Under the pieces are notes generated by a model, which was not told the DNA's origin, made no database searches, and saw nothing but the letters and a program-made list of their open reading frames with translations. Shown here one piece after another: positions 1 to 64,000 of a stretch of DNA of 64,000 bases. The position numbers and the translations under genes are program-made. The number at the start of each line of letters is the position of its first letter. Within the stretch, counting starts at the first letter, position 1. The DNA is from a virus. The stretch is from the IMG/VR virus record IMGVR_UViG_3300045988_155520, positions 1-64,000 of that record. The stretch is one strand, 5' to 3'.

Positions 1-64
1 GAGGGAGTCGAACCCCCGACCTCTGGGTTATGAGCCCAGCAAGCTACCACTGCTCTATCCTGCA
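1..64 (-). tRNA. tRNA-Met (anticodon CAT), 3' end cut by window edge
   Basis: RC folds as TGCAGGA-TA-GAGC-AGTGGTA-GCTT-G-CTGGG-CTCATAA-CCCAG-AGGTC-GGGGG-TTCGACT-CCCTC. Body is identical to the 418..489 copy. Three G:C pairs next to the loop are initiator-like. The 3' acceptor strand is off-window. Confidence 0.8.
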
Positions 65-198
65 ATAATTATGTGATTCAGGTAATACTCTATTTTATAA
101 TGTCATAATACCATACTTCTTTGGACGAGAGTGTTGTCCACCTATGCTTGCATTACTCGGTGGCACTCTCTTGAAAGCCTTCTTAAGATACTTTCATG

Positions 199-272
199 CG
201 CTTCAGGCAGGACTTGAACCTGCGACTTCCTGATTAACAGTCAGGTGCTCTAACCAACTGAGCTACTAAAGC
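199..272 (-). tRNA. tRNA-Asn (GTT)
   Basis: RC: GCTTTAG-TA-GCTC-AGTTGGTTA-GAGC-A-CCTGA-CTGTTAA-TCAGG-AAGTC-GCAGG-TTCAAGT-CCTGC-CTGAAGC-G. All stems pair. Confidence 0.9.
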
Positions 273-277
273 ATTTG

Positions 278-348
278 TTGAGACAATAGGATTCGAACCT
301 ATAATGGCAGGACCAAAACCTACTGTGTTACCATTACACCATATCTCA
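278..348 (-). tRNA. tRNA-Gln (TTG)
   Basis: RC: TGAGATA-TG-GTGT-AATGGTA-ACAC-A-GTAGG-TTTTGGT-CCTGC-CATT-ATAGG-TTCGAAT-CCTAT-TGTCTCA-A. Confidence 0.9.
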
Positions 349-417
349 AAGTTAAGGAAACATTATTATTTTTATTCTATAAAAAAAGAGAAAATCTGCT
401 GTTTGTTTCCTAAGTAG

Positions 418-489
418 TTGGGGGAGAGGGAGTCGAACCCCCGACCTCTGGGTTATGAGCCCAGCAAGCTACCACTGCTCCATCCCCTA
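418..489 (-). tRNA. tRNA-Met (CAT), second copy with a different acceptor stem
   Basis: RC: TAGGGGA-TG-GAGC-AGTGGTA-GCTT-G-CTGGG-CTCATAA-CCCAG-AGGTC-GGGGG-TTCGACT-CCCTC-TCCCCCA-A. One A:C mismatch at 2:71. Initiator, elongator or Ile2 identity cannot be decided from sequence. Confidence 0.85.
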
Positions 490-499
490 ATAAAATTAC

Positions 500-620
500 A
501 CCTCACTATCGGACTTGAACCGATGACTCACGGATTATAAGTCAATTTTAAAATTTGCTGTTCTTTTCCATATAGGAAAAATTTTAGTAACGTCGCTCTA
601 ACCTACTGAGCTAAGTGAGG
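500..620 (-). tRNA. tRNA-Ile (TAT) interrupted by a 47-nt insert (544..590) in the anticodon stem
   Basis: RC exon 1 (620..591) is CCTCACT-TA-GCTC-AGTAGGTTA-GAGC-G-ACG. RC exon 2 (543..500) is GA-CTTATAA-TCCGT-GAGTC-ATCGG-TTCAAGT-CCGAT-AGTGAGG-T. Joining them restores an ACGGA/TCCGT anticodon stem and a canonical 74-nt cloverleaf. Confidence 0.6.
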
Positions 621-627
621 TGTTTTG

Positions 628-701
628 CAGTGCATACGAGATTCGAACTCGTGACCTTCGCCGTGACAGGGCGGTATTCTAACCTACTGAACTAATGCAC
701 T
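628..701 (-). tRNA. tRNA-Asp (GTC)
   Basis: RC: AGTGCAT-TA-GTTC-AGTAGGTTA-GAAT-A-CCGCC-CTGTCAC-GGCGA-AGGTC-ACGAG-TTCGAAT-CTCGT-ATGCACT-G. Confidence 0.9.
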
Positions 702-933
702 AATTTAACTCCTATTTTTAATATAGGATTATGTTTTTTTATAATTTGGTTGTAACGTTACCAACGTAGCTATCAAGAATTTATGTCGACTAAATTCTAT
801 CAATTACTGAATTAGTTTTTTATAAAATTACACTTAGCATCATTCTTAGCTAAGAAACCATTTACATGGGTATTACGTTTTGTAATGCATGAGTTATTTA
901 CCACATTGTATAATCAATGTGAATCGAACTCAA

Positions 934-1127
934 GACTCGAAGAACTAAACATATTCAAAGTAGATAAACTACTTATTCTACATTCACTCCTTGCAGTGTA
1001 CTGCAAGTTTCTTCGAGTTGATAATAATACTTCATTTGCTTTTTCAACGTTTAAGTTTATTAGCCTCAAAAGCACCATTACCAGCTTGTTTTAAGAGCTA
1101 TTCTCGTAACACGGTTACAAGTACTCT
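934..1127 (-). ncRNA. Unclassified structured RNA candidate, copy A (paralog at 34831..35025)
   Basis: About 195 nt aligns end to end with the second intergenic copy. At least three helices carry compensatory changes. Imperfect positions become G:U only on the minus strand. No credible ORF is shared by both copies. Confidence 0.5.
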
Positions 1128-1137
1128 GTATGAAAAG

Positions 1138-1210
1138 TACGCCCACTGAGACTCGAACTCAGGACTCCAGCATTAAAAGTGCTGTGCTCTACCAACTGAG
1201 CTATGAGCGC
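1138..1210 (-). tRNA. tRNA-Lys (TTT)
   Basis: RC: GCGCTCA-TA-GCTC-AGTTGGTA-GAGC-A-CAGCA-CTTTTAA-TGCTG-GAGTC-CTGAG-TTCGAGT-CTCAG-TGGGCGT-A. Confidence 0.9.
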
Positions 1211-1230
1211 ATTCTGTTGTTCCAACAAGT

Positions 1231-1297
1231 CAAAGAACTCTTATTTCTTAATTGTGATGCAAAGATACTAACTTTTTCTGAAACCTCCAAATTTTTC
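1231..1297 (-). promoter_or_regulatory. Bacteroidota-type promoter module for the tRNA island (identical copy at 4148..4214)
   Basis: RC contains TTTG, a 20-nt spacer, then TATCTTTG (plus 1260..1267), matching -33 TTTG / -7 TAnnTTTG. The 67 nt are identical to the second copy. Confidence 0.6.
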
Positions 1298-1308
1298 AGT
1301 GATTTTTT

Positions 1309-1542
1309 TTATTTTATTTTGATAAAATCATTATTTTGGTTGATTTTTCTTAGTAAATCGTTAATATATTCACATTTTATGCATTTTTGAGGTTTTACAT
1401 CTTTCTTGTCACTAATATCTATATCTATTAAGTATTCATGTCCATCAGTAGCTATAATTTTGTATTCAGCTATTTTCTTTTCTATAACACATCTTAATTC
1501 TGCATGACCATTTAATAATGGTGTAAGGTTGTCTACTGTCAT
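1309..1542 (-). CDS. hypothetical protein (77 aa)
   Basis: ATG ORF in the dominant gene direction. No recognisable motif. Confidence 0.45.
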   Translation of the reverse strand: MTVDNLTPLLNGHAELRCVIEKKIAEYKIIATDGHEYLIDIDISDKKDVKPQKCIKCEYINDLLRKINQNNDFIKIK

Positions 1543-1867
1543 TATTGTCTAATTGTAAATGTACTAAAAAAGCTGCTAAATCAACTTTTGTTTAAGTTTA
1601 TTCAACAGCTTGGAAATATATTTAGTGAAGTAAGTGCAAAAACCTTTTTAATTTAGGTTATACATTCATATAAATTCCGTATTGTTGAAATACTATTATT
1701 ATCTATGTCGTATTCAAAAAACATAGCATCATTATCATACTTGTTGGATGTAACAAATATGTTATGCTGATTACTTTGTTTATTTGATGTACGTATCATT
1801 TTTTATATGAATTTTATTATAAATATAACCTATGTATCGAAAGTTACTTATTTTGTAAATATTTTTT

Positions 1868-2077
1868 TTATTCTGGCTTAATTTCCTGTGGAATCAAAGC
1901 TGTTATTTCTACTTCCAACGCTTCTGATAATTTTACCAATGTATCTAATCTTGGATTTCCACCTTTTAATGTTCTTGTTAAAGAAGCAGGTTCAACACCC
2001 ATCTTTGTAGATACATCTTTTAATTTCATGCGTTTTCTCTTACATATATCTTTTATCCAATTTTCAAATCCGTTCAT
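1868..2077 (-). CDS. XRE/Cro-type helix-turn-helix DNA-binding protein
   Basis: 69 aa. KLKDVSTKMGVEPASLTRTLKGGNPRLDTLVKLSEAL fits the HTH_3 pattern. Confidence 0.7.
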   Translation of the reverse strand: MNGFENWIKDICKRKRMKLKDVSTKMGVEPASLTRTLKGGNPRLDTLVKLSEALEVEITALIPQEIKPE

Positions 2078-2245
2078 ATATTTATTTTTTTTATTAATAA
2101 ATATATCTTAAGTTGACTTTTTTATCAACACATCACACTTTTTTATTGATTAATTTGAAATTATTGATAATTGTATATTGTTTTATACAAAAAATCACCA
2201 CAAGCAGAAACAAATCTAACTTATGGTGAAAATTGAGTTATGATG

Positions 2246-2319
2246 TGATGGAGGCGAGACTCAAACTCGCAACCCACAGCTTAGAAGGCTGTTGCTCTAT
2301 TCAGTTGAGCTACTCCACC
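2246..2319 (-). tRNA. tRNA-Arg (TCT)
   Basis: RC: GGTGGAG-TA-GCTC-AACTGAATA-GAGC-A-ACAGC-CTTCTAA-GCTGT-GGGTT-GCGAG-TTTGAGT-CTCGC-CTCCATC-A. Confidence 0.9.
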
Positions 2320-2519
2320 GTGTTATCATTATTATCTGGCATTTCTTCTATAATCGTAACTTTTTTTCTACGATTTGAATGTTTACGCATTTCATTGTCA
2401 TGTTCGTTATCTTCCATAACATTATGTATTGTTCTACGTTTAGAATTTCGAATACCATTAATAAATATACCAAATGATATTAAAATTAGAATAATAAGCA
2501 AGATAATAATAATTCTCAT
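2310..2519 (-). CDS. small membrane protein (N-terminal TM helix, charged tail)
   Basis: MRIIIILLIILILISFGIFI hydrophobic start, then a K/R/E/D-rich tail. The stop overlaps the tRNA-Arg 5' end by 10 nt. Confidence 0.4.
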   Translation of the reverse strand: MRIIIILLIILILISFGIFINGIRNSKRRTIHNVMEDNEHDNEMRKHSNRRKKVTIIEEMPDNNDNTVE

Positions 2520-2839
2520 ATTTTTTGTTTTTTATCTGATAACTAAATTAGGTTACGGAAATCATTACAGCGATTTCAAACTGAATAAGTCTATAAAACT
2601 TATGTGCATCAGAAGATAAATAAATCCTATAATTATAAGTGCTGTACGTAACCAATAGTTGTTTCTTTAATTGTATTGACCACCAAGTGAAAATTAGGTT
2701 AAGAAGCGCAAGACTCTCCAGTCTCGAATCATTTTATATTTAATGTGAGAATCTGAAAATCTCATTGCAGTATTTAAAATACTTAACATTCTCACTATTA
2801 GTGGTCTTTACAAATTAATTGTTATCAGTTTAAATCAGT

Positions 2840-3886
2840 TTACTGTACTGGTTCAACAATCACTACTCGTGCTGAGTACTTTCCTGTCTTACCGAATCCC
2901 TTTGAATTACGTACATTTACATTTCGCTGTGTAAGATAATTAGCTACAACTGTTGCACGACGTTCTGAAAGATTCTGATTGTAAGTCTCACTACCTACAC
3001 CATCAGCATAGCCGTCTACTGTTACATATGTATCTGCAGCGATACTATTGAGAACATTCTTTGCATCATTGCTAAGTTCTGCATTATCATTATCGAAAGC
3101 GATAACGTAAACATTCTGCTTAACAACATTCTGCTTTTCTACAATCTTCTCTACAACCTTTGTAACTTCCTTTGGCTTCTTAGACATGTCGTTGCGAAGT
3201 ACATTGATTTCATTGTTATAGTCACCAATATTATACATCTTAAAATTATGTGTACCATTAGATGTCTTAAACTTGTAATCAACACCGACCTGAACACCCA
3301 TTTGTGCTGCTGAACTACCAAATTGTACAGCATCACCTGGACCATGTGTCATGTTCCAATAAACTCCAGGCTGTACAAATACACGCCATACCCTTGCATC
3401 ACCAAGGTTAAAGGCAAACTCGATTGCTGTCTTTGCAGTGAGTTCGTCTCCATCACCCATATTATTATTATATGAACGATGTGAACCATTAAGGAATACT
3501 AACCATCCAATACCAGTTACTGAACTAACTTCGAATCTGCGGGGTGTACCAGTGTAGCCAAAAAGGAGGTTACTCCAATTAATTGTACCATTCATTTCAG
3601 CATTTACAGCCTTAACAAATGTATGAGAGTCATTTACGTAATTGTCACCAAGAGCAGCTACACCTGCAAATTGGATACCAAATACTGGACTAATCTCTTT
3701 TCCAACACGTACTCCAACAGAACTGTTGAGAGGAAATACCTTATTAAGCTTCATGTTGGTGTGTGCACCACCCATTACACCTACATAAGTGTTATCCAAC
3801 AATTTTGGACTTTGAAGTGCTGTCTGTGCATTTGCACTAACAAAACTCATCATTGAGATGAGTGTCATAAAAATAAACTTCTTCAT
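2840..3886 (-). CDS. OmpA-family outer-membrane protein (signal peptide, beta-barrel-like N domain, OmpA C domain)
   Basis: Signal peptide MKKFIFMTLISMMSFVSANAQ. C-terminal VDGYADGVGSETYNQNLSERRATVVANYL is the OmpA/MotB peptidoglycan-binding signature. Confidence 0.85.
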   Translation of the reverse strand: MKKFIFMTLISMMSFVSANAQTALQSPKLLDNTYVGVMGGAHTNMKLNKVFPLNSSVGVRVGKEISPVFGIQFAGVAALGDNYVNDSHTFVKAVNAEMNGTINWSNLLFGYTGTPRRFEVSSVTGIGWLVFLNGSHRSYNNNMGDGDELTAKTAIEFAFNLGDARVWRVFVQPGVYWNMTHGPGDAVQFGSSAAQMGVQVGVDYKFKTSNGTHNFKMYNIGDYNNEINVLRNDMSKKPKEVTKVVEKIVEKQNVVKQNVYVIAFDNDNAELSNDAKNVLNSIAADTYVTVDGYADGVGSETYNQNLSERRATVVANYLTQRNVNVRNSKGFGKTGKYSARVVIVEPVQ

Positions 3887-3923
3887 TCTTATTATTTAAA
3901 AATTAAAAATTGGTTTTCAAATG

Positions 3924-3996
3924 TTGCGACAACAGGAATCGAACCTATGACTACGACTATAATTTTGTCGTCGAGATACCACTTCTCCATGTCACA
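3924..3996 (-). tRNA. Atypical tRNA with a 9-nt anticodon loop (best reading UAU, Ile-like)
   Basis: RC: TGTGACA-TG-GAGA-AGTGGTA-TCTC-G-ACGAC-AAAATTATA-GTCGT-AGTC-ATAGG-TTCGATT-CCTGT-TGTCGCA-A. All four stems pair but the loop has 9 nt instead of 7. Confidence 0.55.
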
Positions 3997-4147
3997 TATT
4001 AAGGAAACAAAAATGCGTGCTACCGTTACACCAGAAGGACTATTCAAAGTCACATTTTTGGAATCGAACCAAAATCTCATGAACCCTATTCAATTTCTTT
4101 TGCTGTATGTTTCCTCATTATATTTGACAAATCTAATATTTCTCTTT

Positions 4148-4214
4148 CAAAGAACTCTTATTTCTTAATTGTGATGCAAAGATACTAACTTTTTCTGAAA
4201 CCTCCAAATTTTTC
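4148..4214 (-). promoter_or_regulatory. Second copy of the 67-nt promoter module (drives the tRNA-like region and the OmpA gene)
   Basis: Identical to 1231..1297. The -7 box TATCTTTG is the RC of 4177..4184. Confidence 0.6.
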
Positions 4215-4227
4215 GGTAACTTTTTTC

Positions 4228-4272
4228 TAAAAAAAATGCGAAAAGCTGATGTCTTCTCAGATTATCAGCTTT
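4228..4272 (-). terminator. intrinsic terminator
   Basis: 9-bp stem AAAGCTGAT (4242-4250) / ATCAGCTTT (4264-4272), followed on the minus strand by TCGCATTTTTTTT. Confidence 0.55.
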
Positions 4273-4382
4273 CCTTTTCTTCTTTCTATAAAAATCCACA
4301 TTGAAAAATAACCTAAAAATCAAAGTAAAACAAATTGTACTTTAAAAAACAATATGGTTATTTTTCACCCATCATCCATATG

Positions 4383-4540
4383 TGAACTACCCATGAGTTA
4401 AATACTCATAGGCTTCGGGTTTCATCGAAGAATGGCTTTCCAAAAGGTCGGCTCTTACTTCCCATCCACCCGTGTAATCGACTGTTCCTGCCGATAGTAC
4501 CTTACATTCCACAAACTAAAGACTTGTGGGCTTTACGTTA
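4383..4540 (-). mobile_element. tnpB-less miniature IS200/IS605-type element (MITE-like) carrying an omega-RNA-like module
   Basis: 4383..4495 aligns base for base (113 nt) with the tnpB 3' end and right end at 17148..17260. 4496..4538 carries a left-end-type hairpin CCACAA-actaaagac-TTGTGG, homologous to the hairpin at 32347..32369. Confidence 0.6.
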
Positions 4541-4586
4541 CTATATATAAATATAGTGAAATTTATTTTATTATCAATACTATTTG

Positions 4587-6152
4587 CTATTTTTTTTGAA
4601 AAAAAATAGCAAACTTTTCTCCACCATACTCTCCATTAGTCAACTTTATAATCTCTCTAATGGTGTATTTGTCCTTATGAGGACTTGGTAGTTTATTCTC
4701 GATGAAATATCTTGTACCAGTCAAACAAGCACCAGTGATGGTACGATATGCAGCGATAGCTTCCTCAACAGATAATGTATCATCCAATGACAAGTTCTTA
4801 TAAGCAGAAGTATCTCTATCATTTATCTTATATATAAGGTCAGATTTAGCTTCTGCAAGTGTATCACCATGCGCCCAATGACCTTCTCCATCTGTAACAA
4901 GATAAAATGTTCTATCTCCTTGAAAGAGTTTATGTACCTTGTATACATTATCATGATGTGCTTCAATAACTGAGAAAATACCATCAGCTTTAATATATTC
5001 CACACCATCTCTCTTCCAAAATACAACTTTATTCTTCTCTTCTTTTGATAAATCGTTATTGGGAATATATATTTTGTTATTCATTTTAATATGCCCATAA
5101 ACTTTTAGATTATCTGGAAATTTTGTAATTTTTGTATCATTGAGGAATATATTACCATTTACCGTCAAATTATCAGGTAATTCTTTAATTTTTGTATTAC
5201 GTAGGATAAGGTTATCTCCTACTGTCAAATTATCAGGTAACTCAGTGATATCTGTATCACTTATATCAAGACATCCACCAACAATTAAGTTATTAGGTAA
5301 CTTTTTAATATGAGTTTCACCTAAAACTAAGTTCCCTGCTACTATAAAACTATCAGGCAGCTCTGTGATATCTGTATTTTGTAAATGTACACTTTCACCA
5401 ACCTTTAAATTGTCTGGTAATTTTGTTATATTAGTATAGCTTAAAAAAATAATTTTCTCAACAGTTAAATTATTAGGCAGCTCTGTGATATCTGTATTAT
5501 TTAGATACAAAACTCCGTGTACTGTAAAATTATCAGGTAGTCTTTTTATATCTGAAAATCTTAAGTCGATGTCTTGACCAACGCTTAAGCTGTCAGGAAG
5601 TTCCGTGATAAGTGTATTCTTTAAATTAAGATAACCCGTAACTGTTAAATTATCAGGCAACTTCGTTAACTTTGTATCCTCTACGTTTAAATTCCCTCTA
5701 ACAGTTAAATTGTTAGGGAGTTCTGTAAGAGACGTATTGTTTAAGTAGATACTTTCTCCTACGATTAAACTATCTGGAAGTTCTCTAATATCTGTATGTC
5801 CTGCAAAAAGAGAACCCTTAACTGTTAAGTTGTCTGGAAGTTTTTTAATATCTGTAAAACTTACATCAAGGTCTTCACCAACACTTAAGTTGTCAGGGAG
5901 TTTTCTAATGTCGGTATATTCAATAAAAAGACAGCCCATAACGTTTAAGTTATTAGGTAACTTTTTAATAGCCGATTTGCGCAAGTTAAGATGTCTATAG
6001 ATAGTTAAATTGTCAGGTAACTCTGTGATATTTGTACCAGTTAAATTAAGACTCCCATTATAAATTAATTTCCCATCCTTAACGGTGAGTTCATACCCAG
6101 TTTCTTCCTCGAATCTTTCTATTATTTCGTTCATATTTTTATTCATAACCAT
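4587..6152 (-). CDS. leucine-rich-repeat protein with a conserved C-terminal domain of unknown function
   Basis: Many tandem roughly 23-aa LPDNLTVxGxLxLxxTxITE units. The C-terminal ~150 aa (FWKRDGVEYIKADGIFSV...GTRYFIENKLP...) are shared with 12008..13234. Confidence 0.8.
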   Translation of the reverse strand: MVMNKNMNEIIERFEEETGYELTVKDGKLIYNGSLNLTGTNITELPDNLTIYRHLNLRKSAIKKLPNNLNVMGCLFIEYTDIRKLPDNLSVGEDLDVSFTDIKKLPDNLTVKGSLFAGHTDIRELPDSLIVGESIYLNNTSLTELPNNLTVRGNLNVEDTKLTKLPDNLTVTGYLNLKNTLITELPDSLSVGQDIDLRFSDIKRLPDNFTVHGVLYLNNTDITELPNNLTVEKIIFLSYTNITKLPDNLKVGESVHLQNTDITELPDSFIVAGNLVLGETHIKKLPNNLIVGGCLDISDTDITELPDNLTVGDNLILRNTKIKELPDNLTVNGNIFLNDTKITKFPDNLKVYGHIKMNNKIYIPNNDLSKEEKNKVVFWKRDGVEYIKADGIFSVIEAHHDNVYKVHKLFQGDRTFYLVTDGEGHWAHGDTLAEAKSDLIYKINDRDTSAYKNLSLDDTLSVEEAIAAYRTITGACLTGTRYFIENKLPSPHKDKYTIREIIKLTNGEYGGEKFAIFFQKK

Positions 6153-6157
6153 GCTTT

Positions 6158-6682
6158 TTATTTCGTTAAAAATATTTCTTCTAATGTCTTATATATTGAA
6201 GAAGTTGTTTTATCAAATACATCTGTTGCTTTCTTAAATTCCATATCATGTCTTATTATTTCATTTGTTTTATTTGTGGTATAATAAGAACTTTCAGGTT
6301 TCTTTTTATTTGGTTTTGTTCTTTTATCCTTTATTTCCCATTTCATTGTTAATGGAAAAATTTGAAGATTACTTTCGTATGGAATGTTATATATGATGCA
6401 ATCATTCTTAGATAAAGAAAAAAGCATACCTGTTTCTCCATCTATTTGTTTCATTATCACACCATCAATGATAATATCTCCATGAGAATGAATATATTTG
6501 ATAAATTTGAATGTTCTTGGTTTCATTTCAAAACCTTCACAAGAAGTTCCTGTTAACTGATATTCTTTCCCTTCAATTAGATTACATTTATTACTATTAT
6601 AGAATGTACTTGGTGGGTCAAAATCAAGATATTCATAGGCTATACTTCTTAAGTTCCATCCATCCATATTATTTATTTTCAT
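6158..6682 (-). CDS. hypothetical protein
   Basis: The track ORF begins at a TTG (6688). The first ATG (MKINNMDGW) is at 6682. Confidence 0.6.
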   Translation of the reverse strand: MKINNMDGWNLRSIAYEYLDFDPPSTFYNSNKCNLIEGKEYQLTGTSCEGFEMKPRTFKFIKYIHSHGDIIIDGVIMKQIDGETGMLFSLSKNDCIIYNIPYESNLQIFPLTMKWEIKDKRTKPNKKKPESSYYTTNKTNEIIRHDMEFKKATDVFDKTTSSIYKTLEEIFLTK

Positions 6683-7871
6683 TACCAATTAATTCTCGAC
6701 TAACAATTCTTTCATTATTATTTGTAAGTCCATTAATTGCTTGAGTCATTTGTTTCTCACATTCAATAATCTTTGCTTCTGCATCCATACGTTTCTTTTT
6801 GCCTTCCTCCTGTACTTTTTGTACTCCTTGGATTGTTTCTATTAAATCCCTTGTTGTTTTCATCAGTGTTTCAGCATCAAGAACTGTACGTTGATTCTGT
6901 TTTGCAACTTCTATTGATTGTGTCTTCATCATTTCTGAGTTGCTAACTAATGATTTATTAATAGCATCGTAAACAGCTTGCTTCGCCTTAATACTTTGCT
7001 GCTGGTTATATAATGCTACTGTTAGAGATAACTGATTTTTCCAGAATGGAATCAACATCAAAACCTGTGATTCTGTATTATTTGCATCTTGCAGGTTAGT
7101 TTGCTGAATAATTCTAATCTGATATAATGACTGGTTGAATGCATGATGTAGCATTACAAGGTCTGTAACACGCTTTTCTAATGCTTCCTTAAAGTTGTTA
7201 GTATCATTAATATCAATCATGTCAGAGCCGTTTGTACGCATCGTATTCAACTCCTCCTCCAGTTCTTCCACCTTGAATTTACCTGCAATAATCAATTGTT
7301 CCAACTGGTTTACATAATCTTTATTATTAATGAACTGTTGTTCGAGAAGATTGTTATCACGTAAAGCAATTGCTCGTGTTGCTTCAAGTTTTTGTTTGAT
7401 ATTCTCTACATTCTTTTCAATTGTGTTATATTTCGCTTTTATTTCAGCTACAGACGTTACAAAACCCTTAGTGAGTGGAAATGACATTAAGAACTTTTTA
7501 ATGCGTGTAGGAGTCTTAAAATCATTAACATCAATATTCTCCAGTTCACCCATTAATTTACTAATAAGTTTTGAAGTATCTCCACTTACTGTTGATGTCA
7601 TCTGATGTTGGAGAAGTTCACTTGAATATGAATCCATTACTTTTTGTAAATCTGAACCATAAGACATAACAGTCATAGGATTCTTTACATCCAAGCTTGA
7701 TGTTATATCTCTATACCGTTTCTTCTCGATAGTAGTCAAACCAGTAGTATCAACGTTGCCGTTTTCATCAATTCTCTTTGCTGGAAGATTAGATATTTCT
7801 ACATTTTGAATATTCTCTGACTTTTTTGTTTTCGTTGTAGATTTACTACTGTTCTTTTTAGATGCTGTCAT
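6669..7871 (-). CDS. telA: TelA-like (toxic anion resistance family) protein
   Basis: 400 aa and largely helical. The N-terminal LDVKNPMTVMSYGSDLQKVMDSYSSELL segment matches the TelA family pattern as I recall it. Confidence 0.65.
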   Translation of the reverse strand: MTASKKNSSKSTTKTKKSENIQNVEISNLPAKRIDENGNVDTTGLTTIEKKRYRDITSSLDVKNPMTVMSYGSDLQKVMDSYSSELLQHQMTSTVSGDTSKLISKLMGELENIDVNDFKTPTRIKKFLMSFPLTKGFVTSVAEIKAKYNTIEKNVENIKQKLEATRAIALRDNNLLEQQFINNKDYVNQLEQLIIAGKFKVEELEEELNTMRTNGSDMIDINDTNNFKEALEKRVTDLVMLHHAFNQSLYQIRIIQQTNLQDANNTESQVLMLIPFWKNQLSLTVALYNQQQSIKAKQAVYDAINKSLVSNSEMMKTQSIEVAKQNQRTVLDAETLMKTTRDLIETIQGVQKVQEEGKKKRMDAEAKIIECEKQMTQAINGLTNNNERIVSRELIGNENK

Positions 7872-7897
7872 TTTTATTGTTCTTTAAAATTACGTCA

Positions 7898-7905
7898 CAA
7901 AGTTA
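7898..7905 (-). promoter_or_regulatory. -7 promoter box
   Basis: RC TAACTTTG (TAnnTTTG), about 26 nt upstream of the ATG at 7871. Confidence 0.5.
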
Positions 7906-7961
7906 CGAAAATAGTATTATAAAACAAAATATTTATATATAAAAAATCTTAAAATAATATT

Positions 7962-8525
7962 ATGGCAGACTTTAGAAAACTTAAACCGATTATTAGAAAA
8001 GCAGAAGGCGGTTTCGTTAACGACCCAATAGATAATGGAGGTGCAACTATGTATGGTATTACTTTAAAAACATTTAGAGAAACTTATGGTAGTGAAAAAA
8101 CAGTAAATGATTTAAAGCATATGACCGAAGAACAATGGGATAATATATTTAAAAATAAGTTCTGGAATAAATGGCAAGCAGATAAAATAAATAATCAGTC
8201 AATAGCTAATTTAGTTGTTGATTGGTTGTGGGATAGTGGAATCAATGGGATAAAGATACCACAGCAAGTACTTGAGTTAAAAGCAGATGGTATCGTTGGT
8301 AAACTTACACTTATGAAAATTAATGACTATCCAAATCAAAAAGAATTATTTGATAAATTATGGAATCGACGTTTAAAACATTTTCAAAATATAGCTGAAA
8401 ATAGTATTATTGCATTAGAAAATAAATTAGGTAGAAAACTGACTGATAAAGAAATTAAAGAAAAAACTCAAAAACGTTTTCTTAATGGTTGGATTAATCG
8501 TTTAAAGATGTTTCATTATGAATGA
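7962..8525 (+). CDS. GH108-type lysozyme with a C-terminal peptidoglycan-binding region (endolysin candidate)
   Basis: IIRKAEGGFVNDPIDNGGATMYGIT is the GH108 N-terminal catalytic signature. Confidence 0.8.
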   Translation: MADFRKLKPIIRKAEGGFVNDPIDNGGATMYGITLKTFRETYGSEKTVNDLKHMTEEQWDNIFKNKFWNKWQADKINNQSIANLVVDWLWDSGINGIKIPQQVLELKADGIVGKLTLMKINDYPNQKELFDKLWNRRLKHFQNIAENSIIALENKLGRKLTDKEIKEKTQKRFLNGWINRLKMFHYE

Positions 8526-8532
8526 ATGAAAA

Positions 8533-8563
8533 AAATGGGATGTATACAAAATACATCCCATTT
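8533..8563. terminator. bidirectional hairpin between convergent genes
   Basis: 13-bp perfect stem AAATGGGATGTAT / ATACATCCCATTT with a 5-nt loop. Confidence 0.5.
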
Positions 8564-8587
8564 CATTTTATATTCTCTCTAAATATT

Positions 8588-9028
8588 TTAGAAAGGCAAA
8601 TCATCATCAGTAGTAGGTGCTGGTGCAGGCTGAGGTGCAGCTGCAGGATGTGGACTTGCTGTCGGTTCAAAATTACCAGTATTAGGTGTCTGTTGAGTAT
8701 TATTATCACCATTACTCTTTCCTACTGGAACAAAGTTTACACTATTAATCATAAGGTCCAAAGATACTACATTCTCATTATTCTTATTCTGATAAATTCG
8801 TGTGCCTGCAAAATCACCGCTAAATGAAATAAGTGAACCCTTCTTAAGCCACTGTGCCATCTTGATAGCATTCTCACCATACCATGAGCAGTTCCACCAA
8901 TCTGTAACAGTTTCACCCTTACGTCTTTCGTCTACTGCAACAGTGAATGAAAGGAAATCCTTACCATTACCTGTCTTCTTAATCTCTGAGTCCTTTCCCA
9001 AGCGACCTACTGAAAAAACATTTGTCAT
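8588..9028 (-). CDS. ssb: single-stranded DNA-binding protein
   Basis: OB-fold N-terminus (VGRLGKDSEIK...W), a Pro/Ala/Gln-rich linker, and the acidic tail DDDLPF. Confidence 0.9.
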   Translation of the reverse strand: MTNVFSVGRLGKDSEIKKTGNGKDFLSFTVAVDERRKGETVTDWWNCSWYGENAIKMAQWLKKGSLISFSGDFAGTRIYQNKNNENVVSLDLMINSVNFVPVGKSNGDNNTQQTPNTGNFEPTASPHPAAAPQPAPAPTTDDDLPF

Positions 9029-9033
9029 ATTAT

Positions 9034-9345
9034 TTATATTTTTAAATTAAAAATGTGTTTTGTATTCTTATTTAAAGAACTATAATCAACATATTTGACT
9101 AATTCTTGTTTATCTTCTGTTAATGCCCATCCGTCATCTTTCAACAGATAAATAATTTCTTCTATATGTGGAGAATATGTCATATCAATTACATTAATAG
9201 AATAATAATATTCTAAATTATTTTCATCTATTTTAAGTGTATATGGTACATATTCTCCTATAGTTATTAGAAATGCTATTTTAACACTACCTGCAGAAAT
9301 TTTATTATCAGAAAAAACTTCTTCTATTTGTGCTAAATCCATCAT
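9034..9345 (-). CDS. hypothetical protein
   Basis: ATG ORF, translationally coupled to nadE (shared base at 9345). Confidence 0.55.
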   Translation of the reverse strand: MMDLAQIEEVFSDNKISAGSVKIAFLITIGEYVPYTLKIDENNLEYYYSINVIDMTYSPHIEEIIYLLKDDGWALTEDKQELVKYVDYSSLNKNTKHIFNLKI

Positions 9346-10226
9346 TACTCTTTACAAATTTGCTGTCTTATTTGCCCACTTTCTAAATCAATTTTTAATG
9401 GGCGATGTCTGCGTTTAAATGCGCTATTTTTAACTCTATTAATAACGCCTTTGACAATATCTTCATCAAACCATTTCTCTTCAGAAAGTCTTCTTAGAAT
9501 GATGTCATTATACTTATGGCAACCCCATATCTGAATTTCGGCAAGTATTCTATCTACTTCTTTATAAGTTAATCCTGGGGCAATTTGTGCCATGTCACCA
9601 CCCATTTTAACACCATTACCATCGGTAGGAGTTAATTTATATGATTCCTCTATAGCTTGTCTAATATCTTTATCATTTACGTAATATTCAGTACAAAGCC
9701 ATTCACATAATTCATATATTTCGGTCTTATATAATTCACCAATAGGATTAAAATCACCCTCATCTCCATGTAAAGTCCAAAATCCAAGTTGGTGTTCACT
9801 AAAGTTATCAGTGTCCATAACTATACCATTATAAATTGAAGCACAATGATAAAGATACAACATTCTCAATCTTGCCTTAATATTACCATTAGTAATTGGT
9901 GAAACTTTAAAATGATTTATTAAACTACAATATATATTATTATAATCTTCTTCTAAATTAATGCTTTGATATTCTGTACATAATGATTTACCAACCATTT
10001 CTGCTGCCTTTACCTCATCTGATTGATTGGTAGAACACATAAGAGAATAACCTAATAAGTTCTTTTTCCCATCAGAACGTTTTACCACTTCATGACAAAT
10101 AGCAGCTACAAGTGTTGAGTCTATACCACCAGAAATACCTAAAATCATATTATTAATATCATAATCATTTAGATATTGTAGGGTAGAGTTTACCATTGTA
10201 TTAAAAATTTTCTCCCACTTTTTCAT
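9345..10226 (-). CDS. nadE: NH3-dependent NAD+ synthetase
   Basis: PP-loop motif GISGGIDSTLVAAIC. Length and downstream motifs fit NadE. Confidence 0.85.
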   Translation of the reverse strand: MKKWEKIFNTMVNSTLQYLNDYDINNMILGISGGIDSTLVAAICHEVVKRSDGKKNLLGYSLMCSTNQSDEVKAAEMVGKSLCTEYQSINLEEDYNNIYCSLINHFKVSPITNGNIKARLRMLYLYHCASIYNGIVMDTDNFSEHQLGFWTLHGDEGDFNPIGELYKTEIYELCEWLCTEYYVNDKDIRQAIEESYKLTPTDGNGVKMGGDMAQIAPGLTYKEVDRILAEIQIWGCHKYNDIILRRLSEEKWFDEDIVKGVINRVKNSAFKRRHRPLKIDLESGQIRQQICKE

Positions 10227-10286
10227 AGAACTTTTATTTTATGGATGATGTGAAATATTTAAATTCCACACCATCCTGATAGTTAT

Positions 10287-11939
10287 TTATTCAACTACAA
10301 TATAATTAAGAATCTCTTGAGTAAGTGCTTTATGCATTAACTCTTTCATACTCAATTTCTTCTTCTCACCTGTGTCGGTATCTACTTCTTCTCCACCTAA
10401 CAGTAAAGAAATAATAGAGCCATCAAAGCCACTCAAGAAATAACATCCGCCATCCTTAATTGTTGCAGGGAAGTCTGTATGACGAGAAGCACAATTCCAC
10501 CAAATGAATCTGAACTCATCAACAAATTCTTCTGGGAACACACTCTTCAATTTCTTCTTAGCCTCTTCATAATTAGTAGTATTTTCTACATCTGTAGATT
10601 GAATCCAATAATTATTTGTAGCATTGAATTGCATATCTGAAACCACCAAAAGTGTCTGAGGATAATCTGTAAGTGGGATTTCTGGATGTTTAGTCCTGAT
10701 TCTTACAATTTCATCAACAACTGATTGGAAATTAGTTCCACCCATTGCATTGTCAGGAATCTGCTTCATCATATCACAGAACTCACCCTTAAGCTGTAAT
10801 ACATGAGAGGTATCATCAAACATAATTACATTCTTATGGAACGCACCTGTATTAAGTGTTGAAAAATAAAGTCCTAATGAAAGACATATGTCTAATGCTG
10901 TAGTATCACCATATACACATGTATTCATAGAGCCAGAAGTATCTAAGGCACACCATACATTTCCATTTATATCTCCAATATTCTTTCCCTTTTCAATCAA
11001 CTCATTAAACTGCTTATTAATGGTTGCTGTAATATATTTAGGAAGAATTGAGATGTTATTCTTTCGATTATAATCAGTGGAACAATGTTTCTTCAAGTTT
11101 TTGATTAACTCATATGGATAACCTGTAAACTTGATATTATTCTGTTTAAGAACCCACTCTGTATATGAATCGACAAGGTCATGATTTGCTAAGAATTTAC
11201 CATTAGTAATCATACTTAATGCACGTCCTGGAATTGTATTCCAATTAATCTTATCATAATTTCTTGAACACATCAGTTTTTGGAAATCATGAGATGTACC
11301 AGATGTTTTAAGATGATTATATTCTTTATAAGACAAATTGAATAATTTAGCAAATTCTTTTGCATGCTTATTTGTAAGTTTATTCCAATCGGTCTTAATA
11401 TGAGATTTTGACTTAATGCGAGGCATGAACTTCTTAACAAGATTTACATGTGTATCACACTTTAGACCTTCATAGATGATTCTATAGATAGCCTCTCTAT
11501 CAATAGCATTGATATCAAGATGTTCATCATAATACATGATAGTCCATAAATCTTTCCAAGAGCCAATAAGAGGCAAAATCCACACGTTATTATTGAACAT
11601 ATCCTTATGATACTTTGCAAGCCATAGAAGTCTTTTAAAAGTCTCGTCACGCTGTCCTTGTCCACTCTGTACATTATCCGTAGAGGTCTCGTTATTAACT
11701 TTAACCTTTCGTGTAATCATTCTAAGATAGAATGGAAAGCGTGTTGCATACTCATGTGATTCATTCCAAAGTTTCTCTTGGTCTGAAAATACATCTGAAA
11801 CATTACGTCCACGATAATTACCAGCTAAACCAAACTGATTAACTAACTCACTTCCTGTTGAAGCCATTGTAAGTGCACCATTCTCAGTAAAAGTATACTG
11901 ATTAAACTTTGTTGCCTCGATAAATAAATTCTGTGACAT
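10287..11939 (-). CDS. DUF2828-like protein with a C-terminal vWA domain (TROVE/Ro60-like architecture)
   Basis: N-terminal FTENGALTMASTGS...GQGQRDETFKRLLWLAKYH...IGSWKDLW matches the DUF2828 pattern. ALDTSGSM is a vWA MIDAS DxSxS motif. Confidence 0.65.
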   Translation of the reverse strand: MSQNLFIEATKFNQYTFTENGALTMASTGSELVNQFGLAGNYRGRNVSDVFSDQEKLWNESHEYATRFPFYLRMITRKVKVNNETSTDNVQSGQGQRDETFKRLLWLAKYHKDMFNNNVWILPLIGSWKDLWTIMYYDEHLDINAIDREAIYRIIYEGLKCDTHVNLVKKFMPRIKSKSHIKTDWNKLTNKHAKEFAKLFNLSYKEYNHLKTSGTSHDFQKLMCSRNYDKINWNTIPGRALSMITNGKFLANHDLVDSYTEWVLKQNNIKFTGYPYELIKNLKKHCSTDYNRKNNISILPKYITATINKQFNELIEKGKNIGDINGNVWCALDTSGSMNTCVYGDTTALDICLSLGLYFSTLNTGAFHKNVIMFDDTSHVLQLKGEFCDMMKQIPDNAMGGTNFQSVVDEIVRIRTKHPEIPLTDYPQTLLVVSDMQFNATNNYWIQSTDVENTTNYEEAKKKLKSVFPEEFVDEFRFIWWNCASRHTDFPATIKDGGCYFLSGFDGSIISLLLGGEEVDTDTGEKKKLSMKELMHKALTQEILNYIVVE

Positions 11940-11964
11940 ATCTTTATTTTTTAAATTTATGTTG

Positions 11965-11972
11965 CAAAGATA
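11965..11972 (-). promoter_or_regulatory. -7 promoter box
   Basis: RC TATCTTTG, about 25 nt upstream of the ATG at 11939. Confidence 0.5.
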
Positions 11973-12007
11973 ATAATATTTTTTTAAACTACCAAATTTA
12001 AGATGAT

Positions 12008-13234
12008 TTATTTTTCAAAAAACTTTTTAAATCTTTCACTACCATACTCATCAGCGGTCAAATCTATAATCTCTCTAATGGTATACTTGTCTTTGTGAGG
12101 TCTTGGTAATCGGCTCTCAATGAAGTATCTTGTACCGACTGAACATGCACCAGTAATAATACGATATGCAGCGATAGCTTCTTCATAAGATAAAGTATCG
12201 TCCAATGACAATTTTTCATAATCCGAGGTGTCCCTATTGCTTAACTTATATATAAGGTCGGCTTTAGCTTCTGCAATAGTTGCGCCATGTGCCCAATTGT
12301 TTTCTCCATCGGTAACAAGATAAAATGGTTTATCTTCTTCTCCAATCTTGTGTACATTGTATATATTACCATGGTGAGAAACTATAACCGAGAAAATACC
12401 ATCAGCTTTGATATATTCAACTCCATGACTTTTCCAGAAAAATGTCATATTTTTTAAATCATGAATAATCTTCTTTTGTTTTTGAGAAAGTTCTATTTTG
12501 ATGTTTGATAAGTCTTCTTTTGTTAGAATATCTTTAACTAAAAAACCATCAACAGTTAAAGTCTTTGGTAACTTTTTAATTGGTGTATATCTCATATCAA
12601 GTTCACCGTAAACAACCAATTTTTTTGGAAGTTTTTTAATCTTTGTATGAGTTATGTCAAGATAACCACAAACAAATAAATTATCTGGTAACTTGTTAAT
12701 CTCAGAAAAACTTAAATCAATATTACCACCTATAGTTAAGCCGTTAGGTAATTCTGTGATTTTTCCATAAGACAAAACCATATCACCACCTATAGTCAAA
12801 TTTTCAGGTAAATTTATATTGTCATTAGAATATAATTTAAGTTTCCCACTGATAATAAAATTATTAGGAATTTTTGGAATATTCATGTAAGATATATCAA
12901 TATTTCCACCTACGACCAAGTTGTCAGGTAAATTTGTAATATTTGACTTTCTTATTTCAAGATTACATCCAACTACTAAATTATCTGGTAAAGTTTTAAT
13001 GAGTGTACCGTTTATAGTCAAAGTACCACCTATAATTAAATTATCTGGAAGCGATTCGATTTGTGTACACAATAATTCGAAATTCCCATAAACTTTTAAT
13101 TTATTATGTGTTTTCTTTATATGTCCAAAATAAATAACAAGATTTCCATTTACGGTCAGATTATCAGGGAGTTCCGTAATAACTTTATCACTTAAAAATA
13201 TATTACCATCATAAAACAGTTCATTATCTCTCAC
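12008..13234 (-). CDS. leucine-rich-repeat protein, paralog of 4587..6152; its ancestral 5' end (to 13300) is cut off by an in-frame TAA
   Basis: Same LRR unit and same C-terminal domain as the paralog. The track start is a GTG. Homology continues upstream across a TAA at 13277..13279 to an ATG at 13300, which has its own -7 box. Confidence 0.7.
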   Translation of the reverse strand: MRDNELFYDGNIFLSDKVITELPDNLTVNGNLVIYFGHIKKTHNKLKVYGNFELLCTQIESLPDNLIIGGTLTINGTLIKTLPDNLVVGCNLEIRKSNITNLPDNLVVGGNIDISYMNIPKIPNNFIISGKLKLYSNDNINLPENLTIGGDMVLSYGKITELPNGLTIGGNIDLSFSEINKLPDNLFVCGYLDITHTKIKKLPKKLVVYGELDMRYTPIKKLPKTLTVDGFLVKDILTKEDLSNIKIELSQKQKKIIHDLKNMTFFWKSHGVEYIKADGIFSVIVSHHGNIYNVHKIGEEDKPFYLVTDGENNWAHGATIAEAKADLIYKLSNRDTSDYEKLSLDDTLSYEEAIAAYRIITGACSVGTRYFIESRLPRPHKDKYTIREIIDLTADEYGSERFKKFFEK

Positions 13235-13324
13235 TTCTAATAAGTAACCAGTTTCTTCCTTAAACTTTTCTACAGTTTATCTTAAATCTTCCTTGTTCAT
13301 ACTTATATATTTAAAATTACACCA

Positions 13325-13332
13325 CAAAGATA
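13325..13332 (-). promoter_or_regulatory. -7 promoter box
   Basis: RC TATCTTTG, 24 nt upstream of the ATG at 13300. Confidence 0.5.
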
Positions 13333-13466
13333 CAGTTTTATTTTTACTAAACCAAATATTATAATTAAAATTAACATTTATTTTTATTTTATATTCATTT
13401 TTGCTTTAAAACCGCTATTGATATACTATTTATTATATGTTAATCAAAGTTTAAATTTAAAAGAAA

Positions 13467-13943
13467 ATGAATAAAATAGATTCAATAATTAATGAGGAAA
13501 TAAACAATATATTTGTTAATGAAGCAAAGCGTCCTGTTAGCAAGGAAGTATTAGATGCTTTTAAACGATTCTTAAAGAGCCGTAAAGGAGATAAGGCTGT
13601 TGATAGTGTTGGTGGTAAGAATAAGGAGAAAAAGAAGCCAGTAAAGACAAAGGACATTAAAACACGTAAACTTGCTGGTGGTGGTACTCAACGTTACGAC
13701 TTTAATGATTGGAAGCGAAGCAATATTGAAGTTAATAAAGACCTAGTCAATAGTATTATTTCGAAAATTAATATGGACACATTAGATTTGGCAGCTGCTG
13801 CAAGAAAAGTATTTTCTTCACATACACCAGAGGGCGCACAATCTCAGTTAAGAAAGATTCTTAAACATGAACGTCCAATGACTTATAAGGTCGCAAGAAA
13901 ACTTAATAAGATGATTTCTCAAGGTATTATACCTGTAAAATAG
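13467..13943 (+). CDS. hypothetical basic protein
   Basis: ATG ORF on a plus-strand island, closed by the hairpin at 13947..13972. Confidence 0.6.
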   Translation: MNKIDSIINEEINNIFVNEAKRPVSKEVLDAFKRFLKSRKGDKAVDSVGGKNKEKKKPVKTKDIKTRKLAGGGTQRYDFNDWKRSNIEVNKDLVNSIISKINMDTLDLAAAARKVFSSHTPEGAQSQLRKILKHERPMTYKVARKLNKMISQGIIPVK

Positions 13944-13946
13944 CAT

Positions 13947-13972
13947 AAAAGGTTGTAATATTACAACCTTTT
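13947..13972. terminator. bidirectional hairpin terminator
   Basis: AAAAGGTTGTAA-TA-TTACAACCTTTT, followed by more T residues. Confidence 0.5.
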
Positions 13973-13975
13973 TTC

Positions 13976-14875
13976 TTATTTTGTATGTTCTTCAACATAT
14001 TCTTTCATTTTCTGAATAGATTCTCTATGTATTTGTCTAATTCTTTCTTTAGTCAAACCATATTTCTTCGCCAATGAATTATATTTGAAATCACTTTCAT
14101 CACTTTCGTTATTAGTACAATCTATCCCATAAATTTCTTTAATAATATCTTGTTCACGTTTACTTAAACAACTCATGATTAGTGAAGAACGATATGATTT
14201 TTCTTCTCTATTAATTGTTTTATTATAATCATTTATATCTGCTGTTGTCTGATTGAAATCATATAATTCCGATAATGATGAATCATTACATTCTTCGTTA
14301 TCTTCATTATTGTCAATTCTCGTAAGTCTTATTTCATTAATATCATTACTATTTTTTATAGTAATATCATATTCTTTCTTTAAAGCTTGCGATATTTCAT
14401 CTGTGGTCGGTTCACGTTCTAACTGTTGTGCTAACTTACTTCTTGTTTTAGCAACTGAATGATAAATCCTCTCTCCATTTTTCTTACGTACTACTTTTCC
14501 ATAACTTATTTTAAATTGGTCAATATTTCTCTTTATATAATAAGCAGCATAAGATAAAAGTTTACTATTTTTCTTAGGGTCAAACTTTTCAATTGCTTCC
14601 ATTAGACCAATGTTAGCTTCATTAACTAAGTCTACCAATTCTACACCTGGAGTCATTTGACGTTTTGCTGATGCTACAACAAATCGTTGATGACAACTGA
14701 TAAGTTTGTTTCTTGCCTCTATCGCTTCTCTTTCAGAACCGTTATGAACTGTATAAAGCAAATCACTTTCTTCTTTCTTAGAAAGAATAGGGAAGCTTTT
14801 TATATCATTGAAATATCTGATGGTACTTTCAGAACGTTCTTTAATACCACCACCAATCTTTAAGTTTATGAACAT
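13976..14875 (-). CDS. sigma-70-family RNA polymerase sigma factor
   Basis: Region 2: DLVNEANIGLMEAIEKFDPKKNSKLLSYAAYYIKRNI. Region 4 HTH: LTKERIRQIHRESIQKMK. Confidence 0.85.
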   Translation of the reverse strand: MFINLKIGGGIKERSESTIRYFNDIKSFPILSKKEESDLLYTVHNGSEREAIEARNKLISCHQRFVVASAKRQMTPGVELVDLVNEANIGLMEAIEKFDPKKNSKLLSYAAYYIKRNIDQFKISYGKVVRKKNGERIYHSVAKTRSKLAQQLEREPTTDEISQALKKEYDITIKNSNDINEIRLTRIDNNEDNEECNDSSLSELYDFNQTTADINDYNKTINREEKSYRSSLIMSCLSKREQDIIKEIYGIDCTNNESDESDFKYNSLAKKYGLTKERIRQIHRESIQKMKEYVEEHTK

Positions 14876-14936
14876 ATTTGACTATTTAAATTAGACAAAA
14901 TGGCAGATGGAACTTTATGAATATGACACTTTGTCT

Positions 14937-15296
14937 TTATTCTTTTGTCCAAATCAAGTCGTTATCTTTACATTTATATTTACCTTCAGTTAGATTACCT
15001 TGGAATGTTGTAATCAGACTTAATATATAATACAAGTTATCAGCTATATATTTATGTAAGCCCAGTAGATAATTCTCAATTTCTTCTGGAAAAGCACGAC
15101 CGTCTGGTGATTCCTCAGTACCCTTTATTGCAGTATCTTGCATACCAAGTATCATAGCCATATCCTCTAATAAATGAGAACCTAAATTGAATAGATGAGT
15201 TCTATCTACGAAAATTTTATTATCACCATCAATTTGCCAATAAAGGAAATGTAATAACTTTACATGGTCTTTTGTTAATTCAATATGTTTAATCAT
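14937..15296 (-). CDS. hypothetical protein
   Basis: ATG ORF with no motif recognised. Confidence 0.6.
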   Translation of the reverse strand: MIKHIELTKDHVKLLHFLYWQIDGDNKIFVDRTHLFNLGSHLLEDMAMILGMQDTAIKGTEESPDGRAFPEEIENYLLGLHKYIADNLYYILSLITTFQGNLTEGKYKCKDNDLIWTKE

Positions 15297-15317
15297 ATTT
15301 TATATCTATTTTTTTTA

Positions 15318-15920
15318 TTAATATTTTACGTGTCCATTTAGAGTTTTTATTTCTTTCTCTCGTTTCTTTCTTTCCGAAACAACTTCCCTATATTTTTCGT
15401 AATCTGTTTTCTTCAAAAGTTGTTCTTCTTTATATTCTAATTTCTTCTTTTCTTGCTTAGATAGTTGATGATAATCATATATTGTTATATCTACATCTTT
15501 ACAAGTATTTTTTATAATTGTGAGTATTTTATCTTTATCTCCATTTCCGTCAAATCTACTTCCACCAATAAGTGTTGTGGCTATCTTCTTACCTTTATAC
15601 AAAACGCATGCTAATTTTAAACATCTTTCAAGTGCGTCATAATCTAAGTAATCTTTTTCAATATCTGGTCTAAAATTCATACTTTTAGTAATAAAACATA
15701 ATGAAAATAATGGTTGACCAGTATTGCATTCTTTGATAGTACCTAACTTCCTCCTATCCCCATAATTGGTTCTTAAATTTGTTTCATGAACAAAAGGATA
15801 ATGTAACATAATATCTCTTTGAAAACCTTGAGATAAAGTGTTATAAATGTTAGTACCTATTAATATAACATCATATTTATCTATGTCATTAAATAAATTA
15901 ATATCTTGTATTATCTCCAC
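15318..15920 (-). CDS. hypothetical protein, weak resemblance to macro (ADP-ribose-binding) domains
   Basis: GTG start. The N-terminal D-VILIGTN...LSQGFQRDIMLHYP pattern recalls macro-domain N-termini. The assignment is tentative. Confidence 0.55.
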   Translation of the reverse strand: MEIIQDINLFNDIDKYDVILIGTNIYNTLSQGFQRDIMLHYPFVHETNLRTNYGDRRKLGTIKECNTGQPLFSLCFITKSMNFRPDIEKDYLDYDALERCLKLACVLYKGKKIATTLIGGSRFDGNGDKDKILTIIKNTCKDVDITIYDYHQLSKQEKKKLEYKEEQLLKKTDYEKYREVVSERKKREKEIKTLNGHVKY

Positions 15921-15941
15921 AATATTATTATTTTAATACTG

Positions 15942-15949
15942 CAAAATTA
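15942..15949 (-). promoter_or_regulatory. -7 promoter box
   Basis: RC TAATTTTG, 21 nt upstream of the GTG at 15920. Confidence 0.45.
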
Positions 15950-15994
15950 CAATATTTTTTATTATATAGCAAATTTAAAGTATTAAAAAAACTT

Positions 15995-16021
15995 AAATCC
16001 AGAACTTATAATTCTGGATTT
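15995..16021 (-). terminator. intrinsic terminator
   Basis: AAATCCAGAA-cttataa-TTCTGGATTT, then a T-run on the minus strand. Confidence 0.5.
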
Positions 16022-16025
16022 AACA

Positions 16026-16244
16026 TTAGACTTTATTCATAATAGGTGGAGTCTCTTTTAAATATTCGTTTCGTAACTTATTATCATTAATTAGATTAGT
16101 TAAAATTTGTGCATGATAATTGCTACACAAACCACCGTTAAAATAAACAAGTCCTCTAAATAAAATAATATCTGAACCCTCTGGTAAGGTTCCTAATCCG
16201 TCAACCGTATAAGGTTTGATTAATGTATACTTTTTCTGTTCCAT
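16026..16244 (-). CDS. hypothetical protein (72 aa)
   Basis: ATG ORF, tightly coupled to the upstream gene. Confidence 0.55.
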   Translation of the reverse strand: MEQKKYTLIKPYTVDGLGTLPEGSDIILFRGLVYFNGGLCSNYHAQILTNLINDNKLRNEYLKETPPIMNKV

Positions 16245-16246
16245 TG

Positions 16247-17101
16247 TTATAATATTTTTCTTAAACGTTCTGATTCATCTGCAAGAGGTATAATCTCATA
16301 GTTTCCGTCTGGCTTTAGATAAACCAGTCTTCTTGTTATAATTTTAAAACCTAAATCTTGCAGTGGTATAGCATATGTAGACAATTGAAGTGTATATACC
16401 GATTGAGGTTCTTCAATATAATCATCAAATGGTGGTAAAAGTGTCTTACCAATTTGGCGATTATATGATTTAATTAATTCTTTATTTGTCTTATAGTCAT
16501 AAATACATAATCCACTCTTTTCTCCTGTTGGGTCATCGTAGTAAAACAATATATCAGCTGTACCTGCTAAATTCTGTTTCATACCTTCTGTGAACATCTT
16601 AGCTTCCGCTAATACTAAATGCAAATCTGGATGCAGCTCTGATTGAAATTTATATATTGCTTCTTGCTTTGGATGAGTTGGAATAAGCCAGTTCTTATCT
16701 TTAATATATTTTCGTTTGCAACTATCTAAAATAAGTTCTGGATGTCCAGCATTCACATACGCTAAAGATTCACCATATTCATGACACAATGTTCCTGTTA
16801 TGGTAGATTTTAAATTACTTATTTTCCATATATCTTGCCAATACTCTTTAGTATTACCATATTTTTCTGCATACTTGGAAGCCTGTGTTTCAGAATCAAA
16901 TTCATGTTCAAATTCACCAAGTCTTGTTGTGACAGATTTGAATAAATTATTTCTGTCATTCTTCAAATAATATATATGTGGTTCTTCTTCAAAAACCAAA
17001 TCTTTGAACTTATCCAATATGGTTGCACGAATTTCGGTTACAATCTTAGGTTCACCTTTTATTTCAAACATACCAGGAATATCCTTATATTTCTTCTTCA
17101 T
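16247..17101 (-). CDS. PD-(D/E)XK (RecB/Cas4-like) exonuclease
   Basis: Motifs GTADILFYYD, IYDYKT (D/E-x-K) and YTLQLSTYA (QxxxY). The track start at 17128 is a TTG; the first ATG (MKKKYKD) is at 17101. Confidence 0.75.
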   Translation of the reverse strand: MKKKYKDIPGMFEIKGEPKIVTEIRATILDKFKDLVFEEEPHIYYLKNDRNNLFKSVTTRLGEFEHEFDSETQASKYAEKYGNTKEYWQDIWKISNLKSTITGTLCHEYGESLAYVNAGHPELILDSCKRKYIKDKNWLIPTHPKQEAIYKFQSELHPDLHLVLAEAKMFTEGMKQNLAGTADILFYYDDPTGEKSGLCIYDYKTNKELIKSYNRQIGKTLLPPFDDYIEEPQSVYTLQLSTYAIPLQDLGFKIITRRLVYLKPDGNYEIIPLADESERLRKIL

Positions 17102-17147
17102 GATTTCTCTTAAAATATAATGTATCAATATTTACTACATGCAAAGA

Positions 17148-17260
17148 TGAACTACCAATGAACTAAAAACTCATTGGCTTCGGGCTTCATAGAGGAATGG
17201 CTTTCCAGAAGGTTAGCTCTTACTTCCTCTCCACCCGTGTAATCGACAGTCCCTGCCGAT
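17148..17260 (-). ncRNA. omega-RNA (reRNA)-like scaffold overlapping the tnpB 3' end and right end
   Basis: This 113-nt block is conserved in the two tnpB-less copies (4383..4495 and 27669..27781). The terminal hairpin covaries: CCAATGAG/TTCATTGG vs CCTATGAG/CTCATGGG. The position matches known TnpB guide-RNA genes. Confidence 0.55.
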
Positions 17261-18360
17261 GTGTTATTATTTAATCCGATACGAAGAATGTTAATTGCAG
17301 CATTAACATCACGGTCATGATGAGTATGACAAATCGGACACTCCCACTCACGAACAGATAAATCTTTAATATCTTTGTTGACATGCCCACAAACATTACA
17401 AGTCTGAGAGGATGGAAAGAATCTGTCTACCTTCACAATCTTCTTGCCGTTCCATTCAGCTTTATAAGTTAGCATAGTAACAAAGCTACCCCAGCCTGCA
17501 TCAGTAACGGACTTGGCAATACGATGATTCTTAACCATACCCTTTACATTCAGGTCTTCGATACAGATGGTATCATATCTTCTAACAAGAGAGATAGAAC
17601 ACTTATGTAGATAGTCAGCACGACTATTGGCAATTTTCTCATGAAGTCGGGCAACTTTGAGTTTTTGGCTTTCAAACCCTCTGCTACCTTTCTTCTTACG
17701 AGAAAGATGACGCTGTGCTTTTGCAAGTTTATGTTCGTATCTTCTGGTATATCGGTTATTCTTAAAAGTTTCCCCATATGAAGTGATAAGCAAGTTCTTC
17801 AAGCCCATATCCACACCAACTGATTTGCCTGTCTTCTTGAGAGGAGTTTCGTATTCTTCTTCCGTGAATACAGAAACTAAATATTTACTACTCGGAGTTT
17901 TTGTGATTATTATCTTCCCTATTTTCCCTTTTATCTCACGGTGCACACGGCACTTTATACCTTCAGTGAACTTGCGTATGAAAAGTCTTCCACCAGCTAC
18001 AGATGCCGATTGTGGAACGGTGAAACTGTTTTTAGAGTGTTTGGATTTAAAATTAGGAAACTTAGCACGCTTCTTAAAGAAATTGTTATAGGCTGCTTCA
18101 AGACTGCGGATAGCGAACTGCAGGGTTTGAGCGTTTACCTCCTTCAACCATGCAGTTTCTTCCTGCTTCTTTAATATGGTAAGCGTTTTAGCCTGCGCAT
18201 AGTAATTATCACTCTTACCAGTAAGTCTATATTGTTCCTTACGTTGATTGAGAAAGTAATTGTACACAAAACGAGTACATCCGAAATGCTTTGCCAGCAA
18301 TTCGGTTTGTGCCTTGTTCGGGTACAGTCTGAACTTATATGTTCTGTTTATCTTTCTCAT
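17152..18360 (-). CDS. tnpB: TnpB (IS605 OrfB-family RNA-guided nuclease), RuvC triad intact
   Basis: MRKINRTYKFRLYPNKAQTELL N-terminus. RuvC D (GVDMGLKN), E (ICIEDLNVKGM), Zn finger CNVCGH...CPICH, and D (DRDVNAAINI). Confidence 0.9.
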   Translation of the reverse strand: MRKINRTYKFRLYPNKAQTELLAKHFGCTRFVYNYFLNQRKEQYRLTGKSDNYYAQAKTLTILKKQEETAWLKEVNAQTLQFAIRSLEAAYNNFFKKRAKFPNFKSKHSKNSFTVPQSASVAGGRLFIRKFTEGIKCRVHREIKGKIGKIIITKTPSSKYLVSVFTEEEYETPLKKTGKSVGVDMGLKNLLITSYGETFKNNRYTRRYEHKLAKAQRHLSRKKKGSRGFESQKLKVARLHEKIANSRADYLHKCSISLVRRYDTICIEDLNVKGMVKNHRIAKSVTDAGWGSFVTMLTYKAEWNGKKIVKVDRFFPSSQTCNVCGHVNKDIKDLSVREWECPICHTHHDRDVNAAINILRIGLNNNTSAGTVDYTGGEEVRANLLESHSSMKPEANEFLVHW

Positions 18361-18368
18361 ATCATTTG

Positions 18369-18376
18369 CAAAGATA
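18369..18376 (-). promoter_or_regulatory. -7 promoter box of tnpB (near-leaderless)
   Basis: RC TATCTTTG, only 8 nt from the ATG at 18360. A TTTG lies 19 nt further upstream. Confidence 0.5.
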
Positions 18377-18399
18377 CAAAATATTTTTGTTATAACAAA

Positions 18400-18426
18400 A
18401 AATCCTCCATAAAATTAGGAGGATTT
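18400..18426 (-). terminator. hairpin terminator
   Basis: AAATCCTCC-ataaaatta-GGAGGATTT directly after the stop at 18429, then TTTT on the minus strand. Confidence 0.45.
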
Positions 18427-18428
18427 CT

Positions 18429-19349
18429 TTATCTGTATGAAATATCTGAACCAAATACTAATTGATTATCTTTATATCTTTCTTCATTATTGATAATAAA
18501 ATTAGGTACTTCCTTTAATTCACTTTTTGTCGGTATTTTATATAATTTATGCCCGAAATCACTTTCAGTAATTACTTCTTTTAAATCAAGGTTGTTATCT
18601 TTGTAGTTAAGGTCAAATTTACTATATAATTCTTTAAGATTTAAACACCTATCGTTTCCAATAAATAAATTAGCATAATCTAAGAAATATACATAATTCT
18701 TATTAGTAAGCATTTCCCATGATGTAGGATTAGGATTAGGTTCATGAAATTCTCCGTTTGATAAAAATCCGTTAGTAGCATTACTCTTTATACTAAAATC
18801 ACTATACCTTGTGATATTCTCTATTTTAAAATTAGGAGGCGGTACATTGTACTCTTTGTTTGGTCTTTCCCATGCCATTAGTTTAGCAAAATTATATCCA
18901 CGAGAAACTAACCCATCAATATTATTATCTACCATTCCAGCATCATTTAACCAGTTAGATGTCTTGTATCTAATCAATAGTGTCCATAAATTAGGATGTT
19001 TAGCACATAGTCCAACGGCTTGTTCCCTAAACTTTGTTTCGCCACCATTATTATCTTTCTCTAAGATAACTCTATATATAGAATCCCCATCACCGATATC
19101 ATCAAAATGTTTGCATAAGTCGTCCAATGTATTAAATGTTACTCTTAGGTTAACAATGCCATGGCACGCCCTCCAATAACTATCATCCCAAAAGATTCTA
19201 CAATCAAAAACTCTAACACCTAAATTGTAAAGTTGTTCTTCATTGCGTTCCTGACATTTCCATAATCCTTTATAACCTTTTAATATACCTCCTATTGGAA
19301 ATCCATTGTCTACACCTGCATATGTAAATAAATCATGTGCACATATCAT
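18429..19349 (-). CDS. PI-PLC X-domain-like phosphodiesterase
   Basis: CAHDLFTYAG ... EEQLYNLGVRVFDCRIF ... CHG resembles the PLC-like pattern (G)THDS..., QL..GvR.fDlR, HG. Confidence 0.55.
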   Translation of the reverse strand: MICAHDLFTYAGVDNGFPIGGILKGYKGLWKCQERNEEQLYNLGVRVFDCRIFWDDSYWRACHGIVNLRVTFNTLDDLCKHFDDIGDGDSIYRVILEKDNNGGETKFREQAVGLCAKHPNLWTLLIRYKTSNWLNDAGMVDNNIDGLVSRGYNFAKLMAWERPNKEYNVPPPNFKIENITRYSDFSIKSNATNGFLSNGEFHEPNPNPTSWEMLTNKNYVYFLDYANLFIGNDRCLNLKELYSKFDLNYKDNNLDLKEVITESDFGHKLYKIPTKSELKEVPNFIINNEERYKDNQLVFGSDISYR

Positions 19350-19365
19350 AATAATTTATCAAATT

Positions 19366-19405
19366 AAAAAACATAACAAGGATATTTTTATTACCCTTGT
19401 TATGT
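19366..19405 (-). terminator. intrinsic terminator
   Basis: 11-bp stem ACATAACAAGG (19371-81) / CCTTGTTATGT (19395-405), then TTTTT on the minus strand. Confidence 0.5.
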
Positions 19406-19415
19406 AATTATTATA

Positions 19416-22103
19416 TTATTTTTTAATCTGGTCTTTTAAATTCTTTATTTCATTTTCCAATTCTGAAATTTTCAAAATTAATAAAGAAATATAATCAACA
19501 GATTTCATTCCATCAGCACCATTGGTGACTAATTCTGATAAACCAGCTTTTTCAATATCTTGTGCAATAACACCATAATGTTTACTGTTATCAGATTTAA
19601 ATACATATGATTTTAAATTAACATTTTTAACTTTATCAATATCATTGTCTGATATAGTTTCAATGTTCTTCTTTAATCTCTCGTCTGAAGAATTTAAATA
19701 GGCAGGTGCTATCATACCCTCACTTGCCTGAATACCACCAAGTATACTCAAACCTTTCATTGAAGTGCCACCATGTGTTAATTCAACATCAGAAGTGATA
19801 GAGCCGTCATAGTTTATAGATAAAGCATTTTTTCTACTATTATTGTCTATACCAATACCAATTGTAAAAATTTGATTTGCATATACCTTATTGTATGTAC
19901 CACAAACAAATTGTGTTTCATTTTCAGCTATTGTATAAGAACCGCTTGCGTGAGAATTATTGCCACGTGCCATAGTATGATATCCTTCGGCATGAGAATT
20001 TTCTCCACTGGCTATAGTATTACTACCCTCGGCATGAGATTTACTGCCACCTGCTGTAGTACTACTTCCTTCTGAATGTGAATAATTGCCACCTGCAATA
20101 GTATGATATCCTTCCGAATGAGAAGTTTTACCTTTAGCTATAGTAGTTTTACCCTCAGCATGTCCTGAATCATCGTAAACCATTGTATAGCTACCTTCAG
20201 CATGTCCGCCATAGTTTCCTATTGTACCTTTGTTATGTAATGCGTAATCCCAAGTATTGAAATATCCATCCTTTTGTTTTTCAGTAGCTTGAGATGCACG
20301 TGTTGAAGCCTTTGGAACTCCTTCTTTTAAAGTCAATTTAATACGTTTATTTTCAGTTGAATTTGTAAATTTAGAGTTAGGTACTAATTCTGCATTTAAC
20401 ACATCAATAGCAACTGTTTGTCCATTATCTTTGACTAAACAATTCTTGTAATATGTAAGGTCTTCAGGGTATTCATCATTCGTAATGATATAAAGTTCTT
20501 TACTACCAGCAGCTACATCATCTGTGAAATTCATGGCTCTACTATGTAAACCTTCTACGTGGGTAACATCACCAAGTGAAATGCCACCAACACCTTCTAC
20601 ATGTGAAAAAGCACCAGCTGCATTGGTTGATTTACCCTCAGCATGAGATGTTACTCCCATCGCAATAGTCTCTCTTCCTTCAGCATGAGATGAAACTCCA
20701 ACTGCTTTAGTAGTATCACCCTCTGAATGAGATACATCTCCTTGTGCTATAGTATGACTTCCCTCAGCATGAGATGAAACTCCAACTGCTTTAGTAGTAT
20801 CACCCTCTGCGTGAGAATTACCACCACTCGCTGTAGTATCTAAACCTTCTACATGAGTATTATTACCACTTGCTGTTGTTGAAGAACCCTCAGCATGAGA
20901 ATTTTCTCCACTTGCAGTTGTAGAATAACCCTCTGCGTGAGAATCTCCTCCGCTTGCAGTAGTCAAGTTACCTTCGGCATGAGAGTCATCACCACTTGCG
21001 GTAGTCTTTTGTCCCTCAGCATGAGATGAAATACCAATTGATTTAGTATTTATACCCTCCACGTGAGAAGATTCTCCTTGTGCCGTTGTGCCGTTTCCCT
21101 CGGCATGAGAGTTATTTCCAATTGCTGTAGTGTAACTACCCTCTGTATGGGACATTGCACCTTTAGCGATAGTTAATTTACCCTCTGCATGTCCAGATTC
21201 ACCTAATACAATATTATATTGTCCTTCTGAGTGTCCACCATTTATTCTCCCTACGGCTATATTTATAAGACTATAGACATCAGAAGTGAATGTGAAATTA
21301 TTAGTATCATCATTATTTGAAACTTTTTCTAAAGGTTTTTCTAAAGTTAATTCTAAAACGTCACCTTCAAAGTAAATGTGTGGTGTATAATCACTTTTTT
21401 TATATGATATGACCTTGTTTTTTTTATCACTATAAATAAAACAATTTTTGATATAATCATCATTAACTGGTAAATTCATTGTAGAATTATTAATGTATAT
21501 TTTTGTATCTCCAATTGCAATATTCTTAACTAATTCTAAACTCTGTTTATAATATCCTTCTCCATGAGAGTTAGTACCGTTAACTATTGTATAACCTCCT
21601 TCTGCATGTGATGTGTCACCACTTGCAACGGTACCAGCACCCTCAGTATGAGACCAACTACCCATTGCTTTAGTGCCACCACCCTCAGCATGAGAAAAAT
21701 CACCACTTGCAGTCGTACTTCCTCCCTCTGCATGAGAATATTTACCTTTAGCATTACTTTCATTACCCTCTGCGTGAGAAAAATCACCACTTGCTTTAGT
21801 ACCTTTACCCTCAGCTATAGCACACACGCCTGTAGCCGTATTCACTTTATCACTCGGACTGGTTGGTATACCATTATCTAACACTGCAGAATAATCACCC
21901 TCGCCTTTCTTCCAAGGTCCAGTTTCACCATCTTTAAATCCCATTGTGATAATTGAGTCGTCACTTCCCTTCATAGCGAGGAATGGTTCTTCAACGTTAA
22001 AGTTAACAGCAATTTCGCCATACTTTAAATCTTCTGCTGTAGGTTTCTTACCTTTCTGTGAGCTTCTTGGCAGCTGCACATGCCTTTTTACATTACTTGT
22101 CAT
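19416..22103 (-). CDS. tail fiber/spike protein with SHAEG-type repeats and a C-terminal S74 intramolecular-chaperone domain
   Basis: Long array of GxxSHAEGxxTxAxG repeats. The C-terminus SDERLKKNIETISD...HYGVIAQDIEKAG plus a coiled coil is the peptidase_S74 auto-cleaving chaperone signature. Confidence 0.8.
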   Translation of the reverse strand: MTSNVKRHVQLPRSSQKGKKPTAEDLKYGEIAVNFNVEEPFLAMKGSDDSIITMGFKDGETGPWKKGEGDYSAVLDNGIPTSPSDKVNTATGVCAIAEGKGTKASGDFSHAEGNESNAKGKYSHAEGGSTTASGDFSHAEGGGTKAMGSWSHTEGAGTVASGDTSHAEGGYTIVNGTNSHGEGYYKQSLELVKNIAIGDTKIYINNSTMNLPVNDDYIKNCFIYSDKKNKVISYKKSDYTPHIYFEGDVLELTLEKPLEKVSNNDDTNNFTFTSDVYSLINIAVGRINGGHSEGQYNIVLGESGHAEGKLTIAKGAMSHTEGSYTTAIGNNSHAEGNGTTAQGESSHVEGINTKSIGISSHAEGQKTTASGDDSHAEGNLTTASGGDSHAEGYSTTASGENSHAEGSSTTASGNNTHVEGLDTTASGGNSHAEGDTTKAVGVSSHAEGSHTIAQGDVSHSEGDTTKAVGVSSHAEGRETIAMGVTSHAEGKSTNAAGAFSHVEGVGGISLGDVTHVEGLHSRAMNFTDDVAAGSKELYIITNDEYPEDLTYYKNCLVKDNGQTVAIDVLNAELVPNSKFTNSTENKRIKLTLKEGVPKASTRASQATEKQKDGYFNTWDYALHNKGTIGNYGGHAEGSYTMVYDDSGHAEGKTTIAKGKTSHSEGYHTIAGGNYSHSEGSSTTAGGSKSHAEGSNTIASGENSHAEGYHTMARGNNSHASGSYTIAENETQFVCGTYNKVYANQIFTIGIGIDNNSRKNALSINYDGSITSDVELTHGGTSMKGLSILGGIQASEGMIAPAYLNSSDERLKKNIETISDNDIDKVKNVNLKSYVFKSDNSKHYGVIAQDIEKAGLSELVTNGADGMKSVDYISLLILKISELENEIKNLKDQIKK

Positions 22104-22222
22104 GTTTATAATTTACTAAAAAGTATTATTATTGGGCATAAAAATGTCCTATTATTTTTTTTGTTATCTCTTTAATAAATATATTGATAAATTTATTAAA
22201 GTCACTACTTTTTAATAAAAAC

Positions 22223-22534
22223 ATGGCATTTGTTTATCTAATTACAGAAGAAAATAATATTGACTGTTATAAAATAGGTTCAACACGTAAAAATGATATA
22301 AATGAACGTTTAAAAGAACTGCAAACTGGTAATTCTGAGAAGTTATTAATTGCTAATTATTTTGAATGTGATAAACCATTTAAGTTGGAACAGATGTTAC
22401 ATCGTCACTATAGAAAATATAATCGTTTAAATGAATGGTTTAATTTAAGTAAAGAAGAAGTTGATAAATTCACTGAAGTATGTAAGAAATACCATAATAT
22501 AATTGTTTCATTAAAAGATAACCCTTTCTTTTAA
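22223..22534 (+). CDS. T5orf172/MUG113 (GIY-YIG-like) domain protein
   Basis: FVYLITEENNIDCYKIGSTRKNDINERLKELQTGN matches the T5orf172 pattern. The track start is a TTG at 22184; the first ATG is at 22223. Confidence 0.7.
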   Translation: MAFVYLITEENNIDCYKIGSTRKNDINERLKELQTGNSEKLLIANYFECDKPFKLEQMLHRHYRKYNRLNEWFNLSKEEVDKFTEVCKKYHNIIVSLKDNPFF

Positions 22535-22552
22535 AAATGGAAAAAGCAGAGA

Positions 22553-22942
22553 TTATTTCTCTGCTTTTCTTTTTATTTCTTTCATTTTTTCTCTAAGCAA
22601 CTTTTTCTGTAATTCTTCAGCTATGATTTCTCCGTGACATCTTAGCGGTTTACAGAAACATTGTAGATATACGTCTTCTCCGTTTTTATAGTGCTGATAT
22701 ATTTCATCAAAATCATGTGTAAGATACGGGTCTATCCCATAAGCACTATCAAAGTATCTACGATAAGCATCAACTGCTTCATCTCTTGTTCTGAATGTTA
22801 GTTTAGCAAGATTACTTCTTTTACCATTAAATGTATATGGATTTCCAAGTGGATTTCCATTTTTACTTCTCCCTATATAGAAGTTATTTGGTTTTGAAGT
22901 ATGGTCTTCTTCTTTGCAATTATAAACAGTTATCTTACCCAT
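22553..22942 (-). CDS. DUF4326 domain protein
   Basis: FYIGRSKNGNPLGNPY ... YLQCFCKPLRCHGEII fits DUF4326. The start is moved to MGKITVY because the track extension to 23008 overlaps tRNA-Leu. Confidence 0.65.
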   Translation of the reverse strand: MGKITVYNCKEEDHTSKPNNFYIGRSKNGNPLGNPYTFNGKRSNLAKLTFRTRDEAVDAYRRYFDSAYGIDPYLTHDFDEIYQHYKNGEDVYLQCFCKPLRCHGEIIAEELQKKLLREKMKEIKRKAEK

Positions 22943-22975
22943 TTGTTTATGTTTAAATGTGAAACATTCAAGTAG

Positions 22976-23061
22976 TAGCTCGAACGGGAGTCGAACCCGT
23001 ACACTCATTTCTGAATATTGAATTTTAAGTCCAATGCGTCTACCTATTTCGCCATCGAGCC
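22976..23061 (-). tRNA. tRNA-Leu (TAA), long variable arm
   Basis: RC: GGCTCGA-TG-GCG-AAATAGGTAGA-CGC-A-TTGGA-CTTAAAA-TTCAA-(17-nt variable arm)-ACGGG-TTCGACT-CCCGT-TCGAGCT-A. Confidence 0.9.
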
Positions 23062-23160
23062 ATATATCAGATTAGTTTAAATTATTTCTATTAAGTCTAC
23101 TTATAGTTGACTATCAAGTCTAATTTTAGACCAATATCTGATATGTTTTTAATTCTTTTG

Positions 23161-23168
23161 CAAAGGTA
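23161..23168 (-). promoter_or_regulatory. -7 promoter box upstream of tRNA-Leu
   Basis: RC TACCTTTG (TAnnTTTG). Confidence 0.45.
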
Positions 23169-23212
23169 GTAAAAAAGTTTTATCCCTGCAAATTTTTCTA
23201 ATAGTTTTAATA

Positions 23213-23347
23213 CTATTTAAGAACTCTTCTATCAATACGTCTTCTACCAGCACTTCCGTTTCTGATTGGTGAAGTAGGACGTGTAATAGTTCTTTTAACT
23301 TTTGGGACACCACTATTTACTCTACTTTTTTGACATGCGCAAGCCAT
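23213..23347 (-). CDS. possible small, highly basic protein (44 aa, below the track cutoff)
   Basis: ATG...TAG reads MACACQKSRVNSGVPKVKRTITRPTSPIRNGSAGRRRIDRRVLK and fills a gap in the operon. Confidence 0.3.
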   Translation of the reverse strand: MACACQKSRVNSGVPKVKRTITRPTSPIRNGSAGRRRIDRRVLK

Positions 23348-23376
23348 AATATTAAATTATTTTTAAATTGTTATTA

Positions 23377-23787
23377 TTAACCAACATAGTCATACAGACT
23401 ATCTAATATACGTTCGGTATTAAATGTTATTGGATATATCTCTTCTCCGTCAGCATCAAAAGCCCGTATATTATCTATATCAAGGGTTACATTGATTTCA
23501 TCTGGGTCATCAGGTACGTCATAATCATGACTCTTTAGACCTGGTTTTACTTCTCGATTAATATATATGTCGAATATGTATGATTCTCCTGCTTCATTTG
23601 CAAAATCTACTTCTCTATGCCATCCGTCTTCCCATCTATCAAAGTCATAGTTAGAATCCCAAATAGAAGAAATCAAACCTTCTGTAATATCAACAGGCTC
23701 GTTACTACTTTCCTTTATTACTTTCTTTAGGGTATTTTTTACGAGTCTATGTAAATCATTCTCTGTTAATCTAATTATCTTTTTCAT
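23377..23787 (-). CDS. hypothetical protein with the N-terminal LTENDLHRLVK motif
   Basis: MKKIIRLTENDLHRLVKNTLKKVIKES. The same motif is found in 32037..32327. Confidence 0.6.
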   Translation of the reverse strand: MKKIIRLTENDLHRLVKNTLKKVIKESSNEPVDITEGLISSIWDSNYDFDRWEDGWHREVDFANEAGESYIFDIYINREVKPGLKSHDYDVPDDPDEINVTLDIDNIRAFDADGEEIYPITFNTERILDSLYDYVG

Positions 23788-23848
23788 AAAAAACTATTTA
23801 ATATAAATAGTTGGATTTTGGCAATAAATATCAATTATTGCCAAAATC

Positions 23849-24526
23849 TTATCTCTTATTGCATTCAATTACTTTGTCAGCAATATGTAATTCGTCAACG
23901 GCTTCGCTACCAATAAACCAATTGTTTCTGTCGCAAAGTTTTTCCATCTCTTCGTATGTATGACCTGTATTTTGTGCAAGTACATTATATACATCTTTCT
24001 TACATCTTTGTGTTTCTGCAAATTCAATTTCCATATCACTAACAGTTCCTCGCATACTGCTACTAACTTGATGTATCATAACACGAGAGTGAGGTAGTAC
24101 ATATCTCTTTCCGATAGTACCATTACTCAGTAATACAGAACCCATAGAGGCAGCCATACCCATGCAAGTAGTAGAAACATCACAATCAATAAAGTTCATC
24201 GTATCAACGACTGATAAACCATCAACAACACTACCACCAGGAGAGTTTATAAACAACTGTATATCTCTTCCATTATCACCGTCTGAATTATTAAGATATA
24301 ATAATTGTGCATTTACCATATCGCATACTTCTGGTGTAACCTCTCCACTAAAATAGATAATTCTATCTAACATAAGTCGACTGAATACATCCATTTGTGT
24401 AACATTTAATTTTCTTTCTTCAAGGATATATGGTGTCATATTTTTAGTTAGATAATCCAAACTATCTCTTTTTACATTTGTTTTATCTAAAGCAAATTTT
24501 CTAAAGTCTTTTAATAAATTTGTCAT
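23849..24526 (-). CDS. clpP: ClpP-family serine protease
   Basis: INSPGGSV, GMAASMGS (Ser), RVMIHQ (His). The canonical ClpP core has a roughly 30-aa N-terminal extension. Confidence 0.85.
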   Translation of the reverse strand: MTNLLKDFRKFALDKTNVKRDSLDYLTKNMTPYILEERKLNVTQMDVFSRLMLDRIIYFSGEVTPEVCDMVNAQLLYLNNSDGDNGRDIQLFINSPGGSVVDGLSVVDTMNFIDCDVSTTCMGMAASMGSVLLSNGTIGKRYVLPHSRVMIHQVSSSMRGTVSDMEIEFAETQRCKKDVYNVLAQNTGHTYEEMEKLCDRNNWFIGSEAVDELHIADKVIECNKR

Positions 24527-24813
24527 ATACTAAATCTTTTATAGAAATCATTTAAAATGACTTGGAAGTCTTCTGGTTTATTAACACTAAAACCGTTTTT
24601 ACCAGTTTCTATTTTCATAAACCAATCTTCTTCTCCGCATGCCGAATTTATCATTGTCAAAGTCAAACTTTCTCCTTCTTCTTCATCACCATCTACTGTA
24701 TTAGCTTCCTGCCAATATGTCATTTGGAAACTTGATACACCTACTTCATTATATTTAGGAGTAATATTCTTGACAATTTTAATATCGTCAATATTTTCTT
24801 TTGGGGTATTCAT
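24523..24813 (-). CDS. hypothetical acidic protein
   Basis: ATG ORF overlapping clpP by 4 nt. Confidence 0.55.
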   Translation of the reverse strand: MNTPKENIDDIKIVKNITPKYNEVGVSSFQMTYWQEANTVDGDEEEGESLTLTMINSACGEEDWFMKIETGKNGFSVNKPEDFQVILNDFYKRFSI

Positions 24814-25678
24814 AGACTTTATTTTTATTTAAAAATTCATTTCTCAACTGTTTCGTTTCTCTTTTATCTTTACCTAAAATAAAAGCATATTTATATTTAG
24901 ATGGAAAATAAATCTTTTCAGATTCTGCAAACATTTTCTTAGAATATTCTCTTAATTCTTTTTCAATGTCGTCAGGTATATTCTCCCAAAGCATACGTTG
25001 ACTATTAGACCAGTTCTTTTGCCACTCTATACCAAGGTCTTTAGCATAACGTTTATAAAAACTCTTTGACCTAAAAGCTCTATCCGTCATAATCTTTTCT
25101 GGATTATATGGATTAACACATCTTACATTTGTTCCACTTCCAGCCCCTAAAAAGTAAAAGTTGAGTGCTTGGTATATAGAACCATTTTCTTTCGCTTGTA
25201 GGTCACTATAACAGGTAAATAGGCGATATTGTGTATTCTTAGTCATCCACTTGATACACCACATTAAGAACTTACTTCCAAGATTCATCGGTGTCCATGA
25301 TGCACTTGCGCCACGTGCTATAAGACGTTCTATATCTTTAGTCTTATCACCTAATAGTTTACTGAAAGCATTTGGCATACCAATAATGATTACACCGCCT
25401 AAAATACCTTTATAGCGTGCTGCAAACCAATGTGTTGGGTAACTTCCTACAGTACCAAGCCATTCATAACGTTTGATAAAATCTGTTGCTTCTTTTTTTT
25501 CTTCTTTGGTGGTAATAAAAGAAAATTCAAATTCGTCAAGATTGATGTTTTTTATATCTTCATCAGTCCATCCAAGTATTTCTTTATCTTCTTCTAAAGT
25601 ATCTAAACGTCTTTGATATTGATAACACCATGGACTTTTAAAGTCCTTAATTTTATTTAGTAAGCTTATATCGCCCAT
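24788..25678 (-). CDS. hypothetical protein, possible GNAT/Mom-like acyltransferase fold
   Basis: LFTCYSDLQAKENGSIYQALNFYFLG resembles the ...D...G.iYqA.nf.y.G motif of Mom-like phage acyltransferases. Weak. Confidence 0.55.
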   Translation of the reverse strand: MGDISLLNKIKDFKSPWCYQYQRRLDTLEEDKEILGWTDEDIKNINLDEFEFSFITTKEEKKEATDFIKRYEWLGTVGSYPTHWFAARYKGILGGVIIIGMPNAFSKLLGDKTKDIERLIARGASASWTPMNLGSKFLMWCIKWMTKNTQYRLFTCYSDLQAKENGSIYQALNFYFLGAGSGTNVRCVNPYNPEKIMTDRAFRSKSFYKRYAKDLGIEWQKNWSNSQRMLWENIPDDIEKELREYSKKMFAESEKIYFPSKYKYAFILGKDKRETKQLRNEFLNKNKVYEYPKRKY

Positions 25679-25692
25679 TTTATTAATTTATA

Positions 25693-26298
25693 TTAACTAT
25701 TAATGTAGTTTAATAGTTCTTCATTTGTTTCAAATTTATCACGGAATGATTTTCTAATCGTACTAAATTCTAAATCTATATTTCCACTGATTTCACCATT
25801 TTTATAGCCAAAGAAAATGAAACCTCCAGATAACTTAGCATTTCCACTCACAACTAAATTGCCATAAATTTCACCACCATCCAAAACAGCGTTATCTTTA
25901 ATTACGTTTTCTCCATAAATATCAGTAAATTCAACGACAGCGTTATCAGTAACAATAGCAGAAGACGCAAGTTTAGCATTGTTTGTCAACACTGCGTTCT
26001 TAGATACAACAGCTGCTCCTCTCAAAATAGCTCCATCCATCACTTTAGCATTATTTTTAACTTTAGAGTCATCTCCAGCTATAGATTTATCATATATCCA
26101 ACAATTTCCACTATGGCTTAGATTTTTTTGAGATTGGATATACCCTCCTAAATCACCTTTCTTTACATCTCCAAAATCACGTAATGCTTGTATTCTATAC
26201 AGTCTATATTCTTCTTGCATTTCACTTTCATCTTCACTATCATAGTATAAATGAATGTCAATATAATCATCTTTTAAAAGTTTATACTTCTTTTCCAT
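25693..26298 (-). CDS. hypothetical protein with beta-helix-type (hexapeptide-like) repeats
   Basis: NNAKVMDGAILRGAAVVSKNAVLTNNAKLASSAIVTDNAVV shows short-period repeats. Confidence 0.6.
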   Translation of the reverse strand: MEKKYKLLKDDYIDIHLYYDSEDESEMQEEYRLYRIQALRDFGDVKKGDLGGYIQSQKNLSHSGNCWIYDKSIAGDDSKVKNNAKVMDGAILRGAAVVSKNAVLTNNAKLASSAIVTDNAVVEFTDIYGENVIKDNAVLDGGEIYGNLVVSGNAKLSGGFIFFGYKNGEISGNIDLEFSTIRKSFRDKFETNEELLNYINS

Positions 26299-26365
26299 TG
26301 TATTCTGTATTGGTAAAATGAATAAAAGGAACTGCTACAAAATATCTATAACAGTTCCATAATCT

Positions 26366-26839
26366 TTAAGCTTGCATATTCTTTTTGTTCTTCTTTGCTT
26401 CTTTCTCTTCACGCTTACGCTCTTTCTCCTCTTCGGCAATATCTTCAATCGTGATTAAAGAAGTCTCAATAGTGTCCAAATAGTCATCATGTTTAATTCT
26501 CATACGGAGTACTTCTCCATATTGACTATTATCTACTGAAAGGCGGTCTTTCTCTGAATCATAACTTACCTTTGATAAAGCACCCTCAATAAGGTCTTCT
26601 TTCATCTTATCTGAAAGTCTATCCAATGCATCCTCATAGATAATCATATTAATACCTGACTCACTCTTTGTCTTAAACTTCTCTGTTGCACCAATCTGTC
26701 GTACTTCTACAACACTATTAGCATTAGTTGTTGACATGACATTGAGTCTAACACCTACTGATGCAAGACCAGTCTCTTGGAATTTCTTTTCAGCAATCTC
26801 TACGATGTCTGAACTTGTAGCAAAAATTTTCTTGCCCAT
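26366..26839 (-). CDS. hypothetical protein with a K/E-rich tail
   Basis: ATG ORF with a -7 box upstream. Confidence 0.6.
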   Translation of the reverse strand: MGKKIFATSSDIVEIAEKKFQETGLASVGVRLNVMSTTNANSVVEVRQIGATEKFKTKSESGINMIIYEDALDRLSDKMKEDLIEGALSKVSYDSEKDRLSVDNSQYGEVLRMRIKHDDYLDTIETSLITIEDIAEEEKERKREEKEAKKNKKNMQA

Positions 26840-26866
26840 ATTGCTTAAAATTTTAAATTAACAATG

Positions 26867-26874
26867 CAAAGATA
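26867..26874 (-). promoter_or_regulatory. -7 promoter box
   Basis: RC TATCTTTG, 27 nt upstream of the ATG at 26839. Confidence 0.5.
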
Positions 26875-26939
26875 CATATTTTTTTTAATATTAGCAAAAT
26901 ATTTATCGAAAATATTATTTTTTTCTTATTTTTTATAGC

Positions 26940-27629
26940 ATGAAACCCAAGAAGAATAAATATCACATTATATTAACTAAGAACGGTAAACAAATAGATG
27001 ATATATACTGGTGTGGTAATATCGAGAGAGTTTACAGTCGTTTTGAAGCGTTAAAGGATAAAAGTAATAAAGTTCTTTTTCCAGTTCGTTGGACTCATCA
27101 AAATAAAAAACTTGTTGAAACAAAATATGAATTATTCATTATAGAGTATAATGATTCTAATACTAATGATATCGTAAGGTTAAGAGATGAGTACGGAAAG
27201 TTTATAAAATACGAAACAAATCATAATTCATGGAGAGTATTTGATAAAGCTGATTACGACAAAGAAGAAACTTTTTGGATATATGGTTATCACCCTTTAT
27301 TTGAACGTAAAGATTTTAAATGGGTATTTGACAATTTGATTTATAGGGATAAAAAGAATAAGTATAATTTCAAACAAATATTAGTTTACAACAATAAATT
27401 ACTTATTGATACCAATGGGAATATTGAAATAGTTCTTACAAAGAATAAAAAAGACTGTATACGTTTATATAATACTATACAGGATAAATGTGAGAACGAG
27501 AAATTTCGTTATATTGCTTTTTGTGGAGATTTAAATAAAAGCAAGTTAAAGGGTGATTGGATAAATAAGATTGAAGAGAAAACTGGTTGGGATAGAGAAA
27601 AAGTTAAAAGAACAAAGACGAGAAATTAA
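26940..27629 (+). CDS. hypothetical protein
   Basis: ATG ORF on a plus-strand island, followed by a hairpin. Confidence 0.6.
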   Translation: MKPKKNKYHIILTKNGKQIDDIYWCGNIERVYSRFEALKDKSNKVLFPVRWTHQNKKLVETKYELFIIEYNDSNTNDIVRLRDEYGKFIKYETNHNSWRVFDKADYDKEETFWIYGYHPLFERKDFKWVFDNLIYRDKKNKYNFKQILVYNNKLLIDTNGNIEIVLTKNKKDCIRLYNTIQDKCENEKFRYIAFCGDLNKSKLKGDWINKIEEKTGWDREKVKRTKTRN

Positions 27630-27630
27630 A

Positions 27631-27659
27631 AAAGCGACGAACTAAATGGTTGTCGCTTT
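27631..27659 (+). terminator. hairpin terminator
   Basis: AAAGCGAC (27631-38) / GTCGCTTT (27652-59), then a T-rich tract. Confidence 0.45.
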
Positions 27660-27668
27660 CTGTTTGTG

Positions 27669-27903
27669 TGAACTACACTCAGTCTAAAGACTTATGTGCT
27701 TCGGGCTTCACGGAGGAATGACTTTCCTAATTGTTAGTTCTTACTTCCTCTCCACCCGTGTAATCGACAGTCCCTGCCGATGTAATTGCTATTACTTTGT
27801 AAAGATACAAAGAAATTTTTAAACTACAACATTTTTATTGCATTTTTTTAGAAAAAAATAGTACCTTACATCCCATAAGCTAAAGACTTGTGGGTTTTAC
27901 GGC
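27669..27903 (-). mobile_element. tnpB-deleted IS200/IS605-type element: omega-RNA-like module, relic tnpB promoter and left-end hairpin
   Basis: 27669..27781 aligns with 17148..17260. 27796..27830 resembles the tnpB promoter region at 18362..18395. 27860..27903 matches the left-end hairpin segment of 4496..4538. Confidence 0.6.
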
Positions 27904-28140
27904 ACATTGTATAATTATTGAAACGTTTGGAAAAGAGATTTGAATTTCATTATCTGATGGAATAAAATCTTCTCCTTTTGGATTTTGTCTATAATATAAG
28001 TCTTCATCTATTTTTCTCAGTTCTTCTTTATTAACTTTTATATTGAGTACGCCACCTTTTGTTATGCCACAATCATGAAGAAATGTTGAAATATGATTAC
28101 CTAATTCAAATATTTTGTAACTATTTAATGTAAGTTCCAT
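27880..28140 (-). CDS. hypothetical protein; last 8 codons and stop lie inside the miniature IS
   Basis: ATG ORF whose 3' end overlaps 27880..27903 of the element. Confidence 0.5.
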   Translation of the reverse strand: MELTLNSYKIFELGNHISTFLHDCGITKGGVLNIKVNKEELRKIDEDLYYRQNPKGEDFIPSDNEIQISFPNVSIIIQCAVKPTSL

Positions 28141-28142
28141 GA

Positions 28143-28382
28143 TTAAAAAAAATCAAAAATTTTATCAGTTATTCTTTTCAAAGAGTACTTAACTTTTTCC
28201 AATTTAGAAATGGTTATTTTTTTCTTACCACTTATAACTTCCATCATATCTTTGCCCATTGCACCATTTAATTTATTAGCTATATTTTCCTGCTGTTGGG
28301 CAATATTTCTTTCAGTCATTTTTTGGTCGTTTTTAAGTCCTCTAAGCTCTTTATTTAGTTCGTAGCTACTGTTGTTAGTCAT
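28143..28382 (-). CDS. hypothetical coiled-coil protein
   Basis: ATG ORF. Confidence 0.5.
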   Translation of the reverse strand: MTNNSSYELNKELRGLKNDQKMTERNIAQQQENIANKLNGAMGKDMMEVISGKKKITISKLEKVKYSLKRITDKIFDFF

Positions 28383-28719
28383 TACCTTCTAACGCCTCCT
28401 GTACGCTATTTAAAAGCCATACAATACCAGATGTAAAGCATAAGTCAATGAAAATAATAATATACCATGGTAAGCTATCACCAAAGATGATATTTCCTGC
28501 TGTAAACGGTATTGTTGGGAAAATAAAAATATTGAGTAATGATGTTACCCAACCTACATTTGCGCTTGTACACATCATGCAATCAAAAACATTACCTATT
28601 GGTCCTAAATAACGTTTTGTTGCCGTTCTAAATATATCAATAATATCAAGTGGTCCACTTGCATACACAAGCATATTGGATAGACCGTATGCAAATAAAA
28701 TATAAATTATAAGTGTCAT
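28375..28719 (-). CDS. integral membrane protein (DUF1360-like pattern)
   Basis: Three or four hydrophobic segments. DCMMCTSANVGW recalls the C-x-x-C..W motif of DUF1360. Confidence 0.5.
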   Translation of the reverse strand: MTLIIYILFAYGLSNMLVYASGPLDIIDIFRTATKRYLGPIGNVFDCMMCTSANVGWVTSLLNIFIFPTIPFTAGNIIFGDSLPWYIIIFIDLCFTSGIVWLLNSVQEALEGND

Positions 28720-29255
28720 TATTCTGTTTCTTTATCTTCAGTTATTTCTAAATTATTATTACCACTAATAACATCTGAATCAGTGTTATTAATTACTGTT
28801 TCTTCATTTTCGTTTGTTTCTACAAAATCATTAACTTTATTTGTTTCTTCTTTCTTATCTATTTTCTTTGATGTTTTTTTTCTTTTCTTCTTTGGTTTTG
28901 TGGTTACAAATTTCAATGTTTCCAATTCTTCAATTGTTTTATCTTTAAAGAAATCTTTTAGTTCTTCTATTTTTGTCTTTAATAGTTGAACTTTATTTAC
29001 CACGCTTTCATTCATATTTTTCGTCTCTATAATGAGTTGAAAAATCTCTTCTAATTTAACGTTATCTGAATCAGCATAATAGAAATATTCGTTCTGATTA
29101 GTTTCCGATTGTGCTGGTTTGATACGTCCATCTTCACTTGCATATACTCCCCATTTATTTGGGAAAAGTACTTTAACTATTAAGGCTTTATTGTAACGTT
29201 CAATACCCTCAAAATAGTCTCCTAATTCTTTAATATGTTCTTCTATTTGTAACAT
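28719..29255 (-). CDS. hypothetical protein with a K-rich and acidic tail
   Basis: ATG ORF. Confidence 0.55.
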   Translation of the reverse strand: MLQIEEHIKELGDYFEGIERYNKALIVKVLFPNKWGVYASEDGRIKPAQSETNQNEYFYYADSDNVKLEEIFQLIIETKNMNESVVNKVQLLKTKIEELKDFFKDKTIEELETLKFVTTKPKKKRKKTSKKIDKKEETNKVNDFVETNENEETVINNTDSDVISGNNNLEITEDKETE

Positions 29256-29269
29256 TATCTATATTTTGT

Positions 29270-29464
29270 TTAAAATCCAAGAATAATCATGGTTAGTATA
29301 TATGAGATAGAAAATCCTAAATATGTTAATCTCCAGCCTGTAATTTCAACTTTACCACTTCTCATTTTTATTACTTTTATAACACCAAATATTTCTCTGA
29401 ATACTTCCAAAAATGAAAGTATGAACACAAAGACTTCTAAATACATTAAACCGTTTAATACCAT
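29270..29464 (-). CDS. small two-TM membrane protein
   Basis: 64 aa with two hydrophobic helices. Confidence 0.4.
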   Translation of the reverse strand: MVLNGLMYLEVFVFILSFLEVFREIFGVIKVIKMRSGKVEITGWRLTYLGFSISYILTMIILGF

Positions 29465-29535
29465 AAATAATTTTTATAAAAAATAAAAAAAATCCTCAGA
29501 TTTTAAATAAATAATCTAAGGATTTTACGTAAAAA

Positions 29536-30234
29536 TTATTTTGTTAAGTCAAACATAACTCCGACTCCAATAGTCATACCCATATTTTTATGAATTGGGT
29601 CATATCCTACACTTACACTCGGTCCAGCTTTAAAACGTTTCCAAAAACCTTTTTTCTCTTTCTTTTTATAAGTGGTTACATCTGTAATATTACCTTTATT
29701 AGACGTATCCATTGTTAGGTGATTAGTACCGTCACTTGCTGTTTTATTTACCAAGGTAAATTTTTCTTTGATGGTAGTTTTAAGTTCATACCATTCTGGT
29801 CTTGATACACTTCCTATTTTTAAAGTATAAGATAAGCTATCATTATCTTGACTTTTATATTCATATACTTTAATAGTATCTTTCTTATTAATAACTTTTT
29901 CTACATCTTCTCTAACTGGTTTGTTAGTAATTTTACCTGTATTATAAGTTTTTTGATATTTGAATTGTGTCAAGTATGATATTTGCTCTTTATATGCTTT
30001 TAAAGAATCATATAGAGTTTTATTCTCTTTCTTTAAATCTTTAAATTTCTTTTCTTGATATATTTTATGGTATGTGCCGTTACTATCTGTATATTCAACA
30101 TTAGTTAATATTTTGTCTCGTTTTGATATATTGTTATCACACTTAGAGGCTAAAACTATTAAAATACATGTTATTGTTAAGACACCAATAATATACCAAT
30201 ATTTTTTTATCAAGGCTTTTATTTTATTTACCAT
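29536..30234 (-). CDS. membrane-anchored protein (N-terminal TM)
   Basis: KKYWYIIGVLTITCILIVLASKC anchor. Confidence 0.55.
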   Translation of the reverse strand: MVNKIKALIKKYWYIIGVLTITCILIVLASKCDNNISKRDKILTNVEYTDSNGTYHKIYQEKKFKDLKKENKTLYDSLKAYKEQISYLTQFKYQKTYNTGKITNKPVREDVEKVINKKDTIKVYEYKSQDNDSLSYTLKIGSVSRPEWYELKTTIKEKFTLVNKTASDGTNHLTMDTSNKGNITDVTTYKKKEKKGFWKRFKAGPSVSVGYDPIHKNMGMTIGVGVMFDLTK

Positions 30235-30998
30235 GTCTTATATCTATCTTTTTCTAATTTTAAAACTTTTAAATCAAGTAATGGACTTACTATATCTGAT
30301 AATTTTTCTAAAGATTGTCTCATTTCTGGTTTATTTCTTAATGGTAAATTTTTATCAAAAAATAGGCAAAGAAAACCAATAGTACGCCCACCACTTTTAA
30401 GTATAACACTTGATATATATTTACCACCAATACTATCTACTACCCCAGCAAACCTTGAATCTATCATTCTTGCGTCTTCTGTAGTACCGATAAACATACC
30501 ATTCTTAGCAACATAATAAGGCATTTGATAATGAGTTAAAGGTATATTTTGAAATCTATCACTTACAAAATTTATATCTTTATCATTCTCGTTTATTGCT
30601 TCATAAGACATGTCTACATATCTAAATGGTAAATTAGTTGCATTTTCCTTACCGTTATGTACTTCAAATATAGCAACTCTTGAAGCATTACTTGTGTATA
30701 GAATTTTTTTTAATTCGTTATTTATCCGTGGCGTTACCGCATCACGAATTTTCATATTAGCTTCATCTTCTTTCTCTTTCCTTACAATTTCATTTAGCAT
30801 TTTATTAAGAGTATTCTGGTCATTACCTATTTTATATACCCACCAACCTACACCTGATAAAAGTATTACGATTGTAAAGAAAGATAATATTTTTGCAAGT
30901 TCACTAACTTTTGCATGTCCAACCCATTGGATAGTTTTGACAATATAATTTACTATACTGTCCCACTTACCCAATGTTCCAGTTTCATTTTTGTTCAT
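30228..30998 (-). CDS. membrane-anchored protein with a GAF-like C-terminal region
   Basis: TM segment FFTIVILLSGVGWWVY. The soluble domain is unassigned. Confidence 0.55.
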   Translation of the reverse strand: MNKNETGTLGKWDSIVNYIVKTIQWVGHAKVSELAKILSFFTIVILLSGVGWWVYKIGNDQNTLNKMLNEIVRKEKEDEANMKIRDAVTPRINNELKKILYTSNASRVAIFEVHNGKENATNLPFRYVDMSYEAINENDKDINFVSDRFQNIPLTHYQMPYYVAKNGMFIGTTEDARMIDSRFAGVVDSIGGKYISSVILKSGGRTIGFLCLFFDKNLPLRNKPEMRQSLEKLSDIVSPLLDLKVLKLEKDRYKTW

Positions 30999-31027
30999 TT
31001 TAAAAAAAACATTGTTTTATGTTCAGA

Positions 31028-31855
31028 TTATTTCATGAGTTTGCGAGCTTTGTCTAACATCGTATCAAACTCTGTATTTTCGTTCATCCTATTATTAGGA
31101 GTACTTTTCTTATTATAATCGGAACACTTATAATTAAACAAATGTTTAATATGATTCATTTCTTCATTGATAATCTTATCACCCATTTTCTTCTTAACAT
31201 CAGCACCTTCATTATGCCATTCTACAAGATATTCAGTATTATTAGAATCTCTCATAATGAAGCGATTGTTTTCAGTTTTCATGCTATCAGGAATATTTGA
31301 TAACATGTGGTTTTCTGATAAGAATGCTCTATGGAACGTTAATCTTTTAATTTTATTTTCGTGAACAGTTTTTTGTAGATTCTCTACTTCTTTTTTATCG
31401 AGTTTGCTTCCAGTAAGACCTATTTCAGTAGCAGTAGTCTTACCTTTCTTTAATTTATCAGCATGTTCTTTACGTTTCTTCTCATCATCATCTGTTCCAA
31501 AAGTAGCATTTCCAAACTCATCATTTTTATGGAGTTTTTCAGCTTCTTCTGAAGCATAACCTTTCATCTGTGCTTTTACTCTTTTAGAGAAAGGTTCTGA
31601 TATATTATCGTAACGTAAATCACTCATACTTGCATTATCATCATTGGAACGTCCACCATCATAGTTCGTTCTTTCTTTTTTAGATACCTTACTGTTGAAG
31701 TTCTCTGTATCTTTCATGATGTCCTTGTAAGCCTTGTCATTAATTTTCTTATCTTCGTTTGATACGTTGTCACCAAAAACAGGCTTAAATTCATTCTTCT
31801 CTCCTGCACTTTCCCTGATGGCACGTCTTAACTCGCCTACTTTAAATGTTTTCAT
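31028..31855 (-). CDS. hypothetical charged protein
   Basis: ATG ORF. Confidence 0.6.
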   Translation of the reverse strand: MKTFKVGELRRAIRESAGEKNEFKPVFGDNVSNEDKKINDKAYKDIMKDTENFNSKVSKKERTNYDGGRSNDDNASMSDLRYDNISEPFSKRVKAQMKGYASEEAEKLHKNDEFGNATFGTDDDEKKRKEHADKLKKGKTTATEIGLTGSKLDKKEVENLQKTVHENKIKRLTFHRAFLSENHMLSNIPDSMKTENNRFIMRDSNNTEYLVEWHNEGADVKKKMGDKIINEEMNHIKHLFNYKCSDYNKKSTPNNRMNENTEFDTMLDKARKLMK

Positions 31856-31869
31856 AAAATATCTTTTAT

Positions 31870-32046
31870 TTAAATTATATTCACACTATTTAGGTGAAGA
31901 CCTCTCAACATTTGTTCAAACATAAGTTTGGTATATTTTTCGTTATCTTCACCATTTGCTATTTCCTCTTTTATTTGTTTATCAATGTCTTGTATTTTTT
32001 TAACAACATCATTGTTTGAGTAATAGTCATTGTAGTTTATTTCCAT
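31870..32046 (-). CDS. possible small protein (58 aa, below the track cutoff)
   Basis: An uninterrupted ATG...TAA ORF (MEINYNDYYSNNDVVKKIQD...) fills an otherwise empty 180-nt gap. Confidence 0.35.
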   Translation of the reverse strand: MEINYNDYYSNNDVVKKIQDIDKQIKEEIANGEDNEKYTKLMFEQMLRGLHLNSVNII

Positions 32047-32327
32047 TTCTGATTTGTGTTCTTTTTTTCTTTTTTACTACCAGCTGTTTCACATGTATCT
32101 TCTTCGTTTCCAGCAGTCCAAAAGTTTCTTCTCAGTGGTTGTCCACTATTAACAGGTGCATCGTATTCGTACCCATTTCCGTTACCGTTACCAGAACTTA
32201 CACCTACTGTCATGGTACTTGTAGCGCCACCACCAATACCACCATCCATTTCATTCATCATACGTCTTGTTACACGTTTGATTAATCTATGTAGGTCATT
32301 TTCGGTTAAAGTATATAACTTTTTCAT
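32037..32327 (-). CDS. hypothetical protein with the N-terminal LTENDLHRLIK motif
   Basis: The first ATG gives MKKLYTLTENDLHRLIKR. The track start at 32351 is a TTG that lies inside the IS end. Confidence 0.55.
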   Translation of the reverse strand: MKKLYTLTENDLHRLIKRVTRRMMNEMDGGIGGGATSTMTVGVSSGNGNGNGYEYDAPVNSGQPLRRNFWTAGNEEDTCETAGSKKEKKNTNQKWK

Positions 32328-32458
32328 AAAATTTGGTTCATAGAAACCCAAAAGTCTTTAGATTTTGGGAGGAATTGAACCACTATTCCCTCTTTTAGTT
32401 ATCTTAATATAAATATAAATATTTCTTTCAAATATTTTATTTATTCAAATTTATTTTG

Positions 32459-32466
32459 TATCTTTG
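32459..32466 (+). promoter_or_regulatory. -7 promoter box of the second tnpB (near-leaderless)
   Basis: TATCTTTG, 4 nt before the ATG at 32471. Confidence 0.5.
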
Positions 32467-32470
32467 CAGT

Positions 32471-33604
32471 ATGAAATTGACTTTGCAGATTAAACTGCTT
32501 CCGACTGACAAACAAGCTATAATGCTGAAAAATACTTTCAGCGTTTTCAATGAGGCTTGTAACGCTATTTCGCAGATAGCGTGGGAACGTCATGTATTCC
32601 AGCAATTTAGCCTGCATAAGGAAGTATATTATCAAACTAAAGAAACATATCACCTGTCTTCCCAACTTGTTGTACGTGCTATCAGCAAGGTTGCCGATAC
32701 ATACAAACTTGACAGGAAAAAGAAACGACACTTTAGAGAGTTTGGTGCTATCACTTATGATAGTCGTGTACTATCATATAAGACCACCAAAACTGTATGT
32801 TCCATGTCACTTGTTGGGAGTCGTGAAAAGATAGCATATACTTGCTACCGTCCACAACTCATGCAGTATGCTAAAGGTGAAGCTGACCTCGTGCTTATCA
32901 GAGGGAAGTTCTATTTGCACCAGACAATAGACATCCCTGATGAGAAAGAAGAAATTGCAGATGAATTTATTGGTGTTGACATGGGTCTTACCGATATCGT
33001 TTCTCTATCTGATGGAACTAATATATCTTCCAAAGAAGTCAAAATCATAAGAAATAAATACAACAAAGTGAGAGCTTCTGTTCAGTCTAAAGGCACACGT
33101 AACTGTCATAAGTTACTGAAACGGTTAAAAGGGCGTGAAAGAAGATTTGCCACTATTACCAATCACCGTATAAGCAAACAAATTGTAGCTAAAGCAAAAA
33201 AAGAACACAAGGGCATTGCCATTGAGGATTTGAAGAATATCCGCTGGGGTATGAACACTAAGAAACGTAATAAAACATTTCGCAGAAGAAGCAACTCTTG
33301 GTCTTTCTATCAACTCCGTTCTTTCCTTGAATACAAATGTAAGATTACTGGCATCAAGATTGTTGCTGTTCCTCCAGCTTATACGTCACAGACTTGTAAT
33401 GAGTGTGGTCACATTGGCATTCGTAATGGTAAACACTTCCGTTGTACACACTGTGGTAATGTTTTAGATGCAGATGTTAATGCTGCTAAGAATATTGCTA
33501 CATGGGGGTATGTAAACACCCATGAAAGATGGGAATTATTGTCTTGTTATATAAATGATAATAATTTCACGTCTAAAGTCCGCAAATCTTTAGTTTGTGG
33601 ATAG
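32471..33604 (+). CDS. tnpB: TnpB (IS605 OrfB family, second subtype), RuvC triad intact
   Basis: D (GVDMGLTDI), E (IAIEDLKNI), Zn finger CNECGH...CTHCG, and D (DADVNAAKNI). The track start at 32456 is a TTG. Confidence 0.9.
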   Translation: MKLTLQIKLLPTDKQAIMLKNTFSVFNEACNAISQIAWERHVFQQFSLHKEVYYQTKETYHLSSQLVVRAISKVADTYKLDRKKKRHFREFGAITYDSRVLSYKTTKTVCSMSLVGSREKIAYTCYRPQLMQYAKGEADLVLIRGKFYLHQTIDIPDEKEEIADEFIGVDMGLTDIVSLSDGTNISSKEVKIIRNKYNKVRASVQSKGTRNCHKLLKRLKGRERRFATITNHRISKQIVAKAKKEHKGIAIEDLKNIRWGMNTKKRNKTFRRRSNSWSFYQLRSFLEYKCKITGIKIVAVPPAYTSQTCNECGHIGIRNGKHFRCTHCGNVLDADVNAAKNIATWGYVNTHERWELLSCYINDNNFTSKVRKSLVCG

Positions 33605-33605
33605 T

Positions 33606-33956
33606 TTATCGTTCAAAATAATATGTGTATAATCTTTGTATTTTACGTTCAAAGTTCTTTTTGGGAACATTATAAGTTACATGGAACATTGATTTCTTTT
33701 TCTTACTAACTTCATCATAAGGTTCGTCAATCTTTTCCTTTTTCTTTATAACTCCTCTGTTGAGTAACGTATTTTTTAAAACATTTTTATCAATTCCGTT
33801 CTCTTTTAAAACACCTGTTACTTCAGCATTGAATGGGTCTTCAAGTAATTCTTTTAGAAATTTCTTTATATCTCTAAAGAACTCAAAGAAAGTTACTTCT
33901 TTTGTGATACTTTCTTTTAATACTTGTACTTTATTTTGAGGTATATAAATTCTCAT
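33606..33956 (-). CDS. hypothetical protein
   Basis: ATG ORF whose stop abuts the IS right end. Confidence 0.55.
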   Translation of the reverse strand: MRIYIPQNKVQVLKESITKEVTFFEFFRDIKKFLKELLEDPFNAEVTGVLKENGIDKNVLKNTLLNRGVIKKKEKIDEPYDEVSKKKKSMFHVTYNVPKKNFERKIQRLYTYYFER

Positions 33957-34165
33957 TACCTTGATATTGTACTAACCCATGTGCTATTTCTTTGCCATAA
34001 TGTTTTAAATAATTCACTTATAACAGCAGCACTTATTTTTTTAACGGCTTTTTTAAAATCGTTTGAATCTAATGAACCATTAATCTTTTTGTCAATCATA
34101 GAATTAACTTCTGTTTTAGATAGTTCTTCCTGTATGATTTTATGTAACTTTTTATCGCTAATCAT
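33956..34165 (-). CDS. hypothetical protein (69 aa from MISDKKLHKII)
   Basis: The track extension to 34270 runs through an intergenic hairpin, so the internal ATG is preferred. Confidence 0.45.
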   Translation of the reverse strand: MISDKKLHKIIQEELSKTEVNSMIDKKINGSLDSNDFKKAVKKISAAVISELFKTLWQRNSTWVSTISR

Positions 34166-34241
34166 TGTGAAATTTCGTTTTATATAAATATATATAAAAA
34201 TTAAAAACCCCCTTTTATTAAGGAGGTTTTTTGTTATCTTT

Positions 34242-34781
34242 TTACTCGTATTTCGCTTTTTTAGAAGCATTCTTCAACTTTTCCATTAAATCTCCATTTT
34301 GAGTCAAAGAATCTTTCCAATTTGCAAATGCATCACGTATTTTACCAAGTGTTCTTGCATTGGTTTCTGTCAACTGAAGTCCATCTGTCCAAATATAGCA
34401 ACCATCTCCTGACGGGTCATTATATCTAAATTGAAAACGCAAATTCAAAGCACCTATCTCACCGTCCAATGTTAAATCATCAGCATCAGGATAATATTTT
34501 AATGCATCTTCAGAAAGTTTAATATTCTCAGCTATTGTTTTACGTAGAGTTTCTTCTTGCGTAACACGTACATCACCGAATTGTGGGGTAGACTTCTTTA
34601 TCGGGAAACTATTTGCATGTCCTGCATTAGATTTATCCTCGCTCTCTTCAAATAAGGGTTTAGCAGTAGCTCTTTCCTTACGTTCTTCAAACTGGATATC
34701 TTTAATGCGGTTAGTCATTTTTTTAATTATATCCATTTCCATATTTTTAATCGTCATTTTTCTAATTATATCCATTTCCAT
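34242..34781 (-). CDS. hypothetical protein; 5' end carries a 39-nt tandem duplication
   Basis: MEMDIIRKMTIKN / MEMDIIKKMTNRI duplicated start region. Confidence 0.55.
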   Translation of the reverse strand: MEMDIIRKMTIKNMEMDIIKKMTNRIKDIQFEERKERATAKPLFEESEDKSNAGHANSFPIKKSTPQFGDVRVTQEETLRKTIAENIKLSEDALKYYPDADDLTLDGEIGALNLRFQFRYNDPSGDGCYIWTDGLQLTETNARTLGKIRDAFANWKDSLTQNGDLMEKLKNASKKAKYE

Positions 34782-34830
34782 ATTTTTTAAGCATCTGTAC
34801 CCATAACTTTATAAGTTAAAAGTCAGCAAT

Positions 34831-35025
34831 CATTCGAAGAATTAAATTTACTCAAAAGTAGATAAACCACTTCCTATACATTCACTCCTTGTAATTCTTT
34901 TACAAGTTTCTTCGAAACGATAATAATACTTTATTCGCCTTTCAACATTTAAGTTTCTTAGGATAAACAGTACCATTACCAAATTATTTAAAGAGCGATT
35001 CTCGTAACACAGTTACAAGTACTCT
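34831..35025 (-). ncRNA. Unclassified structured RNA candidate, copy B
   Basis: Aligns with 934..1127 and shows compensatory changes. It lies between a 15-bp hairpin and the start of the 34781 gene. Confidence 0.5.
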
Positions 35026-35031
35026 ATTTTC

Positions 35032-35068
35032 ATCTTCAATACATCCCATCTGTGGATGTATTGAAGAT
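35032..35068 (-). terminator. 15-bp perfect hairpin after the 35093 stop (no U-tract)
   Basis: ATCTTCAATACATCC-catctgt-GGATGTATTGAAGAT. Confidence 0.4.
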
Positions 35069-35092
35069 TATCTTTAGTAAAAATGAATATTT

Positions 35093-35482
35093 TTAATAAT
35101 CATATAGCATTCCATTCCACTCTAAAGTCAAACGCTGTCTACGTACAGGTTGTGGCTCTTCCTTAACAACAGTTTCCTCTGGAGTTGTCTCCTCTGTAGA
35201 CTCATTACTTTCCTCTGGAACAGTCTCTTCTGTAACCTCGTTAGTTTCCTCTGTATTTACCTCCTCGGGAACTTCATTAGCTTCCTCTGGTACGGTTTCC
35301 TCTGGTGTTTCGTTACTCTCTTCAGCAACTTCATTTGTTGCCTCAGTTACAGTTTCCTCAGCAACTGTCTCCTCTGGTGTTTCATTTGTTTCTTCTGTAG
35401 CATTTTCGTTAACTACTTCCTCAGTTACATTAACATTATTCTCGTTAAGAACTTCTTCTGTTTTCTTTGTTTTCTTAGCCAT
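35093..35482 (-). CDS. acidic repeat protein (EET/NE repeats)
   Basis: Low-complexity E/T/N/V repeats and a distinct C-terminus RRQRLTLEWNGMLYDY. Confidence 0.55.
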   Translation of the reverse strand: MAKKTKKTEEVLNENNVNVTEEVVNENATEETNETPEETVAEETVTEATNEVAEESNETPEETVPEEANEVPEEVNTEETNEVTEETVPEESNESTEETTPEETVVKEEPQPVRRQRLTLEWNGMLYDY

Positions 35483-35520
35483 TATTATAACTTTTTTATA
35501 TATAAATATTATTTTACTTA

Positions 35521-36246
35521 TTAATTAAATAGGCAAACTGTTTCTGGCATCATCATAACTTCAGTTCTGAGTGTTTTAAAGCATGTAAGCTTAATTTGCC
35601 GTACACGTTCCTTACTTAATTTAAGGTCTTTGCCTATTTCTTCAAGATTTTTTGATTTACCACCATTTAACCCATAATATTGTTCAATAATATATTTTTC
35701 TCGTGGTTCTAATTTAGAGAGTAATTTTGATACTACAATATCTTGGTTAAATTTAATTTCTTTGTTAAATTCATCTTCTTCGTTTGATAAAATAGTTTCA
35801 TTCTTATTAATTATTTCATCTTCCTCGTCAATAATATCATTAGTAGTAACTTCGTCTTTCATAGATTCTTCATCCACGGTATTTACTGAACGACCACAAC
35901 CTTTTGTTTTGATGTATGCTTGTATACCTTGACGAATCCACCAAACGGCATAAGAAATAAATTTAACTTCCTTTGTTAAATCGAATTTTTCAATGGCTTT
36001 AATTAGTCCCATATTTCCTTCTGAGATAAGTTCATTCAATGAAACACCACATCCTTTATAGTTTTTAGCAACATTGAACACAAATCTCAAATTAGATTCA
36101 AGGATTCTATTCTTTGCGGAAATATCTCCTTGCTTTGCCAGTTTCACGAGTTTTCTTTCTTCTTCTCGTGAAACTGGTTTGCATTTCTTTAAACTTTCGT
36201 AGTAATTAATTACTGCTTCGTTGAAATCATTAACATAACTGTTCAT
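35521..36246 (-). CDS. sigma-70-family RNA polymerase sigma factor (second)
   Basis: Region 2: NLRFVFNVAKNY...LISEGNMGLIKAIEKFD...FISYAVWWIRQGI. Region 4: LSKERVRQIKLTCFKTLR. Confidence 0.85.
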   Translation of the reverse strand: MNSYVNDFNEAVINYYESLKKCKPVSREEERKLVKLAKQGDISAKNRILESNLRFVFNVAKNYKGCGVSLNELISEGNMGLIKAIEKFDLTKEVKFISYAVWWIRQGIQAYIKTKGCGRSVNTVDEESMKDEVTTNDIIDEEDEIINKNETILSNEEDEFNKEIKFNQDIVVSKLLSKLEPREKYIIEQYYGLNGGKSKNLEEIGKDLKLSKERVRQIKLTCFKTLRTEVMMMPETVCLFN

Positions 36247-36269
36247 TAAATAGGTTAAACATTAACTTC

Positions 36270-38654
36270 TTATTTCGTTGAGGACGTTACATAAAGTCTA
36301 CTTACATTGTTTTCTTTAACAACAGTAATAGTCGTGTTAGCCCAATCTTTGACTATATCAAGATGTGAAACTGTTATCACGAAATCGTAATCCTCGCAAA
36401 CTTTATTTATAAGTTTATGGATGTTTTCTAAGTTCTCTTTTGCGACACGACCATAGACCTCATCTAAAACTATAAAGTTTGGTTTTGGCATTGTTGACAA
36501 ACTACCAAGAACGGCTCTTAAAGCCATAGATGAAGCTGTCTTTTCAAAACCAGACCCACTTGCCAAATCTGATTTCACATTATCTTTAATCATACAGAAA
36601 TTAATGTCATTCTTCTCATTTATTTCAACAACAACATCAAAATCACATACGTCAGATAATAGCATATTAATTTTGGCATTTATAATAGGTAAAACATCAC
36701 GCAATACCATTTTTGAAATACCATCTTTTCCAACAAGTTGAAGATATATTTTCCAGTTACGTAAATTAATATCTTCTTCTTCTAACTGTTTAATAAGATT
36801 TTTTCTCTGAACAATTTCATCAGCATCTCTCTTTATAGTAGCTTCATTACTTGTTAACTGCCAATTATTGTTTTCCTTTTCTTGGCGTTTAGCTTTGATA
36901 TGCTGTTCAGTATTTCTTATCTCAATATCCAGTTTGTTGTTTTTATCAATTGCTTCACTATTTTTGTTATAATTATCAAGAATATTCTTTTTTTCTATCA
37001 AATCACTTCTGAGATTACTAAGATTTACCTCTATTGCACTCTTTTTTACATTAAGTTCATTTCTTTTGTTATAAAGGTCTCTCTTCGTCTTTAATGACTC
37101 AATCTTAGTATTATACTCTTCGATTAGTGCAGCACTTTTCTTACCTTTTTCGATTAGTATTTTCTCTTCGTCTTGAAGTTCTTTGATTTTAGCTGAGTTA
37201 TCAATGTTATCAAATTTCTTACCGCAAGTAGGGCAAAATTCTGATTTTTGAAGGTGTTCAATATTATGTTTAATATTCTTATATTGTTCACTAATTATTC
37301 CTTTTTGAGAGATTTCATTAGTTCTCTTCTCAATCAATTCATCATATTCATTAATTGAAAACTCTATTTCTCCGATAGATTTAATTTCATTTTCAATTTC
37401 AATAAGATTACTTTTCTTCTCTTTTCCCTTTTTGGTAATTTCTTCTAACTGATATTTTAGAGTAATAATATCAACGTTAATCAAGTTGGTATCAATACTT
37501 TGTTTTGATTGAAGAAGATTGTTTTTACTTTTTTCAAGGTTTTCTATTTCTTCTTCTACCTTTTTGTTGGCATTTTTTATTTCTTTATTTTTAGATGTAA
37601 GATTCTTGATTTCCAAATCAAAAGCATCACATTCTAACTTTAAAGTTTCTCTATTATATCTATTTGATAGTAGGAATGGCTTAATATCACTATTAAACTT
37701 TTCTCTTGCCAATCTATCTTTTTCTTCCAGAGGTAAAAGACCTATCCACCTTGATAATAATCTTCCTCGTTCAGTTTCTTTCTTCTTAATCAAGTCGTCC
37801 AGATTTGACTCTGTAACAGAAATAATTAAATCAAAATCATCTTCTCTACCGATGGCTTCTTTAATAGCTTTATTTGTTTGAATGCTATTCTCTTCCTGTT
37901 CATTGTCAACGTACTCTGTTAACTCTTCCTTGTTTGTTCCAATGATTCTGTAATAGTCTACCTTTTGAGTAACCTTACTCTTGGCTGTTCTCTTTTCTAA
38001 CGCAGGTCTGCTTAATGTACGCTTTATAACATAATCTTCGCCATCTATATTTAAACAACCCTCTACAACAACATTAGTTTCTTTAGATAGATGTTTATTG
38101 AAGATAAGGTTCTGTGTTGGGACTTTCTCTGTCTTACCAAATAAAAGAAAATGAAGCAAGTCAATAGCAAATGTAGTCTTGCCACTCTGATTTGCTGGTT
38201 CACCATTAAGAAGTACAATATCCTTCATTGAAGTGAAATCAAAGTAATTATCTTCTCCATATGACAAGAAATTACTCCATCTAATCCATTTTACAGAATA
38301 TCTCTTATACTTATCATAAACATTATAATCTATGTTCGTATTAATATCAGCATCAATCTTTCTGATTAAATCAAAATCATAACCATTAATTTTATTGATA
38401 TTAAGATATTTTTTGAATAATTCTACTTGGAATGATGGATTTTGAATATTTTGAATCACATCATTTGTAAGACTAATCTTTTTACCACTTTCATCTAACA
38501 TGATGTAATTTGGTAAAACTTTGATTTTATCCTTTGGGATTCCATATTTTTTACTTGCTTTAGCAATAATATTATTCTCCATTTCTGGTGAATAATCATA
38601 TGGACTAACCCTCCAATGAATCTGTACTTTTGCGTTCTTATTGACTTTCATCAT
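36270..38654 (-). CDS. sbcC: SbcC/Rad50-like (T4 gp46-like) recombination ATPase
   Basis: Walker A GEPANQSGKTT, long coiled coil with a CPTC zinc hook, signature-like SGSGFEK, and Walker B FIVLDEV. Confidence 0.85.
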   Translation of the reverse strand: MMKVNKNAKVQIHWRVSPYDYSPEMENNIIAKASKKYGIPKDKIKVLPNYIMLDESGKKISLTNDVIQNIQNPSFQVELFKKYLNINKINGYDFDLIRKIDADINTNIDYNVYDKYKRYSVKWIRWSNFLSYGEDNYFDFTSMKDIVLLNGEPANQSGKTTFAIDLLHFLLFGKTEKVPTQNLIFNKHLSKETNVVVEGCLNIDGEDYVIKRTLSRPALEKRTAKSKVTQKVDYYRIIGTNKEELTEYVDNEQEENSIQTNKAIKEAIGREDDFDLIISVTESNLDDLIKKKETERGRLLSRWIGLLPLEEKDRLAREKFNSDIKPFLLSNRYNRETLKLECDAFDLEIKNLTSKNKEIKNANKKVEEEIENLEKSKNNLLQSKQSIDTNLINVDIITLKYQLEEITKKGKEKKSNLIEIENEIKSIGEIEFSINEYDELIEKRTNEISQKGIISEQYKNIKHNIEHLQKSEFCPTCGKKFDNIDNSAKIKELQDEEKILIEKGKKSAALIEEYNTKIESLKTKRDLYNKRNELNVKKSAIEVNLSNLRSDLIEKKNILDNYNKNSEAIDKNNKLDIEIRNTEQHIKAKRQEKENNNWQLTSNEATIKRDADEIVQRKNLIKQLEEEDINLRNWKIYLQLVGKDGISKMVLRDVLPIINAKINMLLSDVCDFDVVVEINEKNDINFCMIKDNVKSDLASGSGFEKTASSMALRAVLGSLSTMPKPNFIVLDEVYGRVAKENLENIHKLINKVCEDYDFVITVSHLDIVKDWANTTITVVKENNVSRLYVTSSTK

Positions 38655-38973
38655 TTTTCTTTCTCTTAATAATTCGCACTTTACGTCTAACTACTTTTTT
38701 GTCTGCTTCCCCATTCTTTCCATCACTTTTCTTCTCATTATCTGAGCATCCTTTGTCAATGGTGTGAAGTTCTTTGTCTTCGTTAGGAGAATCTCTCTTT
38801 CTGTTTTCTGTTCCATAGATATTCTTCTCAATTTTATAATTATCAATTGGAGATGTACCGTATTTTAGTATATCAAAACCTTTACGTAAGCAAGCATTAA
38901 TCTGCTTCTCAACGTCTTCAATATCGTTTAGATAACAAAATTCTGTAATCTCTTTAATTAATTTATCATCCAT
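38638..38973 (-). CDS. hypothetical protein
   Basis: ATG ORF with a -7 box 8 nt upstream. Confidence 0.5.
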   Translation of the reverse strand: MDDKLIKEITEFCYLNDIEDVEKQINACLRKGFDILKYGTSPIDNYKIEKNIYGTENRKRDSPNEDKELHTIDKGCSDNEKKSDGKNGEADKKVVRRKVRIIKRKKNDESQ

Positions 38974-38981
38974 ATTTTTTG

Positions 38982-38989
38982 CAAAGATA
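38982..38989 (-). promoter_or_regulatory. -7 promoter box (near-leaderless)
   Basis: RC TATCTTTG, 8 nt from the ATG at 38973. Confidence 0.5.
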
Positions 38990-39138
38990 CAAAATTTTAA
39001 TTTAAAAACAAAATATTTTATAAATAATATTTATATATTATATTAATTAATATATATTTTATATATAATAAATTATAATATTATATTCTAGATTATATAT
39101 CTAGTATATATAATATATTAATATATATAATATAATAT
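38990..39138. other. Nearly pure A/T palindrome-rich block between divergent genes (candidate unwinding element or origin)
   Basis: About 150 nt with only a handful of G/C. Perfect palindrome TATATTAATTAATATA and inverted repeat CTAGAttatataTCTAG. Confidence 0.4.
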
Positions 39139-39900
39139 ATGGACAAAACAGGAAATAAAATAGCTATGGGATTAGATGTTTCAACATCAACCATAGGTGT
39201 GTGTATTGTACTTGACGATGGCTCTGATTATGGAAAAATTTTAGAACTGACTCATATTAGTCCTAAAATTTCAAGTAAAATTAAAGGAATTGAATCATTA
39301 TTTATCAAGAAAAAGATTTTTGAAGAATTTATTGTAAAATTTAAAGATTTTGGTATTGATGAAGTTGTTATAGAAGAACCTCTATTGAGAAGTAATAACG
39401 TTAATACTGTCGGTACGCTGTTACGTTTCAATGGAATGATTTCAGACTGTGTATACAATATCTTGGGTATAGTCCCACACTATATTTCTTCTTATGATGC
39501 AAGAAAGTATTCTTTCCCAACTCTTATGAGTATAAGAAAGTATGGAAAAGATGAAAAACAATATGATTATAAAAAAATAAAAAAAGAAATCCAACAGTGT
39601 AAGATGGTCCTTTTTGGTGATTATCCATGGACTATTGATAAGAAAACTGTTATTCAAGGCAATGTATCTGAACTTTTCCCAGATGTACCTTGGATTTATA
39701 ATAAAAAGGGAGAATTAAAGAAAGAAAACTTTGATGCATCCGATGCTTACGTAGCTTGTCTTGGTTATTTAAATAAAGAGAAATACGGAGAATTGGATAT
39801 GAGGGTTGAAAATATCCAAGAAATAGATAAGGGCATTAAATATGATGTAGTTTATTGGAATAAACGTTTATCCAGAATTACATATTGTGATAAAAAATAA
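39139..39900 (+). CDS. RuvC-like Holliday-junction resolvase
   Basis: MGLDVSTSTIGVCIV (D), VIEEPL (E), FDASDAYVA (D..D), in the order typical of the RuvC fold. Confidence 0.65.
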   Translation: MDKTGNKIAMGLDVSTSTIGVCIVLDDGSDYGKILELTHISPKISSKIKGIESLFIKKKIFEEFIVKFKDFGIDEVVIEEPLLRSNNVNTVGTLLRFNGMISDCVYNILGIVPHYISSYDARKYSFPTLMSIRKYGKDEKQYDYKKIKKEIQQCKMVLFGDYPWTIDKKTVIQGNVSELFPDVPWIYNKKGELKKENFDASDAYVACLGYLNKEKYGELDMRVENIQEIDKGIKYDVVYWNKRLSRITYCDKK

Positions 39901-39901
39901 A

Positions 39902-39927
39902 AGAGAACATTTTGTGTTCTCTTTTTT
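39902..39927. terminator. bidirectional terminator
   Basis: AGAGAACA-ttttg-TGTTCTCT followed by TTTTT. Confidence 0.5.
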
Positions 39928-39928
39928 G

Positions 39929-40195
39929 TTAATAGTGATATATATCTTTTTTTAATTCATCGTTATGTTCATCGGTCTTCAAGAATTGTTTAACAGATTC
40001 CTTTTCTTTATTATTTTCAAAATTTGCTTTATTATTATAATCTTTATCGCCTGCTATCGCACTATTGATTTTAGTAATATCATAATAAGCACCTACAGCG
40101 TAATGACCGTTAGCACCATATGCTACTGCTTCTTCATCAATATTTTGTACCATAGCACGATATAAATCATTTTCTTTGTATATTCTCTTACCCAT
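39929..40195 (-). CDS. hypothetical protein
   Basis: ATG ORF. Confidence 0.5.
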   Translation of the reverse strand: MGKRIYKENDLYRAMVQNIDEEAVAYGANGHYAVGAYYDITKINSAIAGDKDYNNKANFENNKEKESVKQFLKTDEHNDELKKDIYHY

Positions 40196-40257
40196 AATGT
40201 TTTTTGAAATTTAACAATAAATAGTATTTCAAATTTGTTTATTCAACTAAAATATTG

Positions 40258-40265
40258 TATTTTTG
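40258..40265 (+). promoter_or_regulatory. -7 promoter box
   Basis: TATTTTTG, 13 nt before the ATG at 40279. Confidence 0.45.
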
Positions 40266-40278
40266 CGCCAAAAAATAT

Positions 40279-41292
40279 ATGCTACCAGAATTATACGATA
40301 TATATCATATTCTTTCATCTTTCCTCGGAGAGTGTAAAAATGGATTTGATGGGGATAATATGCAATTACAATTCCCTTGCCCTCGTTGTATAGAACGAGA
40401 TGGTAATGGCGAGATTGCAAAACATAATTTAGAGGTTAATCTTCAAAAACAAGTCTTTCAATGTTGGAAGTGTGCTTCTCAAGATGAAGATATGAAAGGC
40501 TCTATCGTAAAGCTTATAAAGTTGTATGGAAACGAAGTTATCTTAAAAGATTATAAGCGTGCTATCAATTCTCTTAGAGAGAGCCGAATGTATCGCTTGA
40601 ACTATAATGAGGATGATTTCAATATTAAGGATAAATCAGATGAAAATAAAGAATTATCATTACCATCAACATTTCGTCCTCTAATAAAAGATAAGTGGTA
40701 TCCTCCTGCAGTTATTGATTATCTTTCAAAAAGAAATATTAAATGGGATATAATTGAAAAATATCATATCGGGTTTAGCCAATATGAAAAAGATAATTGG
40801 CTTATGAGTAATCGAATTATCATACCGTCTTATGATAAGTATGGAGAATTGAATTACTGGGCAGGACGTGATTATACAAATAAACCTAATAAGCAAAAAT
40901 ATTATAATCCTAAAGTAGATAGAAAGAGTATTATATTCAATGAGGAACTTATTCAATGGGATGCTGATATAACGCTTGTAGAAGGTCCTTTTGACCATAT
41001 AGTAGTACCAAACTCCATTCCTTTACTTGGAAAGGCATTAAACGAAAACTTTGACTTGTATTGGGAGATAATTAAACACGCTAAAGGTAATATTAATATA
41101 TTCCTTGATGGAGATGCATTTGAGACTGTTCAAAAACTTTACTCTACTCTTAATCACGGACGACTATATAATAAAATACGTTATATACCAACTCAAGGCA
41201 TTTATGACCCCTCTTTAATATACCAATTAGGTGGAGAGAAAGCAATCATACAATATTTAAGAGCAGCTACAAAATTAAGAGAGAATATATGA
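40279..41292 (+). CDS. DNA primase (zinc finger plus Toprim, T7 gp4 N-terminal type)
   Basis: CPRC...CWKC zinc ribbon. Toprim motifs LVEGPFDH and IFLDGD. The track start at 40255 is a TTG. Confidence 0.7.
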   Translation: MLPELYDIYHILSSFLGECKNGFDGDNMQLQFPCPRCIERDGNGEIAKHNLEVNLQKQVFQCWKCASQDEDMKGSIVKLIKLYGNEVILKDYKRAINSLRESRMYRLNYNEDDFNIKDKSDENKELSLPSTFRPLIKDKWYPPAVIDYLSKRNIKWDIIEKYHIGFSQYEKDNWLMSNRIIIPSYDKYGELNYWAGRDYTNKPNKQKYYNPKVDRKSIIFNEELIQWDADITLVEGPFDHIVVPNSIPLLGKALNENFDLYWEIIKHAKGNINIFLDGDAFETVQKLYSTLNHGRLYNKIRYIPTQGIYDPSLIYQLGGEKAIIQYLRAATKLRENI

Positions 41293-41322
41293 AAAATGAG
41301 AGCATTTGCTCTCATTTTTTTT
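41292..41322. terminator. bidirectional terminator
   Basis: ATGAGAGC-attt-GCTCTCAT flanked by an A-run and a T-run. Confidence 0.5.
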
Positions 41323-41785
41323 ACACAATTTGAATTGTTATTTTTTCACCTTTAGAACTTGCTTTCTTAAGTATCGGGTAAAGTTTCTCAAATGCTTTTT
41401 TGCTTTCTATCACTTTACCAACAACTTTATTATAGCCAACTATAATACAACCATATGAATCATTCTCATCATTACCTGTGTGTATTAAAACACCATCAAA
41501 CCCAGGTACATTTAATAGACGTGGTACTTTACCGTCACACAATGCTTTAAAATATGGTTTCTGACCGAATTTAGTGCTAACTACATTAAGTGTTACATCA
41601 TAAGTACCTGACGGTATAGCTGTCTGTCCATAAACTTTCTTTTTCTTAATTTCGCTTAATGGTGTATTCTGTGTTAAACCTCTATCTTTATCTTCTATTG
41701 TGTCACATACATAAACATCATCAACATACAATTTTCCAATTGTATACTTTTCCTTTTTACCTACTCTTTTTACTAAAATCTTCAT
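41321..41785 (-). CDS. DUF5675-like protein
   Basis: TIGKLYVDD...AIPSGTYDVTLN...LLNVPGFDGVLIHTGN...SYGCIIVG fits the DUF5675 pattern as I recall it. Confidence 0.55.
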   Translation of the reverse strand: MKILVKRVGKKEKYTIGKLYVDDVYVCDTIEDKDRGLTQNTPLSEIKKKKVYGQTAIPSGTYDVTLNVVSTKFGQKPYFKALCDGKVPRLLNVPGFDGVLIHTGNDENDSYGCIIVGYNKVVGKVIESKKAFEKLYPILKKASSKGEKITIQIV

Positions 41786-41839
41786 TGTATTTTTTTTATA
41801 ATAAATACTAAATTATTTGTTTAATAAAATTTTTTTTTG

Positions 41840-41847
41840 TATTTTTG
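41840..41847 (+). promoter_or_regulatory. -7 promoter box
   Basis: TATTTTTG, 23 nt before the ATG at 41871. Confidence 0.45.
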
Positions 41848-41870
41848 CCAAAATTAAAAACGTATATAGT

Positions 41871-42686
41871 ATGATTAAATGTGTTATTCACACCGCAGAT
41901 ATTCACATACGCAATGTGATGCGCCATGAAGAATATTCTGAACAACTTATGAGATTCATTGAGAAAAGTAAAGAAATAGCTTCTAATTACGATAAAGATG
42001 AAGTTAGAATTGTAATAGCTGGTGATTTGGTACATCAGAAAAATAACATCAGTAATGAGTTGTTTAGTTTTACAAGTACATTCATTAGAGCACTTGAAGA
42101 AATTGCTAAAGTTATTGTTATAAGCGGTAATCACGACTTAGTTGTTAATAACATTAATAGAGAAGACACTATGTCCGCTTTATTTACCACAGCATGTTTC
42201 CAAAATACTATTTTTCTTGATAGAGAATTAGATTATTGTAGTGGGGTATATAAAGATGATAATATCTTATGGGCATTATATTCTATATATTCCGATTATT
42301 CAAAACCTGAAATACCCAAAGATGTTAAAGATTTAAAGGTTATTGGTTTGTACCACGGAACTGTAGTTGGCAGTCAAACTAATAGTGGTAGAATTATGGA
42401 AATCGGAAACGATGGTGATATCTTCTCTACATGTGATGCTGTAATGGCTGGACACATCCACATGAGACAAGTTCTAAAGAGGAAGAATACTGAAATTGTC
42501 TACCCTGGTTCATTAATACAGCAGGACTACGGAGAAACAATTAGTAAGCATGGTTTTGCGGTATGGGAAATAGAGAAAATGACACATAAGTTTGTTAATG
42601 TTGATACAGATTATGGTTTCTATAAAATAGAAATTAATAATATACAAGATTTGGATGAAGACAAAGAAACACTGGTTAACCAATAA
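41871..42686 (+). CDS. sbcD: SbcD/Mre11-like (T4 gp47-like) nuclease
   Basis: Phosphoesterase motifs HTADIH, AGDLVH, SGNHD and MAGHIH. The start is at MIKCVIH. Confidence 0.85.
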   Translation: MIKCVIHTADIHIRNVMRHEEYSEQLMRFIEKSKEIASNYDKDEVRIVIAGDLVHQKNNISNELFSFTSTFIRALEEIAKVIVISGNHDLVVNNINREDTMSALFTTACFQNTIFLDRELDYCSGVYKDDNILWALYSIYSDYSKPEIPKDVKDLKVIGLYHGTVVGSQTNSGRIMEIGNDGDIFSTCDAVMAGHIHMRQVLKRKNTEIVYPGSLIQQDYGETISKHGFAVWEIEKMTHKFVNVDTDYGFYKIEINNIQDLDEDKETLVNQ

Positions 42687-42699
42687 CCAGTGTTTCTTT
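42663..42699. terminator. 16-bp hairpin containing the stop codons of both convergent genes
   Basis: AAAGAAACACTGGTTA-accaa-TAACCAGTGTTTCTTT. The stops at 42684-86 (+) and 42676-78 (-) are both inside it. Confidence 0.5.
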
Positions 42700-45600
42700 A
42701 TTTATGTTATTATCACTAAACACCACTTCAAGAATAGTTCCTGCAGGAATCATCTGTTCCATATATGGAATTACGGCTTCTTTTAGATATTTAATTTCAC
42801 ATAGTCCTTCTCTTGTATACCAATCACTATGTAAATGGAAACGAATTAAAAGACGTTTGTTATTAACAATCTGATTAGTTACACTATCTCCGTCAAAACC
42901 AATAGATGAAATAGAAGTTACCTTTTTACTCTTATATGTTTCATCCACATTTCCTCTTTCTCCATTTAATATTTGATTGAGAGCGTATGATTCAATAAGA
43001 TTCGTACCATGACGTTTAACATTGTTTTTAACAACGTTCTGGTCATCTGTGTATATATGATAATGCCCATCAGGTGATAAGTAATTACCGAAGTAATGTA
43101 CCTTTTTATCAGCAAATAAATACTTATCGTAATTCACTACACTATCGTTACTATCAACGAGTCCTGTAAAGCCGATAGGATAAACATTAGTTGCAATATC
43201 ATTCAAACCATCACGATAACATCTATCATCAAATAAATTGTTTTCATAAGCATATTTAAATAAATTCTTGAAATATTTAAAATACTCATGTCCACAATCA
43301 TATTTCATATTACCGCAATGAGGATTATTACCTTTAAAATAATCTGTTATTGCATTAAGTACAAAATATTCAGCATCACCAGTTGTTAATCGTCTCCAAC
43401 CAGAAGACCACGCTTGGTTTGTTTTGTCATATGCTGTTATTGTTCTTGAATTTTCTGGTAAATCTAATTTGAAATAGTTTGTTAACTTATTATTTGCTTC
43501 TGTATTATCTTGCAATAAAGAGAATGTTACAACGTTATTCACATTTCCTTGTAACAAAATAAACTCATCTTTGTTTTTATCTGAAGTATTAATATAACAT
43601 TTAATAGTTTCACCATCCTGCATGTCATATAGGTTATATGATATTTGCTGTAAATTTGAAATATAAGTTACAACGTAATCTCTTATAGTATTATCACCTA
43701 CTTTTATTGTACCTTGATTAACAGTGAACAAAACATAGTGATATTCATCTTCTTTTATTTTTTCACTATATACTTCATTTACATAACCATTTATGATAGC
43801 ATAATTTCCACTAATATTCTTAACGTAATATACATCACCGCTTTCAAGTTTATCTTGATGAATGTTTACAAGTTCTTGAATACTATCTACAGATTTAATC
43901 GTTCTCAACGTTTCATAGTACGTTTTTAAACCCTCTGTGTTATTGGAATATATATTATCATCTTTATCCATTAAGAAACTAAATGGTTCAGAATTAAAAC
44001 TTTCTATACGGCTGCTTAACCAACCACCATTCATTTGGAAGTAAAAATCTCCATCCATAGATTCATTTTTACTAAAATATGGATAAAGTTTTCTTTTTAG
44101 TACTGGTTTGCCATCAGAATTAATATATGCTTCTTTGATTTTAGAAGTTACTCCCCCACCACGTTTAAGGTAAGTCTTTGTACCATTTTCTTCTTCTACA
44201 TCCAAATAACTAACAGGTAGACCTTGGTAAGATACATAATCAGAAATACCTGTGGAATGTGTATTAGTAGTATATTGATTATAATCTATGATTTTAGTAG
44301 AATTATACCAATCTATTTTATACATTTTGTTTACATCATCCCACTCTTCTTCTATAGGGTGAGCAAATGAAGTATATTCTTCTATTTCGTAGTCATACGG
44401 AACTAAACTATTCATTCTTTCACGCCCTGTTTTTCCACTACAACGTTCTCCATTTTCAAATAAGAGAGTTTTATCGTACCAGTTCTTACTTCTTAATCCA
44501 AATAGGCTTAATAACATTTCAACACCTTGAACCGTACCCTTATGTCGTAAGATATGTTTAGAATTTATTTTCAAGCGACGCATGAACTCGTTATTAAGTT
44601 CGTCCATTGAGTATTTTCTATCATCTCTATAATCTCTAATAAAAGCATCTCTATGGATATTATTAGGATTCTTACAATCTCTTACCCAACCATCTTTTGT
44701 ACACAACAATGCATATCCATTCTTAGTAGAATTTTTATAACTACCATAAGCATTTACTAAAAGTTCTTCGTCATGACTAAAAACTCTTTCTATAGGAACA
44801 TTGTTATTAGAATGATTAAACTTTTCAGCCGATTCGTTATTAGTAGTTGATGGCAATAAAGTCTTTTTACCGTTCTTTATTTCGTATTCTGACAGCTTAA
44901 ATGGCTTTATACTATTAACATCCCACCCGTCCAATTCTAACACGTCAGAGAGGAAATAATCGGGTATATTTGAAATCTGGTCATAGGTTACAGAATTTAT
45001 ATTATGTATAGAATCAATATATGATTTTATTTCATCGAACTCTCTTGATATAATTCTAAGAACTTTAGATAATTTATCACCATTTCTATTTTCGTTATCT
45101 TCTGTATCTGAAGAACGTGACCAGTCAAAGTTCTTAATTGCTTCATGAGTCATTGAACGGTATAAGTTATCACAAAAACGCTCGTCATAGAATGCAGCAA
45201 TATCGGCTAAACGAGATGTATAATCATCATATAAGGATGTCATACCAATGATGTTGTACCCACCGTAAGTCGTTGGAAAAGTAAATGATTCTATCTCAGT
45301 ATAATATCCAAAGTCATTTTCTTTAATTATCTGAAAAGAAGCTGTATACTTTGGTGTACTATTAGGATTTATGAGAATTTTCTCAAAAGAATCGCATTCG
45401 TTATAAAACTTGTTAAACCACTTTTTCTTTGGACGTATATGATATTCATTTTCCGCCATTAATAAAAAGTTTTCTTTATCAAGCATATAGTAAATTTCAT
45501 CGTTATTTCCTAAATATACTTGCACGGTTAATTTAATGCCTCCTTCAAATGTTATAACAACATCTCCTAATTTATCACCAGGACATGCACCTACTATTGA

Positions 45601-46545
45601 CTCTTCAGTAATTTCACTTACTACAGAATCAATTTCTTTTGTAGAATTGTAATCACCTATTACTAATTCGTAATTAGAAGCACCACCATTACAAAAATAT
45701 TTCAGAGGATTTTGTAACTCATCATTACTAACATATGTAGAATGTATATTAATATTGAAAGGGTTGTCGAGTAAGAACAATCCTTCTCCATCATACAACG
45801 GTGTTGCGCCAATTATTTCTTTATATTCACAATTTGCATCAATAATTTCTTTAGGATTTGGTTCACCATTATCATCGTAATCATACTCAGTTAATCTTGT
45901 CTTACTGAATGAATTTGTATGATAAGTTTTATTATACTCTGGACTTTTAGGGTCGGTATCAAGTATTTCCAAATCGTATTCAACTTGATTGTTATAATTA
46001 ACAGCAAGTTTTTCACCTATTTTAAGTTGTAAAGGAGAACCGTCATTCTGTACATTTTCGTCATGATAATTCACTTTAATACCTACAATAGGTGCTTCAT
46101 CGTTAGTATAACCTTTTCTACTTGGTGCAAATAACTCACCAGGAAAACGTTTTAATATGTCAATTAATGATGTGCGTATCAATTCTGAACAAGAACCATA
46201 ATAAGCAAATTCTCTCAAATCATAGAAATCTTGTTTTAAAACTATGGTATTCTCTGGAGAAGACTCTACATGAGAATTATTGACAATCTTATTAAGGTTA
46301 TTTAATGTCCATATTTCTCCATCTGAATTACTAACCCATTTACCATTTTCTACGGTGCGTGTAGTTGTTTTATCATCATTAACAGTAATAATAAAGTTAC
46401 CACTCTTATAAATGGGTGTTTGTCCTTTAGCGAATTGATTTAATCCACCTATAGTTGTTATGTCTCTTTCATTCACGATACCATCATTTACCAATTGGTG
46501 CCGTGTTTTCAAAACGTAATTAGAGTGACTTTTAATATATCCCAT
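42676..46545 (-). CDS. large virion-type protein (1289 aa), function unassigned
   Basis: Uninterrupted ORF, the last gene of the structural operon. Confidence 0.7.
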   Translation of the reverse strand: MGYIKSHSNYVLKTRHQLVNDGIVNERDITTIGGLNQFAKGQTPIYKSGNFIITVNDDKTTTRTVENGKWVSNSDGEIWTLNNLNKIVNNSHVESSPENTIVLKQDFYDLREFAYYGSCSELIRTSLIDILKRFPGELFAPSRKGYTNDEAPIVGIKVNYHDENVQNDGSPLQLKIGEKLAVNYNNQVEYDLEILDTDPKSPEYNKTYHTNSFSKTRLTEYDYDDNGEPNPKEIIDANCEYKEIIGATPLYDGEGLFLLDNPFNINIHSTYVSNDELQNPLKYFCNGGASNYELVIGDYNSTKEIDSVVSEITEESIVGACPGDKLGDVVITFEGGIKLTVQVYLGNNDEIYYMLDKENFLLMAENEYHIRPKKKWFNKFYNECDSFEKILINPNSTPKYTASFQIIKENDFGYYTEIESFTFPTTYGGYNIIGMTSLYDDYTSRLADIAAFYDERFCDNLYRSMTHEAIKNFDWSRSSDTEDNENRNGDKLSKVLRIISREFDEIKSYIDSIHNINSVTYDQISNIPDYFLSDVLELDGWDVNSIKPFKLSEYEIKNGKKTLLPSTTNNESAEKFNHSNNNVPIERVFSHDEELLVNAYGSYKNSTKNGYALLCTKDGWVRDCKNPNNIHRDAFIRDYRDDRKYSMDELNNEFMRRLKINSKHILRHKGTVQGVEMLLSLFGLRSKNWYDKTLLFENGERCSGKTGRERMNSLVPYDYEIEEYTSFAHPIEEEWDDVNKMYKIDWYNSTKIIDYNQYTTNTHSTGISDYVSYQGLPVSYLDVEEENGTKTYLKRGGGVTSKIKEAYINSDGKPVLKRKLYPYFSKNESMDGDFYFQMNGGWLSSRIESFNSEPFSFLMDKDDNIYSNNTEGLKTYYETLRTIKSVDSIQELVNIHQDKLESGDVYYVKNISGNYAIINGYVNEVYSEKIKEDEYHYVLFTVNQGTIKVGDNTIRDYVVTYISNLQQISYNLYDMQDGETIKCYINTSDKNKDEFILLQGNVNNVVTFSLLQDNTEANNKLTNYFKLDLPENSRTITAYDKTNQAWSSGWRRLTTGDAEYFVLNAITDYFKGNNPHCGNMKYDCGHEYFKYFKNLFKYAYENNLFDDRCYRDGLNDIATNVYPIGFTGLVDSNDSVVNYDKYLFADKKVHYFGNYLSPDGHYHIYTDDQNVVKNNVKRHGTNLIESYALNQILNGERGNVDETYKSKKVTSISSIGFDGDSVTNQIVNNKRLLIRFHLHSDWYTREGLCEIKYLKEAVIPYMEQMIPAGTILEVVFSDNNINKETLVIG

Positions 46546-46547
46546 CT

Positions 46548-47465
46548 TTAAGATATTTTATCGTTTATTGTTTGAGTGAAATCAATATTATTTTCTCTTT
46601 TATGTTTAACTTCATAAACAGGTTTACCTGTATATTGGTCTTTGAGAGTAAAATGTTCTGCTTGATGATATATCTCGTTATTTTGATTAAATGTTGATAC
46701 AAGTCCATTATCAAGGTCTCTTAATTGAGAGTTCTCTATCATCATAGAAATTGTGTCCATATCATGTTCAACCATTTCAATCTCTAACGCAATAGGTTCA
46801 AAAAACGTATTTACCAATATAATCTCTTGAGTTGGTTTTCCTATAAAAGGTGTAGCGTTTGATTTAAAACTTGGTGCACTTGATGGTGATAAAGTTAAAA
46901 ATACGAGGCTTGAACTTTCATTATAACGATAAGAGTAGCTTTTATCACTGGATGTGTTAGGAACTTGCACAAGCGGTTCACATTTATTATTAGAAGTGAT
47001 TATACGGTACTCATTACGTCTTTCATTTGAATCATCCATAAAGATTACACGATATCCAACAAGACTATTATTAGATACCGCTTTTTGTCGAATACTTTCG
47101 TTAAGTTTAGTCGAATCTAACACAATTCCTCTTACATTAGGAAAAGCGGAAAGAGAACCAACATCGGTAATAATTGCCTTGATTTCTTTAGGTTTAATAT
47201 AAACGGTATAGAAACCTTTTCTTCCAAATTCAGATAACGGTAAATGAATATTGTACATTCCTTCTACAACATCGTCCTGTTCTCCATCATTCATTTCTCT
47301 TACAGCTGGTTTTAAAATAGAAGAATCTAACTTAATAAATTTTCTATTTTCAAAATCATCATAAGCACGTGATGGATGAAAAGTGTAATAAATATCTACC
47401 ATATTAGATATTTCATCACTTTTAAATTGCATTGGTATTGTTAAACCATAAGTTCCTATTGCCAT
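46548..47465 (-). CDS. structural-module protein (305 aa)
   Basis: ATG ORF, 2 nt from the next gene. Confidence 0.65.
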   Translation of the reverse strand: MAIGTYGLTIPMQFKSDEISNMVDIYYTFHPSRAYDDFENRKFIKLDSSILKPAVREMNDGEQDDVVEGMYNIHLPLSEFGRKGFYTVYIKPKEIKAIITDVGSLSAFPNVRGIVLDSTKLNESIRQKAVSNNSLVGYRVIFMDDSNERRNEYRIITSNNKCEPLVQVPNTSSDKSYSYRYNESSSLVFLTLSPSSAPSFKSNATPFIGKPTQEIILVNTFFEPIALEIEMVEHDMDTISMMIENSQLRDLDNGLVSTFNQNNEIYHQAEHFTLKDQYTGKPVYEVKHKRENNIDFTQTINDKIS

Positions 47466-47475
47466 TGTATATATT

Positions 47476-50280
47476 TTAACTATCTATTATATTAAAAAAG
47501 CCATTTGAATAATTTTCTAAAGCTTCAAAAGAAGAAACTTCTCCTAATTTAATATGCTTATCAAAAGCATAATTTATTCCTCTATCTATATAAATATTAC
47601 TTTTTGTACTTTGCGGTGCTGCACTTCCAAAACGATATTCTTCTCTAAAAAGAGGTAGAACAACAGCATCATTATAAGTATCCATGTCTACGTATGTCAT
47701 CACTCGTCCCATTCTCGCATTTGGTAATGAGAATTGTGCTTTTGGACTTGACCATTCTCTACCATATAAATCAGACTTATTAAGTTCCTCTTTACGTACT
47801 ATGTCATAATACCATACTAAAATCTTAGTTGTCGTAGATGTATTGAAAAACTCTTGCTTCTTGACAAATTCTACAGTTTCTTTAAATGTTACTCCATCTG
47901 AATAATTTTCTGGTATCACATACGTTCCATTATCTATCATTAATGTTGCATTTATATGATATGTTATATCACACATGATATGTTTGTCATCATTTATTTC
48001 TCCGACTTCTTCCAATACTTTATTTATAGCATTTATACTTTGCTTGTCGGTATATTTTTTACTTATTATTTTACCATTATTATCAGTACAATAGAATACC
48101 ATATTTGATATTATATTACCATTAAACATCTTATCGGCAAATTCATATTTCTCACCTTTAAGGACTGTCAGATTTGTTACACTATTGATATTGTAATATG
48201 GTGTTAATACTGTTCCTTCTACAGGTTGTGCATAGAGTGGGTTTGTTCCATTATTATCATTAATTTCCTCACCATTACTCCATTTAGTTTCCTTTAGTGG
48301 ATTCAAACCATGCATTTCATTTCCTATATCATCATAGTATAATACAGACGGTTTCAATAAGTCTATTTTAGAATCGGTATAACCCGTAATATAGCCAGCA
48401 TCTTCTAACTCATATGTATGAACAATATTCAAACCATTCTCCAAAATTAAAATGTCTTTACATGATATTTTGTCTTTTATCAATTCTTTAGATTCTTGAA
48501 TATTCTGGGTAAACCCATTATCAATATCTCCATTTAAACCATTTTGAATTGTATATATTTTTCCATCCTTAACAAATAAATCTATGCCATTCAAAGTAGT
48601 GTGTGTATCAAATAAAGGGTATGTATATGATATGTTAGCATCTTTGACTTTAACTTCATTATTATCAACAATAATATATTCTCCATTATAGTTAATAAGT
48701 TTACCCTCATTTATTGTATTACCGCTAATTTCTCCATTTTTAGCGAAAGAATCTGACCCACCTATTTTTATGTATTCAGTTCCAGTCCCTCTATATTTTT
48801 CAACTAAGAAAACTTTATTTCTTATTAATGAATTACTTGTAGTTTCCATCTTTACATATCTTGATGAAAAAACTGGATAAATAATATTATTAATACAAAC
48901 ACACTCCTTTGATGAATAAGGTACAAATTCTGTATTTAGGTGGTCTGCTAATAATTTTATTTCATCTATTTTTGTTGAGGTTATTTTCTTATATTCCCCT
49001 TTATAATCTTTTACAAGATAAGTGTTTTCAAAATGGAAATCTTTACTATTAGCTTCTATATAATAATCGGTATAATTAATCCATTGTATATCATTATTTG
49101 CCGTTATATAATTGTTACTTTTTTCATCCCATAAATTAACATTATCATTACCCCATACACGTTCTAAATATTTTTCATCAAATTTAAAACCATATAGTGC
49201 ATTTTTTCCTTTCTTTTCCCTTGCTGTGTTTTGTGTATATTCTTTAATCTTATTATTTGGATTAAGTATATAAGGTATACCATCACGTATGACAACTGTA
49301 CCATGTTTTGTGTCGTTCTGTGTATTTCTATAATCTACTCCAGCAACCCAATCATTAGAAAAAATAGACATTTCTCCCATATTTTCAATACTTTGTAGTA
49401 TTGGAATTGAATGTATTGAAATTGGGGAAAGATTAGGATATAATTCATATAACTGAGCTAATTTTTCAGCTTTATCATTTGCAATATTTACCCACTCCTG
49501 AAGAAGTGTAGCTACATTATTACCACCTCTTTTAAAATACTCTTCGCATTCGCAACAGTTTGAACTATCCACACATTCTTCATGTGAAGTATAATCACGA
49601 TATAATCTTCTTTTTGAAGAAAACCATTGATTCCACTTGATAGCATCACCAAACCAAAGAAATGATGTATTCCAAAAATCTTTAAATTCAGTTGGGATAT
49701 AGAATTGAAGAAAGAAGTTTTCTTTTAAATATTTAAAAAGTCCGTCATCTACAGCTACTTTTGATATATTCAATTCTTCTGTGTTATAACCATGTATTAA
49801 ATTATTATCTTTAAGAACTACTTTTCCAGCATGGCTAACGAAGAATTTATCCATTTCTTCATATGTACTTCTTTTATTACCATAAAGTAATTTATCAGAA
49901 TACTTTCCGCTAACCTCTGAATCGTAATATTCTACAGCTGACTTATAAGCATGACCACATGAACCATGATTATTCAATAAGTCATAATATTTAGTAAAGA
50001 AGAAAAACCAATCATCTAAACGACGATAAGAAACCATACAATCAAATTTGAAAGTTATATTATTTTCTGTTACACTTACATCTGGATTTTTCTTGAAAAA
50101 GTCAGCTAAACTAACATTCATAGGTATCATACCATAATTGTTAGATTTCTGATAATTTCTTGCTGCAATAGCATCTTTAGTGAATACATGATATATACCA
50201 TTTTTATCAAATGCAGGTATTATACCAGGTATTCGTGATGTAAATGTTTCCAAAGAAACGGTTGTATGTAATTTTTTCAT
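47476..50280 (-). CDS. large virion-type protein (934 aa)
   Basis: Uninterrupted ORF. Confidence 0.7.
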   Translation of the reverse strand: MKKLHTTVSLETFTSRIPGIIPAFDKNGIYHVFTKDAIAARNYQKSNNYGMIPMNVSLADFFKKNPDVSVTENNITFKFDCMVSYRRLDDWFFFFTKYYDLLNNHGSCGHAYKSAVEYYDSEVSGKYSDKLLYGNKRSTYEEMDKFFVSHAGKVVLKDNNLIHGYNTEELNISKVAVDDGLFKYLKENFFLQFYIPTEFKDFWNTSFLWFGDAIKWNQWFSSKRRLYRDYTSHEECVDSSNCCECEEYFKRGGNNVATLLQEWVNIANDKAEKLAQLYELYPNLSPISIHSIPILQSIENMGEMSIFSNDWVAGVDYRNTQNDTKHGTVVIRDGIPYILNPNNKIKEYTQNTAREKKGKNALYGFKFDEKYLERVWGNDNVNLWDEKSNNYITANNDIQWINYTDYYIEANSKDFHFENTYLVKDYKGEYKKITSTKIDEIKLLADHLNTEFVPYSSKECVCINNIIYPVFSSRYVKMETTSNSLIRNKVFLVEKYRGTGTEYIKIGGSDSFAKNGEISGNTINEGKLINYNGEYIIVDNNEVKVKDANISYTYPLFDTHTTLNGIDLFVKDGKIYTIQNGLNGDIDNGFTQNIQESKELIKDKISCKDILILENGLNIVHTYELEDAGYITGYTDSKIDLLKPSVLYYDDIGNEMHGLNPLKETKWSNGEEINDNNGTNPLYAQPVEGTVLTPYYNINSVTNLTVLKGEKYEFADKMFNGNIISNMVFYCTDNNGKIISKKYTDKQSINAINKVLEEVGEINDDKHIMCDITYHINATLMIDNGTYVIPENYSDGVTFKETVEFVKKQEFFNTSTTTKILVWYYDIVRKEELNKSDLYGREWSSPKAQFSLPNARMGRVMTYVDMDTYNDAVVLPLFREEYRFGSAAPQSTKSNIYIDRGINYAFDKHIKLGEVSSFEALENYSNGFFNIIDS

Positions 50281-50285
50281 TTTCT

Positions 50286-53144
50286 CTAATCCTCGTTCTT
50301 AATTTTCATTTCAAAAAGATTAAACTGTAATTTGTCACCTTTACTTTTAATTACTTCTGGTGATATATAGTTAGTATTTACATAATATGAATAACGTTTA
50401 TTTATATTATCATAAACTGCGGTTAATGGAATGTATGTTTGTTTATAAACATCCTTTAAAGATACACCGCTCTTTAGTTCATTCAAATCATTTTCATTGT
50501 TTAATCGTAATACATGACCATCCAAAGATGTTGGAATATTAAAAGTCAGGGTTTTACCTAAACCTGCATGATTAAACTCTACTTTCATAAATATCTTCTC
50601 TGGATGTAATGATGTAGCATAATCTCTAAACATGTATATATAGAATCCTTCAGATGAATTGTCGTTTTCATGCTTATTGTACACCGAGAAACGAGAACTC
50701 AATCTTCCCTCATCGTCCCATTTATACGTAAGTTTATCTTTATTTTCGCTATAGCAAACCTCAGTTTTAACACTAATATTATTAGTAAAGCTATTTACGT
50801 CTTTATCAACATTATCATACATGATATCTTTACTAATTTTTGTCATATTATTCATGTACTTTTTAAATGCCTTACTTTCATCAAAGAAAATTGTAGATGT
50901 AGCCAATAAATTTTGTGTTAATGGATTAATACTATCGTAAAAAGATAATCTTAGAAAACTTTTAGCTAATTTATCTTTCTGATAATACACATCATTATTT
51001 GTAAAGTACATAAGCCCTAACAAGTCAGATGATTCTTGCAACTTCTCCCCATCTGATTCTAATAAATGTTTATATGGCTCGTAATCCGTTATAAACCAAT
51101 TAGAATTATCATGGTTAATAGAATTTACTCCTTCATCTTCAATTATCTTCCAACTTTCCTCATCTCGTGTTCTGAAATGTAGGTTAAACTCCATTGTACG
51201 AACACTTTTAAACATCTGAAAACCATTCTTATCTAATTGTATATTACCATTCTCTCCTATTAATGGATATACGGGGTAATATACCTCTTTTTCCATATCA
51301 ACTATGTTGGTGATGACATTTCTTCTTTCACTCGTGAAGAATTGATTTTCACTAATATCATCGTGTAGTGGATTACCACCATTAGTATATGTTAATGGTA
51401 AAGTTAGTCTACAAAAAGAACTATGTCCAAAGATACTGAGTTTATCGTTTAAATTATAATAATCTTGGGAAGTATTAATAATATCGTTAATGTTAGAAGC
51501 AACCCATGGAAGTTCTACCGTTATTTTTCTATCACCAAAAATTTTACTTTCTGTTTCAATTAAATAAGTATGCTTATTCTCTATAAGTAAGTGATTAAGA
51601 TAGTTGATTATCGTATCATATTCTTCTTTAGAAAATACATCTTTATCTAAATCAGGTATACAGACTAATGCAGAGGAACCAGCTTTATCAATAACTCTCA
51701 TTCTTATTCTTCCTCTACCATTCATTTTAATAGTAGTTCTCTGACCAGTTTTATCAATTACATACCTTTCATTACCTATTACAACCCCATCATAATGTTT
51801 TATATGATATGATATATTACTATATTCTCGTCCATTTGGTATATTATATAAACGTTTAAACGTAGTACCATTATCAGTTATTTCTCCCTCTAATTTAACA
51901 TCGTATACATCTACATATGCAATACTCCCATCTTCATATCCGTTGGGATAATATATGTTAAATTCTTCTCCATTGATAATGGCTGTATCACAACACCTAT
52001 TATCTATCCAATATTTTTCATTCTCATATAACACATATCTTTTTCCAGATGTAGATTCAAATAAAGGTAAATCAAATTCTCTATCAGATGAAAATGATAA
52101 GAAATAAGCGTCGTTTATATTTAAACTATGTCTATCATTATAAACGTACACAATTACTTGTTCTGTATTGTGTGAATTTATTAACTGTTCATGAAATGGA
52201 TAAACGGTTCCGTCTAATTCTATGAAAATATCTCTTGCACGTAATTTATTAATATCAGTATTAGTTGCTGTATCTCCAGTAAGAGGAATCCTACTATTAT
52301 TAGAATCTGTATAATTTACCAGAAAAGCATCCACCCAAGTTTTGATAAATGTTTTCTGCCCATTATTATCCATGCGCATTAGATTAACATAGCACCCTAT
52401 TTTACTCGTACCGTTATCATCTATTTTAGTAATATAGTATTTGTTATTTTCATATGCACAAAATAATGAATATTCACCACCAGTTATAGTTTCAAGTTGT
52501 AAAAACTGATTCTCTGGGCGTTCTATTCTAAATTTTTTAACTTTAAAAAACTCTTCTTTCTTAAAAAAATGTACACTTACATCTGAAAAATACCCCGTAT
52601 CATCACCTTTAACAACATAGCTATTTTTGTCGCTATCTGTTTCAATCAGATATTTTACACCATTATACTCTATTGTTCCATCTTCAATCCAGAATGGTAC
52701 TTTTATATTTATAGTAGTATCATTAGTTAAGTAAACTTTATAATTTTCTATATACTTATAGGGTTTTAGTTCACTTTCTTCATCAACAACTATATCGTTA
52801 TAATAAGGTAATACTATATATTTACCATTATCGTCTTGTTGAACGTAACAAAAATCATTATTATAATAAACGTACTGTATATTGATACTATCTTTATTAT
52901 AAGTTTCTACCTTAAATGTTGTATCAACGAAACATAATCCTTGTCGTAGATGTTCACTCCACTTAATATTACATTCTGAAGTCTCGTAAGAATTTTTTAA
53001 TATAACAGTATTAGTACTACCGACTGTTATATTAGAGTTGGTAGTACCAGTTATATAAGTTAAGTCATGAGATACAAAAAGTTCTTTAAAAGGTATTTTG
53101 GTCAATGTATCTCCCTTTCCTAAACGACAAGAATATCTTAACAT
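50286..53144 (-). CDS. large virion-type protein (952 aa)
   Basis: Uninterrupted ORF. Confidence 0.7.
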   Translation of the reverse strand: MLRYSCRLGKGDTLTKIPFKELFVSHDLTYITGTTNSNITVGSTNTVILKNSYETSECNIKWSEHLRQGLCFVDTTFKVETYNKDSINIQYVYYNNDFCYVQQDDNGKYIVLPYYNDIVVDEESELKPYKYIENYKVYLTNDTTINIKVPFWIEDGTIEYNGVKYLIETDSDKNSYVVKGDDTGYFSDVSVHFFKKEEFFKVKKFRIERPENQFLQLETITGGEYSLFCAYENNKYYITKIDDNGTSKIGCYVNLMRMDNNGQKTFIKTWVDAFLVNYTDSNNSRIPLTGDTATNTDINKLRARDIFIELDGTVYPFHEQLINSHNTEQVIVYVYNDRHSLNINDAYFLSFSSDREFDLPLFESTSGKRYVLYENEKYWIDNRCCDTAIINGEEFNIYYPNGYEDGSIAYVDVYDVKLEGEITDNGTTFKRLYNIPNGREYSNISYHIKHYDGVVIGNERYVIDKTGQRTTIKMNGRGRIRMRVIDKAGSSALVCIPDLDKDVFSKEEYDTIINYLNHLLIENKHTYLIETESKIFGDRKITVELPWVASNINDIINTSQDYYNLNDKLSIFGHSSFCRLTLPLTYTNGGNPLHDDISENQFFTSERRNVITNIVDMEKEVYYPVYPLIGENGNIQLDKNGFQMFKSVRTMEFNLHFRTRDEESWKIIEDEGVNSINHDNSNWFITDYEPYKHLLESDGEKLQESSDLLGLMYFTNNDVYYQKDKLAKSFLRLSFYDSINPLTQNLLATSTIFFDESKAFKKYMNNMTKISKDIMYDNVDKDVNSFTNNISVKTEVCYSENKDKLTYKWDDEGRLSSRFSVYNKHENDNSSEGFYIYMFRDYATSLHPEKIFMKVEFNHAGLGKTLTFNIPTSLDGHVLRLNNENDLNELKSGVSLKDVYKQTYIPLTAVYDNINKRYSYYVNTNYISPEVIKSKGDKLQFNLFEMKIKNED

Positions 53145-55948
53145 ACTATATCATCAGCTTTAACGTAATTATTTTTATCTTCATCAGAAATAACTGAACC
53201 TGCTGGGTCGTAAGGTGCTTGAGAAGCCCACATTCCAACATTATCGAATGGGTCTTGTCTTCTCAATTTTAAGTTAATTGATGTATTAATATAAATAGCA
53301 CCATTTGTAAATGGATTAATACTATCACTATTCTTATTATCAAAACCATCTTGGATGATTTCTCTCCACCTAATAGCACATGAACCATCTTTCGCTATCG
53401 TATAATAGCTTGGTATTAATAGATTACTAACGTTGAATAAACGATATCTCATTTTAAGTAGAGAATCACCAGCGGTTATTATTGGTATTTCATTATTAAC
53501 TACCTTAATTTGTTTCCCGTTATCTTCCTTATAAAATATACATGAAAAAATGTAATTATCCATTACTTTTTGAACAACACCTCTATAAATAATCCGCTTG
53601 TCTACATCATACATAACGATGCTGTCACCTTGTTTTAATCTATGTTCCTGTAATGTTTTAAAAGTACATTCATCGTTGTTTGTAACAAGTGTACGTATTC
53701 TTATAATTTCAGGGTGTATCTCTTGTAAACTTCCAAAACTTCTCAGTTTTATTTCATAATGAGGTTTATAGAAATATCCTTCTTTTTTTTGACAAACTTC
53801 ATTTTTACTCTTCGTATCTATTACAAATGAATTAGGATAACCACCTTCATTACTCTTATCTTCTAAATCATAATCGTCACTTACAATTTCGTCATAGTAA
53901 TACTTGTTAAAGTATGTATAAGCTCTGTCACGCTTTTTCACAAGTTCTCGTTGTGCTGTGTTAAAACGGAAAAGTGCATCGTCTACAATAGACTCTGTAC
54001 AAGAATGATTGTCGTAACACACAAAATCACCATAAAAATGAATATCATTCTTAACATCTATTTCATCCTCCTCTGCTATTGAAACTGCACCTGCACCTCT
54101 TTTATTGATATTTTTGATTGGTAAACCTGTTTTATTATCTATATTGTTTACATTCGTAATACTTGTGTAGTTAAAATTAATAGCTTCTTCACTTTTATGA
54201 AATTGAGCCGATAATTTGCCAAAACAATGAGAATACTCAATACTATCGTGAATGATATTTAATTCATTCTCATACGCACCATACCAATACTTATACCCAC
54301 TATTATTCTTTAAAATTGTAAGATAAATAGAAGTTAAAGGTCTTCCGAGATTATCTTTTAAGCCAGTAATATCAATATCATCTGTATATACAATTTCTCC
54401 TATTTGGTCTGAATAAATATTTTTAGCAAAAGCTAACTTAGAACAATGATTTTCAAAATCATATTGCGGTTTTTGATACTCCTTAATAAGTTTGCCATCA
54501 TCTTTATATATATCTTCTTCTGCTGCGGTCGTTTCGGCAAATCTAAAGTTAGGTAAACGTGAAAATATTCTTACATAATAATCACATTCTATTCCATAGT
54601 TTACCTTCTTAAATGATATGTTTTGTGAACTATCATCTAAGTTAACACGTTTATTAACTATTCTATATTCTTTTCCATCTAATATTCTACTTACAGTATT
54701 TCCGTGATTGGTTATTCTGTATTGAGTTCTATCTAAATCACTAATCTGTACCCACTCTTTACCAATCCGCGTATTACCATTCTCGGTGATAAATATGAAA
54801 CTATCAAATACTTTTTTAACTTCCACTGAAGGTATGATTAACTCATCTCCATTATAGATGTTTACTCTATCACCTTCTGATAAACCATGTTTCGCTGAAC
54901 TATAGAAATTGATTTGTCCAGAACCATTGTCAGACTTGGTATTTTCATCAAATAGGACAATTTTGATTGCTCCCTTGCAATACCCATCATTTTTCTCTCC
55001 TTGTCCTAAGAAATCTATGCCTTCTATTGTAGAACTGCTTGGATAAGTTAAACAATATTCCCAATTCTTCTCGATACGGTTCTTATGAGGATTAAATTTT
55101 GGAACAAAGCTATATAGGTCACGACCTGGATACATATCAATAAAATCACCTGCATTGTAATTTATTAATGTTCTATTGATATTTAACCCATTACATTTAT
55201 CACTATTATCACAAAAGGTATTAATCTTAGCACCATTATTGAAACCAAACCACCCATTGTAAGTTTTTCTTAATTTTGTATCAAGCGTTGTGTCATAAGA
55301 AGATATATCATCATATGTATATACATGAAGTTTTTTCTTCTTTCTTCCGCCAGCAATATTGGCTGAAACAGGATACATAATATCGTCAATTATTTCTTCT
55401 CCGCTCCATGTTCTCATTCTGTCAGATATTGTATTAAAATTAGAATAATCTTTACTATTCTTAGTATCTATCTGACATATTGTTTTAAATGTCTTACTTC
55501 TTAATAAATGATTATTAAAAATATCCTTTCCGCAATGATAAGTTAAGTAGCCTGACAATTGTGTATCTCTGATTGCTTCTAATGTATTATAATCTTTACT
55601 ATACCAGCTTGATAAGTTTGTACTTTTATATAAAACATTATCAATTTTTCTCTTACCTAAATTACCTTGGTCTCCATAGTTCAAAAGATATACATCATCA
55701 CTGCCCTCATTTCCTACAATCTCTGTCATACTATTATTTAACACATTGGTACATAAAGTGTTGACTTGAAATGTGAGTCTATAACGTTGACAAGAGCTAC
55801 GTTCGTCTTGATACAGTTGTAAAGTGTCCAATACACCAGTCATTTCACTTGGTGGTAAGAGTTTTCTCCTACCACCAATGAAAATATCTGAACCTACGCT
55901 TTTATTAACACTTTCTTTACTTCTAAATTTTTCTAAAAATGCTTGCAT
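53138..55948 (-). CDS. large virion-type protein (about 936 aa)
   Basis: Start is set at the ATG MQAFLEKF. The track extension to 55996 overlaps the upstream gene. Confidence 0.7.
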   Translation of the reverse strand: MQAFLEKFRSKESVNKSVGSDIFIGGRRKLLPPSEMTGVLDTLQLYQDERSSCQRYRLTFQVNTLCTNVLNNSMTEIVGNEGSDDVYLLNYGDQGNLGKRKIDNVLYKSTNLSSWYSKDYNTLEAIRDTQLSGYLTYHCGKDIFNNHLLRSKTFKTICQIDTKNSKDYSNFNTISDRMRTWSGEEIIDDIMYPVSANIAGGRKKKKLHVYTYDDISSYDTTLDTKLRKTYNGWFGFNNGAKINTFCDNSDKCNGLNINRTLINYNAGDFIDMYPGRDLYSFVPKFNPHKNRIEKNWEYCLTYPSSSTIEGIDFLGQGEKNDGYCKGAIKIVLFDENTKSDNGSGQINFYSSAKHGLSEGDRVNIYNGDELIIPSVEVKKVFDSFIFITENGNTRIGKEWVQISDLDRTQYRITNHGNTVSRILDGKEYRIVNKRVNLDDSSQNISFKKVNYGIECDYYVRIFSRLPNFRFAETTAAEEDIYKDDGKLIKEYQKPQYDFENHCSKLAFAKNIYSDQIGEIVYTDDIDITGLKDNLGRPLTSIYLTILKNNSGYKYWYGAYENELNIIHDSIEYSHCFGKLSAQFHKSEEAINFNYTSITNVNNIDNKTGLPIKNINKRGAGAVSIAEEDEIDVKNDIHFYGDFVCYDNHSCTESIVDDALFRFNTAQRELVKKRDRAYTYFNKYYYDEIVSDDYDLEDKSNEGGYPNSFVIDTKSKNEVCQKKEGYFYKPHYEIKLRSFGSLQEIHPEIIRIRTLVTNNDECTFKTLQEHRLKQGDSIVMYDVDKRIIYRGVVQKVMDNYIFSCIFYKEDNGKQIKVVNNEIPIITAGDSLLKMRYRLFNVSNLLIPSYYTIAKDGSCAIRWREIIQDGFDNKNSDSINPFTNGAIYINTSINLKLRRQDPFDNVGMWASQAPYDPAGSVISDEDKNNYVKADDIVC

Positions 55949-55955
55949 AAATTTC

Positions 55956-58900
55956 CTAAATAAACTTATCAGTATAAATCTTATAAACAAAACCATTTGG
56001 TGTGGTCATATAAACGAAAAATGGTCTACTCTTAGTTATTTTTTTAACGTCCTTAGTCATTCTAAGCGTTAATACAACATCACCAGAATTAGATTTACTA
56101 TATTCATAATCTAAATGTATAAAATCAGACAATATTGCTGTTACTACAGGCATATTATATTCATCAACAGAATATTCCTCCGTATAATAACGAATATTGA
56201 AATCTAAACCTTCTTTATACATGAGTGAAAGATTTATCTTAGTACTTAAACGTATTACAAGAGTTTCGTCATTTTCAAAATCAAAAGTAACATCAAAATC
56301 TCTTGTATCAATAGGTTCACTGAATGAATAAACCTCAGCACTTCTCGTTATGTTATTTGTATTTGACTCTACGCAATTAAGAGGTGTTACAATGGTAGAT
56401 ACCTTGTTACCGAAGTCATAATCACACACAAACTGTGCTGATAACAAATCTTTATCTGTTAAAAGAAGGCTGGTACCTCCTCCATCACCCTTTAGATACA
56501 TTTTATGAGTTTGATAAAAGTACATAGTCTTATTATCTTTATCTCTAAATAAAGTTAATAATTTTGTCATTGCTTTATTTCTCAATTCATCACGTAATCT
56601 CTGCTTTTTAATAAAATTAGGTATATCAAGACTGTTAATTAATGCGAATTTAGCAACTTCATCATATGTTTCTATCATTTTATTAAGTCCCGCTTTGGAA
56701 GATTTTACACCAGCATAAACACCTTCGTTTACACCAAAAACAAATGGTACCATTGGATAGATATCACTTTCAGAATCTGAAGAAGTTGAGAAACTAAGTG
56801 TAAATTTTTGAGCTCTTAGGCCAGCTCTTCCACCACGTCCATCTGGTACTCTAAATAAGATACTATAGTCATCTTCATTTGTAGAACCTATAACAGGTGT
56901 TACGATATTAGCGAAATTACCCTTAAAAGTACATTCCTCACCTCTTTTTGTAATTGCACTTACTATCGGTGAGTCGTTATTTTCTGTATTCACTTCTGAC
57001 TTTATGTCATATGAGCAACTTGTAAAAGATAAATTAATATCGTTTACTTCGATATCATTTAAAGTGAACTCTCTTTTAGAGGGATAAGATATAGGAAAAC
57101 TTTCATCATTGGTAAAAGTAAAATCATTCGTTTTATCTACTCCATTAATTGAAACTTCGTAGAATCTACGTGTATTTCCATTTGTAGCACCATTCCATTT
57201 TAGATTTCCATATTTATCATAGCTATATTCTAACTTATTATCGTTATCAACAATATTATAATTTTTATCATAATTTAAAACTATACCATTATATATTGTA
57301 CCACATATAAATCCTTTTTGCCAGTCCTTAGAACCGTTTATTAGTCCATCTGAATGATATAAAGACGGAGTTACAAAATAGTATTTATAATCCAATCTTC
57401 TATCCACCGTCATATATCTAAAGTATGGCTTTGAATAATTAGATGGTACCACAGCTAAACCACCATGTGTATTATCACTGCTATCTAAAACATCATTTTG
57501 AACAATATAATTAGTATTAACATTTATTACAGGTACATTATTTATTTGTCCATTAAAAGGATATGACATAGCTGGTATTCTTTGATAAGAATTAAAAGAC
57601 TTACTATTACTACTTTTCTTTATACCTGCATTATTTGTGAACGCAGCTATATAGTTGCCACTATATGCACCGCCACCTAACTTAGGGTTTAACTGACCAG
57701 TGAATTTATCATTACTCTTTCTTATTTCTTTATCATTATAATTACTACTAACAATGTTAGGTAAAGACTTAGCAAACACAATAGAGTATATATTACCCAA
57801 AGCATAATTGTTGATTCTACCATTATCATTTAAGTCCTCATCATCTTCATACATAGGAGATAAAGTTCTTACGGTAGTAGGTTTCTTACCGCCAATTGTT
57901 TCAATTGAAAGAGTTTTTAAACTCTCATCATTGAAATATTGAGTATGTAGTAACTTAAACATATTATTCAACTTATAACTAACCTTATTAAGATTAGTAA
58001 TAGTTGCATCACCTGAAAGATTTATGTAATCTTCCCATTCTAAATTACTTGAAGGGTATAAATATACAGATGGGTCAAATGAATAAATCCACCCATTTTT
58101 ATTATCGTTTGAAATAATAAGAAAACCATTCTTATTCATAGGAAATATACTATCTTCGTAATAGAAATTACTTCTATAACCTGATGCAGTAGTAACTAAC
58201 TCGTGTCTTCCTAAGAGAGTTCTTAATGGAACATCATTTAATAAAACATCAAAAGTTTCTCCATTTTCAATAGTTATTGGTGTCATGGAATATGTATAAC
58301 CAATATGGTCTTCATCTTCTTTTTCTTGTACGTAATTACTGTTACAAGACTGAATTAAACCAATATTATATACATCTGGATAAAACATATTGAAATCAAA
58401 TTCCAAAACGCTATCAATTTTCTCAGATTTATTTACTCCATTCTTATCTACGTAATCAACCGTGTAATCACGTTGTTCAAACGATACATAGGTATTTCCA
58501 GTATTAGATGTTGTTTCTTTATATGAAAGTTCTGCCAGACCACTTCCGTTAACAGGTTCTATCGTTAAATAAACAACCTTTTCTATATTTTCATTTTTAC
58601 TTATGAAGTGGTTTACCCTTATTTCATAACACATTAAATGTGATTTTTCGTTTACCTTAAATGCTTTTTTAACAACATCGGGAATTTCAATTTCAGTTAA
58701 CAATTTGATATTACTTTCACTTGTTAAAACATATTCATCACCATCAATCATTATAGCACTTACTTTTATAGAGCCATTTAAATCGTTACTAATTATATTA
58801 TTTTTACTACTCTCGTTTATTCTTGCAGCTTCTTCTTGCCTTTTATGACTATCGGTAGATGTGGCTTCTGAACTTATGTATCTTCCACCTAATTCCGATG

Positions 58901-61900
58901 CTTCGTAAACTAAGTTGATGCCATCATTTGAAAGTCTAACAGACTTAGTAACAGTACGTCCATTAGCATCCGTGATTTTGATTTTATATAAATTATTCTT
59001 TATCAATGAATCTTTAATAAAACCATTTCCTTTCGCTTTATTTGAGAAAATAGGGGTACCATCATCTTTAACTTCACAACCTATACCGATATACCTATCA
59101 TTCTGCTCTTCTATAATATCACCAACTAAGTTTCCGTAATAATCATATACCTCATATGAATAAGGCATTGCAATATTATTTACGTCAATGATAATGTAAG
59201 CAAAATCTTCTGGTTTTGTAGGACAACTACTTAAAGATTTATATTTCACATCACTACTAAATGGAAATTTCTTGTCACTAAAGCACTCTGCAAAGAATTG
59301 CTTATTAAATTTATCCAATGCTGTACTTCCTGCCTTTGCGCCAAAATAGAAATAAAAAGAGTTATTATACAATGGAAAACTAACTCTACTACTATTTGAT
59401 GAGTAGAAGTGCCACAAAGATGGATTTCCAGAACCATATCTAAACTCCATGTAGGATTTATCAAAATTATCATATTCACCCTGCTTGAATGTATTTCTTC
59501 TAACGAAATTATCAATTGACGTTTGCATTTTTCCATCAAAGTTTACAGGATAAAGATATTTTAATTTATTGAAATAATATCCTGTATTTGAATCCATTAT
59601 ATAGTTTTCTAATTTAGGGACAAAGCCAATATGGTTTAATGTTGCAAACATCGCTCTTGATTCATAATCATCTATTTCTAATTTTGTAATCATACCATCA
59701 GGTCTAAACTCTCCCCATGTGTTTTCGTTTACACCATATTGTACACGATACAACATATCGTTAGAAACGCCTAATTCACACATTCTCTCAGCATTGATAC
59801 AAGATTTTGGAGAAGATGATACACTCTGGCATTCAAGGTCCATAAAAAGTCCACCTTTATATTGTACCTCTCCGTCTTTCTTAGCACCATATCCCCAATC
59901 CATACCAGTTGTAATGTATGAACCAACATCTTCCGCAGCACCGTCATTTATATCTTTTTTGTCTCTTTCGGCATCATCACCTTTAGCTTCTGTGGTAGTT
60001 GCAATAGGTGGTATATTACTCGTAGTAGATGGAAGATATTTAAACAATTGAGGTATACCATGTAAATCATTTTCATCTAAACTTCCAAGTAATATAATAT
60101 CAGTAGCATATAATCTAACGTACTGTAAAGGCGTAGTTACCTCATTTGGCTTATTCACTCTATCTCTTGGAGTACCAGGAGTATAGTAATAAATGTCTAA
60201 ATTATCTTTATTTAAAACATTTTTTATAATACCACTATTTAACCACACTGTGTCACTATTTTTATGCATACGCATACTATATGGACCCTCTAAATGTCTT
60301 AATGTACTTGTAGAAGGAGTCTTCTGAGATTTTATAGATGGATAAGATAACTTACAAGCGTTTGTTAACTTAAGTCTCTTGTAATATGTAGAACATGAAC
60401 AGAACTCATTTTTAGCACGAGAATGGAAAAGACCAAATAAGAACGATTTTTTCTTTCTTTTACGCCATCTCCATAAAGGCATGTACAAAGTTCCATTTAA
60501 CCAATCATTATAGAAATCCATTTTTGCAATCTCGTATTCACCAGCAAGATTCTGCTGGATAGTATCTATCATAGTATGGTTATCTGATTCCTTCTTACAA
60601 TTAGGAATACTATCTGGACATTTAGCCTTATCACAAGCAACGTGTCTACTTTTACCACAATTACAACCTGGATAGTATGCTGTATTTCCTTCACCAGCTA
60701 AACCTGCGCCAAAGGATATACATCCTACTGGAAATAACCATGATAAATCAAAAAGTTTAACTTTTAATATTGGTATTCTTACAATAAGGATATAATCAAT
60801 TAAAGCTACAAGCACTGTATTTATTGCACTAATAACCGCAACAAGTACCGCTATAATAGTACACAATACCATATATGTAAAGTGTAAATCAAATCTTAAC
60901 GTATTAAAAGGCGCTGGATTTTGATTCTTCACCACATTAGTAGCTTTAATACCACTATAATGTTTTGATGTATTACGTCGAGCTGTTTGTATACGTGGTA
61001 TATAATTTTTTACACTATACACCTTATTCCAATACATATCTCTAAAGCAATTATCGGGCGTAGATGAACCGAACTCAAAATATTTATCTAAATCAACACC
61101 GTTTTTTACTGTTGGGATAGTATACTCACTGCCCTCTAAAATTTCGGGATTATTCGGTACTAAATATTTTGCAGTATGTCTTGAGAATCCTTCGTCACCT
61201 GATTCATGTTTACTAAATCTAAAACGTACCCTTGTTCTTGTTGGTATGCCTTTACTTGGATTATTTGTCGGAATAATATTACCATACTCGTCAGTACCAA
61301 TATAGTCAAGATTCATTGGAATTTGATAACAGAATACTCCGTCTGAATCAATCAAACGATTTCCTTGTATTTGTATTTCCTCTGTAAGACCATCGTTGGT
61401 CTTGCGTATCATTTCTATTGTTCCGTCACCAGGAATCAACTGCTCATTATAGCCGTTAAAAATCGCTGGAGTACATCTATGTTCAATAGAGTTATTAGAG
61501 TTGTCACTTACAACAGAACCCATAAATACACAAGTTGGTTCAAACTTATATTGTATTTGAATATCTGCACGTGTTATCGCTACTATACCATTGTCTTTAT
61601 CACCCCAGAATGGATGAACATAAACACTTTTATCTTGAGAAAAAATCTGAACAAGGTTGTCAAGATTGGTACTACTCTTAAACTGAGAAGCATTATCGAA
61701 TTGGGTTATATTATAACCTTTATACTCGAAATCTCTTGGTTTTTGTGATAATATACCAATATCTGACAAATCAATGTCAATATGAATCTGTTGTGTTCCT
61801 ACAGGTACGCCAAATAACATATAGTCACCAGCTTGATTAGTTACCGTAGTATACTTCCAGTATTTATCATAAATCTCAAGTTGTATATCATTATCTAAAA

Positions 61901-62273
61901 GATAAGTTTTATTTGGAAATGTACCAACTACTCTATAGCAATCATTATCACCTTCGTTCGGTAATATATTATAACGTCTTCCTTCTTTATCTCTTGTTTG
62001 TTTTGATGAGTAAGGATATATTGATGCTAATTCGCTGTCTTCACCATCTTCTTTTGGTATAAAGATAGAAACTTTAGCATTTGGTATACCAAAGGCATCA
62101 TTAGCTAATACTCGCCCAACTATAACACCATAGTTAGACGAGTGTATTCTGTATGCATTCTCCTGTGTCATTGACATGGTTAAGACTTCCATCATCTCGA
62201 AGTCTTGCTTCATGTTCACCTGCAATACAGTATCACTATTTATGTTTGTTTTAACTCTATACTTCTTCTCCAT
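55956..62273 (-). CDS. giant protein (2105 aa): N-terminal carboxypeptidase-regulatory-like domain, internal hydrophobic segment, Cys-rich patch
   Basis: GVIVGRVLANDAFGIPNAKVSIFIP is CarboxypepD_reg-like. Residues 464-498 (nt ~60780..60884) are hydrophobic. CNCGKSRHVACDKAKCPDSIPNC follows. Confidence 0.75.
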   Translation of the reverse strand: MEKKYRVKTNINSDTVLQVNMKQDFEMMEVLTMSMTQENAYRIHSSNYGVIVGRVLANDAFGIPNAKVSIFIPKEDGEDSELASIYPYSSKQTRDKEGRRYNILPNEGDNDCYRVVGTFPNKTYLLDNDIQLEIYDKYWKYTTVTNQAGDYMLFGVPVGTQQIHIDIDLSDIGILSQKPRDFEYKGYNITQFDNASQFKSSTNLDNLVQIFSQDKSVYVHPFWGDKDNGIVAITRADIQIQYKFEPTCVFMGSVVSDNSNNSIEHRCTPAIFNGYNEQLIPGDGTIEMIRKTNDGLTEEIQIQGNRLIDSDGVFCYQIPMNLDYIGTDEYGNIIPTNNPSKGIPTRTRVRFRFSKHESGDEGFSRHTAKYLVPNNPEILEGSEYTIPTVKNGVDLDKYFEFGSSTPDNCFRDMYWNKVYSVKNYIPRIQTARRNTSKHYSGIKATNVVKNQNPAPFNTLRFDLHFTYMVLCTIIAVLVAVISAINTVLVALIDYILIVRIPILKVKLFDLSWLFPVGCISFGAGLAGEGNTAYYPGCNCGKSRHVACDKAKCPDSIPNCKKESDNHTMIDTIQQNLAGEYEIAKMDFYNDWLNGTLYMPLWRWRKRKKKSFLFGLFHSRAKNEFCSCSTYYKRLKLTNACKLSYPSIKSQKTPSTSTLRHLEGPYSMRMHKNSDTVWLNSGIIKNVLNKDNLDIYYYTPGTPRDRVNKPNEVTTPLQYVRLYATDIILLGSLDENDLHGIPQLFKYLPSTTSNIPPIATTTEAKGDDAERDKKDINDGAAEDVGSYITTGMDWGYGAKKDGEVQYKGGLFMDLECQSVSSSPKSCINAERMCELGVSNDMLYRVQYGVNENTWGEFRPDGMITKLEIDDYESRAMFATLNHIGFVPKLENYIMDSNTGYYFNKLKYLYPVNFDGKMQTSIDNFVRRNTFKQGEYDNFDKSYMEFRYGSGNPSLWHFYSSNSSRVSFPLYNNSFYFYFGAKAGSTALDKFNKQFFAECFSDKKFPFSSDVKYKSLSSCPTKPEDFAYIIIDVNNIAMPYSYEVYDYYGNLVGDIIEEQNDRYIGIGCEVKDDGTPIFSNKAKGNGFIKDSLIKNNLYKIKITDANGRTVTKSVRLSNDGINLVYEASELGGRYISSEATSTDSHKRQEEAARINESSKNNIISNDLNGSIKVSAIMIDGDEYVLTSESNIKLLTEIEIPDVVKKAFKVNEKSHLMCYEIRVNHFISKNENIEKVVYLTIEPVNGSGLAELSYKETTSNTGNTYVSFEQRDYTVDYVDKNGVNKSEKIDSVLEFDFNMFYPDVYNIGLIQSCNSNYVQEKEDEDHIGYTYSMTPITIENGETFDVLLNDVPLRTLLGRHELVTTASGYRSNFYYEDSIFPMNKNGFLIISNDNKNGWIYSFDPSVYLYPSSNLEWEDYINLSGDATITNLNKVSYKLNNMFKLLHTQYFNDESLKTLSIETIGGKKPTTVRTLSPMYEDDEDLNDNGRINNYALGNIYSIVFAKSLPNIVSSNYNDKEIRKSNDKFTGQLNPKLGGGAYSGNYIAAFTNNAGIKKSSNSKSFNSYQRIPAMSYPFNGQINNVPVINVNTNYIVQNDVLDSSDNTHGGLAVVPSNYSKPYFRYMTVDRRLDYKYYFVTPSLYHSDGLINGSKDWQKGFICGTIYNGIVLNYDKNYNIVDNDNKLEYSYDKYGNLKWNGATNGNTRRFYEVSINGVDKTNDFTFTNDESFPISYPSKREFTLNDIEVNDINLSFTSCSYDIKSEVNTENNDSPIVSAITKRGEECTFKGNFANIVTPVIGSTNEDDYSILFRVPDGRGGRAGLRAQKFTLSFSTSSDSESDIYPMVPFVFGVNEGVYAGVKSSKAGLNKMIETYDEVAKFALINSLDIPNFIKKQRLRDELRNKAMTKLLTLFRDKDNKTMYFYQTHKMYLKGDGGGTSLLLTDKDLLSAQFVCDYDFGNKVSTIVTPLNCVESNTNNITRSAEVYSFSEPIDTRDFDVTFDFENDETLVIRLSTKINLSLMYKEGLDFNIRYYTEEYSVDEYNMPVVTAILSDFIHLDYEYSKSNSGDVVLTLRMTKDVKKITKSRPFFVYMTTPNGFVYKIYTDKFI

Positions 62274-62520
62274 CCTTAATACCGAGGGTTGTTTTTAAAA
62301 AATTATCAGACATTCTAAAATAAGCTGCACCATTGAAAATAAAGTTGTATATTACTACCATCAATACGATAGGTAAGCTTATAATACTAATAACTATTGT
62401 TATTAATGTCATTATCAAACGCTTAGTATATCTTATTAACTTATCAAGACTATTCTCATTATTTGGTGCTTCACCATAAATTTCTTGCATTTTTCTTGCA
62501 CCCTTACAATTGCACGACAT
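62257..62520 (-). CDS. small membrane protein (87 aa)
   Basis: Central TM segment LIMTLITIVISIISLPIVLMVVIY. Confidence 0.5.
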   Translation of the reverse strand: MSCNCKGARKMQEIYGEAPNNENSLDKLIRYTKRLIMTLITIVISIISLPIVLMVVIYNFIFNGAAYFRMSDNFLKTTLGIKDGEEV

Positions 62521-62542
62521 ATATTCCCTTTTTAAAACATTA

Positions 62543-64000
62543 TTATTTAATCTTTGCTCTTACCTGTATATCAGTAGCCATATCTAAAATTTCATACATT
62601 GAATTATAATCTCCATATAAAACCTTATCCGAAGCATTTAAATCTAACTCTTCCGCAAATGAACCTTCTGCATTCAATTTAAATCCTAATCTATTAGACT
62701 GACCACACACTGTTGTTTCAGTATATCGAGGAAGCGGACATTTATCAGAACTATAGATACCATTATATATATTCCAAACCCTCAAGTCTATTAAGTTTAT
62801 AACCCCATCAAGCTGACTAATAGATTTTTCTAAATCTCCAATAAAAATATCTTCTCCCATATCGTGTTTTTCAATATCCATATAATCAGCTATCATATTG
62901 ATAATTGTTGAAACAACTTCAGATGTATTATAATTTTTATCTACAAATACATCAACTGAAAAACCAACATCATAAATCTTACCGCTTTTGATTTCAATAT
63001 AATCATTAAGAGATTTATAACCTTCTAAATAATTCATAACATTTTCTACAAGTGTCTGTGGTAATGCTGAATCTAACTTTCTATCAGCATTCATTCCAAG
63101 GAAACTCATTTCTATCTTATTGTTATTCTCTATAACCATAGACCTGAATGGTGCACCATATTTGGCTGGCATCTCTGATAATCTTGCCTTATAGTCTTTT
63201 AATGTTACACATCTACCTTGTGCACCGCTACTATATTTAATAAGGTATTTAATTTCTTGTGCTGACGGTGCATCTTTTCCTGAAACAGCCGTACTAACAT
63301 TAGTTACTGACAGAGATTGTATTACACTTGCCTTTACTTTACCATCTAAACTACTAACATTACCAAAGTCAAAATTAACAGTTGTTGCTGCATTGATAGA
63401 ACCTGGACCTAAATTAGTTTCAGAACCGCCACCTACACGGTACATAATAAACATAGTCCATCCCTCTTTAGGTAGTACACCAAGCATGTCATTATTGATA
63501 ATTTTAGATGCTTCGTAATCAGCATAGGTAGTTTGAAGCGTTGGAACTTCATCGTATTTAATACCAGCACCAAAAATAACTTTCATATATCCATTATCAG
63601 TATATTCTGTAATAAATTTCTGCGACAATGGTTTCCATTCTCCACGATAATATCTACTTGTTCTGACCGTACCATTGTAAGTCGTTTCAGTATAATCATC
63701 ATAAATCTCTGGATTATATCTATCCTGTATAATATCTGTATGACCGCTGTAATTTACTTTAGTACCCCATCTATATTGTTCTGCAAGAGAATCACATTCA
63801 AAGAAACGATATGTAGTTGTAGCTTCTTTACTTAAACGATACTCTTCCGCATCAATATAATACTCTGACATTTTAGGATTATCCGTATAATCAGAAGTTT
63901 CTTTGAAAATTATAGATTCAACATTCATTACATTTGTTTCTGGTAAAACAAACTCCATAAATGGCTGTAAATCTGAACGTGTAATAACTTTCTTATAAAC
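62543..64000 (-). CDS. baseplate J (gp6/gpJ)-like protein, 5' end outside the window
   Basis: SGKDAPSAQEIKYLIKYSSGAQGRCVTLKDYKARL fits the baseplate-J core. The frame stays open from 63958 to the window edge (VYKKVITRSDLQPF-MEF...), so the true start is probably upstream. Confidence 0.6.
   Translation of the reverse strand, partial: VYKKVITRSDLQPFMEFVLPETNVMNVESIIFKETSDYTDNPKMSEYYIDAEEYRLSKEATTTYRFFECDSLAEQYRWGTKVNYSGHTDIIQDRYNPEIYDDYTETTYNGTVRTSRYYRGEWKPLSQKFITEYTDNGYMKVIFGAGIKYDEVPTLQTTYADYEASKIINNDMLGVLPKEGWTMFIMYRVGGGSETNLGPGSINAATTVNFDFGNVSSLDGKVKASVIQSLSVTNVSTAVSGKDAPSAQEIKYLIKYSSGAQGRCVTLKDYKARLSEMPAKYGAPFRSMVIENNNKIEMSFLGMNADRKLDSALPQTLVENVMNYLEGYKSLNDYIEIKSGKIYDVGFSVDVFVDKNYNTSEVVSTIINMIADYMDIEKHDMGEDIFIGDLEKSISQLDGVINLIDLRVWNIYNGIYSSDKCPLPRYTETTVCGQSNRLGFKLNAEGSFAEELDLNASDKVLYGDYNSMYEILDMATDIQVRAKIK

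What the first reader, a model, noticed from the sequence alone, without database searches (positions are those of the whole stretch)
500..620. tRNA-Ile(UAU) gene split by a 47-nt structured insert inside the anticodon stem (between positions 29 and 30)
- Both halves are canonical, with perfect acceptor, D and T arms.
- Removing exactly 544..590 restores the ACGGA/TCCGT anticodon stem and the CTTATAA loop. No other junction works.
- The insert folds on itself: TTTTCC-tatat-GGAAAA nested inside TAAAA/TTTTA.
- It is far too short for a group I or group II intron, and its position is the kind otherwise known from archaeal non-canonical introns.
- An AUA-reading tRNA is exactly what an AT-rich phage would want to supply. 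A decaying pseudogene is therefore not the only reading. A phage-specific excision or tolerance mechanism is possible.
Basis: partly seen in the sequence, partly recalled or inferred. Interest (0 to 1): 0.7.

Follow-up and report, generated by a model that had tools for sequence, protein, structure and literature searches.

The report
Phage tRNA gene with 47-base insert
One tRNA gene in a phage that probably infects Prevotella carries a 47-base hairpin-forming insert inside its anticodon stem; every known relative has it too, it fits no known intron type, and it most likely leaves an expressed but non-decoding tRNA-like RNA, although real splicing cannot be excluded.

Summary
On the minus strand, 620..500 is a complete tRNA (Rfam tRNA model, 43.6 bits). 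It is interrupted between positions 29 and 30 by 47 nt (590..544). Only that exact deletion restores a 5-bp anticodon stem.

- All related contigs found (12 distinct alleles) carry the insert, at 44-48 nt. No insert-free allele was found.
- The anticodon is not stable. It is TGT in three lineages and probably ancestral, TAT twice (including this window) and TTT once.
- The same arrays already hold intact tRNA-Ile(UAU), Thr(UGU) and Lys(UUU).
- Acceptor, D and T stems and the insert hairpin stay paired. The anticodon arm and the rest of the insert change about as fast as the spacers.
- The insert is not a group I intron, has no archaeal bulge-helix-bulge (BHB) motif, matches no Rfam ribozyme and is not a repeat.
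- No RNA ligase or splicing endonuclease is encoded in the window or in the array flanks of four relatives.

Most likely this is a redundant tRNA paralogue disabled by an old clean insertion. It is still transcribed and end-processed into a roughly 120-nt tRNA-like RNA. Protein-dependent splicing remains possible. The closest precedent is the unexplained tRNA introns of Lak megaphages, which also infect Prevotella.

The parts
591..620 (-). 5' exon: acceptor 5' strand, D arm, position 26, and the first 3 nt (ACG, positions 27-29) of the anticodon stem
   Evidence: Conserved in all alleles apart from changes in the D loop, position 5 (A to G, giving G.U), position 26 and position 27.
544..590 (-). 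47-nt insert between tRNA positions 29 and 30 (44-48 nt in relatives)
   Evidence: Homologous insert at the same junction in every related contig found. Single copy in the window and in each related locus examined.
564..580 (-). Insert hairpin TTTTCC-TATAT-GGAAAA (6-bp stem, extendable to 7-8 bp in some alleles)
   Evidence: Stem kept in 10 of 11 alleles, with the loop-closing pair lost in L121; loop positions vary.
550..569 (-). Motif GGAAAAGAACAGCAAATTTT in the 3' half of the insert, shared with the spacer 3' of tRNA-Met
   Evidence: The pattern GGAAANNAACAGCANATTTT has exactly two perfect matches in the 64 kb, here and at 391-410, both on the minus strand. Local alignment score reached by 25 of 2000 shuffles.
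500..543 (-). 3' exon: GA (positions 30-31), anticodon loop CTTATAA (541..535; anticodon TAT = 539..537), TCCGT, variable loop, T arm, acceptor 3' strand, discriminator T
   Evidence: Positions 32 and 35 each show three states among relatives.
391..410 (-). Spacer copy of the motif (GGAAACAAACAGCAGATTTT), 3' of tRNA-Met: possible source of part of the insert
627..701 (-). tRNA-Asp(gtc), 6 nt upstream in the same polycistronic array
417..489 (-). tRNA-Met(cat), 10 nt downstream in the same array

Best explanation
This is a redundant tRNA paralogue that was disabled as a decoder. It has a tRNA-Ile-like body, and its discriminator (U73) and probable ancestral anticodon (UGU) are Thr-like. A single clean insertion of about 45 nt went into the 5' strand of its anticodon stem in the common ancestor of a clade of AT-rich phages whose host is probably Prevotella.

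Proposed working, all inferred:
- The gene lies 6 nt after tRNA-Asp and 10 nt before tRNA-Met, so it is transcribed with the array.
- Its intact acceptor/T/D 'top half' lets RNase P, the 3'-end processing enzymes and the CCA-adding enzyme release a stable RNA of about 120 nt.
- In that RNA the 3+2-bp split anticodon stem is out-competed by other pairings. The anticodon is therefore not presented, and it drifts (TGT to TAT or TTT).
- The top half and the small insert hairpin stay folded.

Shown: the structure, the clade-wide fixation, the redundancy, the pattern of substitutions, and the lack of any known intron signature. Inferred: transcription, end processing and the lack of decoding.
For: - Real tRNA with a unique clean junction.
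- Present in all related contigs found: 10 IMG/VR contigs, 9 metagenome contigs and 5 further assemblies, giving 12 distinct alleles. No insert-free allele turned up in three scans that would have caught one.
- The anticodon changes identity among close relatives. L099 differs from L096 only at position 35 across the gene. L001 and L002 differ at 14 of 1761 nt, and 2 of those lie in the 7-nt anticodon loop.
- Intact tRNA-Ile(tat), Thr(tgt) and Lys(ttt) occur in the same arrays, including the array that carries the window's own allele.
- The anticodon arm has 3 variable positions of 17, including an uncompensated 27:43 U.U in the L114 lineage. The insert has about 14 variable columns of 48 plus indels. 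Spacers show 13-39% variable columns.
- The unspliced cloverleaf is 5-10 kcal/mol worse than the minimum-energy fold in all six alleles tested.
- No BHB motif (read directly from the sequence), no group I/II or ribozyme match, and no ligase or endonuclease domains in 97 ORFs.
- Other tRNA genes in these arrays are also hit by insertions: a TnpB element next to a truncated tRNA-Gly, and a 212-nt element inside tRNA-Met.
Against: - The exons do not look like a freely decaying pseudogene. 98.7% of stem cells pair across 11 alleles, two T-stem pairs changed on both sides and stayed paired, and acceptor pair 5:68 changed to G.U.
- Insert length varies (44, 45, 47, 48 nt), yet the exon junctions are never eroded.
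- The anticodon loop keeps U33, U34, U36, A37 and A38. All changes fall on positions 32 and 35.
- All three anticodons read codons the phage uses heavily: ATA 30, ACA 30 and AAA 60 per thousand. These points fit a working, spliced tRNA equally well.
- Caveat on the covariation: the new T arm shares 15 nt (GTGGTTCGAGTCCAC) with the tRNA-Phe T arm in the same arrays. One gene-conversion event could mimic compensatory change.
- Only about half of a genome of roughly 130 kb was screened for enzymes.
Confidence: 0.45

Rival explanations
1. It is a true intron. A protein endonuclease, from phage or host, cuts at both junctions and an RNA ligase (RtcB-type or Rnl-type) reseals the nick inside the anticodon stem. 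The product is a functional tRNA whose anticodon has been retargeted among UGU, UAU and UUU.
For: - Exact excision restores a perfect cloverleaf in all 12 alleles despite indels in the insert.
- The stems are kept, with compensatory or wobble changes.
- Canonical loop features (U33, A37) are invariant, and the substitutions concentrate on the identity-defining position 35.
- All three anticodons serve abundant A-ending codons.
- Precedent: Lak megaphages of Prevotella carry short, conserved, unexplained tRNA introns (PMC6784885).
Against: - No protein-spliced tRNA intron is known in bacteria or phages (my knowledge; literature searches found none).
- No BHB motif.
- No ligase, kinase or EndA domain in the window or array flanks.
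- Intact genes with the same anticodons make it redundant.
- The 27:43 pair is lost in one lineage.
- The two junction sequences share no motif.
Confidence: 0.25
2. It is a tRNA-derived non-coding RNA kept for a non-decoding job. It could act as a decoy or sponge for host tRNA-targeting defence nucleases or tRNA-modifying toxins, or as a tRNA scaffold that stabilises and displays the embedded hairpin. The insert would keep it off the ribosome.
For: - The top half (acceptor, T and D arms) and the hairpin stem are conserved while the anticodon region varies. Known tRNA-like modules such as the tmRNA tRNA-like domain and YrlA show this pattern (the comparison rests on my knowledge).
- Recurrent changes at positions 32 and 35 could reflect an arms race.
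- The phage encodes a protein matching PHROG 850, annotated 'RNA-binding protein', at 10287-11939.
Against: - No partner protein or target has been identified.
- The hairpin is small, AT-rich and single copy.
- The covariation is thin and could come from gene conversion.
- The weak YrlA match (21.5 bits against a gathering score of 69) spans two neighbouring genes and only reflects tRNA-likeness.
Confidence: 0.2
3. The insert acts at the DNA level, for example as an internal promoter or terminator for the downstream tRNAs or as a remnant end of an IS200/IS605 (TnpB) element. The tRNA was simply the landing site.
For: - The insert starts with TTAC. In relatives, TnpB elements sit directly after TTAC at the 3' end of tRNA-Glu.
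- Clade B and L114-type alleles have TAAATTTG at the insert/exon junction, which fits the Bacteroidota -7 box TAnnTTTG (read directly).
- TnpB copies are abundant in and around these arrays.
Against: - Similarity to the TnpB element ends is no better than for shuffled sequence.
- No sigma-70-type promoter or intrinsic terminator lies in the insert.
- The TAnnTTTG match is absent from the window's own allele.
- The insert is not repeated anywhere.
Confidence: 0.07

Closest known systems
'Enigmatic' tRNA introns of Lak megaphages (Devoto et al. 2019, Nat Microbiol, PMC6784885)
   Same: Both are short, non-group-I intervening sequences in tRNA genes of large AT-rich phages, and Lak phages infect Prevotella, the probable host here. 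Both are conserved among relatives, match nothing in Rfam and have no known mechanism. In both, the exons restore a normal cloverleaf.
   Different: Lak introns are 79-114 nt and sit in the anticodon loop at 37/38. They contain an internal tRNA-like domain (an acceptor-like stem plus a T arm) and are present in some genomes and absent in others. The insert here is 44-48 nt, sits inside the anticodon stem at 29/30, has only one small hairpin, and was found in every relative. No sequence homology was established.
Archaeal non-canonical tRNA introns (bulge-helix-bulge, cut by EndA and joined by RtcB)
   Same: Short, protein-dependent introns occur at non-canonical positions, including 29/30.
   Different: A BHB motif cannot form here, no EndA or RtcB was found in the sequence screened, and the host is bacterial.
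Bacterial and phage group I introns in tRNA genes
   Same: Both interrupt a bacterial-type tRNA gene.
   Different: Group I introns are about 200 nt or longer, lie in the anticodon loop and have a conserved catalytic core. None of this applies here.
Pseudo-tRNAs and tRNA-like stable RNAs in phage tRNA clusters (for example T4 species 1 and 2 RNAs; cited from my knowledge)
   Same: They are encoded inside a tRNA array, are co-transcribed and end-processed like tRNAs, do not decode, and have no known function.
   Different: In this case the exons still add up to a perfect tRNA, and the disruption is one clean insertion.
Intervening sequences of bacterial 23S rRNA (excised by RNase III, no religation)
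   Same: Both are a hairpin insert within a helix of a stable RNA.
   Different: The rRNA sequences form long duplexes that RNase III can cut. This stem is only 6-8 bp and AT-rich, and a tRNA nicked in its anticodon stem is not expected to decode.

Membership tests
tRNA (Rfam RF00005) | Cloverleaf scoring above the family gathering score | tested here: met
   43.6 bits against a gathering score of 29, model positions 1-71, with a 58-nt insertion in the anticodon arm. The spliced sequence gives a perfect ARAGORN cloverleaf.
Group I intron in tRNA | Catalytic core P3-P9, about 200 nt or longer, matching Rfam Intron_gpI | tested here: not met
   The insert is 47 nt. No Rfam match other than tRNA (and the weak YrlA match noted elsewhere) at E<=1 over 1-5000, or at gathering score over the whole window.
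Group I intron in tRNA | Location in the anticodon loop | tested here: not met
   The junction lies between positions 29 and 30, inside the stem.
Archaeal/eukaryal BHB intron | Two 3-nt bulges carrying the splice sites, separated by a 4-bp helix | tested here: not met
   Read directly from the sequence. The 4 exon bases before the 5' bulge (GCGA) would have to pair with the 4 intron bases before the 3' bulge (AAAA), and they cannot. The outer helix cannot form either.
Archaeal/eukaryal BHB intron | EndA-type splicing endonuclease and RtcB-type or Trl1-type ligase available | tested here: inconclusive
   No such Pfam domains in the 65 window ORFs or the 32 ORFs flanking arrays in relatives. However, only about half of a genome of roughly 130 kb was screened, and the host genome was not screened at all.
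Lak-type phage tRNA intron | Short non-group-I insert in a phage tRNA gene that leaves restorable exons | tested here: met
Lak-type phage tRNA intron | Position 37/38 and an internal tRNA-like domain (acceptor-like stem plus T arm) | tested here: not met
   Table S6 of PMC6784885 compared with the insert sequence: the position here is 29/30, and there is no T-arm-like hairpin.
Lak-type phage tRNA intron | Presence/absence polymorphism among related genomes | tested here: not met
   No insert-free allele in IMG/VR. No match at all in one representative genome for each of 185,579 species.
Decaying tRNA pseudogene | Stem-disrupting substitutions accumulate at the neutral rate | tested here: not met
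   98.7% of stem cells are paired across 11 alleles, and the T-stem changes are compensatory. Only 27:43 (one lineage) and one hairpin pair (one allele) are broken. Spacers show 13-39% variable columns.
Decaying tRNA pseudogene | Redundant with intact isoacceptor genes, and anticodon not conserved | tested here: met
IS200/IS605-derived miniature element (PATE) | Multiple copies, with ends similar to the LE/RE of resident TnpB elements | tested here: not met
   Single copy. Alignment to LE and RE scores no better than shuffled sequence. Only the leading TTAC matches the elements' target motif.

The most novel reading that the evidence does not exclude
Phages that infect Prevotella use a tRNA-splicing pathway that is neither group I nor BHB. 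A protein endonuclease plus a nick-sealing RNA ligase would remove a hairpin intron of about 47 nt from inside the anticodon stem (29/30). The 212-nt structured element that splits tRNA-Met at position 4/5 in sister genomes may be removed the same way. The spliced tRNA would be a 'swappable-anticodon' copy that the phage retunes among the heavily used ACA, AUA and AAA codons.
Probability: 0.18. Interest if true: 0.9.

Novelty: new variant of a known kind. Interest (0 to 1): 0.55.

Why it matters
No protein-dependent tRNA splicing is known in bacteria or their viruses. The only precedent for short tRNA introns in phages, the Lak megaphages, has had no explanation since 2019.

This case adds a second, structurally different example from a different phage clade whose host is probably the same genus. 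It has a mid-stem junction that would leave exactly the kind of duplex nick that Rnl2-type ligases seal. If it is spliced, that would reveal a new RNA-processing pathway and give phage RNA ligases a natural substrate.

If it is not spliced, it is a clear example of a phage keeping an expressed, folded, non-decoding tRNA-like RNA. It is also a practical warning: standard tRNA finders miss this gene, and a call of 'tRNA-Ile(UAU)' would be misleading.

Tried and rejected
- **Group I/II intron or known ribozyme:** no Rfam match.
- **BHB motif:** cannot form, read directly from the sequence.
- **ARAGORN intron mode:** it gives only an implausible tRNA-Phe(aaa) solution.
- **Repeated mobile element:** the hairpin and the whole insert are single copy in the window and in 12 related loci.
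- **Remnant of TnpB element ends:** alignment to LE and RE is not better than shuffles.
- **Sigma-70 promoter or intrinsic terminator in the insert:** none.
- **YrlA / Y-RNA:** the 21.5-bit match spans the end of tRNA-Asp and the 5' exon and only reflects tRNA-likeness.
- **Covariation inside the insert:** none. RNAalifold finds only invariant pairs there.
- **Anticodon loop co-varying with the intact tRNA-Thr loop in the same genome:** holds in some genomes and fails in L096, L114, L116, L120 and L126.
- **Insert-free alleles or a host copy:** 0 matches in IMG/VR for the uninterrupted junction, only insert-bearing copies for exon-only patterns, and 0 matches in 185,579 species genomes.
- **Other interrupted tRNAs of this type:** a custom split-tRNA scan of the window and 12 related loci, later extended to four more loci, found only this gene.
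- **More distant relative:** L112 (58% identity in the OmpA-like protein) has a different gene order and no homologue within 10 kb.
- **GenBank phages:** no close relative.

Full report
**1. Observation**

The feature lies on the minus strand. Read 5'->3' it is:
- 5' exon, 620..591: CCTCACT-TA-GCTC-AGTAGGTTA-GAGC-G-ACG.
- Insert, 590..544, 47 nt: TTACTAAAATTTTTCCTATATGGAAAAGAACAGCAAATTTTAAAATT.
- 3' exon, 543..500: GA-CTTATAA-TCCGT-GAGTC-ATCGG-TTCAAGT-CCGAT-AGTGAGG-T.

The Rfam tRNA model aligns 620..500 end to end at 43.6 bits (gathering score 29, E=4.6e-7), with a 58-nt insertion in the anticodon arm. ARAGORN misses the gene as it stands. It calls a perfect tRNA-Ile(tat) once 590..544 is removed. 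Among all contiguous deletions, only this one gives a fully paired 5-bp anticodon stem.

The insert alone folds only into the hairpin TTTTCC/GGAAAA (-5.3 kcal/mol, z=-2.1). In the precursor, a cloverleaf with the split anticodon stem is 5-10 kcal/mol worse than the minimum-energy fold in six alleles. The outer TAAAA/TTTTA helix is not.

**2. Context**

The window is about 30% G+C and has no close relative among GenBank phages. It carries phage genes: a tail-fibre-like protein, two sigma factors, ClpP, a Mom-like protein, TelA, NAD synthase, two TnpB genes and a protein matching PHROG 850, annotated 'RNA-binding protein'.

Two clues point to a Prevotella or other Bacteroidota host. This is an inference.
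- An OmpA-like gene has homologues at 42-52% identity, and the one of these that carries an organism name is from Prevotella histicola (43% identity).
- The TnpB genes are preceded by TAnnTTTG-type boxes.

The interrupted gene sits in a tightly packed minus-strand tRNA array, 6 nt after tRNA-Asp and 10 nt before tRNA-Met.

**3. Relatives**

Pattern scans and protein-anchored look-ups recovered the gene from 10 IMG/VR contigs, 9 metagenome contigs and 5 further assemblies. These give 12 distinct alleles.

Every copy has the insert at the same junction, at 44, 45, 47 or 48 nt. Scans that would also have caught an uninterrupted copy found none. One representative genome for each of 185,579 bacterial and archaeal species gave no match.

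The relatives are close: 83-96% nucleotide identity in the flanks. Persistence alone is therefore weak evidence of function. In one contig the two ends meet inside the insert, which implies a circular genome of 129.9 kb. The window would then be about half a genome.

**4. How it evolves**

The 11-allele alignment is and the pair counts are.
- 98.7% of stem cells are paired.
- T-stem pairs 50:64 and 51:63 changed on both sides and stayed paired.
- Acceptor pair 5:68 became G.U.
- The D stem is invariant.
- The insert hairpin stem is kept in 10 of 11 alleles, while its loop varies.
- The anticodon arm shows an uncompensated 27:43 U.U in one lineage.
- Positions 32 and 35 each have three states. 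The loop reads CTTGTAA or TTTGTAA in three lineages, CTTATAA in the window/L116/L095 allele and, apparently independently, in L099, and ATTTTAA in L001/L100.
- L099 differs from L096 only at position 35. L001 and L002 differ at 14 of 1761 nt, two of them in this 7-nt loop.
- The insert has about 14 variable columns of 48 plus indels, which is within the spacer range of 13-39%.

In short, the top half behaves like a constrained tRNA, and the anticodon arm plus insert behave almost like spacer.

One caveat applies. The new T arm shares 15 nt with the tRNA-Phe T arm of the same arrays. One gene-conversion event could therefore imitate the compensatory changes.

**5. Identity and redundancy**

- The closest paralogue of the exons is the intact tRNA-Ile(tat) of sister genomes. 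Other phages carry an intact tRNA-Ile(gat) with the same acceptor stem.
- The discriminator is an invariant U, as in the phage's intact tRNA-Thr(tgt). The intact Ile(tat) has A.
- Arrays in relatives hold intact Thr(tgt), Lys(ttt) and either Ile(tat) or a CAT-type Ile2.
- The array that carries the window's own allele has all three of Ile(tat), Thr(tgt) and Lys(ttt).

The phage therefore does not depend on this gene to read AUA. ATA, ACA and AAA are nevertheless all heavily used codons, at 30, 30 and 60 per thousand.

**6. What it is not**

- Not a group I/II intron or a known ribozyme.
- Not a BHB intron: GCGA cannot pair with AAAA at the required positions (read directly from the sequence).
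- Not a repeated element.
- Not detectably a TnpB LE/RE remnant, although it starts with TTAC, the motif after which TnpB elements sit in these arrays.
- Not a sigma-70 promoter or a terminator.
- No RNA ligase, RtcB, polynucleotide kinase or EndA domain occurs in the 65 window ORFs or in 32 ORFs flanking the arrays of relatives.

The 3' half of the insert shares GGAAAnnAACAGCAnATTTT with the spacer 3' of tRNA-Met. These are the only two perfect matches in the 64 kb (25 of 2000 shuffles reach the alignment score). Part of the insert may therefore have been copied from that spacer. This is a lead, not a demonstration.

**7. Literature**

Searches found no described protein-spliced tRNA intron in bacteria or phages. 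The exception is the 'enigmatic', highly conserved introns of Lak megaphages of Prevotella. Table S6 of that paper shows they are 79-114 nt, lie at 37/38 and contain a tRNA-like domain. They represent the same kind of problem, but the anatomy differs.

**8. Verdict**

| Reading | Probability |
|---|---|
| Redundant tRNA paralogue disabled by an old clean insertion, still expressed and end-processed into a tRNA-like RNA of about 120 nt that does not decode | about 0.45 |
| Real splicing by unknown proteins | about 0.25 |
| Selected non-decoding role, such as decoy or scaffold | about 0.2 |
| DNA-level role | about 0.07 |

The finding is real and unusual. It is a new variant of the poorly understood class of short inserts in phage tRNA genes. 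A simple search for junction-spanning reads in RNA data would decide between the main readings.

Noticed in passing
window 937-1127 (-) and 34834-35027 (-); L004 about 6990-7201, L083, L093, L096, L097, L098, L102, L114: A structured non-coding element of about 190-212 nt has no Rfam match. RNAalifold on four copies gives 65 pairs, 7 of them with compensatory changes. In eight related contigs it cleanly splits the neighbouring tRNA-Met between acceptor positions 4 and 5 (TAGG | 211-212 nt | GGATGGAGC...). In the window, L116, L001-3, L005-6, L100-101 and L120 that tRNA-Met is intact. The window instead has two copies elsewhere. It looks like a mobile, intron-like or MITE-like RNA element that targets tRNA genes, and it is possibly more interesting than the 47-nt insert.
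   Followed up: partly
window 17152-18360 (-), 32456-33604 (+); L056 8848-10208; L003 5668-7005; L096 9570-10899: TnpB-only IS605-family elements are abundant in this clade. In relatives they sit directly after TTAC at the 3' end of tRNA-Glu. In L056 and L003 they abut a truncated 3' fragment of tRNA-Gly, and in L056 tRNA-Tyr and the 5' part of tRNA-Gly are missing.
   Followed up: partly
window 391-410 (-) and 550-569 (-): The 20-nt motif GGAAAnnAACAGCAnATTTT occurs exactly twice in the window: in the insert and in the spacer after tRNA-Met. That spacer also contains a long-range inverted repeat (TTAGGAAAC ... GTTTCCTTAA).
   Followed up: partly
window 3923-3996 (-): A tRNA with a 9-nt anticodon loop is called Asn(att) by ARAGORN. 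Its homologues in relatives are called Lys(ctt). It is an odd or shifting anticodon loop in a second gene of the array.
   Followed up: no
window 10287-11939 (-): A 550-aa protein matches PHROG 850 ('RNA-binding protein') and DUF7788. It has homologues at 27-31% identity in 680 GenBank phage records, some annotated as containing a von Willebrand factor A-like domain. Whether it is Ro60-like, and whether it has an RNA partner, was not settled.
   Followed up: partly
window 2840-3886 (-): An OmpA-family gene has homologues at 42-52% identity; the one that carries an organism name is from Prevotella histicola (43% identity). It is probably a host-derived gene and is the best clue to the host.
   Followed up: partly
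L106 1-37 and L130 6460-6523 (IMGVR_UViG_3300007648_000012): The two ends of this 129,927-bp contig meet inside the 44-nt insert of the interrupted tRNA. The contig is therefore probably a complete circular (or circularly permuted) genome of about 130 kb. Several other contigs of the clade are 200-300 kb, which is unexplained.
   Followed up: partly
L110 11445-12020 (unrelated 38-kb viral contig): The 5' part of a tRNA gene is followed by non-tRNA sequence, an intact tRNA-Val, an ORF that looks like an HNH-type endonuclease (read by eye, not scanned), and a tRNA 3' fragment. This looks like homing-endonuclease-driven shuffling of a tRNA array in a different phage.
   Followed up: no
window 22975-23061 (-) and ORF 22553-23008 (-): An isolated tRNA-Leu(taa) lies far from the main array and overlaps the start of a DUF4326 ORF by about 34 nt.
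   Followed up: no

What the first reader, a model, noticed from the sequence alone, without database searches (positions are those of the whole stretch)
4383..4540. Orphan omega-RNA module: a 158-nt miniature element made of the TnpB guide scaffold plus a left-end hairpin
- 113 nt (4383..4495) align with the tnpB 3' end and right end at 17148..17260. This includes relics of the last tnpB codons.
- The terminal hairpin changes by compensatory substitution: CCTATGAG/CTCATGGG, with G:U only on the minus strand.
- It is fused directly to a left-end hairpin segment (4496..4538).
- If transcribed, it would give the trans-encoded TnpB a second guide: the flank CATATGGATGATGGGTGAAAAA on the minus strand.
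- Whether such TnpB-less guide copies serve as extra spacers or are only transposition relics is open.
Basis: partly seen in the sequence, partly recalled or inferred. Interest (0 to 1): 0.65.

Follow-up and report, generated by a model that had tools for sequence, protein, structure and literature searches.

The report
Miniature transposon carrying a TnpB guide RNA
This is a real 165-base gene-less mini-transposon in a Prevotella-type phage genome that keeps only the two transposon ends and the complete guide-RNA scaffold of the TnpB nuclease; this kind of element has been described before, so it is a well-documented new example and not a new mechanism.

Summary
Window 4383..4495 matches the 3' end of tnpB (17148..17260) at 98 of 113 bases and is fused to a genuine left-end hairpin.

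The element is 4382..4546 on the minus strand, 165 nt. Nine distinct sibling phage contigs carry the empty site, and one metagenome contig carries the same insertion. It sits exactly 3' of TTTAT, with no target duplication.

It belongs to an IS605-family group found in large Prevotella-type phages and Prevotella genomes:
- about 1725-nt copies with Y1 tnpA plus tnpB;
- about 1.3-1.5-kb copies with tnpB only;
- many copies of 160-370 nt with no protein gene.

Every gene-less copy, across at least ten junction types, keeps at least the last 117 nt. That stretch folds into a covariation-supported structure of four stems and a pseudoknot. It matches the 116-nt minimal guide-RNA (omega-RNA) scaffold defined experimentally for the homologous ISDra2 TnpB.

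So this is a PATE (palindrome-associated transposable element) that encodes an omega-RNA, a class already noted by Meers et al. 2023. Trans use by TnpB is plausible but untested. The element has no promoter of its own, two broken base pairs, and a guide that differs from the known empty alleles at target positions 1-2.

The window also holds a second PATE (27668..27910) and a second, divergent tnpB element.

The parts
4547..4551 (-). Transposon-adjacent motif TTTAT immediately 5' of the left end; it belongs to the flank, not the element
   Evidence: Empty sites read ...CTATATTTAT|NNATGGATG. TTTAT precedes 34 of 42 distinct left ends in the family.
4496..4546 (-). Left end (LE): AUAUAGUAACGUAAAGCCCACAAGUCUUUAGUUUGUGGAAUGUAAGGUACU, with the subterminal hairpin at 4509..4530 (CCACAAG / loop UCUUUAG / UUUGUGG)
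   Evidence: LE profile hit at E=1e-14. The same motif lies upstream of tnpB-only copies and beyond tnpA in the ~1725-nt copies. The hairpin is predicted in the single-sequence fold.
4382..4495 (-). 114-nt omega-RNA scaffold, equal to the right end. Stem 1 is 4477..4495. The pseudoknot pairs loop 4483..4487 with tail 4384..4388. The long-range helix pairs 4468..4472 with 4416..4420. The stem with its inner hairpin is 4427..4464. The terminal (right-end) hairpin is 4389..4413. The final TTCAC is 4382..4386.
   Evidence: 98/113 identity to the tnpB 3' end. Structure comes from RNAalifold and pair counts on 98 distinct copies: 95.1% of cells paired and 19 of 35 pairs with changes on both sides. 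The architecture matches the ISDra2 116-nt scaffold.
4362..4381 (-). Predicted guide segment (flank): AUAUGGAUGAUGGGUGAAAA. The first 16 nt are 4366..4381.
   Evidence: Inferred from its position immediately 3' of the right end. The matching empty site in sibling genomes is TTTAT+[GA/TA/AG]ATGGATGATGGATG.
17152..18360 (-). tnpB (402 aa), the candidate trans-acting nuclease. Its own scaffold and right end are 17147..17260. It has no left end.
   Evidence: Pfam HTH_OrfB_IS605, OrfB_IS605 and TNB domains. E=6e-86 to ISDra2 TnpB structures, with the GVDMG, IEDLN and DRDVNAA motifs present. No LE profile hit upstream, where the upstream gene's terminator abuts the promoter.
27668..27910 (-). Second gene-less element of the same family (243 nt): left-end hairpin, remnant of the tnpB promoter/5' region, and the full scaffold
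   Evidence: tblastn, nhmmer and LE profile hits; sequence read. The same insertion is present in L080.

Best explanation
[quoted passage not shown] It consists of the left-end hairpin joined directly to the last 114 nt of the element.

**Shown**
- It is an insertion relative to sibling phage genomes, placed 3' of TTTAT without target duplication.
- Copies with the same left-end/scaffold junction sit at about seven different sites in other phage contigs, so the miniature form itself moves.
- The retained 114 nt fold into a structure conserved by covariation.

**Inferred**
- It is moved as single-stranded DNA by a Y1 TnpA supplied in trans. The window has none. Related ~1725-nt copies in phage contigs and Prevotella genomes encode one.
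- When transcribed, probably by read-through from the upstream LRR gene, the 114 nt form a complete omega-RNA scaffold whose 3' extension (AUAUGGAUGAUGGGUG...) is the guide.
- A TnpB made elsewhere in the genome, most likely 17152..18360, loads this RNA and cuts TTTAT-flanked empty sites in sister or co-infecting genomes. Repair from the occupied copy then restores or spreads the element, following the retention/homing model of Meers et al. 2023.
For: **Mobility**
- Empty sites occur in nine distinct sibling contigs and an orthologous occupied site occurs in L184.
- TTTAT precedes 34 of 42 distinct left ends, with unrelated flanks upstream.
- Elements fall into size classes of about 161-169, 243, 260, 370, 1290-1500 and about 1725 nt.
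- A divergent Y1 tnpA lies next to tnpB in 13 viral and several Prevotella loci.

**Scaffold retention**
- All 40 or more TnpB-less copies, in at least ten junction types, start at profile position 215 or earlier of 331. They therefore keep at least 117 nt.
- This includes copies found with a pattern 45-73 nt from the right end, which could have detected shorter ones.
- Several left-end-less copies keep only the promoter and the scaffold.

**Structure**
- 95.1% of cells are paired, against 28-46% when partners are slid, and 19 of 35 pairs change on both sides. No shuffle out of 500 reaches these values.
- The pseudoknot pair is G-C 32, G.U 34, A-U 31 and mismatch 1, and L125 has a double change at a neighbouring pair.
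- G.U is the dominant pair at four positions, so the fold is specific to the tnpB-sense strand.
- The window mini and its orthologue in L184 differ by a compensatory C-G to U-A change.

**Comparison with ISDra2**
- The functional omega-RNA is a 116-nt scaffold with four stems and a pseudoknot between -5..-3 and -105..-103.
- The 5' region is not needed, and the TnpB C-terminal tail that overlaps the scaffold is disordered (PMC10097598).
- Here the homology to ISDra2 TnpB stops at residue 377.

**Nuclease**
- The window TnpB keeps the RuvC motifs.
Against: - No transcript data are available.
- This junction type carries no recognisable promoter. There is no TAnnTTTG box inside it, and the one sigma-70-like hit in the flank is no better than chance (3 found against 2.3 expected).
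- The window copy has two broken pairs at positions that are paired in nearly all the other copies: G40>U is the only unpaired case at its pair and U21>A is one of six.
- TnpB-less copies as a group have about twice as many broken core pairs as full-length copies (0.83 against 0.38, p=0.002, not corrected for phylogeny).
- The guide differs from every known empty allele at target positions 1-2 and 14.
- No tnpA is present in the 64-kb window.
- The scaffold is only 87% identical to that of the window's TnpB, so compatibility is assumed.
- Covariation among minis may be inherited from different full-length parents and need not have been selected within the minis.
Confidence: 0.55

Rival explanations
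1. It is an inert transposition relic. The element is, or was, a mobile PATE, but its scaffold part is not expressed or not used. The 114 nt are kept because they are the cis-acting right end, or because of how deletions arise (microhomology between ...CACTAT in the left end and ...ATAT/ACAT just before stem 1). The copy is slowly decaying.
For: - No internal promoter was found.
- The window copy has two pair-breaking substitutions, and minis in general have more broken pairs.
- Substitution density relative to the nearest full-length copy is the same in paired and unpaired columns (238 differences over 70 columns against 180 over 54).
- A TAT/CAC microhomology is visible at the junction.
Against: - At least ten different junction types all spare stem 1, which lies about 100 nt from the right end. 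From memory, published IS608 work indicates TnpA needs only the subterminal hairpin region.
- Copies that have lost the left end, and so cannot transpose, still keep the promoter and the scaffold across several contigs.
- 73% of the differences at paired positions keep pairing.
- A compensatory change separates the two orthologous copies.
Confidence: 0.33
2. It arose by in-situ internal deletion of a full-length tnpB element that once sat at this site, and not by insertion of an element that was already miniature.
For: Other TnpB-less copies (the L002 and L007 types) look like in-place deletions inherited at a single site.
Against: - The same direct left-end/scaffold junction (..GTAAGnnACTAT|CGGCAGG) is found at about seven unrelated sites, each preceded by TTTAT or a near variant.
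- No contig in hand has a full-length copy at this site. Only empty alleles and one orthologous mini were found.
Confidence: 0.05
3. The phage has recruited the element as an extra spacer. TnpB-less scaffold modules would then serve the phage itself: one TnpB gene with several guides cuts rival phages that lack the insertions, for superinfection competition or gene drive at several loci.
For: - There are multiple modules per genome: two PATEs and two tnpB genes in this window, and 4-6 copies in the 210-222-kb sibling contigs.
- Left-end-less copies with promoter and scaffold are conserved.
- The two bases next to the TAM are hypervariable in the population (five alleles) while the next ~40 nt are nearly fixed. 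That is where escape mutations from TnpB would fall.
Against: - There is no functional data.
- Guides are fixed by the insertion site, so they only ever target the element's own empty site.
- The pattern is fully explained by selfish retention or homing without any benefit to the phage.
- The hypervariable dinucleotide rests on five alleles at one locus.
Confidence: 0.12

Closest known systems
PATE-like elements of Geobacillus stearothermophilus IS605-family transposons (Meers et al. 2023; preprint PMC10055086)
   Same: - Gene-less elements with left and right ends like those of tnpB-carrying IS elements.
[quoted passage not shown]
- Mobilised by a Y1 TnpA in trans.
   Different: - Here the host is a large Prevotella-type phage genome, not a bacterial chromosome.
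- The TAM is TTTAT.
- The element is reduced to the left-end hairpin plus exactly the minimal scaffold.
- No experiment has been done on it.
ISDra2 TnpB-omega-RNA of Deinococcus radiodurans (Karvelis et al. 2021; Nakagawa et al. 2023, PMC10097598)
   Same: - The protein is a clear homologue (E=6e-86).
- The scaffold length is similar (114 nt here, 116 nt there).
- Both have a stem 1 whose loop forms a pseudoknot with the 3-5 nt just before the guide, a long-range helix enclosing a stem with an inner hairpin, and a terminal hairpin.
- In both, the scaffold overlaps a dispensable C-terminal tail of the protein.
   Different: - The TAM is TTGAT in ISDra2 and TTTAT here.
- The primary sequences were not compared directly.
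- The ISDra2 RNA is encoded with its tnpB, whereas this copy has no tnpB.
PATEs of Haloquadratum walsbyi and other IS200/IS605 MITE-like derivatives (Dyall-Smith et al. 2011, PMC3119063)
   Same: Short non-coding elements bounded by IS200/IS605-type palindromic ends and present at several sites.
   Different: They were described before omega-RNAs were known, in archaeal chromosomes. No link to a guide scaffold was examined there.
Stand-alone omega-RNA loci noted for IscB/IsrB/TnpB systems (Altae-Tran et al. 2021; recalled from memory, not read here)
   Same: Guide-RNA genes without an adjacent nuclease gene, proposed to work in trans.
   Different: Those are mostly IscB-type RNAs.

Membership tests
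IS200/IS605-family PATE (gene-less non-autonomous derivative) | No protein-coding gene between the ends | tested here: met
   The element is 165 nt. It holds only a 35-codon relic of the tnpB 3' end, with no start codon context.
IS200/IS605-family PATE (gene-less non-autonomous derivative) | Left and right ends with subterminal imperfect palindromes like those of a protein-coding IS of the family | tested here: met
   The LE profile hits the mini, tnpB-only copies and tnpA+tnpB copies. The LE and RE hairpins share the loop TCTTTAG.
IS200/IS605-family PATE (gene-less non-autonomous derivative) | Insertion 3' of a short conserved target motif, without target-site duplication | tested here: met
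   Occupied and empty alleles were compared. TTTAT precedes 34 of 42 left ends.
IS200/IS605-family PATE (gene-less non-autonomous derivative) | A Y1 (HUH) TnpA exists in the same element family to mobilise it | tested here: met
These elements are ~1725 nt and have the same ends. None is present in the window.
IS200/IS605-family PATE (gene-less non-autonomous derivative) | Actual excision and integration by TnpA | not testable with these tools
   There is only the indirect evidence of about seven insertion sites for the same junction type.
TnpB omega-RNA (OMEGA guide RNA) | Derived from the 3' end of tnpB and the right end, on the tnpB-sense strand | tested here: met
   98/113 identity to tnpB 17148..17260. 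G.U-dominant pairs make the fold strand-specific.
TnpB omega-RNA (OMEGA guide RNA) | Conserved multi-stem scaffold with a pseudoknot next to the guide | tested here: met
   Covariation on 98 distinct copies. The layout agrees with the ISDra2 cryo-EM description. The window copy has 2 of 35 pairs broken.
TnpB omega-RNA (OMEGA guide RNA) | Guide equals the flank 3' of the right end and matches a TAM-flanked target (the empty site) | tested here: inconclusive
   The flank is in place and empty sites carry TTTAT. All known empty alleles differ from the guide at positions 1-2 and 14, and no perfect target was found in the viral or metagenome collections.
TnpB omega-RNA (OMEGA guide RNA) | Transcribed, processed and bound by TnpB, and directs DNA cleavage | not testable with these tools
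   No expression or biochemical data are available, and no promoter was found inside the element.
Any Rfam RNA family | Match to a curated covariance model | tested here: not met
   At the gathering score only tRNAs are found in the window. Nothing has E<0.1 in 4300..4620.

The most novel reading that the evidence does not exclude
Large Prevotella-type phages keep several TnpB-less promoter/scaffold or end/scaffold modules as a dispersed guide set for one or two resident TnpB genes. In mixed infections the nuclease would then cut sibling or rival phage genomes at every site that lacks a module, converting or excluding them. The hypervariable dinucleotide at target positions 1-2 of this site would be the trace of escape from that cutting. 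This would be a natural, array-less multi-guide stage between transposon-bound TnpB and CRISPR-Cas12.
Probability: 0.12. Interest if true: 0.7.

Novelty: new member of a known kind. Interest (0 to 1): 0.35.

Why it matters
- **Natural deletion series.** Independent deletions in phage genomes stop at or before the base of stem 1. They leave a 114-117-nt unit that coincides with the experimentally defined minimal omega-RNA of ISDra2. This supports the view that IS605 derivatives persist only if they keep their guide RNA. It also gives a ready-made minimal scaffold and TAM (TTTAT) for a new ISDra2-like TnpB.
- **Phage setting.** Large gut and rumen phages of Prevotella carry whole populations of these elements: autonomous, tnpB-only, left-end-less and gene-less. 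That makes them a natural system in which TnpB-driven homing between co-infecting genomes could be tested.
- **Limit.** It does not reveal a new mechanism.

Tried and rejected
- **Rfam.** The gathering-score and E-value scans returned only tRNAs and noise.
- **Direct repeat at the tnpB ends.** ATCTTTGCA occurs both just upstream of the tnpB ATG and in the right flank, which I first considered a target duplication. I rejected this. It fits the Bacteroidetes -7 promoter box TAnnTTTG (from memory), is present upstream of nearly all tnpB copies, and the family inserts without duplication.
- **Promoter inside the mini.** I found no TAnnTTTG box by eye. The sigma-70-type scan gave 3 hits against 2.3 expected.
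- **Perfect target.** An exact search for an empty site or identical flank in metagenome contigs found nothing. The NN-tolerant search of viral contigs found only GA and TA alleles.
- **Left-end-anchored scan.** The scan meant to find minis lacking the scaffold returned only 6 stretches, all already explained. It is too small to be a strong negative.
- **Window tnpB as direct parent.** Rejected, because the mini is closer to other lineages.
- **Second TnpB as partner.** The TnpB at 32456..33604 is only 29% identical and has a different 3' region, so it is unlikely to be the partner.

Full report
**Setting.** The window is AT-rich. It carries ten tRNA hits and phage genes for tail fibre, baseplate wedge, an SbcC-like protein and an exonuclease. 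Its relatives are IMG/VR viral contigs of 70-350 kb. ORF 17152..18360 (minus) is a TnpB with HTH_OrfB_IS605, OrfB_IS605 and TNB domains. It is 81.5% identical to a protein of Parabacteroides phage PF672P2 and 82-87% identical to copies in Prevotella and Prevotellaceae genomes. It is a clear homologue of ISDra2 TnpB (E=6e-86), with the RuvC motifs GVDMG, IEDLN and DRDVNAA present.

**Checking the observation.**
- 4383..4495 aligns without gaps to 17148..17260 at 98/113 bases. The relic of the last 35 codons is still open.
- The terminal hairpin differs from that of tnpB by changes on both arms that keep pairing only if G.U is allowed on the minus strand.
- The segment beyond 4495 has no counterpart next to the window's tnpB. 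It does match a left-end motif, TTTAT|ATAATGTGCCGTAAAACCCACAAGTCTTTAGCTTGTGGGATGTAAGGCACTAT.
- That motif lies upstream of many full-length tnpB copies and, in ~1725-nt copies, beyond a divergent tnpA.

**Boundaries and mobility.**
- I used the neighbouring LRR gene (4587..6152) to fetch sibling contigs, then ran pattern scans of the viral and metagenome collections.
- Nine distinct contigs have an empty site...CTATATTTAT|NNATGGATGATGGATGAAAAATAACC. At that site the window has ...CTATATTTAT|[165 nt]|ATATGGATGATGGGTGAAAAATAACC.
- One metagenome contig (L184) has an orthologous mini at the same site.
- The element is therefore 4382..4546, inserted 3' of TTTAT with no duplication.
- Across the family, TTTAT precedes 34 of 42 distinct left ends, whose upstream flanks are unrelated. 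Right ends finish with T(T/C)CA(C/T).
- The same direct left-end/scaffold junction occurs at about seven unrelated sites. The miniature form itself has therefore transposed.

**The family.**
- A 26-nt scaffold pattern found 107 viral stretches, and a second pattern nearer the right end found 51.
- tblastn and nhmmer sort the copies into 55-62 with a full tnpB and more than 40 without one.
- Pairing left-end and right-end hits gives size classes of about 161-169, 243, 260 and 370 nt (gene-less), 1290-1500 nt (tnpB only) and about 1725 nt.
- This is an IS605-type family with autonomous, tnpB-only and gene-less members. Gene-less members of this kind are called PATEs in the literature.
- The window has no tnpA. 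Its tnpB has lost its left end: the terminator of the upstream gene abuts the tnpB promoter region.

**What the gene-less copies keep.**
- The TnpB-less copies fall into at least ten junction types. Examples are:
  - left end fused directly to the scaffold;
  - left end plus promoter remnant;
  - left end plus promoter plus 26 codons;
  - promoter plus 3-4 codons with no left end;
  - a degenerate left end.
- In all of them, homology to the full-length 3' end starts at profile position 172-215 of 331, so at least 117 nt are kept.
- The second search pattern lies 45-73 nt from the end and could have found shorter derivatives, but found none.
- A left-end-anchored scan found no shorter ones either, but it returned only six stretches.

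**Structure of the kept part.**
- RNAalifold on 36 copies predicts four elements:
  - stem 1, AUCGGC/GUCGAU;
  - a long-range helix, CGGGU/(A/G)CCCG;
  - an enclosed stem, GAGGAA/UUCCUC, with an inner hairpin;
  - the terminal hairpin.
- I added a pseudoknot between the stem-1 loop (GGAC or GAAC) and the tail just before the guide (GUCC or GUUC).
- On 98 distinct copies, 95.1% of cells pair, against 28-46% when partners are slid. 19 of 35 pairs show changes on both sides, and no shuffle out of 500 reaches any of the measures.
- The variable pseudoknot pair is G-C 32, G.U 34, A-U 31 and mismatch 1. One copy (L125) carries a double change at the next pair.
- G.U is the commonest pair at four positions, so the fold exists only on the tnpB-sense strand.
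- The single-sequence fold of the window mini reproduces the same stems, with a modest z-score of -1.5.

**Comparison with the solved homologue.** For ISDra2, Nakagawa et al. report the following (PMC10097598):
- The RNA bound by TnpB is a 116-nt scaffold plus a 16-nt guide.
- The scaffold has four stems and a pseudoknot between -5..-3 and -105..-103.
- Nucleotides -231..-117 are not needed.
- The protein's C-terminal tail, which overlaps the scaffold, is disordered and dispensable.

Here the scaffold is 114 nt. The pseudoknot joins -6..-3 with -106..-103, and homology to ISDra2 TnpB ends at residue 377 of 402. The unit spared by every deletion is thus, almost to the nucleotide, the minimal functional guide-RNA scaffold. 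This resemblance rests on the paper's description and my structure, not on a direct alignment of the two RNAs.

**State of this particular copy.**
- Relative to the family it has two broken pairs. G40>U is the only unpaired case at its pair and U21>A is one of six, among 98 copies.
- Its orthologue in L184 lacks the first of these and differs by a compensatory C-G to U-A change in the inner hairpin.
- As a group, the TnpB-less copies have more broken core pairs than full-length ones (0.83 against 0.38, p=0.002, no phylogenetic correction).
- 73% of their differences at paired positions, relative to the nearest full-length copy, still keep pairing. Because minis derive from several full-length lineages, part of this may be inherited.
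- This junction type has no promoter of its own, so transcription would need read-through from the LRR gene. Other junction types, including the window's second copy, retain the tnpB promoter region.

**Most likely mechanism.**
- Shown: the element is a mobile, gene-less IS605 derivative that has kept a structurally intact guide-RNA scaffold, with the local flank in the guide position.
- Inferred:
  - It is moved by a TnpA supplied in trans.
  - Its RNA is loaded by a TnpB made elsewhere in the genome.
  - That complex cuts TTTAT-flanked empty sites, so that recombination restores or spreads the element.
- Meers et al. demonstrated this retention/homing model for G. stearothermophilus elements. 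They also remarked that PATEs often encode omega-RNAs that must be used in trans.
- The main rival is that the RNA part is unused and decaying.

**Novelty.** The class is known. New here are:
- the phage setting;
- the TTTAT TAM for this ISDra2-like clade;
- the natural deletion series that ends at the minimal scaffold;
- the hypervariable dinucleotide at target positions 1-2 (AT and AA in occupied alleles; GA, TA and AG in empty ones), while the next ~40 nt are almost invariant. I could not explain this last point.

I rate the finding as a new member of a known kind, of moderate interest.

Noticed in passing
window 27668..27910 (minus strand): A second gene-less element of the same family (243 nt). 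It has a left-end hairpin, about 80 nt of tnpB promoter/5' remnant (..TTTGTATCTTTACAAAG..) and the full scaffold, and is preceded by ATTAT. The identical insertion is present in L080.
   Followed up: partly
window 32330..33609 (plus strand): A second, divergent tnpB element. ORF 32456..33604 has TNB and OrfB_IS605 domains and is 29% identical to the first TnpB. It has its own left-end hairpin (CCCAAAAG TCTTTAG ATTTTGGG, ~32346..32370) and right-end hairpin (CCGCAAA TCTTTAG TTTGTGG, ~33580..33601). Both share the loop TCTTTAG with the first family, which suggests the same or a similar TnpA.
   Followed up: partly
window 18361..18428: The window's main tnpB (17152..18360) has no left end. Only about 43 nt of promoter region remain, and the terminator hairpin of the upstream gene abuts them. 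This copy therefore cannot be mobilised by TnpA, although its scaffold and right end are intact. Many phage-borne copies (L068, L070, L108, L014) look the same.
   Followed up: partly
window 4380..4381 and the same site in L112, L114-L117, L178-L190: The two bases right after the TAM/right-end junction have five alleles: GA, TA and AG at empty sites, AT and AA at occupied sites. The following ~40 nt are almost invariant. These are TAM-proximal positions 1-2 of the predicted TnpB target.
   Followed up: partly
L184 (metagenome contig QWCL01001009.1) about 3790..3958: An orthologous mini at the same insertion site, about 93% identical to the window copy. It carries a compensatory C-G to U-A change in the inner hairpin and an intact closing pair where the window copy has G>U.
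   Followed up: partly
window 500..620 (minus strand): An Rfam tRNA hit (43.6 bits) spans 121 nt for a 71-position model and was not called by ARAGORN. It looks like a tRNA interrupted by a ~50-nt insertion in the anticodon-loop region, inside a cluster of phage tRNAs.
   Followed up: no
window 3923..3996 (minus strand): ARAGORN calls a tRNA-Asn with the unusual anticodon ATT (45.5 bits in Rfam). It lies just downstream of the mini, behind a TAnnTTTG-type promoter box.
   Followed up: no
viral contigs IMGVR_UViG_3300045988_152231 (222 kb) and IMGVR_UViG_3300008575_000009 (210 kb): loci L014, L044, L048, L070, L125, L135 and L003, L021, L030, L086: Single large sibling phage contigs carry 4-6 copies of this family each, both full tnpB and gene-less copies, while having the empty allele at the site studied here.
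   Followed up: partly
L002, L025, L040, L077, L087, L097 (one orthologous site): Left-end-less remnants made only of the tnpB promoter, ATG plus 3-4 codons and the full scaffold. They are conserved at one site in six contigs, yet their scaffold sequences differ markedly, which may reflect gene conversion with other copies.
   Followed up: no

What the first reader, a model, noticed from the sequence alone, without database searches (positions are those of the whole stretch)
17148..18385. Phage-borne intact TnpB with a guide-RNA scaffold but no tnpA and no recognisable left end
- TnpB keeps the full RuvC D-E-D triad and the zinc finger.
- Its 3' end and right end (17148..17260) form a block conserved in two other loci, as expected for an omega/reRNA scaffold.
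- The upstream flank has only a promoter and the neighbour's terminator. It lacks the CCCAnAAG-tctttag-TTTnTGG hairpin seen in the three related elements.
- The copy therefore looks immobilised but still functional. It could be a nuclease kept by the phage for homing-type maintenance or for attacking competitors.
- The putative guide would be the minus-strand sequence immediately 3' of ...GTAGTTCA (TCTTTGCATGTAGTAAA...). That sequence overlaps the promoter-like box of the exonuclease gene.
Basis: partly seen in the sequence, partly recalled or inferred. Interest (0 to 1): 0.75.

Follow-up and report, generated by a model that had tools for sequence, protein, structure and literature searches.

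The report
Left-end-less TnpB element in phage promoter
A jumbo phage of gut Bacteroidota carries a recently acquired RNA-guided nuclease gene (TnpB) with its guide RNA, wedged inside the promoter of a phage exonuclease gene and stripped of the end it needs to jump again; it is an ordinary kind of element in a slightly unusual, stranded state.

Summary
ORF 17152..18360(-) is an intact ISDra2-like TnpB: 6e-86 to the solved structure, with D184/E268/D351 and the CxxC pairs. Its last 116 nt form a guide-RNA scaffold whose helices covary, and that scaffold recurs at 4383-4498 and 27669-27784.

There is no tnpA in the window and no left-end hairpin upstream. Six related jumbo-phage contigs have an empty site, which fixes the borders. 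The element sits inside the -7 box of the exonuclease promoter (TTTTGTAT|CTTTGCA). On the left, the phage promoter is fused directly to the tnpB start codon.

Empty sites for the two TnpB-less mini copies give the family's target motif (TTTAT) and right end (TTCAY).

Full relatives carrying a Y1 tnpA occur in Prevotella genomes and in other virus-classified contigs. The phage copies form a tnpA-less clade in which hairpin loss is frequent. At least one hairpin-less copy has stayed under purifying selection (dN/dS 0.10).

Verdict: a new, stranded member of a known kind (IS200/IS605 TnpB with omega RNA). TnpA-independent homing is the most likely activity, but it is inferred, not shown.

The parts
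17152..18360 (-). tnpB coding sequence, 402 aa, RNA-guided RuvC nuclease. Catalytic D184, E268, D351; zinc-finger C321/C324/C341/C344.
   Evidence: Pfam and NCBIfam above their cut-offs. 6e-86 to ISDra2 TnpB structures with the motifs aligned. The identical protein is found on 16 public contigs.
17147..17263 (-). Right end, equal to the omega (re)RNA scaffold (about 116 nt, ATCGGCAGG...GTAGTTCAT). It overlaps the last 37 codons of tnpB.
   Evidence: Covariance-model hit 17148-17263, 137.5 bits. On 45 relatives, 96.6% of cells are paired, 14 pairs show changes on both sides, and 0/500 shuffles reach this. The single-sequence fold shows the same helices. The last base is assigned from empty-site registers.
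17154..17178 (-). Terminal hairpin of the right end (GCCAATGAGT-TTTTAG-TTCATTGGT). It is the 3' stem-loop of the scaffold and the TnpA-type recognition hairpin.
   Evidence: This helix covaries across relatives (helices 7-8).
17131..17146 (-). Predicted 16-nt guide, CTTTGCATGTAGTAAA. It is the 3' half of the exonuclease promoter's -7 box plus the following spacer.
Evidence: It lies immediately 3' of the right end as defined by empty sites. The 16-nt length is assumed from ISDra2.
18361..18405 (-). Hybrid promoter now driving tnpB. The phage exonuclease promoter (-33 region and TTTTGTAT) is fused to CTTTGCAAATGAT-ATG. TGTAT (18374-18378) is the motif next to the insertion point.
   Evidence: Collinear with the empty sites of L117-L122 up to ...GCAAATG. 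TATCTTTGCA occurs 7 times in the window against 0.26 expected.
18397..18425 (-). Terminator hairpin and T-run of the upstream gene (18429..19349). It occupies the space where a left end would lie.
   Evidence: Sequence read directly. The same hairpin is present in the empty-site relatives.
16247..17101 (-). Downstream exonuclease gene (284 aa from ATG 17101). Its promoter was split by the insertion.
   Evidence: PHROG exonuclease family, 1.5e-14. Relatives show the intact promoter. Gene call of 284 aa in L250.
4382..4546 (-). Mini element A, with no tnpB: left-end hairpin plus omega scaffold. Flanked by TTTAT (4547-4551) and by the guide ATATGGATGATGGGTG (4381..4366).
   Evidence: It is absent from seven related contigs, which gives exact borders.
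27668..27910 (-). Mini element B, with no tnpB: left-end hairpin, remnant of the tnpB promoter, and omega scaffold. Flanked by ATTAT (27911-27915) and by the guide ACAAACAGAAAGCGAC (27667..27652).
   Evidence: Empty site in L036/L056/L108. Shared with L093 inside a 1128-nt identical tract.

Best explanation
**What it is.** This is a recently inserted copy of an ISDra2-like IS200/IS605 element that is now stranded.

**Shown:**
- It entered a jumbo phage of Bacteroidota at TTTTGTAT|CTTTGCA, inside the -7 box of the exonuclease promoter.
- It has no tnpA and no left-end hairpin, so a Y1 transposase cannot excise it.
- Its tnpB reading frame, catalytic residues and omega-RNA scaffold are intact.
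- tnpB now sits behind the phage's own promoter. The exonuclease gene is left with half a -7 box, directly downstream of the right end.

**Inferred:**
- The element first inserted normally, using a host (Prevotella-type) TnpA supplied in trans, at TGTAT, a near-cognate version of the family motif TTTAT.
- The left end was then deleted by recombination between the phage promoter and the very similar tnpB promoter of the element.
- TnpB is transcribed from the hybrid promoter. It processes the 3' end of its own mRNA into an omega RNA whose guide is CTTTGCATGTAGTAAA.
- The complex can cut an unoccupied allele in a co-infecting genome, so that recombinational repair copies the element in. This is transposase-independent, 'non-restorative' homing.
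- The same protein can load the two orphan omega RNAs at 4382-4546 and 27668-27910.
For: **Identity.**

**Scaffold.** Covariation is reported. Every independent TnpB-less derivative keeps the scaffold from ATCGGCAGG onward.

**Recent insertion with exact borders.** Six relatives (91-94% identical flanks) are empty at this site. The occupied allele is present in 16 near-identical contigs.

**Family motif and right end.**
- About 30 independent left ends begin just after TTTAT.
- Empty sites for mini A and mini B fit the same register.
- The base after TTCA is always C or T.
- Near-cognate motifs are used in other insertions: TTTAG, TTTAC, CCTAT.

**Family is a true IS200/IS605.** A divergent Y1_Tnp gene (6e-34) sits between the left end and tnpB in L039 and 13 other loci. 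It is also present in Prevotella lacticifex and a Prevotellaceae genome.

**No cognate tnpA in the phage.** None is found in the window or in the six relatives' contigs, which reach 222 kb.

**Precursor state exists.** L033/L071 sits at the same position of another promoter (GGTA|...TTCAT|CTTTGCA) and still carries a hairpin.

**Retention without a hairpin.** L014/L099 give dN/dS 0.10 and L066/L074 give 0.18.

**Possible conversion tract.** A 1128-nt identical tract is centred on mini B, against 6.4% background divergence.

**Concept already described.** TnpA-independent spread of IS605 by TnpB, and PATEs served in trans, are in the literature (PMC13565253, PMC11870625, PMC10055086).
Against: - No expression or cleavage data exist.
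- The motif next to the target is TGTAT rather than TTTAT, and whether this TnpB tolerates it is unknown.
- The guide has 3-4 mismatches, from position 8 onward, to every sampled empty allele. None of the six known relatives looks cuttable.
- The copy is so young (0 differences among contigs) that selection on it cannot be measured. The intact frame may simply reflect recency.
- The low dN/dS in other hairpin-less copies could partly come from gene conversion by active copies. L080/L113 have 99.7% identical flanks but only 94% identical tnpB.
- The identical tract around mini B would cover the element by chance in about 9% of placements.
- How the left end was lost is not resolved.
Confidence: 0.6

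Rival explanations
1. It is a neutral, decaying remnant. The element landed in the promoter, lost its left end by accident, and is on its way to being lost. The intact tnpB reflects only the short time since insertion. The nuclease has no target and does nothing for the element or the phage.
For: - There are zero nucleotide differences among the sampled occupied contigs, and the insertion is absent from all six diverged relatives. It is therefore young.
- The target-side motif is non-cognate (TGTAT), and the guide mismatches the sampled empty alleles.
- Decay products are abundant in the family: 24 independent TnpB-less minis and 6 copies that failed the automated intact-ORF check, at least 2 of which (L014, L099) merely read through the right end.
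Against: - Hairpin-less copies with intact frames make up as many as 19 of 35 independent intact copies. This is an upper bound, because diverged left ends may be missed. Such copies are more frequent than frame-disrupted ones.
- At least one hairpin-less copy persisted through dS 0.35 with dN/dS 0.10.
- The insertion now carries the only complete promoter upstream of the exonuclease gene, so simple loss may be costly.
Confidence: 0.27
2. It is a domesticated phage weapon or regulator. The phage has recruited TnpB plus three guides (one in cis, two orphan) to cut competing phages or host DNA, or to bind and modulate promoters that carry the shared -7 box.
For: - There are three cognate scaffolds with different guides in one 64-kb stretch.
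- Mini B keeps a promoter remnant directly upstream of its scaffold.
- The cis guide starts with the phage promoter consensus, which occurs 7 times in the window.
- A tnpA-less clade has radiated within this phage family.
- There is precedent for domesticated TnpB derivatives with promoter-directed guides (TldR, PMC10705468).
Against: - Each guide is simply the flank of its own insertion, as in any IS200/IS605 copy. None matches anything else in the window.
- RuvC is intact and the C-terminus is not shortened, unlike TldR.
- Other promoters share only 7-9 nt with the guide.
- The insertion is polymorphic and recent, not a conserved phage gene.
Confidence: 0.1
3. It is still mobile. A functional left end exists but was not recognised, or the copy is mobilised through another element's left end.
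For: The second TnpB element (32328-33611) and the two minis carry left-end hairpins of the same type elsewhere in the genome.
Against: - Empty sites show that the phage sequence resumes 13 nt upstream of the ATG.
- Only a terminator and a promoter lie between the upstream gene and tnpB.
- A profile search for the left end and the motif search both find nothing there.
- The nearest same-strand hairpin is 9.5 kb away.
Confidence: 0.03

Closest known systems
ISDra2 (IS200/IS605 family, Deinococcus radiodurans) TnpB with its omega/reRNA
   Same: The protein architecture is the same, with 6e-86 similarity over residues 5-377 to the solved structures. It has the D-E-D RuvC triad and the zinc finger. 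The guide-RNA scaffold is encoded by the 3' end of tnpB plus the right end, and the guide is the flank just outside the element. The family inserts 3' of a 5-nt motif. Relatives carry a Y1 TnpA.
   Different: This copy has no tnpA and no left end. The family motif is TTTAT, not TTGAT (ISDra2 motif from my own knowledge). The conserved scaffold is about 116 nt. The hosts are Bacteroidota and their phages.
Non-autonomous tnpB-only IS605-family elements and PATE-like minis (Meers et al. 2023, PMC10055086)
   Same: Most tnpB genes lack a neighbouring tnpA and depend on one supplied in trans. Protein-less minis that encode omega RNAs, served in trans by TnpB, have been described. Minis A and B here are of that kind.
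   Different: Those elements keep both ends and remain mobilisable. The copy at 17147-18373 has lost the left end altogether and is fused to a host-genome promoter.
TnpA-independent ('non-restorative') homing, or gene drive, of IS605 by TnpB (PMC11870625; review PMC13565253)
   Same: The proposed activity is the same: RNA-guided cutting of the unoccupied homologous site, followed by copying through recombination, with no transposase needed. Co-infecting phages are named as a theoretical arena.
   Different: It has been demonstrated for plasmids, not phages. Here it is only inferred, and the target-side motif is near-cognate.
TldR, TnpB-like nuclease-dead repressors (PMC10705468)
   Same: It is an immobilised TnpB derivative with a guide RNA that overlaps a promoter, and some TldRs are prophage-borne.
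   Different: TldRs have inactivated RuvC residues and guides that match a distant host promoter. Here RuvC is intact, and the guide is merely the adjacent flank.
Free-standing homing endonuclease genes of T-even phages (Seg, Mob)
   Same: A nuclease gene sits between conserved phage genes, is polymorphic among relatives, and is expected to spread by cutting the empty allele during co-infection.
   Different: Target recognition here is by RNA guide, not by protein. The origin here is transposon-derived.

Membership tests
TnpB (RNA-guided RuvC nuclease of IS200/IS605) | OrfB_IS605 / TNB domains scoring above curated thresholds | tested here: met
   Pfam PF01385 98 bits, PF07282 94 bits, PF12323 70 bits. 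NCBIfam NF038281 453 bits against a cut-off of 425.
TnpB (RNA-guided RuvC nuclease of IS200/IS605) | Split RuvC catalytic triad D-E-D and CxxC...CxxC zinc finger | tested here: met
   D184, E268 and D351 align with the ISDra2 catalytic residues. C321/C324/C341/C344 are present.
TnpB (RNA-guided RuvC nuclease of IS200/IS605) | Structured guide-RNA scaffold encoded at the 3' end of the gene and the right end | tested here: met
   Consensus structure with 14 covarying pairs, 96.6% of cells paired, 0/500 shuffles reaching this. Model hit of 137.5 bits.
TnpB (RNA-guided RuvC nuclease of IS200/IS605) | RNA-guided DNA cleavage next to a target-adjacent motif | not testable with these tools
   Needs biochemical or in vivo interference assays.
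IS200/IS605 transposable element (mobilisable unit) | Subterminal hairpin at the right end, ending in a conserved cleavage motif | tested here: met
   Hairpin at 17154-17178 followed by GTAGTTCAT. The end is conserved in about 80 scaffolds.
IS200/IS605 transposable element (mobilisable unit) | Subterminal hairpin at the left end | tested here: not met
   No hairpin or left-end profile hit upstream of tnpB. The phage sequence is collinear with empty sites up to 13 nt before the ATG.
IS200/IS605 transposable element (mobilisable unit) | Y1 (HUH) TnpA in the element or available in the same genome | tested here: not met
   None in the window and none in the six relatives' contigs. It is present in sister copies and in Prevotella. 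The rest of this phage genome was not available.
IS200/IS605 transposable element (mobilisable unit) | Insertion immediately 3' of the family's target motif, with no target duplication | tested here: inconclusive
   The family motif is TTTAT. This copy abuts TGTAT, and the left junction is secondary. The 7-nt CTTTGCA repeat comes from two promoters, not from a duplication.
TldR (nuclease-dead TnpB-like repressor) | Loss of RuvC catalytic residues | tested here: not met
   All three residues are present.
Type V CRISPR-Cas (Cas12f-like) | Adjacent CRISPR array | tested here: not met
   No repeat-spacer array anywhere near 14-22 kb in the repeat survey.
IStron (group I intron plus IS605) | Group I intron at the 5' side of tnpB | tested here: not met
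   Rfam finds only tRNAs in the window. Only 68 nt separate tnpB from the upstream gene.

The most novel reading that the evidence does not exclude
In this family of about 210-220-kb Bacteroidota phages, ISDra2-like TnpB/omega-RNA cassettes have become transposase-independent, RNA-guided homing modules.
- Copies without a hairpin persist under purifying selection.
- They recurrently occupy the T(G)TAT|CTTTGCA core of phage promoters, perhaps hopping between promoters by recombination through the shared promoter sequence.
- The orphan omega RNAs act as extra guides for a TnpB supplied in trans. This gives a multi-guide, CRISPR-like arrangement that biases inheritance or excludes competing phages during co-infection.
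Probability: 0.22. Interest if true: 0.8.

Novelty: new member of a known kind. Interest (0 to 1): 0.48.

Why it matters
TnpB genes are common in phages, but what they do there is unknown. This locus offers a clean natural test case.
- It has an intact nuclease and guide RNA that can no longer transpose.
- Its insertion borders are known exactly.
- Sequenced relatives carry the empty allele.
- Two orphan guide RNAs lie in the same genome.

If the nuclease biases its own inheritance in mixed infections, that would show RNA-guided homing without a transposase in phages. That is a plausible step on the road from transposon nuclease to CRISPR effector. If it does not, the locus is simply a young, decaying insertion.

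The derived TTTAT motif and the compact 116-nt scaffold also define a Bacteroidota-adapted TnpB system that could be tried as a small genome editor.

Tried and rejected
- **Rfam.** At gathering and at permissive thresholds it has no family for the scaffold. It also has none for the unrelated 170-nt repeat.
- **GenBank phages.** Megablast finds only the TnpB of Parabacteroides phage PF672P2 and nothing for the rest of the window. The source phage could therefore not be named.
- **Guide matches.** There is no sign of self-targeting or cross-targeting.
- **Occupied relatives.** I looked for the same insertion in diverged relatives in order to measure selection on this copy. Only near-clonal contigs carry it.
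- **Alternative insertion site.** I considered insertion at the TTATA 40 nt upstream of the ATG. I rejected it because the right junction abuts CTTTGCA, not the sequence that follows that TTATA.
- **First motif reading.** My first reading of the motif as TTATA with the right end at TTCA was corrected to TTTAT and TTCAY by the mini A empty site.
- **Bacterial genome scan.** The right-end 18-mer gave 32 hits in one-genome-per-species bacteria. Most are chance; only Prevotella and other Bacteroidota hits are real.
- **Rejected classifications.** TldR, CRISPR-associated and IStron readings were each tested and rejected (see the membership rows).
- **Not attempted.** Structure prediction and the large protein-database searches were not run, because the match to solved TnpB structures was already decisive.
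Full report
**1. The observation**

The 402-aa ORF at 17152..18360 on the minus strand is a TnpB.
- It passes the Pfam thresholds for OrfB_IS605, Cas12f1-like_TNB and HTH_OrfB_IS605.
- It passes the NCBIfam IS200/IS605 TnpB model, 453 bits against a cut-off of 425.
- It matches the solved ISDra2 TnpB structures at 6e-86 over residues 5-377.
- In that alignment the RuvC residues are D184 (GVDMG), E268 (CIEDL) and D351 (HDRD). The zinc-finger cysteines are C321/C324 and C341/C344.

The 123-nt block that covers the last codons and the downstream end (17138-17260) is repeated at 4373-4495 (85%) and 27659-27781 (74%).

The hairpin motif CCCAnAAGTCTTTAGnTTnTGG occurs four times against 0.02 expected. 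The sites are 4509-4530, 27873-27894, 32347-32368 and, with 3 mismatches, 33579-33600. None lies upstream of this tnpB.

The 68 nt between the upstream gene's stop codon (18429) and the ATG hold only a terminator hairpin (18397-18425) and a Bacteroidota-type promoter. The -33 TTTG / -7 TAnnTTTG consensus is from established knowledge of Bacteroides promoters. A tblastn with the family's transposase finds nothing in the window.

**2. The family**

The scaffold 18-mer GTCGATTACACGGRTGGA hits more than 115 stretches in IMG/VR. Among those with enough upstream sequence there are 56 full-length tnpB copies (57-87% amino-acid identity) and many copies that retain only the last ~113-116 nt.

Full copies come in three layouts.
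- The left-end hairpin lies about 464 nt upstream of the ATG, with a divergent small gene in between. That gene is a Y1 transposase (Pfam Y1_Tnp, 6e-34) and is present in 14 loci.
- The hairpin lies 66-118 nt upstream, with no tnpA.
- No hairpin is detectable.

Bacterial genomes with tnpA plus tnpB copies (82-84% identity) are Prevotella lacticifex and a Prevotellaceae MAG. This is therefore a genuine IS200/IS605 family of Bacteroidota, with ISDra2 as its closest characterised relative.

**3. The guide-RNA scaffold**

I aligned forty-five non-redundant scaffolds and derived a consensus of eight helices.
- 96.6% of cells are paired.
- 14 pairs have changes on both sides.
- No shuffle out of 500 reaches the observed values, and shifted registers collapse to 24-47% pairing.

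The window's own sequence folds into the same helices. All independent TnpB-less derivatives, whatever their upstream part, begin at ATCGGCAGG, which marks the functional 5' edge.

A covariance model built from this alignment finds exactly four sites in the window:
- 17148-17263 (137.5 bits);
- 27669-27784 (127.3 bits);
- 4383-4498 (123.1 bits);
- a weak hit at the 3' end of the second TnpB, 33499-33608 (24.3 bits).

Rfam has no model for this RNA.

**4. Exact borders from empty sites**

The neighbouring exonuclease protein retrieves six close relatives (93-99% amino-acid identity) on contigs of 67-222 kb. In all six, window position ~18360 and position 17148 are contiguous, so tnpB is absent.

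- The empty site reads ...terminator-TTTTTTGG(T)TTTAATAAAAATATTTTGTATCTTTGCAAATGTT...ATG(exonuclease).
- In the window, the left junction is the same promoter followed by AT-ATG of tnpB.
- The right junction is ...GTAGTTCAT|CTTTGCATGTAGTAAAT....

The element therefore lies inside the -7 box of the exonuclease promoter, a motif (TATCTTTGCA) that occurs 7 times in the window against 0.26 expected. The exact protein is found on 16 public contigs in the same context. Three that I compared have no nucleotide difference in tnpB or at the junctions. The insertion is real, fixed in one circulating lineage, and young.

**5. Target motif and right-end register**

Mini A (4382-4546) is missing from seven relatives.
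- Empty: TATATTTAT|GAATGGATGATGGATG.
- Occupied: TATATTTAT|ATATAGTAACG...GTAGTTCAC|ATATGGATGATGGGTG.

Mini B fits the same register: ATTAT|ACAATGTGCC...TTCAC|ACAAACAG..., against the empty site ATTAT|AAAAGCAG... in L036/L056/L108.

About 30 independent left ends start right after TTTAT, with unrelated sequence before it. The base after TTCA is C or T in every one of some 60 independent sites. So the family inserts 3' of TTTAT and ends in TTCAY.

For the tnpB copy this puts the last base at 17147 and the guide at 17146..17131 (CTTTGCATGTAGTAAA). The motif in the empty allele is TGTAT, one mismatch from TTTAT. Single-mismatch motifs are used elsewhere in the family (TTTAG, TTTAC).

Two other copies sit at the same point of other promoters.
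- L080: TGTAT|CTTTGCA, with no hairpin.
- L033/L071: GGTA|, then a hairpin-bearing but 5'-shortened left end, then ...TTCAT|CTTTGCA.

**6. How the left end was probably lost (inference)**

The element's own tnpB promoter (TTTTGTTATTCACAAAATAATTACTATCTTTGCAAGCGAT-ATG) and the phage exonuclease promoter are about 70% alike over 40 nt and identical in GTATCTTTGCAA.

- **Most economical route.** A normal insertion at TGTAT was followed by deletion between the two promoters. This yields exactly the observed fusion and the 7-nt CTTTGCA repeat on both sides. L033/L071 looks like the intermediate.
- **Alternative I cannot exclude.** Ectopic recombination from another promoter-resident copy, crossing over in the shared promoter sequence on both sides.

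**7. Is 'immobilised but functional' a real state?**

I counted independent insertion sites with at least 1.75 kb of upstream sequence.
- 16 intact copies have a detectable left end.
- 19 intact copies have none. This is an upper bound, because diverged left ends may escape my profile.
- 6 copies failed the automated intact-ORF check. Two of these (L014, L099) only read through the right end and are intact to residue 399.
- 24 are minis.

In a neighbour-joining tree the window's copy falls in a clade with no adjacent tnpA. That clade is made largely of copies from contigs of this same phage group, and the tnpA-bearing copies form other clades. The cognate TnpA is not found in any of the six relatives' contigs.

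Orthologous hairpin-less copies show purifying selection.
- L014/L099: dS 0.35, dN/dS 0.10. The flanks are only 76-85% identical, while tnpB is 91.5% and the scaffold 94%.
- L066/L074: dN/dS 0.18, with flanks and gene equally diverged.
- L080/L113 is a caution: the flanks are 99.7% identical but tnpB only 94%, which points to exchange between copies.

Retention of TnpB after loss of mobility is thus supported for the family. It cannot be measured for this young copy.

**8. What the nuclease could do**

By the logic established for IS605 elements (PMC10055086), the complex cuts the motif-flanked empty allele. TnpA-independent spread by this route has been shown in plasmids and proposed for phages (PMC11870625, PMC13565253).

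- **In favour.** The window and L093 differ at 604 of 9501 positions, yet they share a 1128-nt identical tract (27346-28473) centred on mini B. The next-longest identical run is 168 nt. This is what a co-conversion tract would look like.
- **Weakness of that evidence.** A tract of that size would cover the element by chance about 9% of the time.
- **Against, for this copy.** The TGTAT motif is non-cognate. The guide has 3-4 mismatches to each sampled empty allele. Mini A's guide differs from the relatives at the two motif-proximal bases.

The guides match nothing else in the window. Nothing supports a regulator (RuvC is intact) or a CRISPR link.

**9. Consequence for the phage (inference)**

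tnpB is now driven by the complete exonuclease promoter. The exonuclease gene (ATG at 17101) keeps only CATCTTTG in place of TATCTTTG and has no -33 element. It probably depends on read-through of the tnpB/omega transcript.

**10. Verdict**

This is a new, left-end-less member of a known kind. The interpretation (stranded, probably still active, possibly homing) is reasonable and partly backed at family level, but it is unproven for this copy.

Phage-borne TnpB is already a familiar observation (PMC12607003, PMC11054128). The interest lies in how cleanly this locus and its relatives would allow a test of transposase-independent RNA-guided homing in phages.

Noticed in passing
window 32328-33611 (+): A second, distantly related TnpB element (382-aa ORF at 32456..33604, 29% identical to the first). 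It has its own TATCTTTGCA promoter, a left-end hairpin (32347-32368) and a right-end hairpin (33579-33600) of the same type. It is absent from the otherwise 93-96% identical contig L093, so it is also a polymorphic insertion. Unlike the first copy, it looks complete at both ends.
   Followed up: partly
window 4382-4546 (-): TnpB-less mini element A (left-end hairpin directly joined to the omega scaffold). It is absent from seven related phage contigs. The two bases next to TTTAT differ between alleles (AT / GA / TA), while the following 11 are identical.
   Followed up: yes
window 27346-28473: A 1128-nt tract with no difference between the window and L093, centred on mini element B (27668-27910). 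The background is 6.4% divergence, and the next-longest identical run is 168 nt. This could be a gene-conversion (co-conversion) tract. Mini B keeps a promoter remnant (TTTGTATCTTTACAAAG) just upstream of its scaffold.
   Followed up: partly
loci L007, L020, L036, L016, L028 and others (IMG/VR): Many phage-like contigs carry orphan omega-RNA scaffolds with neither tnpB nor a left-end hairpin, and all begin at ATCGGCAGG. Some sit directly behind a promoter and a few leftover tnpB codons. Orphan guide-RNA genes appear widespread in these phages.
   Followed up: partly
L080 vs L113 (IMG/VR): The insertion site is the same and the flanks are 99.7% and 97.3% identical (left and right), but tnpB is only 94% identical while the scaffold is 100% identical. 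This suggests exchange of tnpB sequence between copies.
   Followed up: no
window 957-1127 and 34855-35025: A repeat of about 170 nt in non-coding sequence (85-89% identical), also present in L014. One copy lies next to a tRNA gene. It has no Rfam match and its nature is unknown.
   Followed up: partly
window 1-1210, 2246-2319, 3924-3996, 22976-23061: Ten tRNA genes lie on the minus strand, mostly clustered at the start of the window. One (500-620) matches over 121 nt, so it may carry an insert. Together with relatives' contigs of 210-222 kb, this points to a jumbo phage.
   Followed up: no
window 19416-22103 (-) versus L250-L252: The tail-fibre-like gene (YadA-head repeats, 42-nt periodicity, Peptidase_S74 C-terminus) differs at about 420 positions and in length (895 vs 965 aa) between the window and contigs that are otherwise nearly identical. 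It looks like a hypervariable or swapped receptor-binding module.
   Followed up: no
window 36270-38654 (-): An SbcC-like subunit of a palindrome-specific nuclease is encoded by the phage. Such an enzyme could favour loss of long hairpins such as the IS left end. This link is speculative.
   Followed up: no
window 4587-6152 and 12008-13234 (-): Two paralogous genes share a 300-nt 3' region (77% identical) and arrays of 60-nt repeat units.
   Followed up: no
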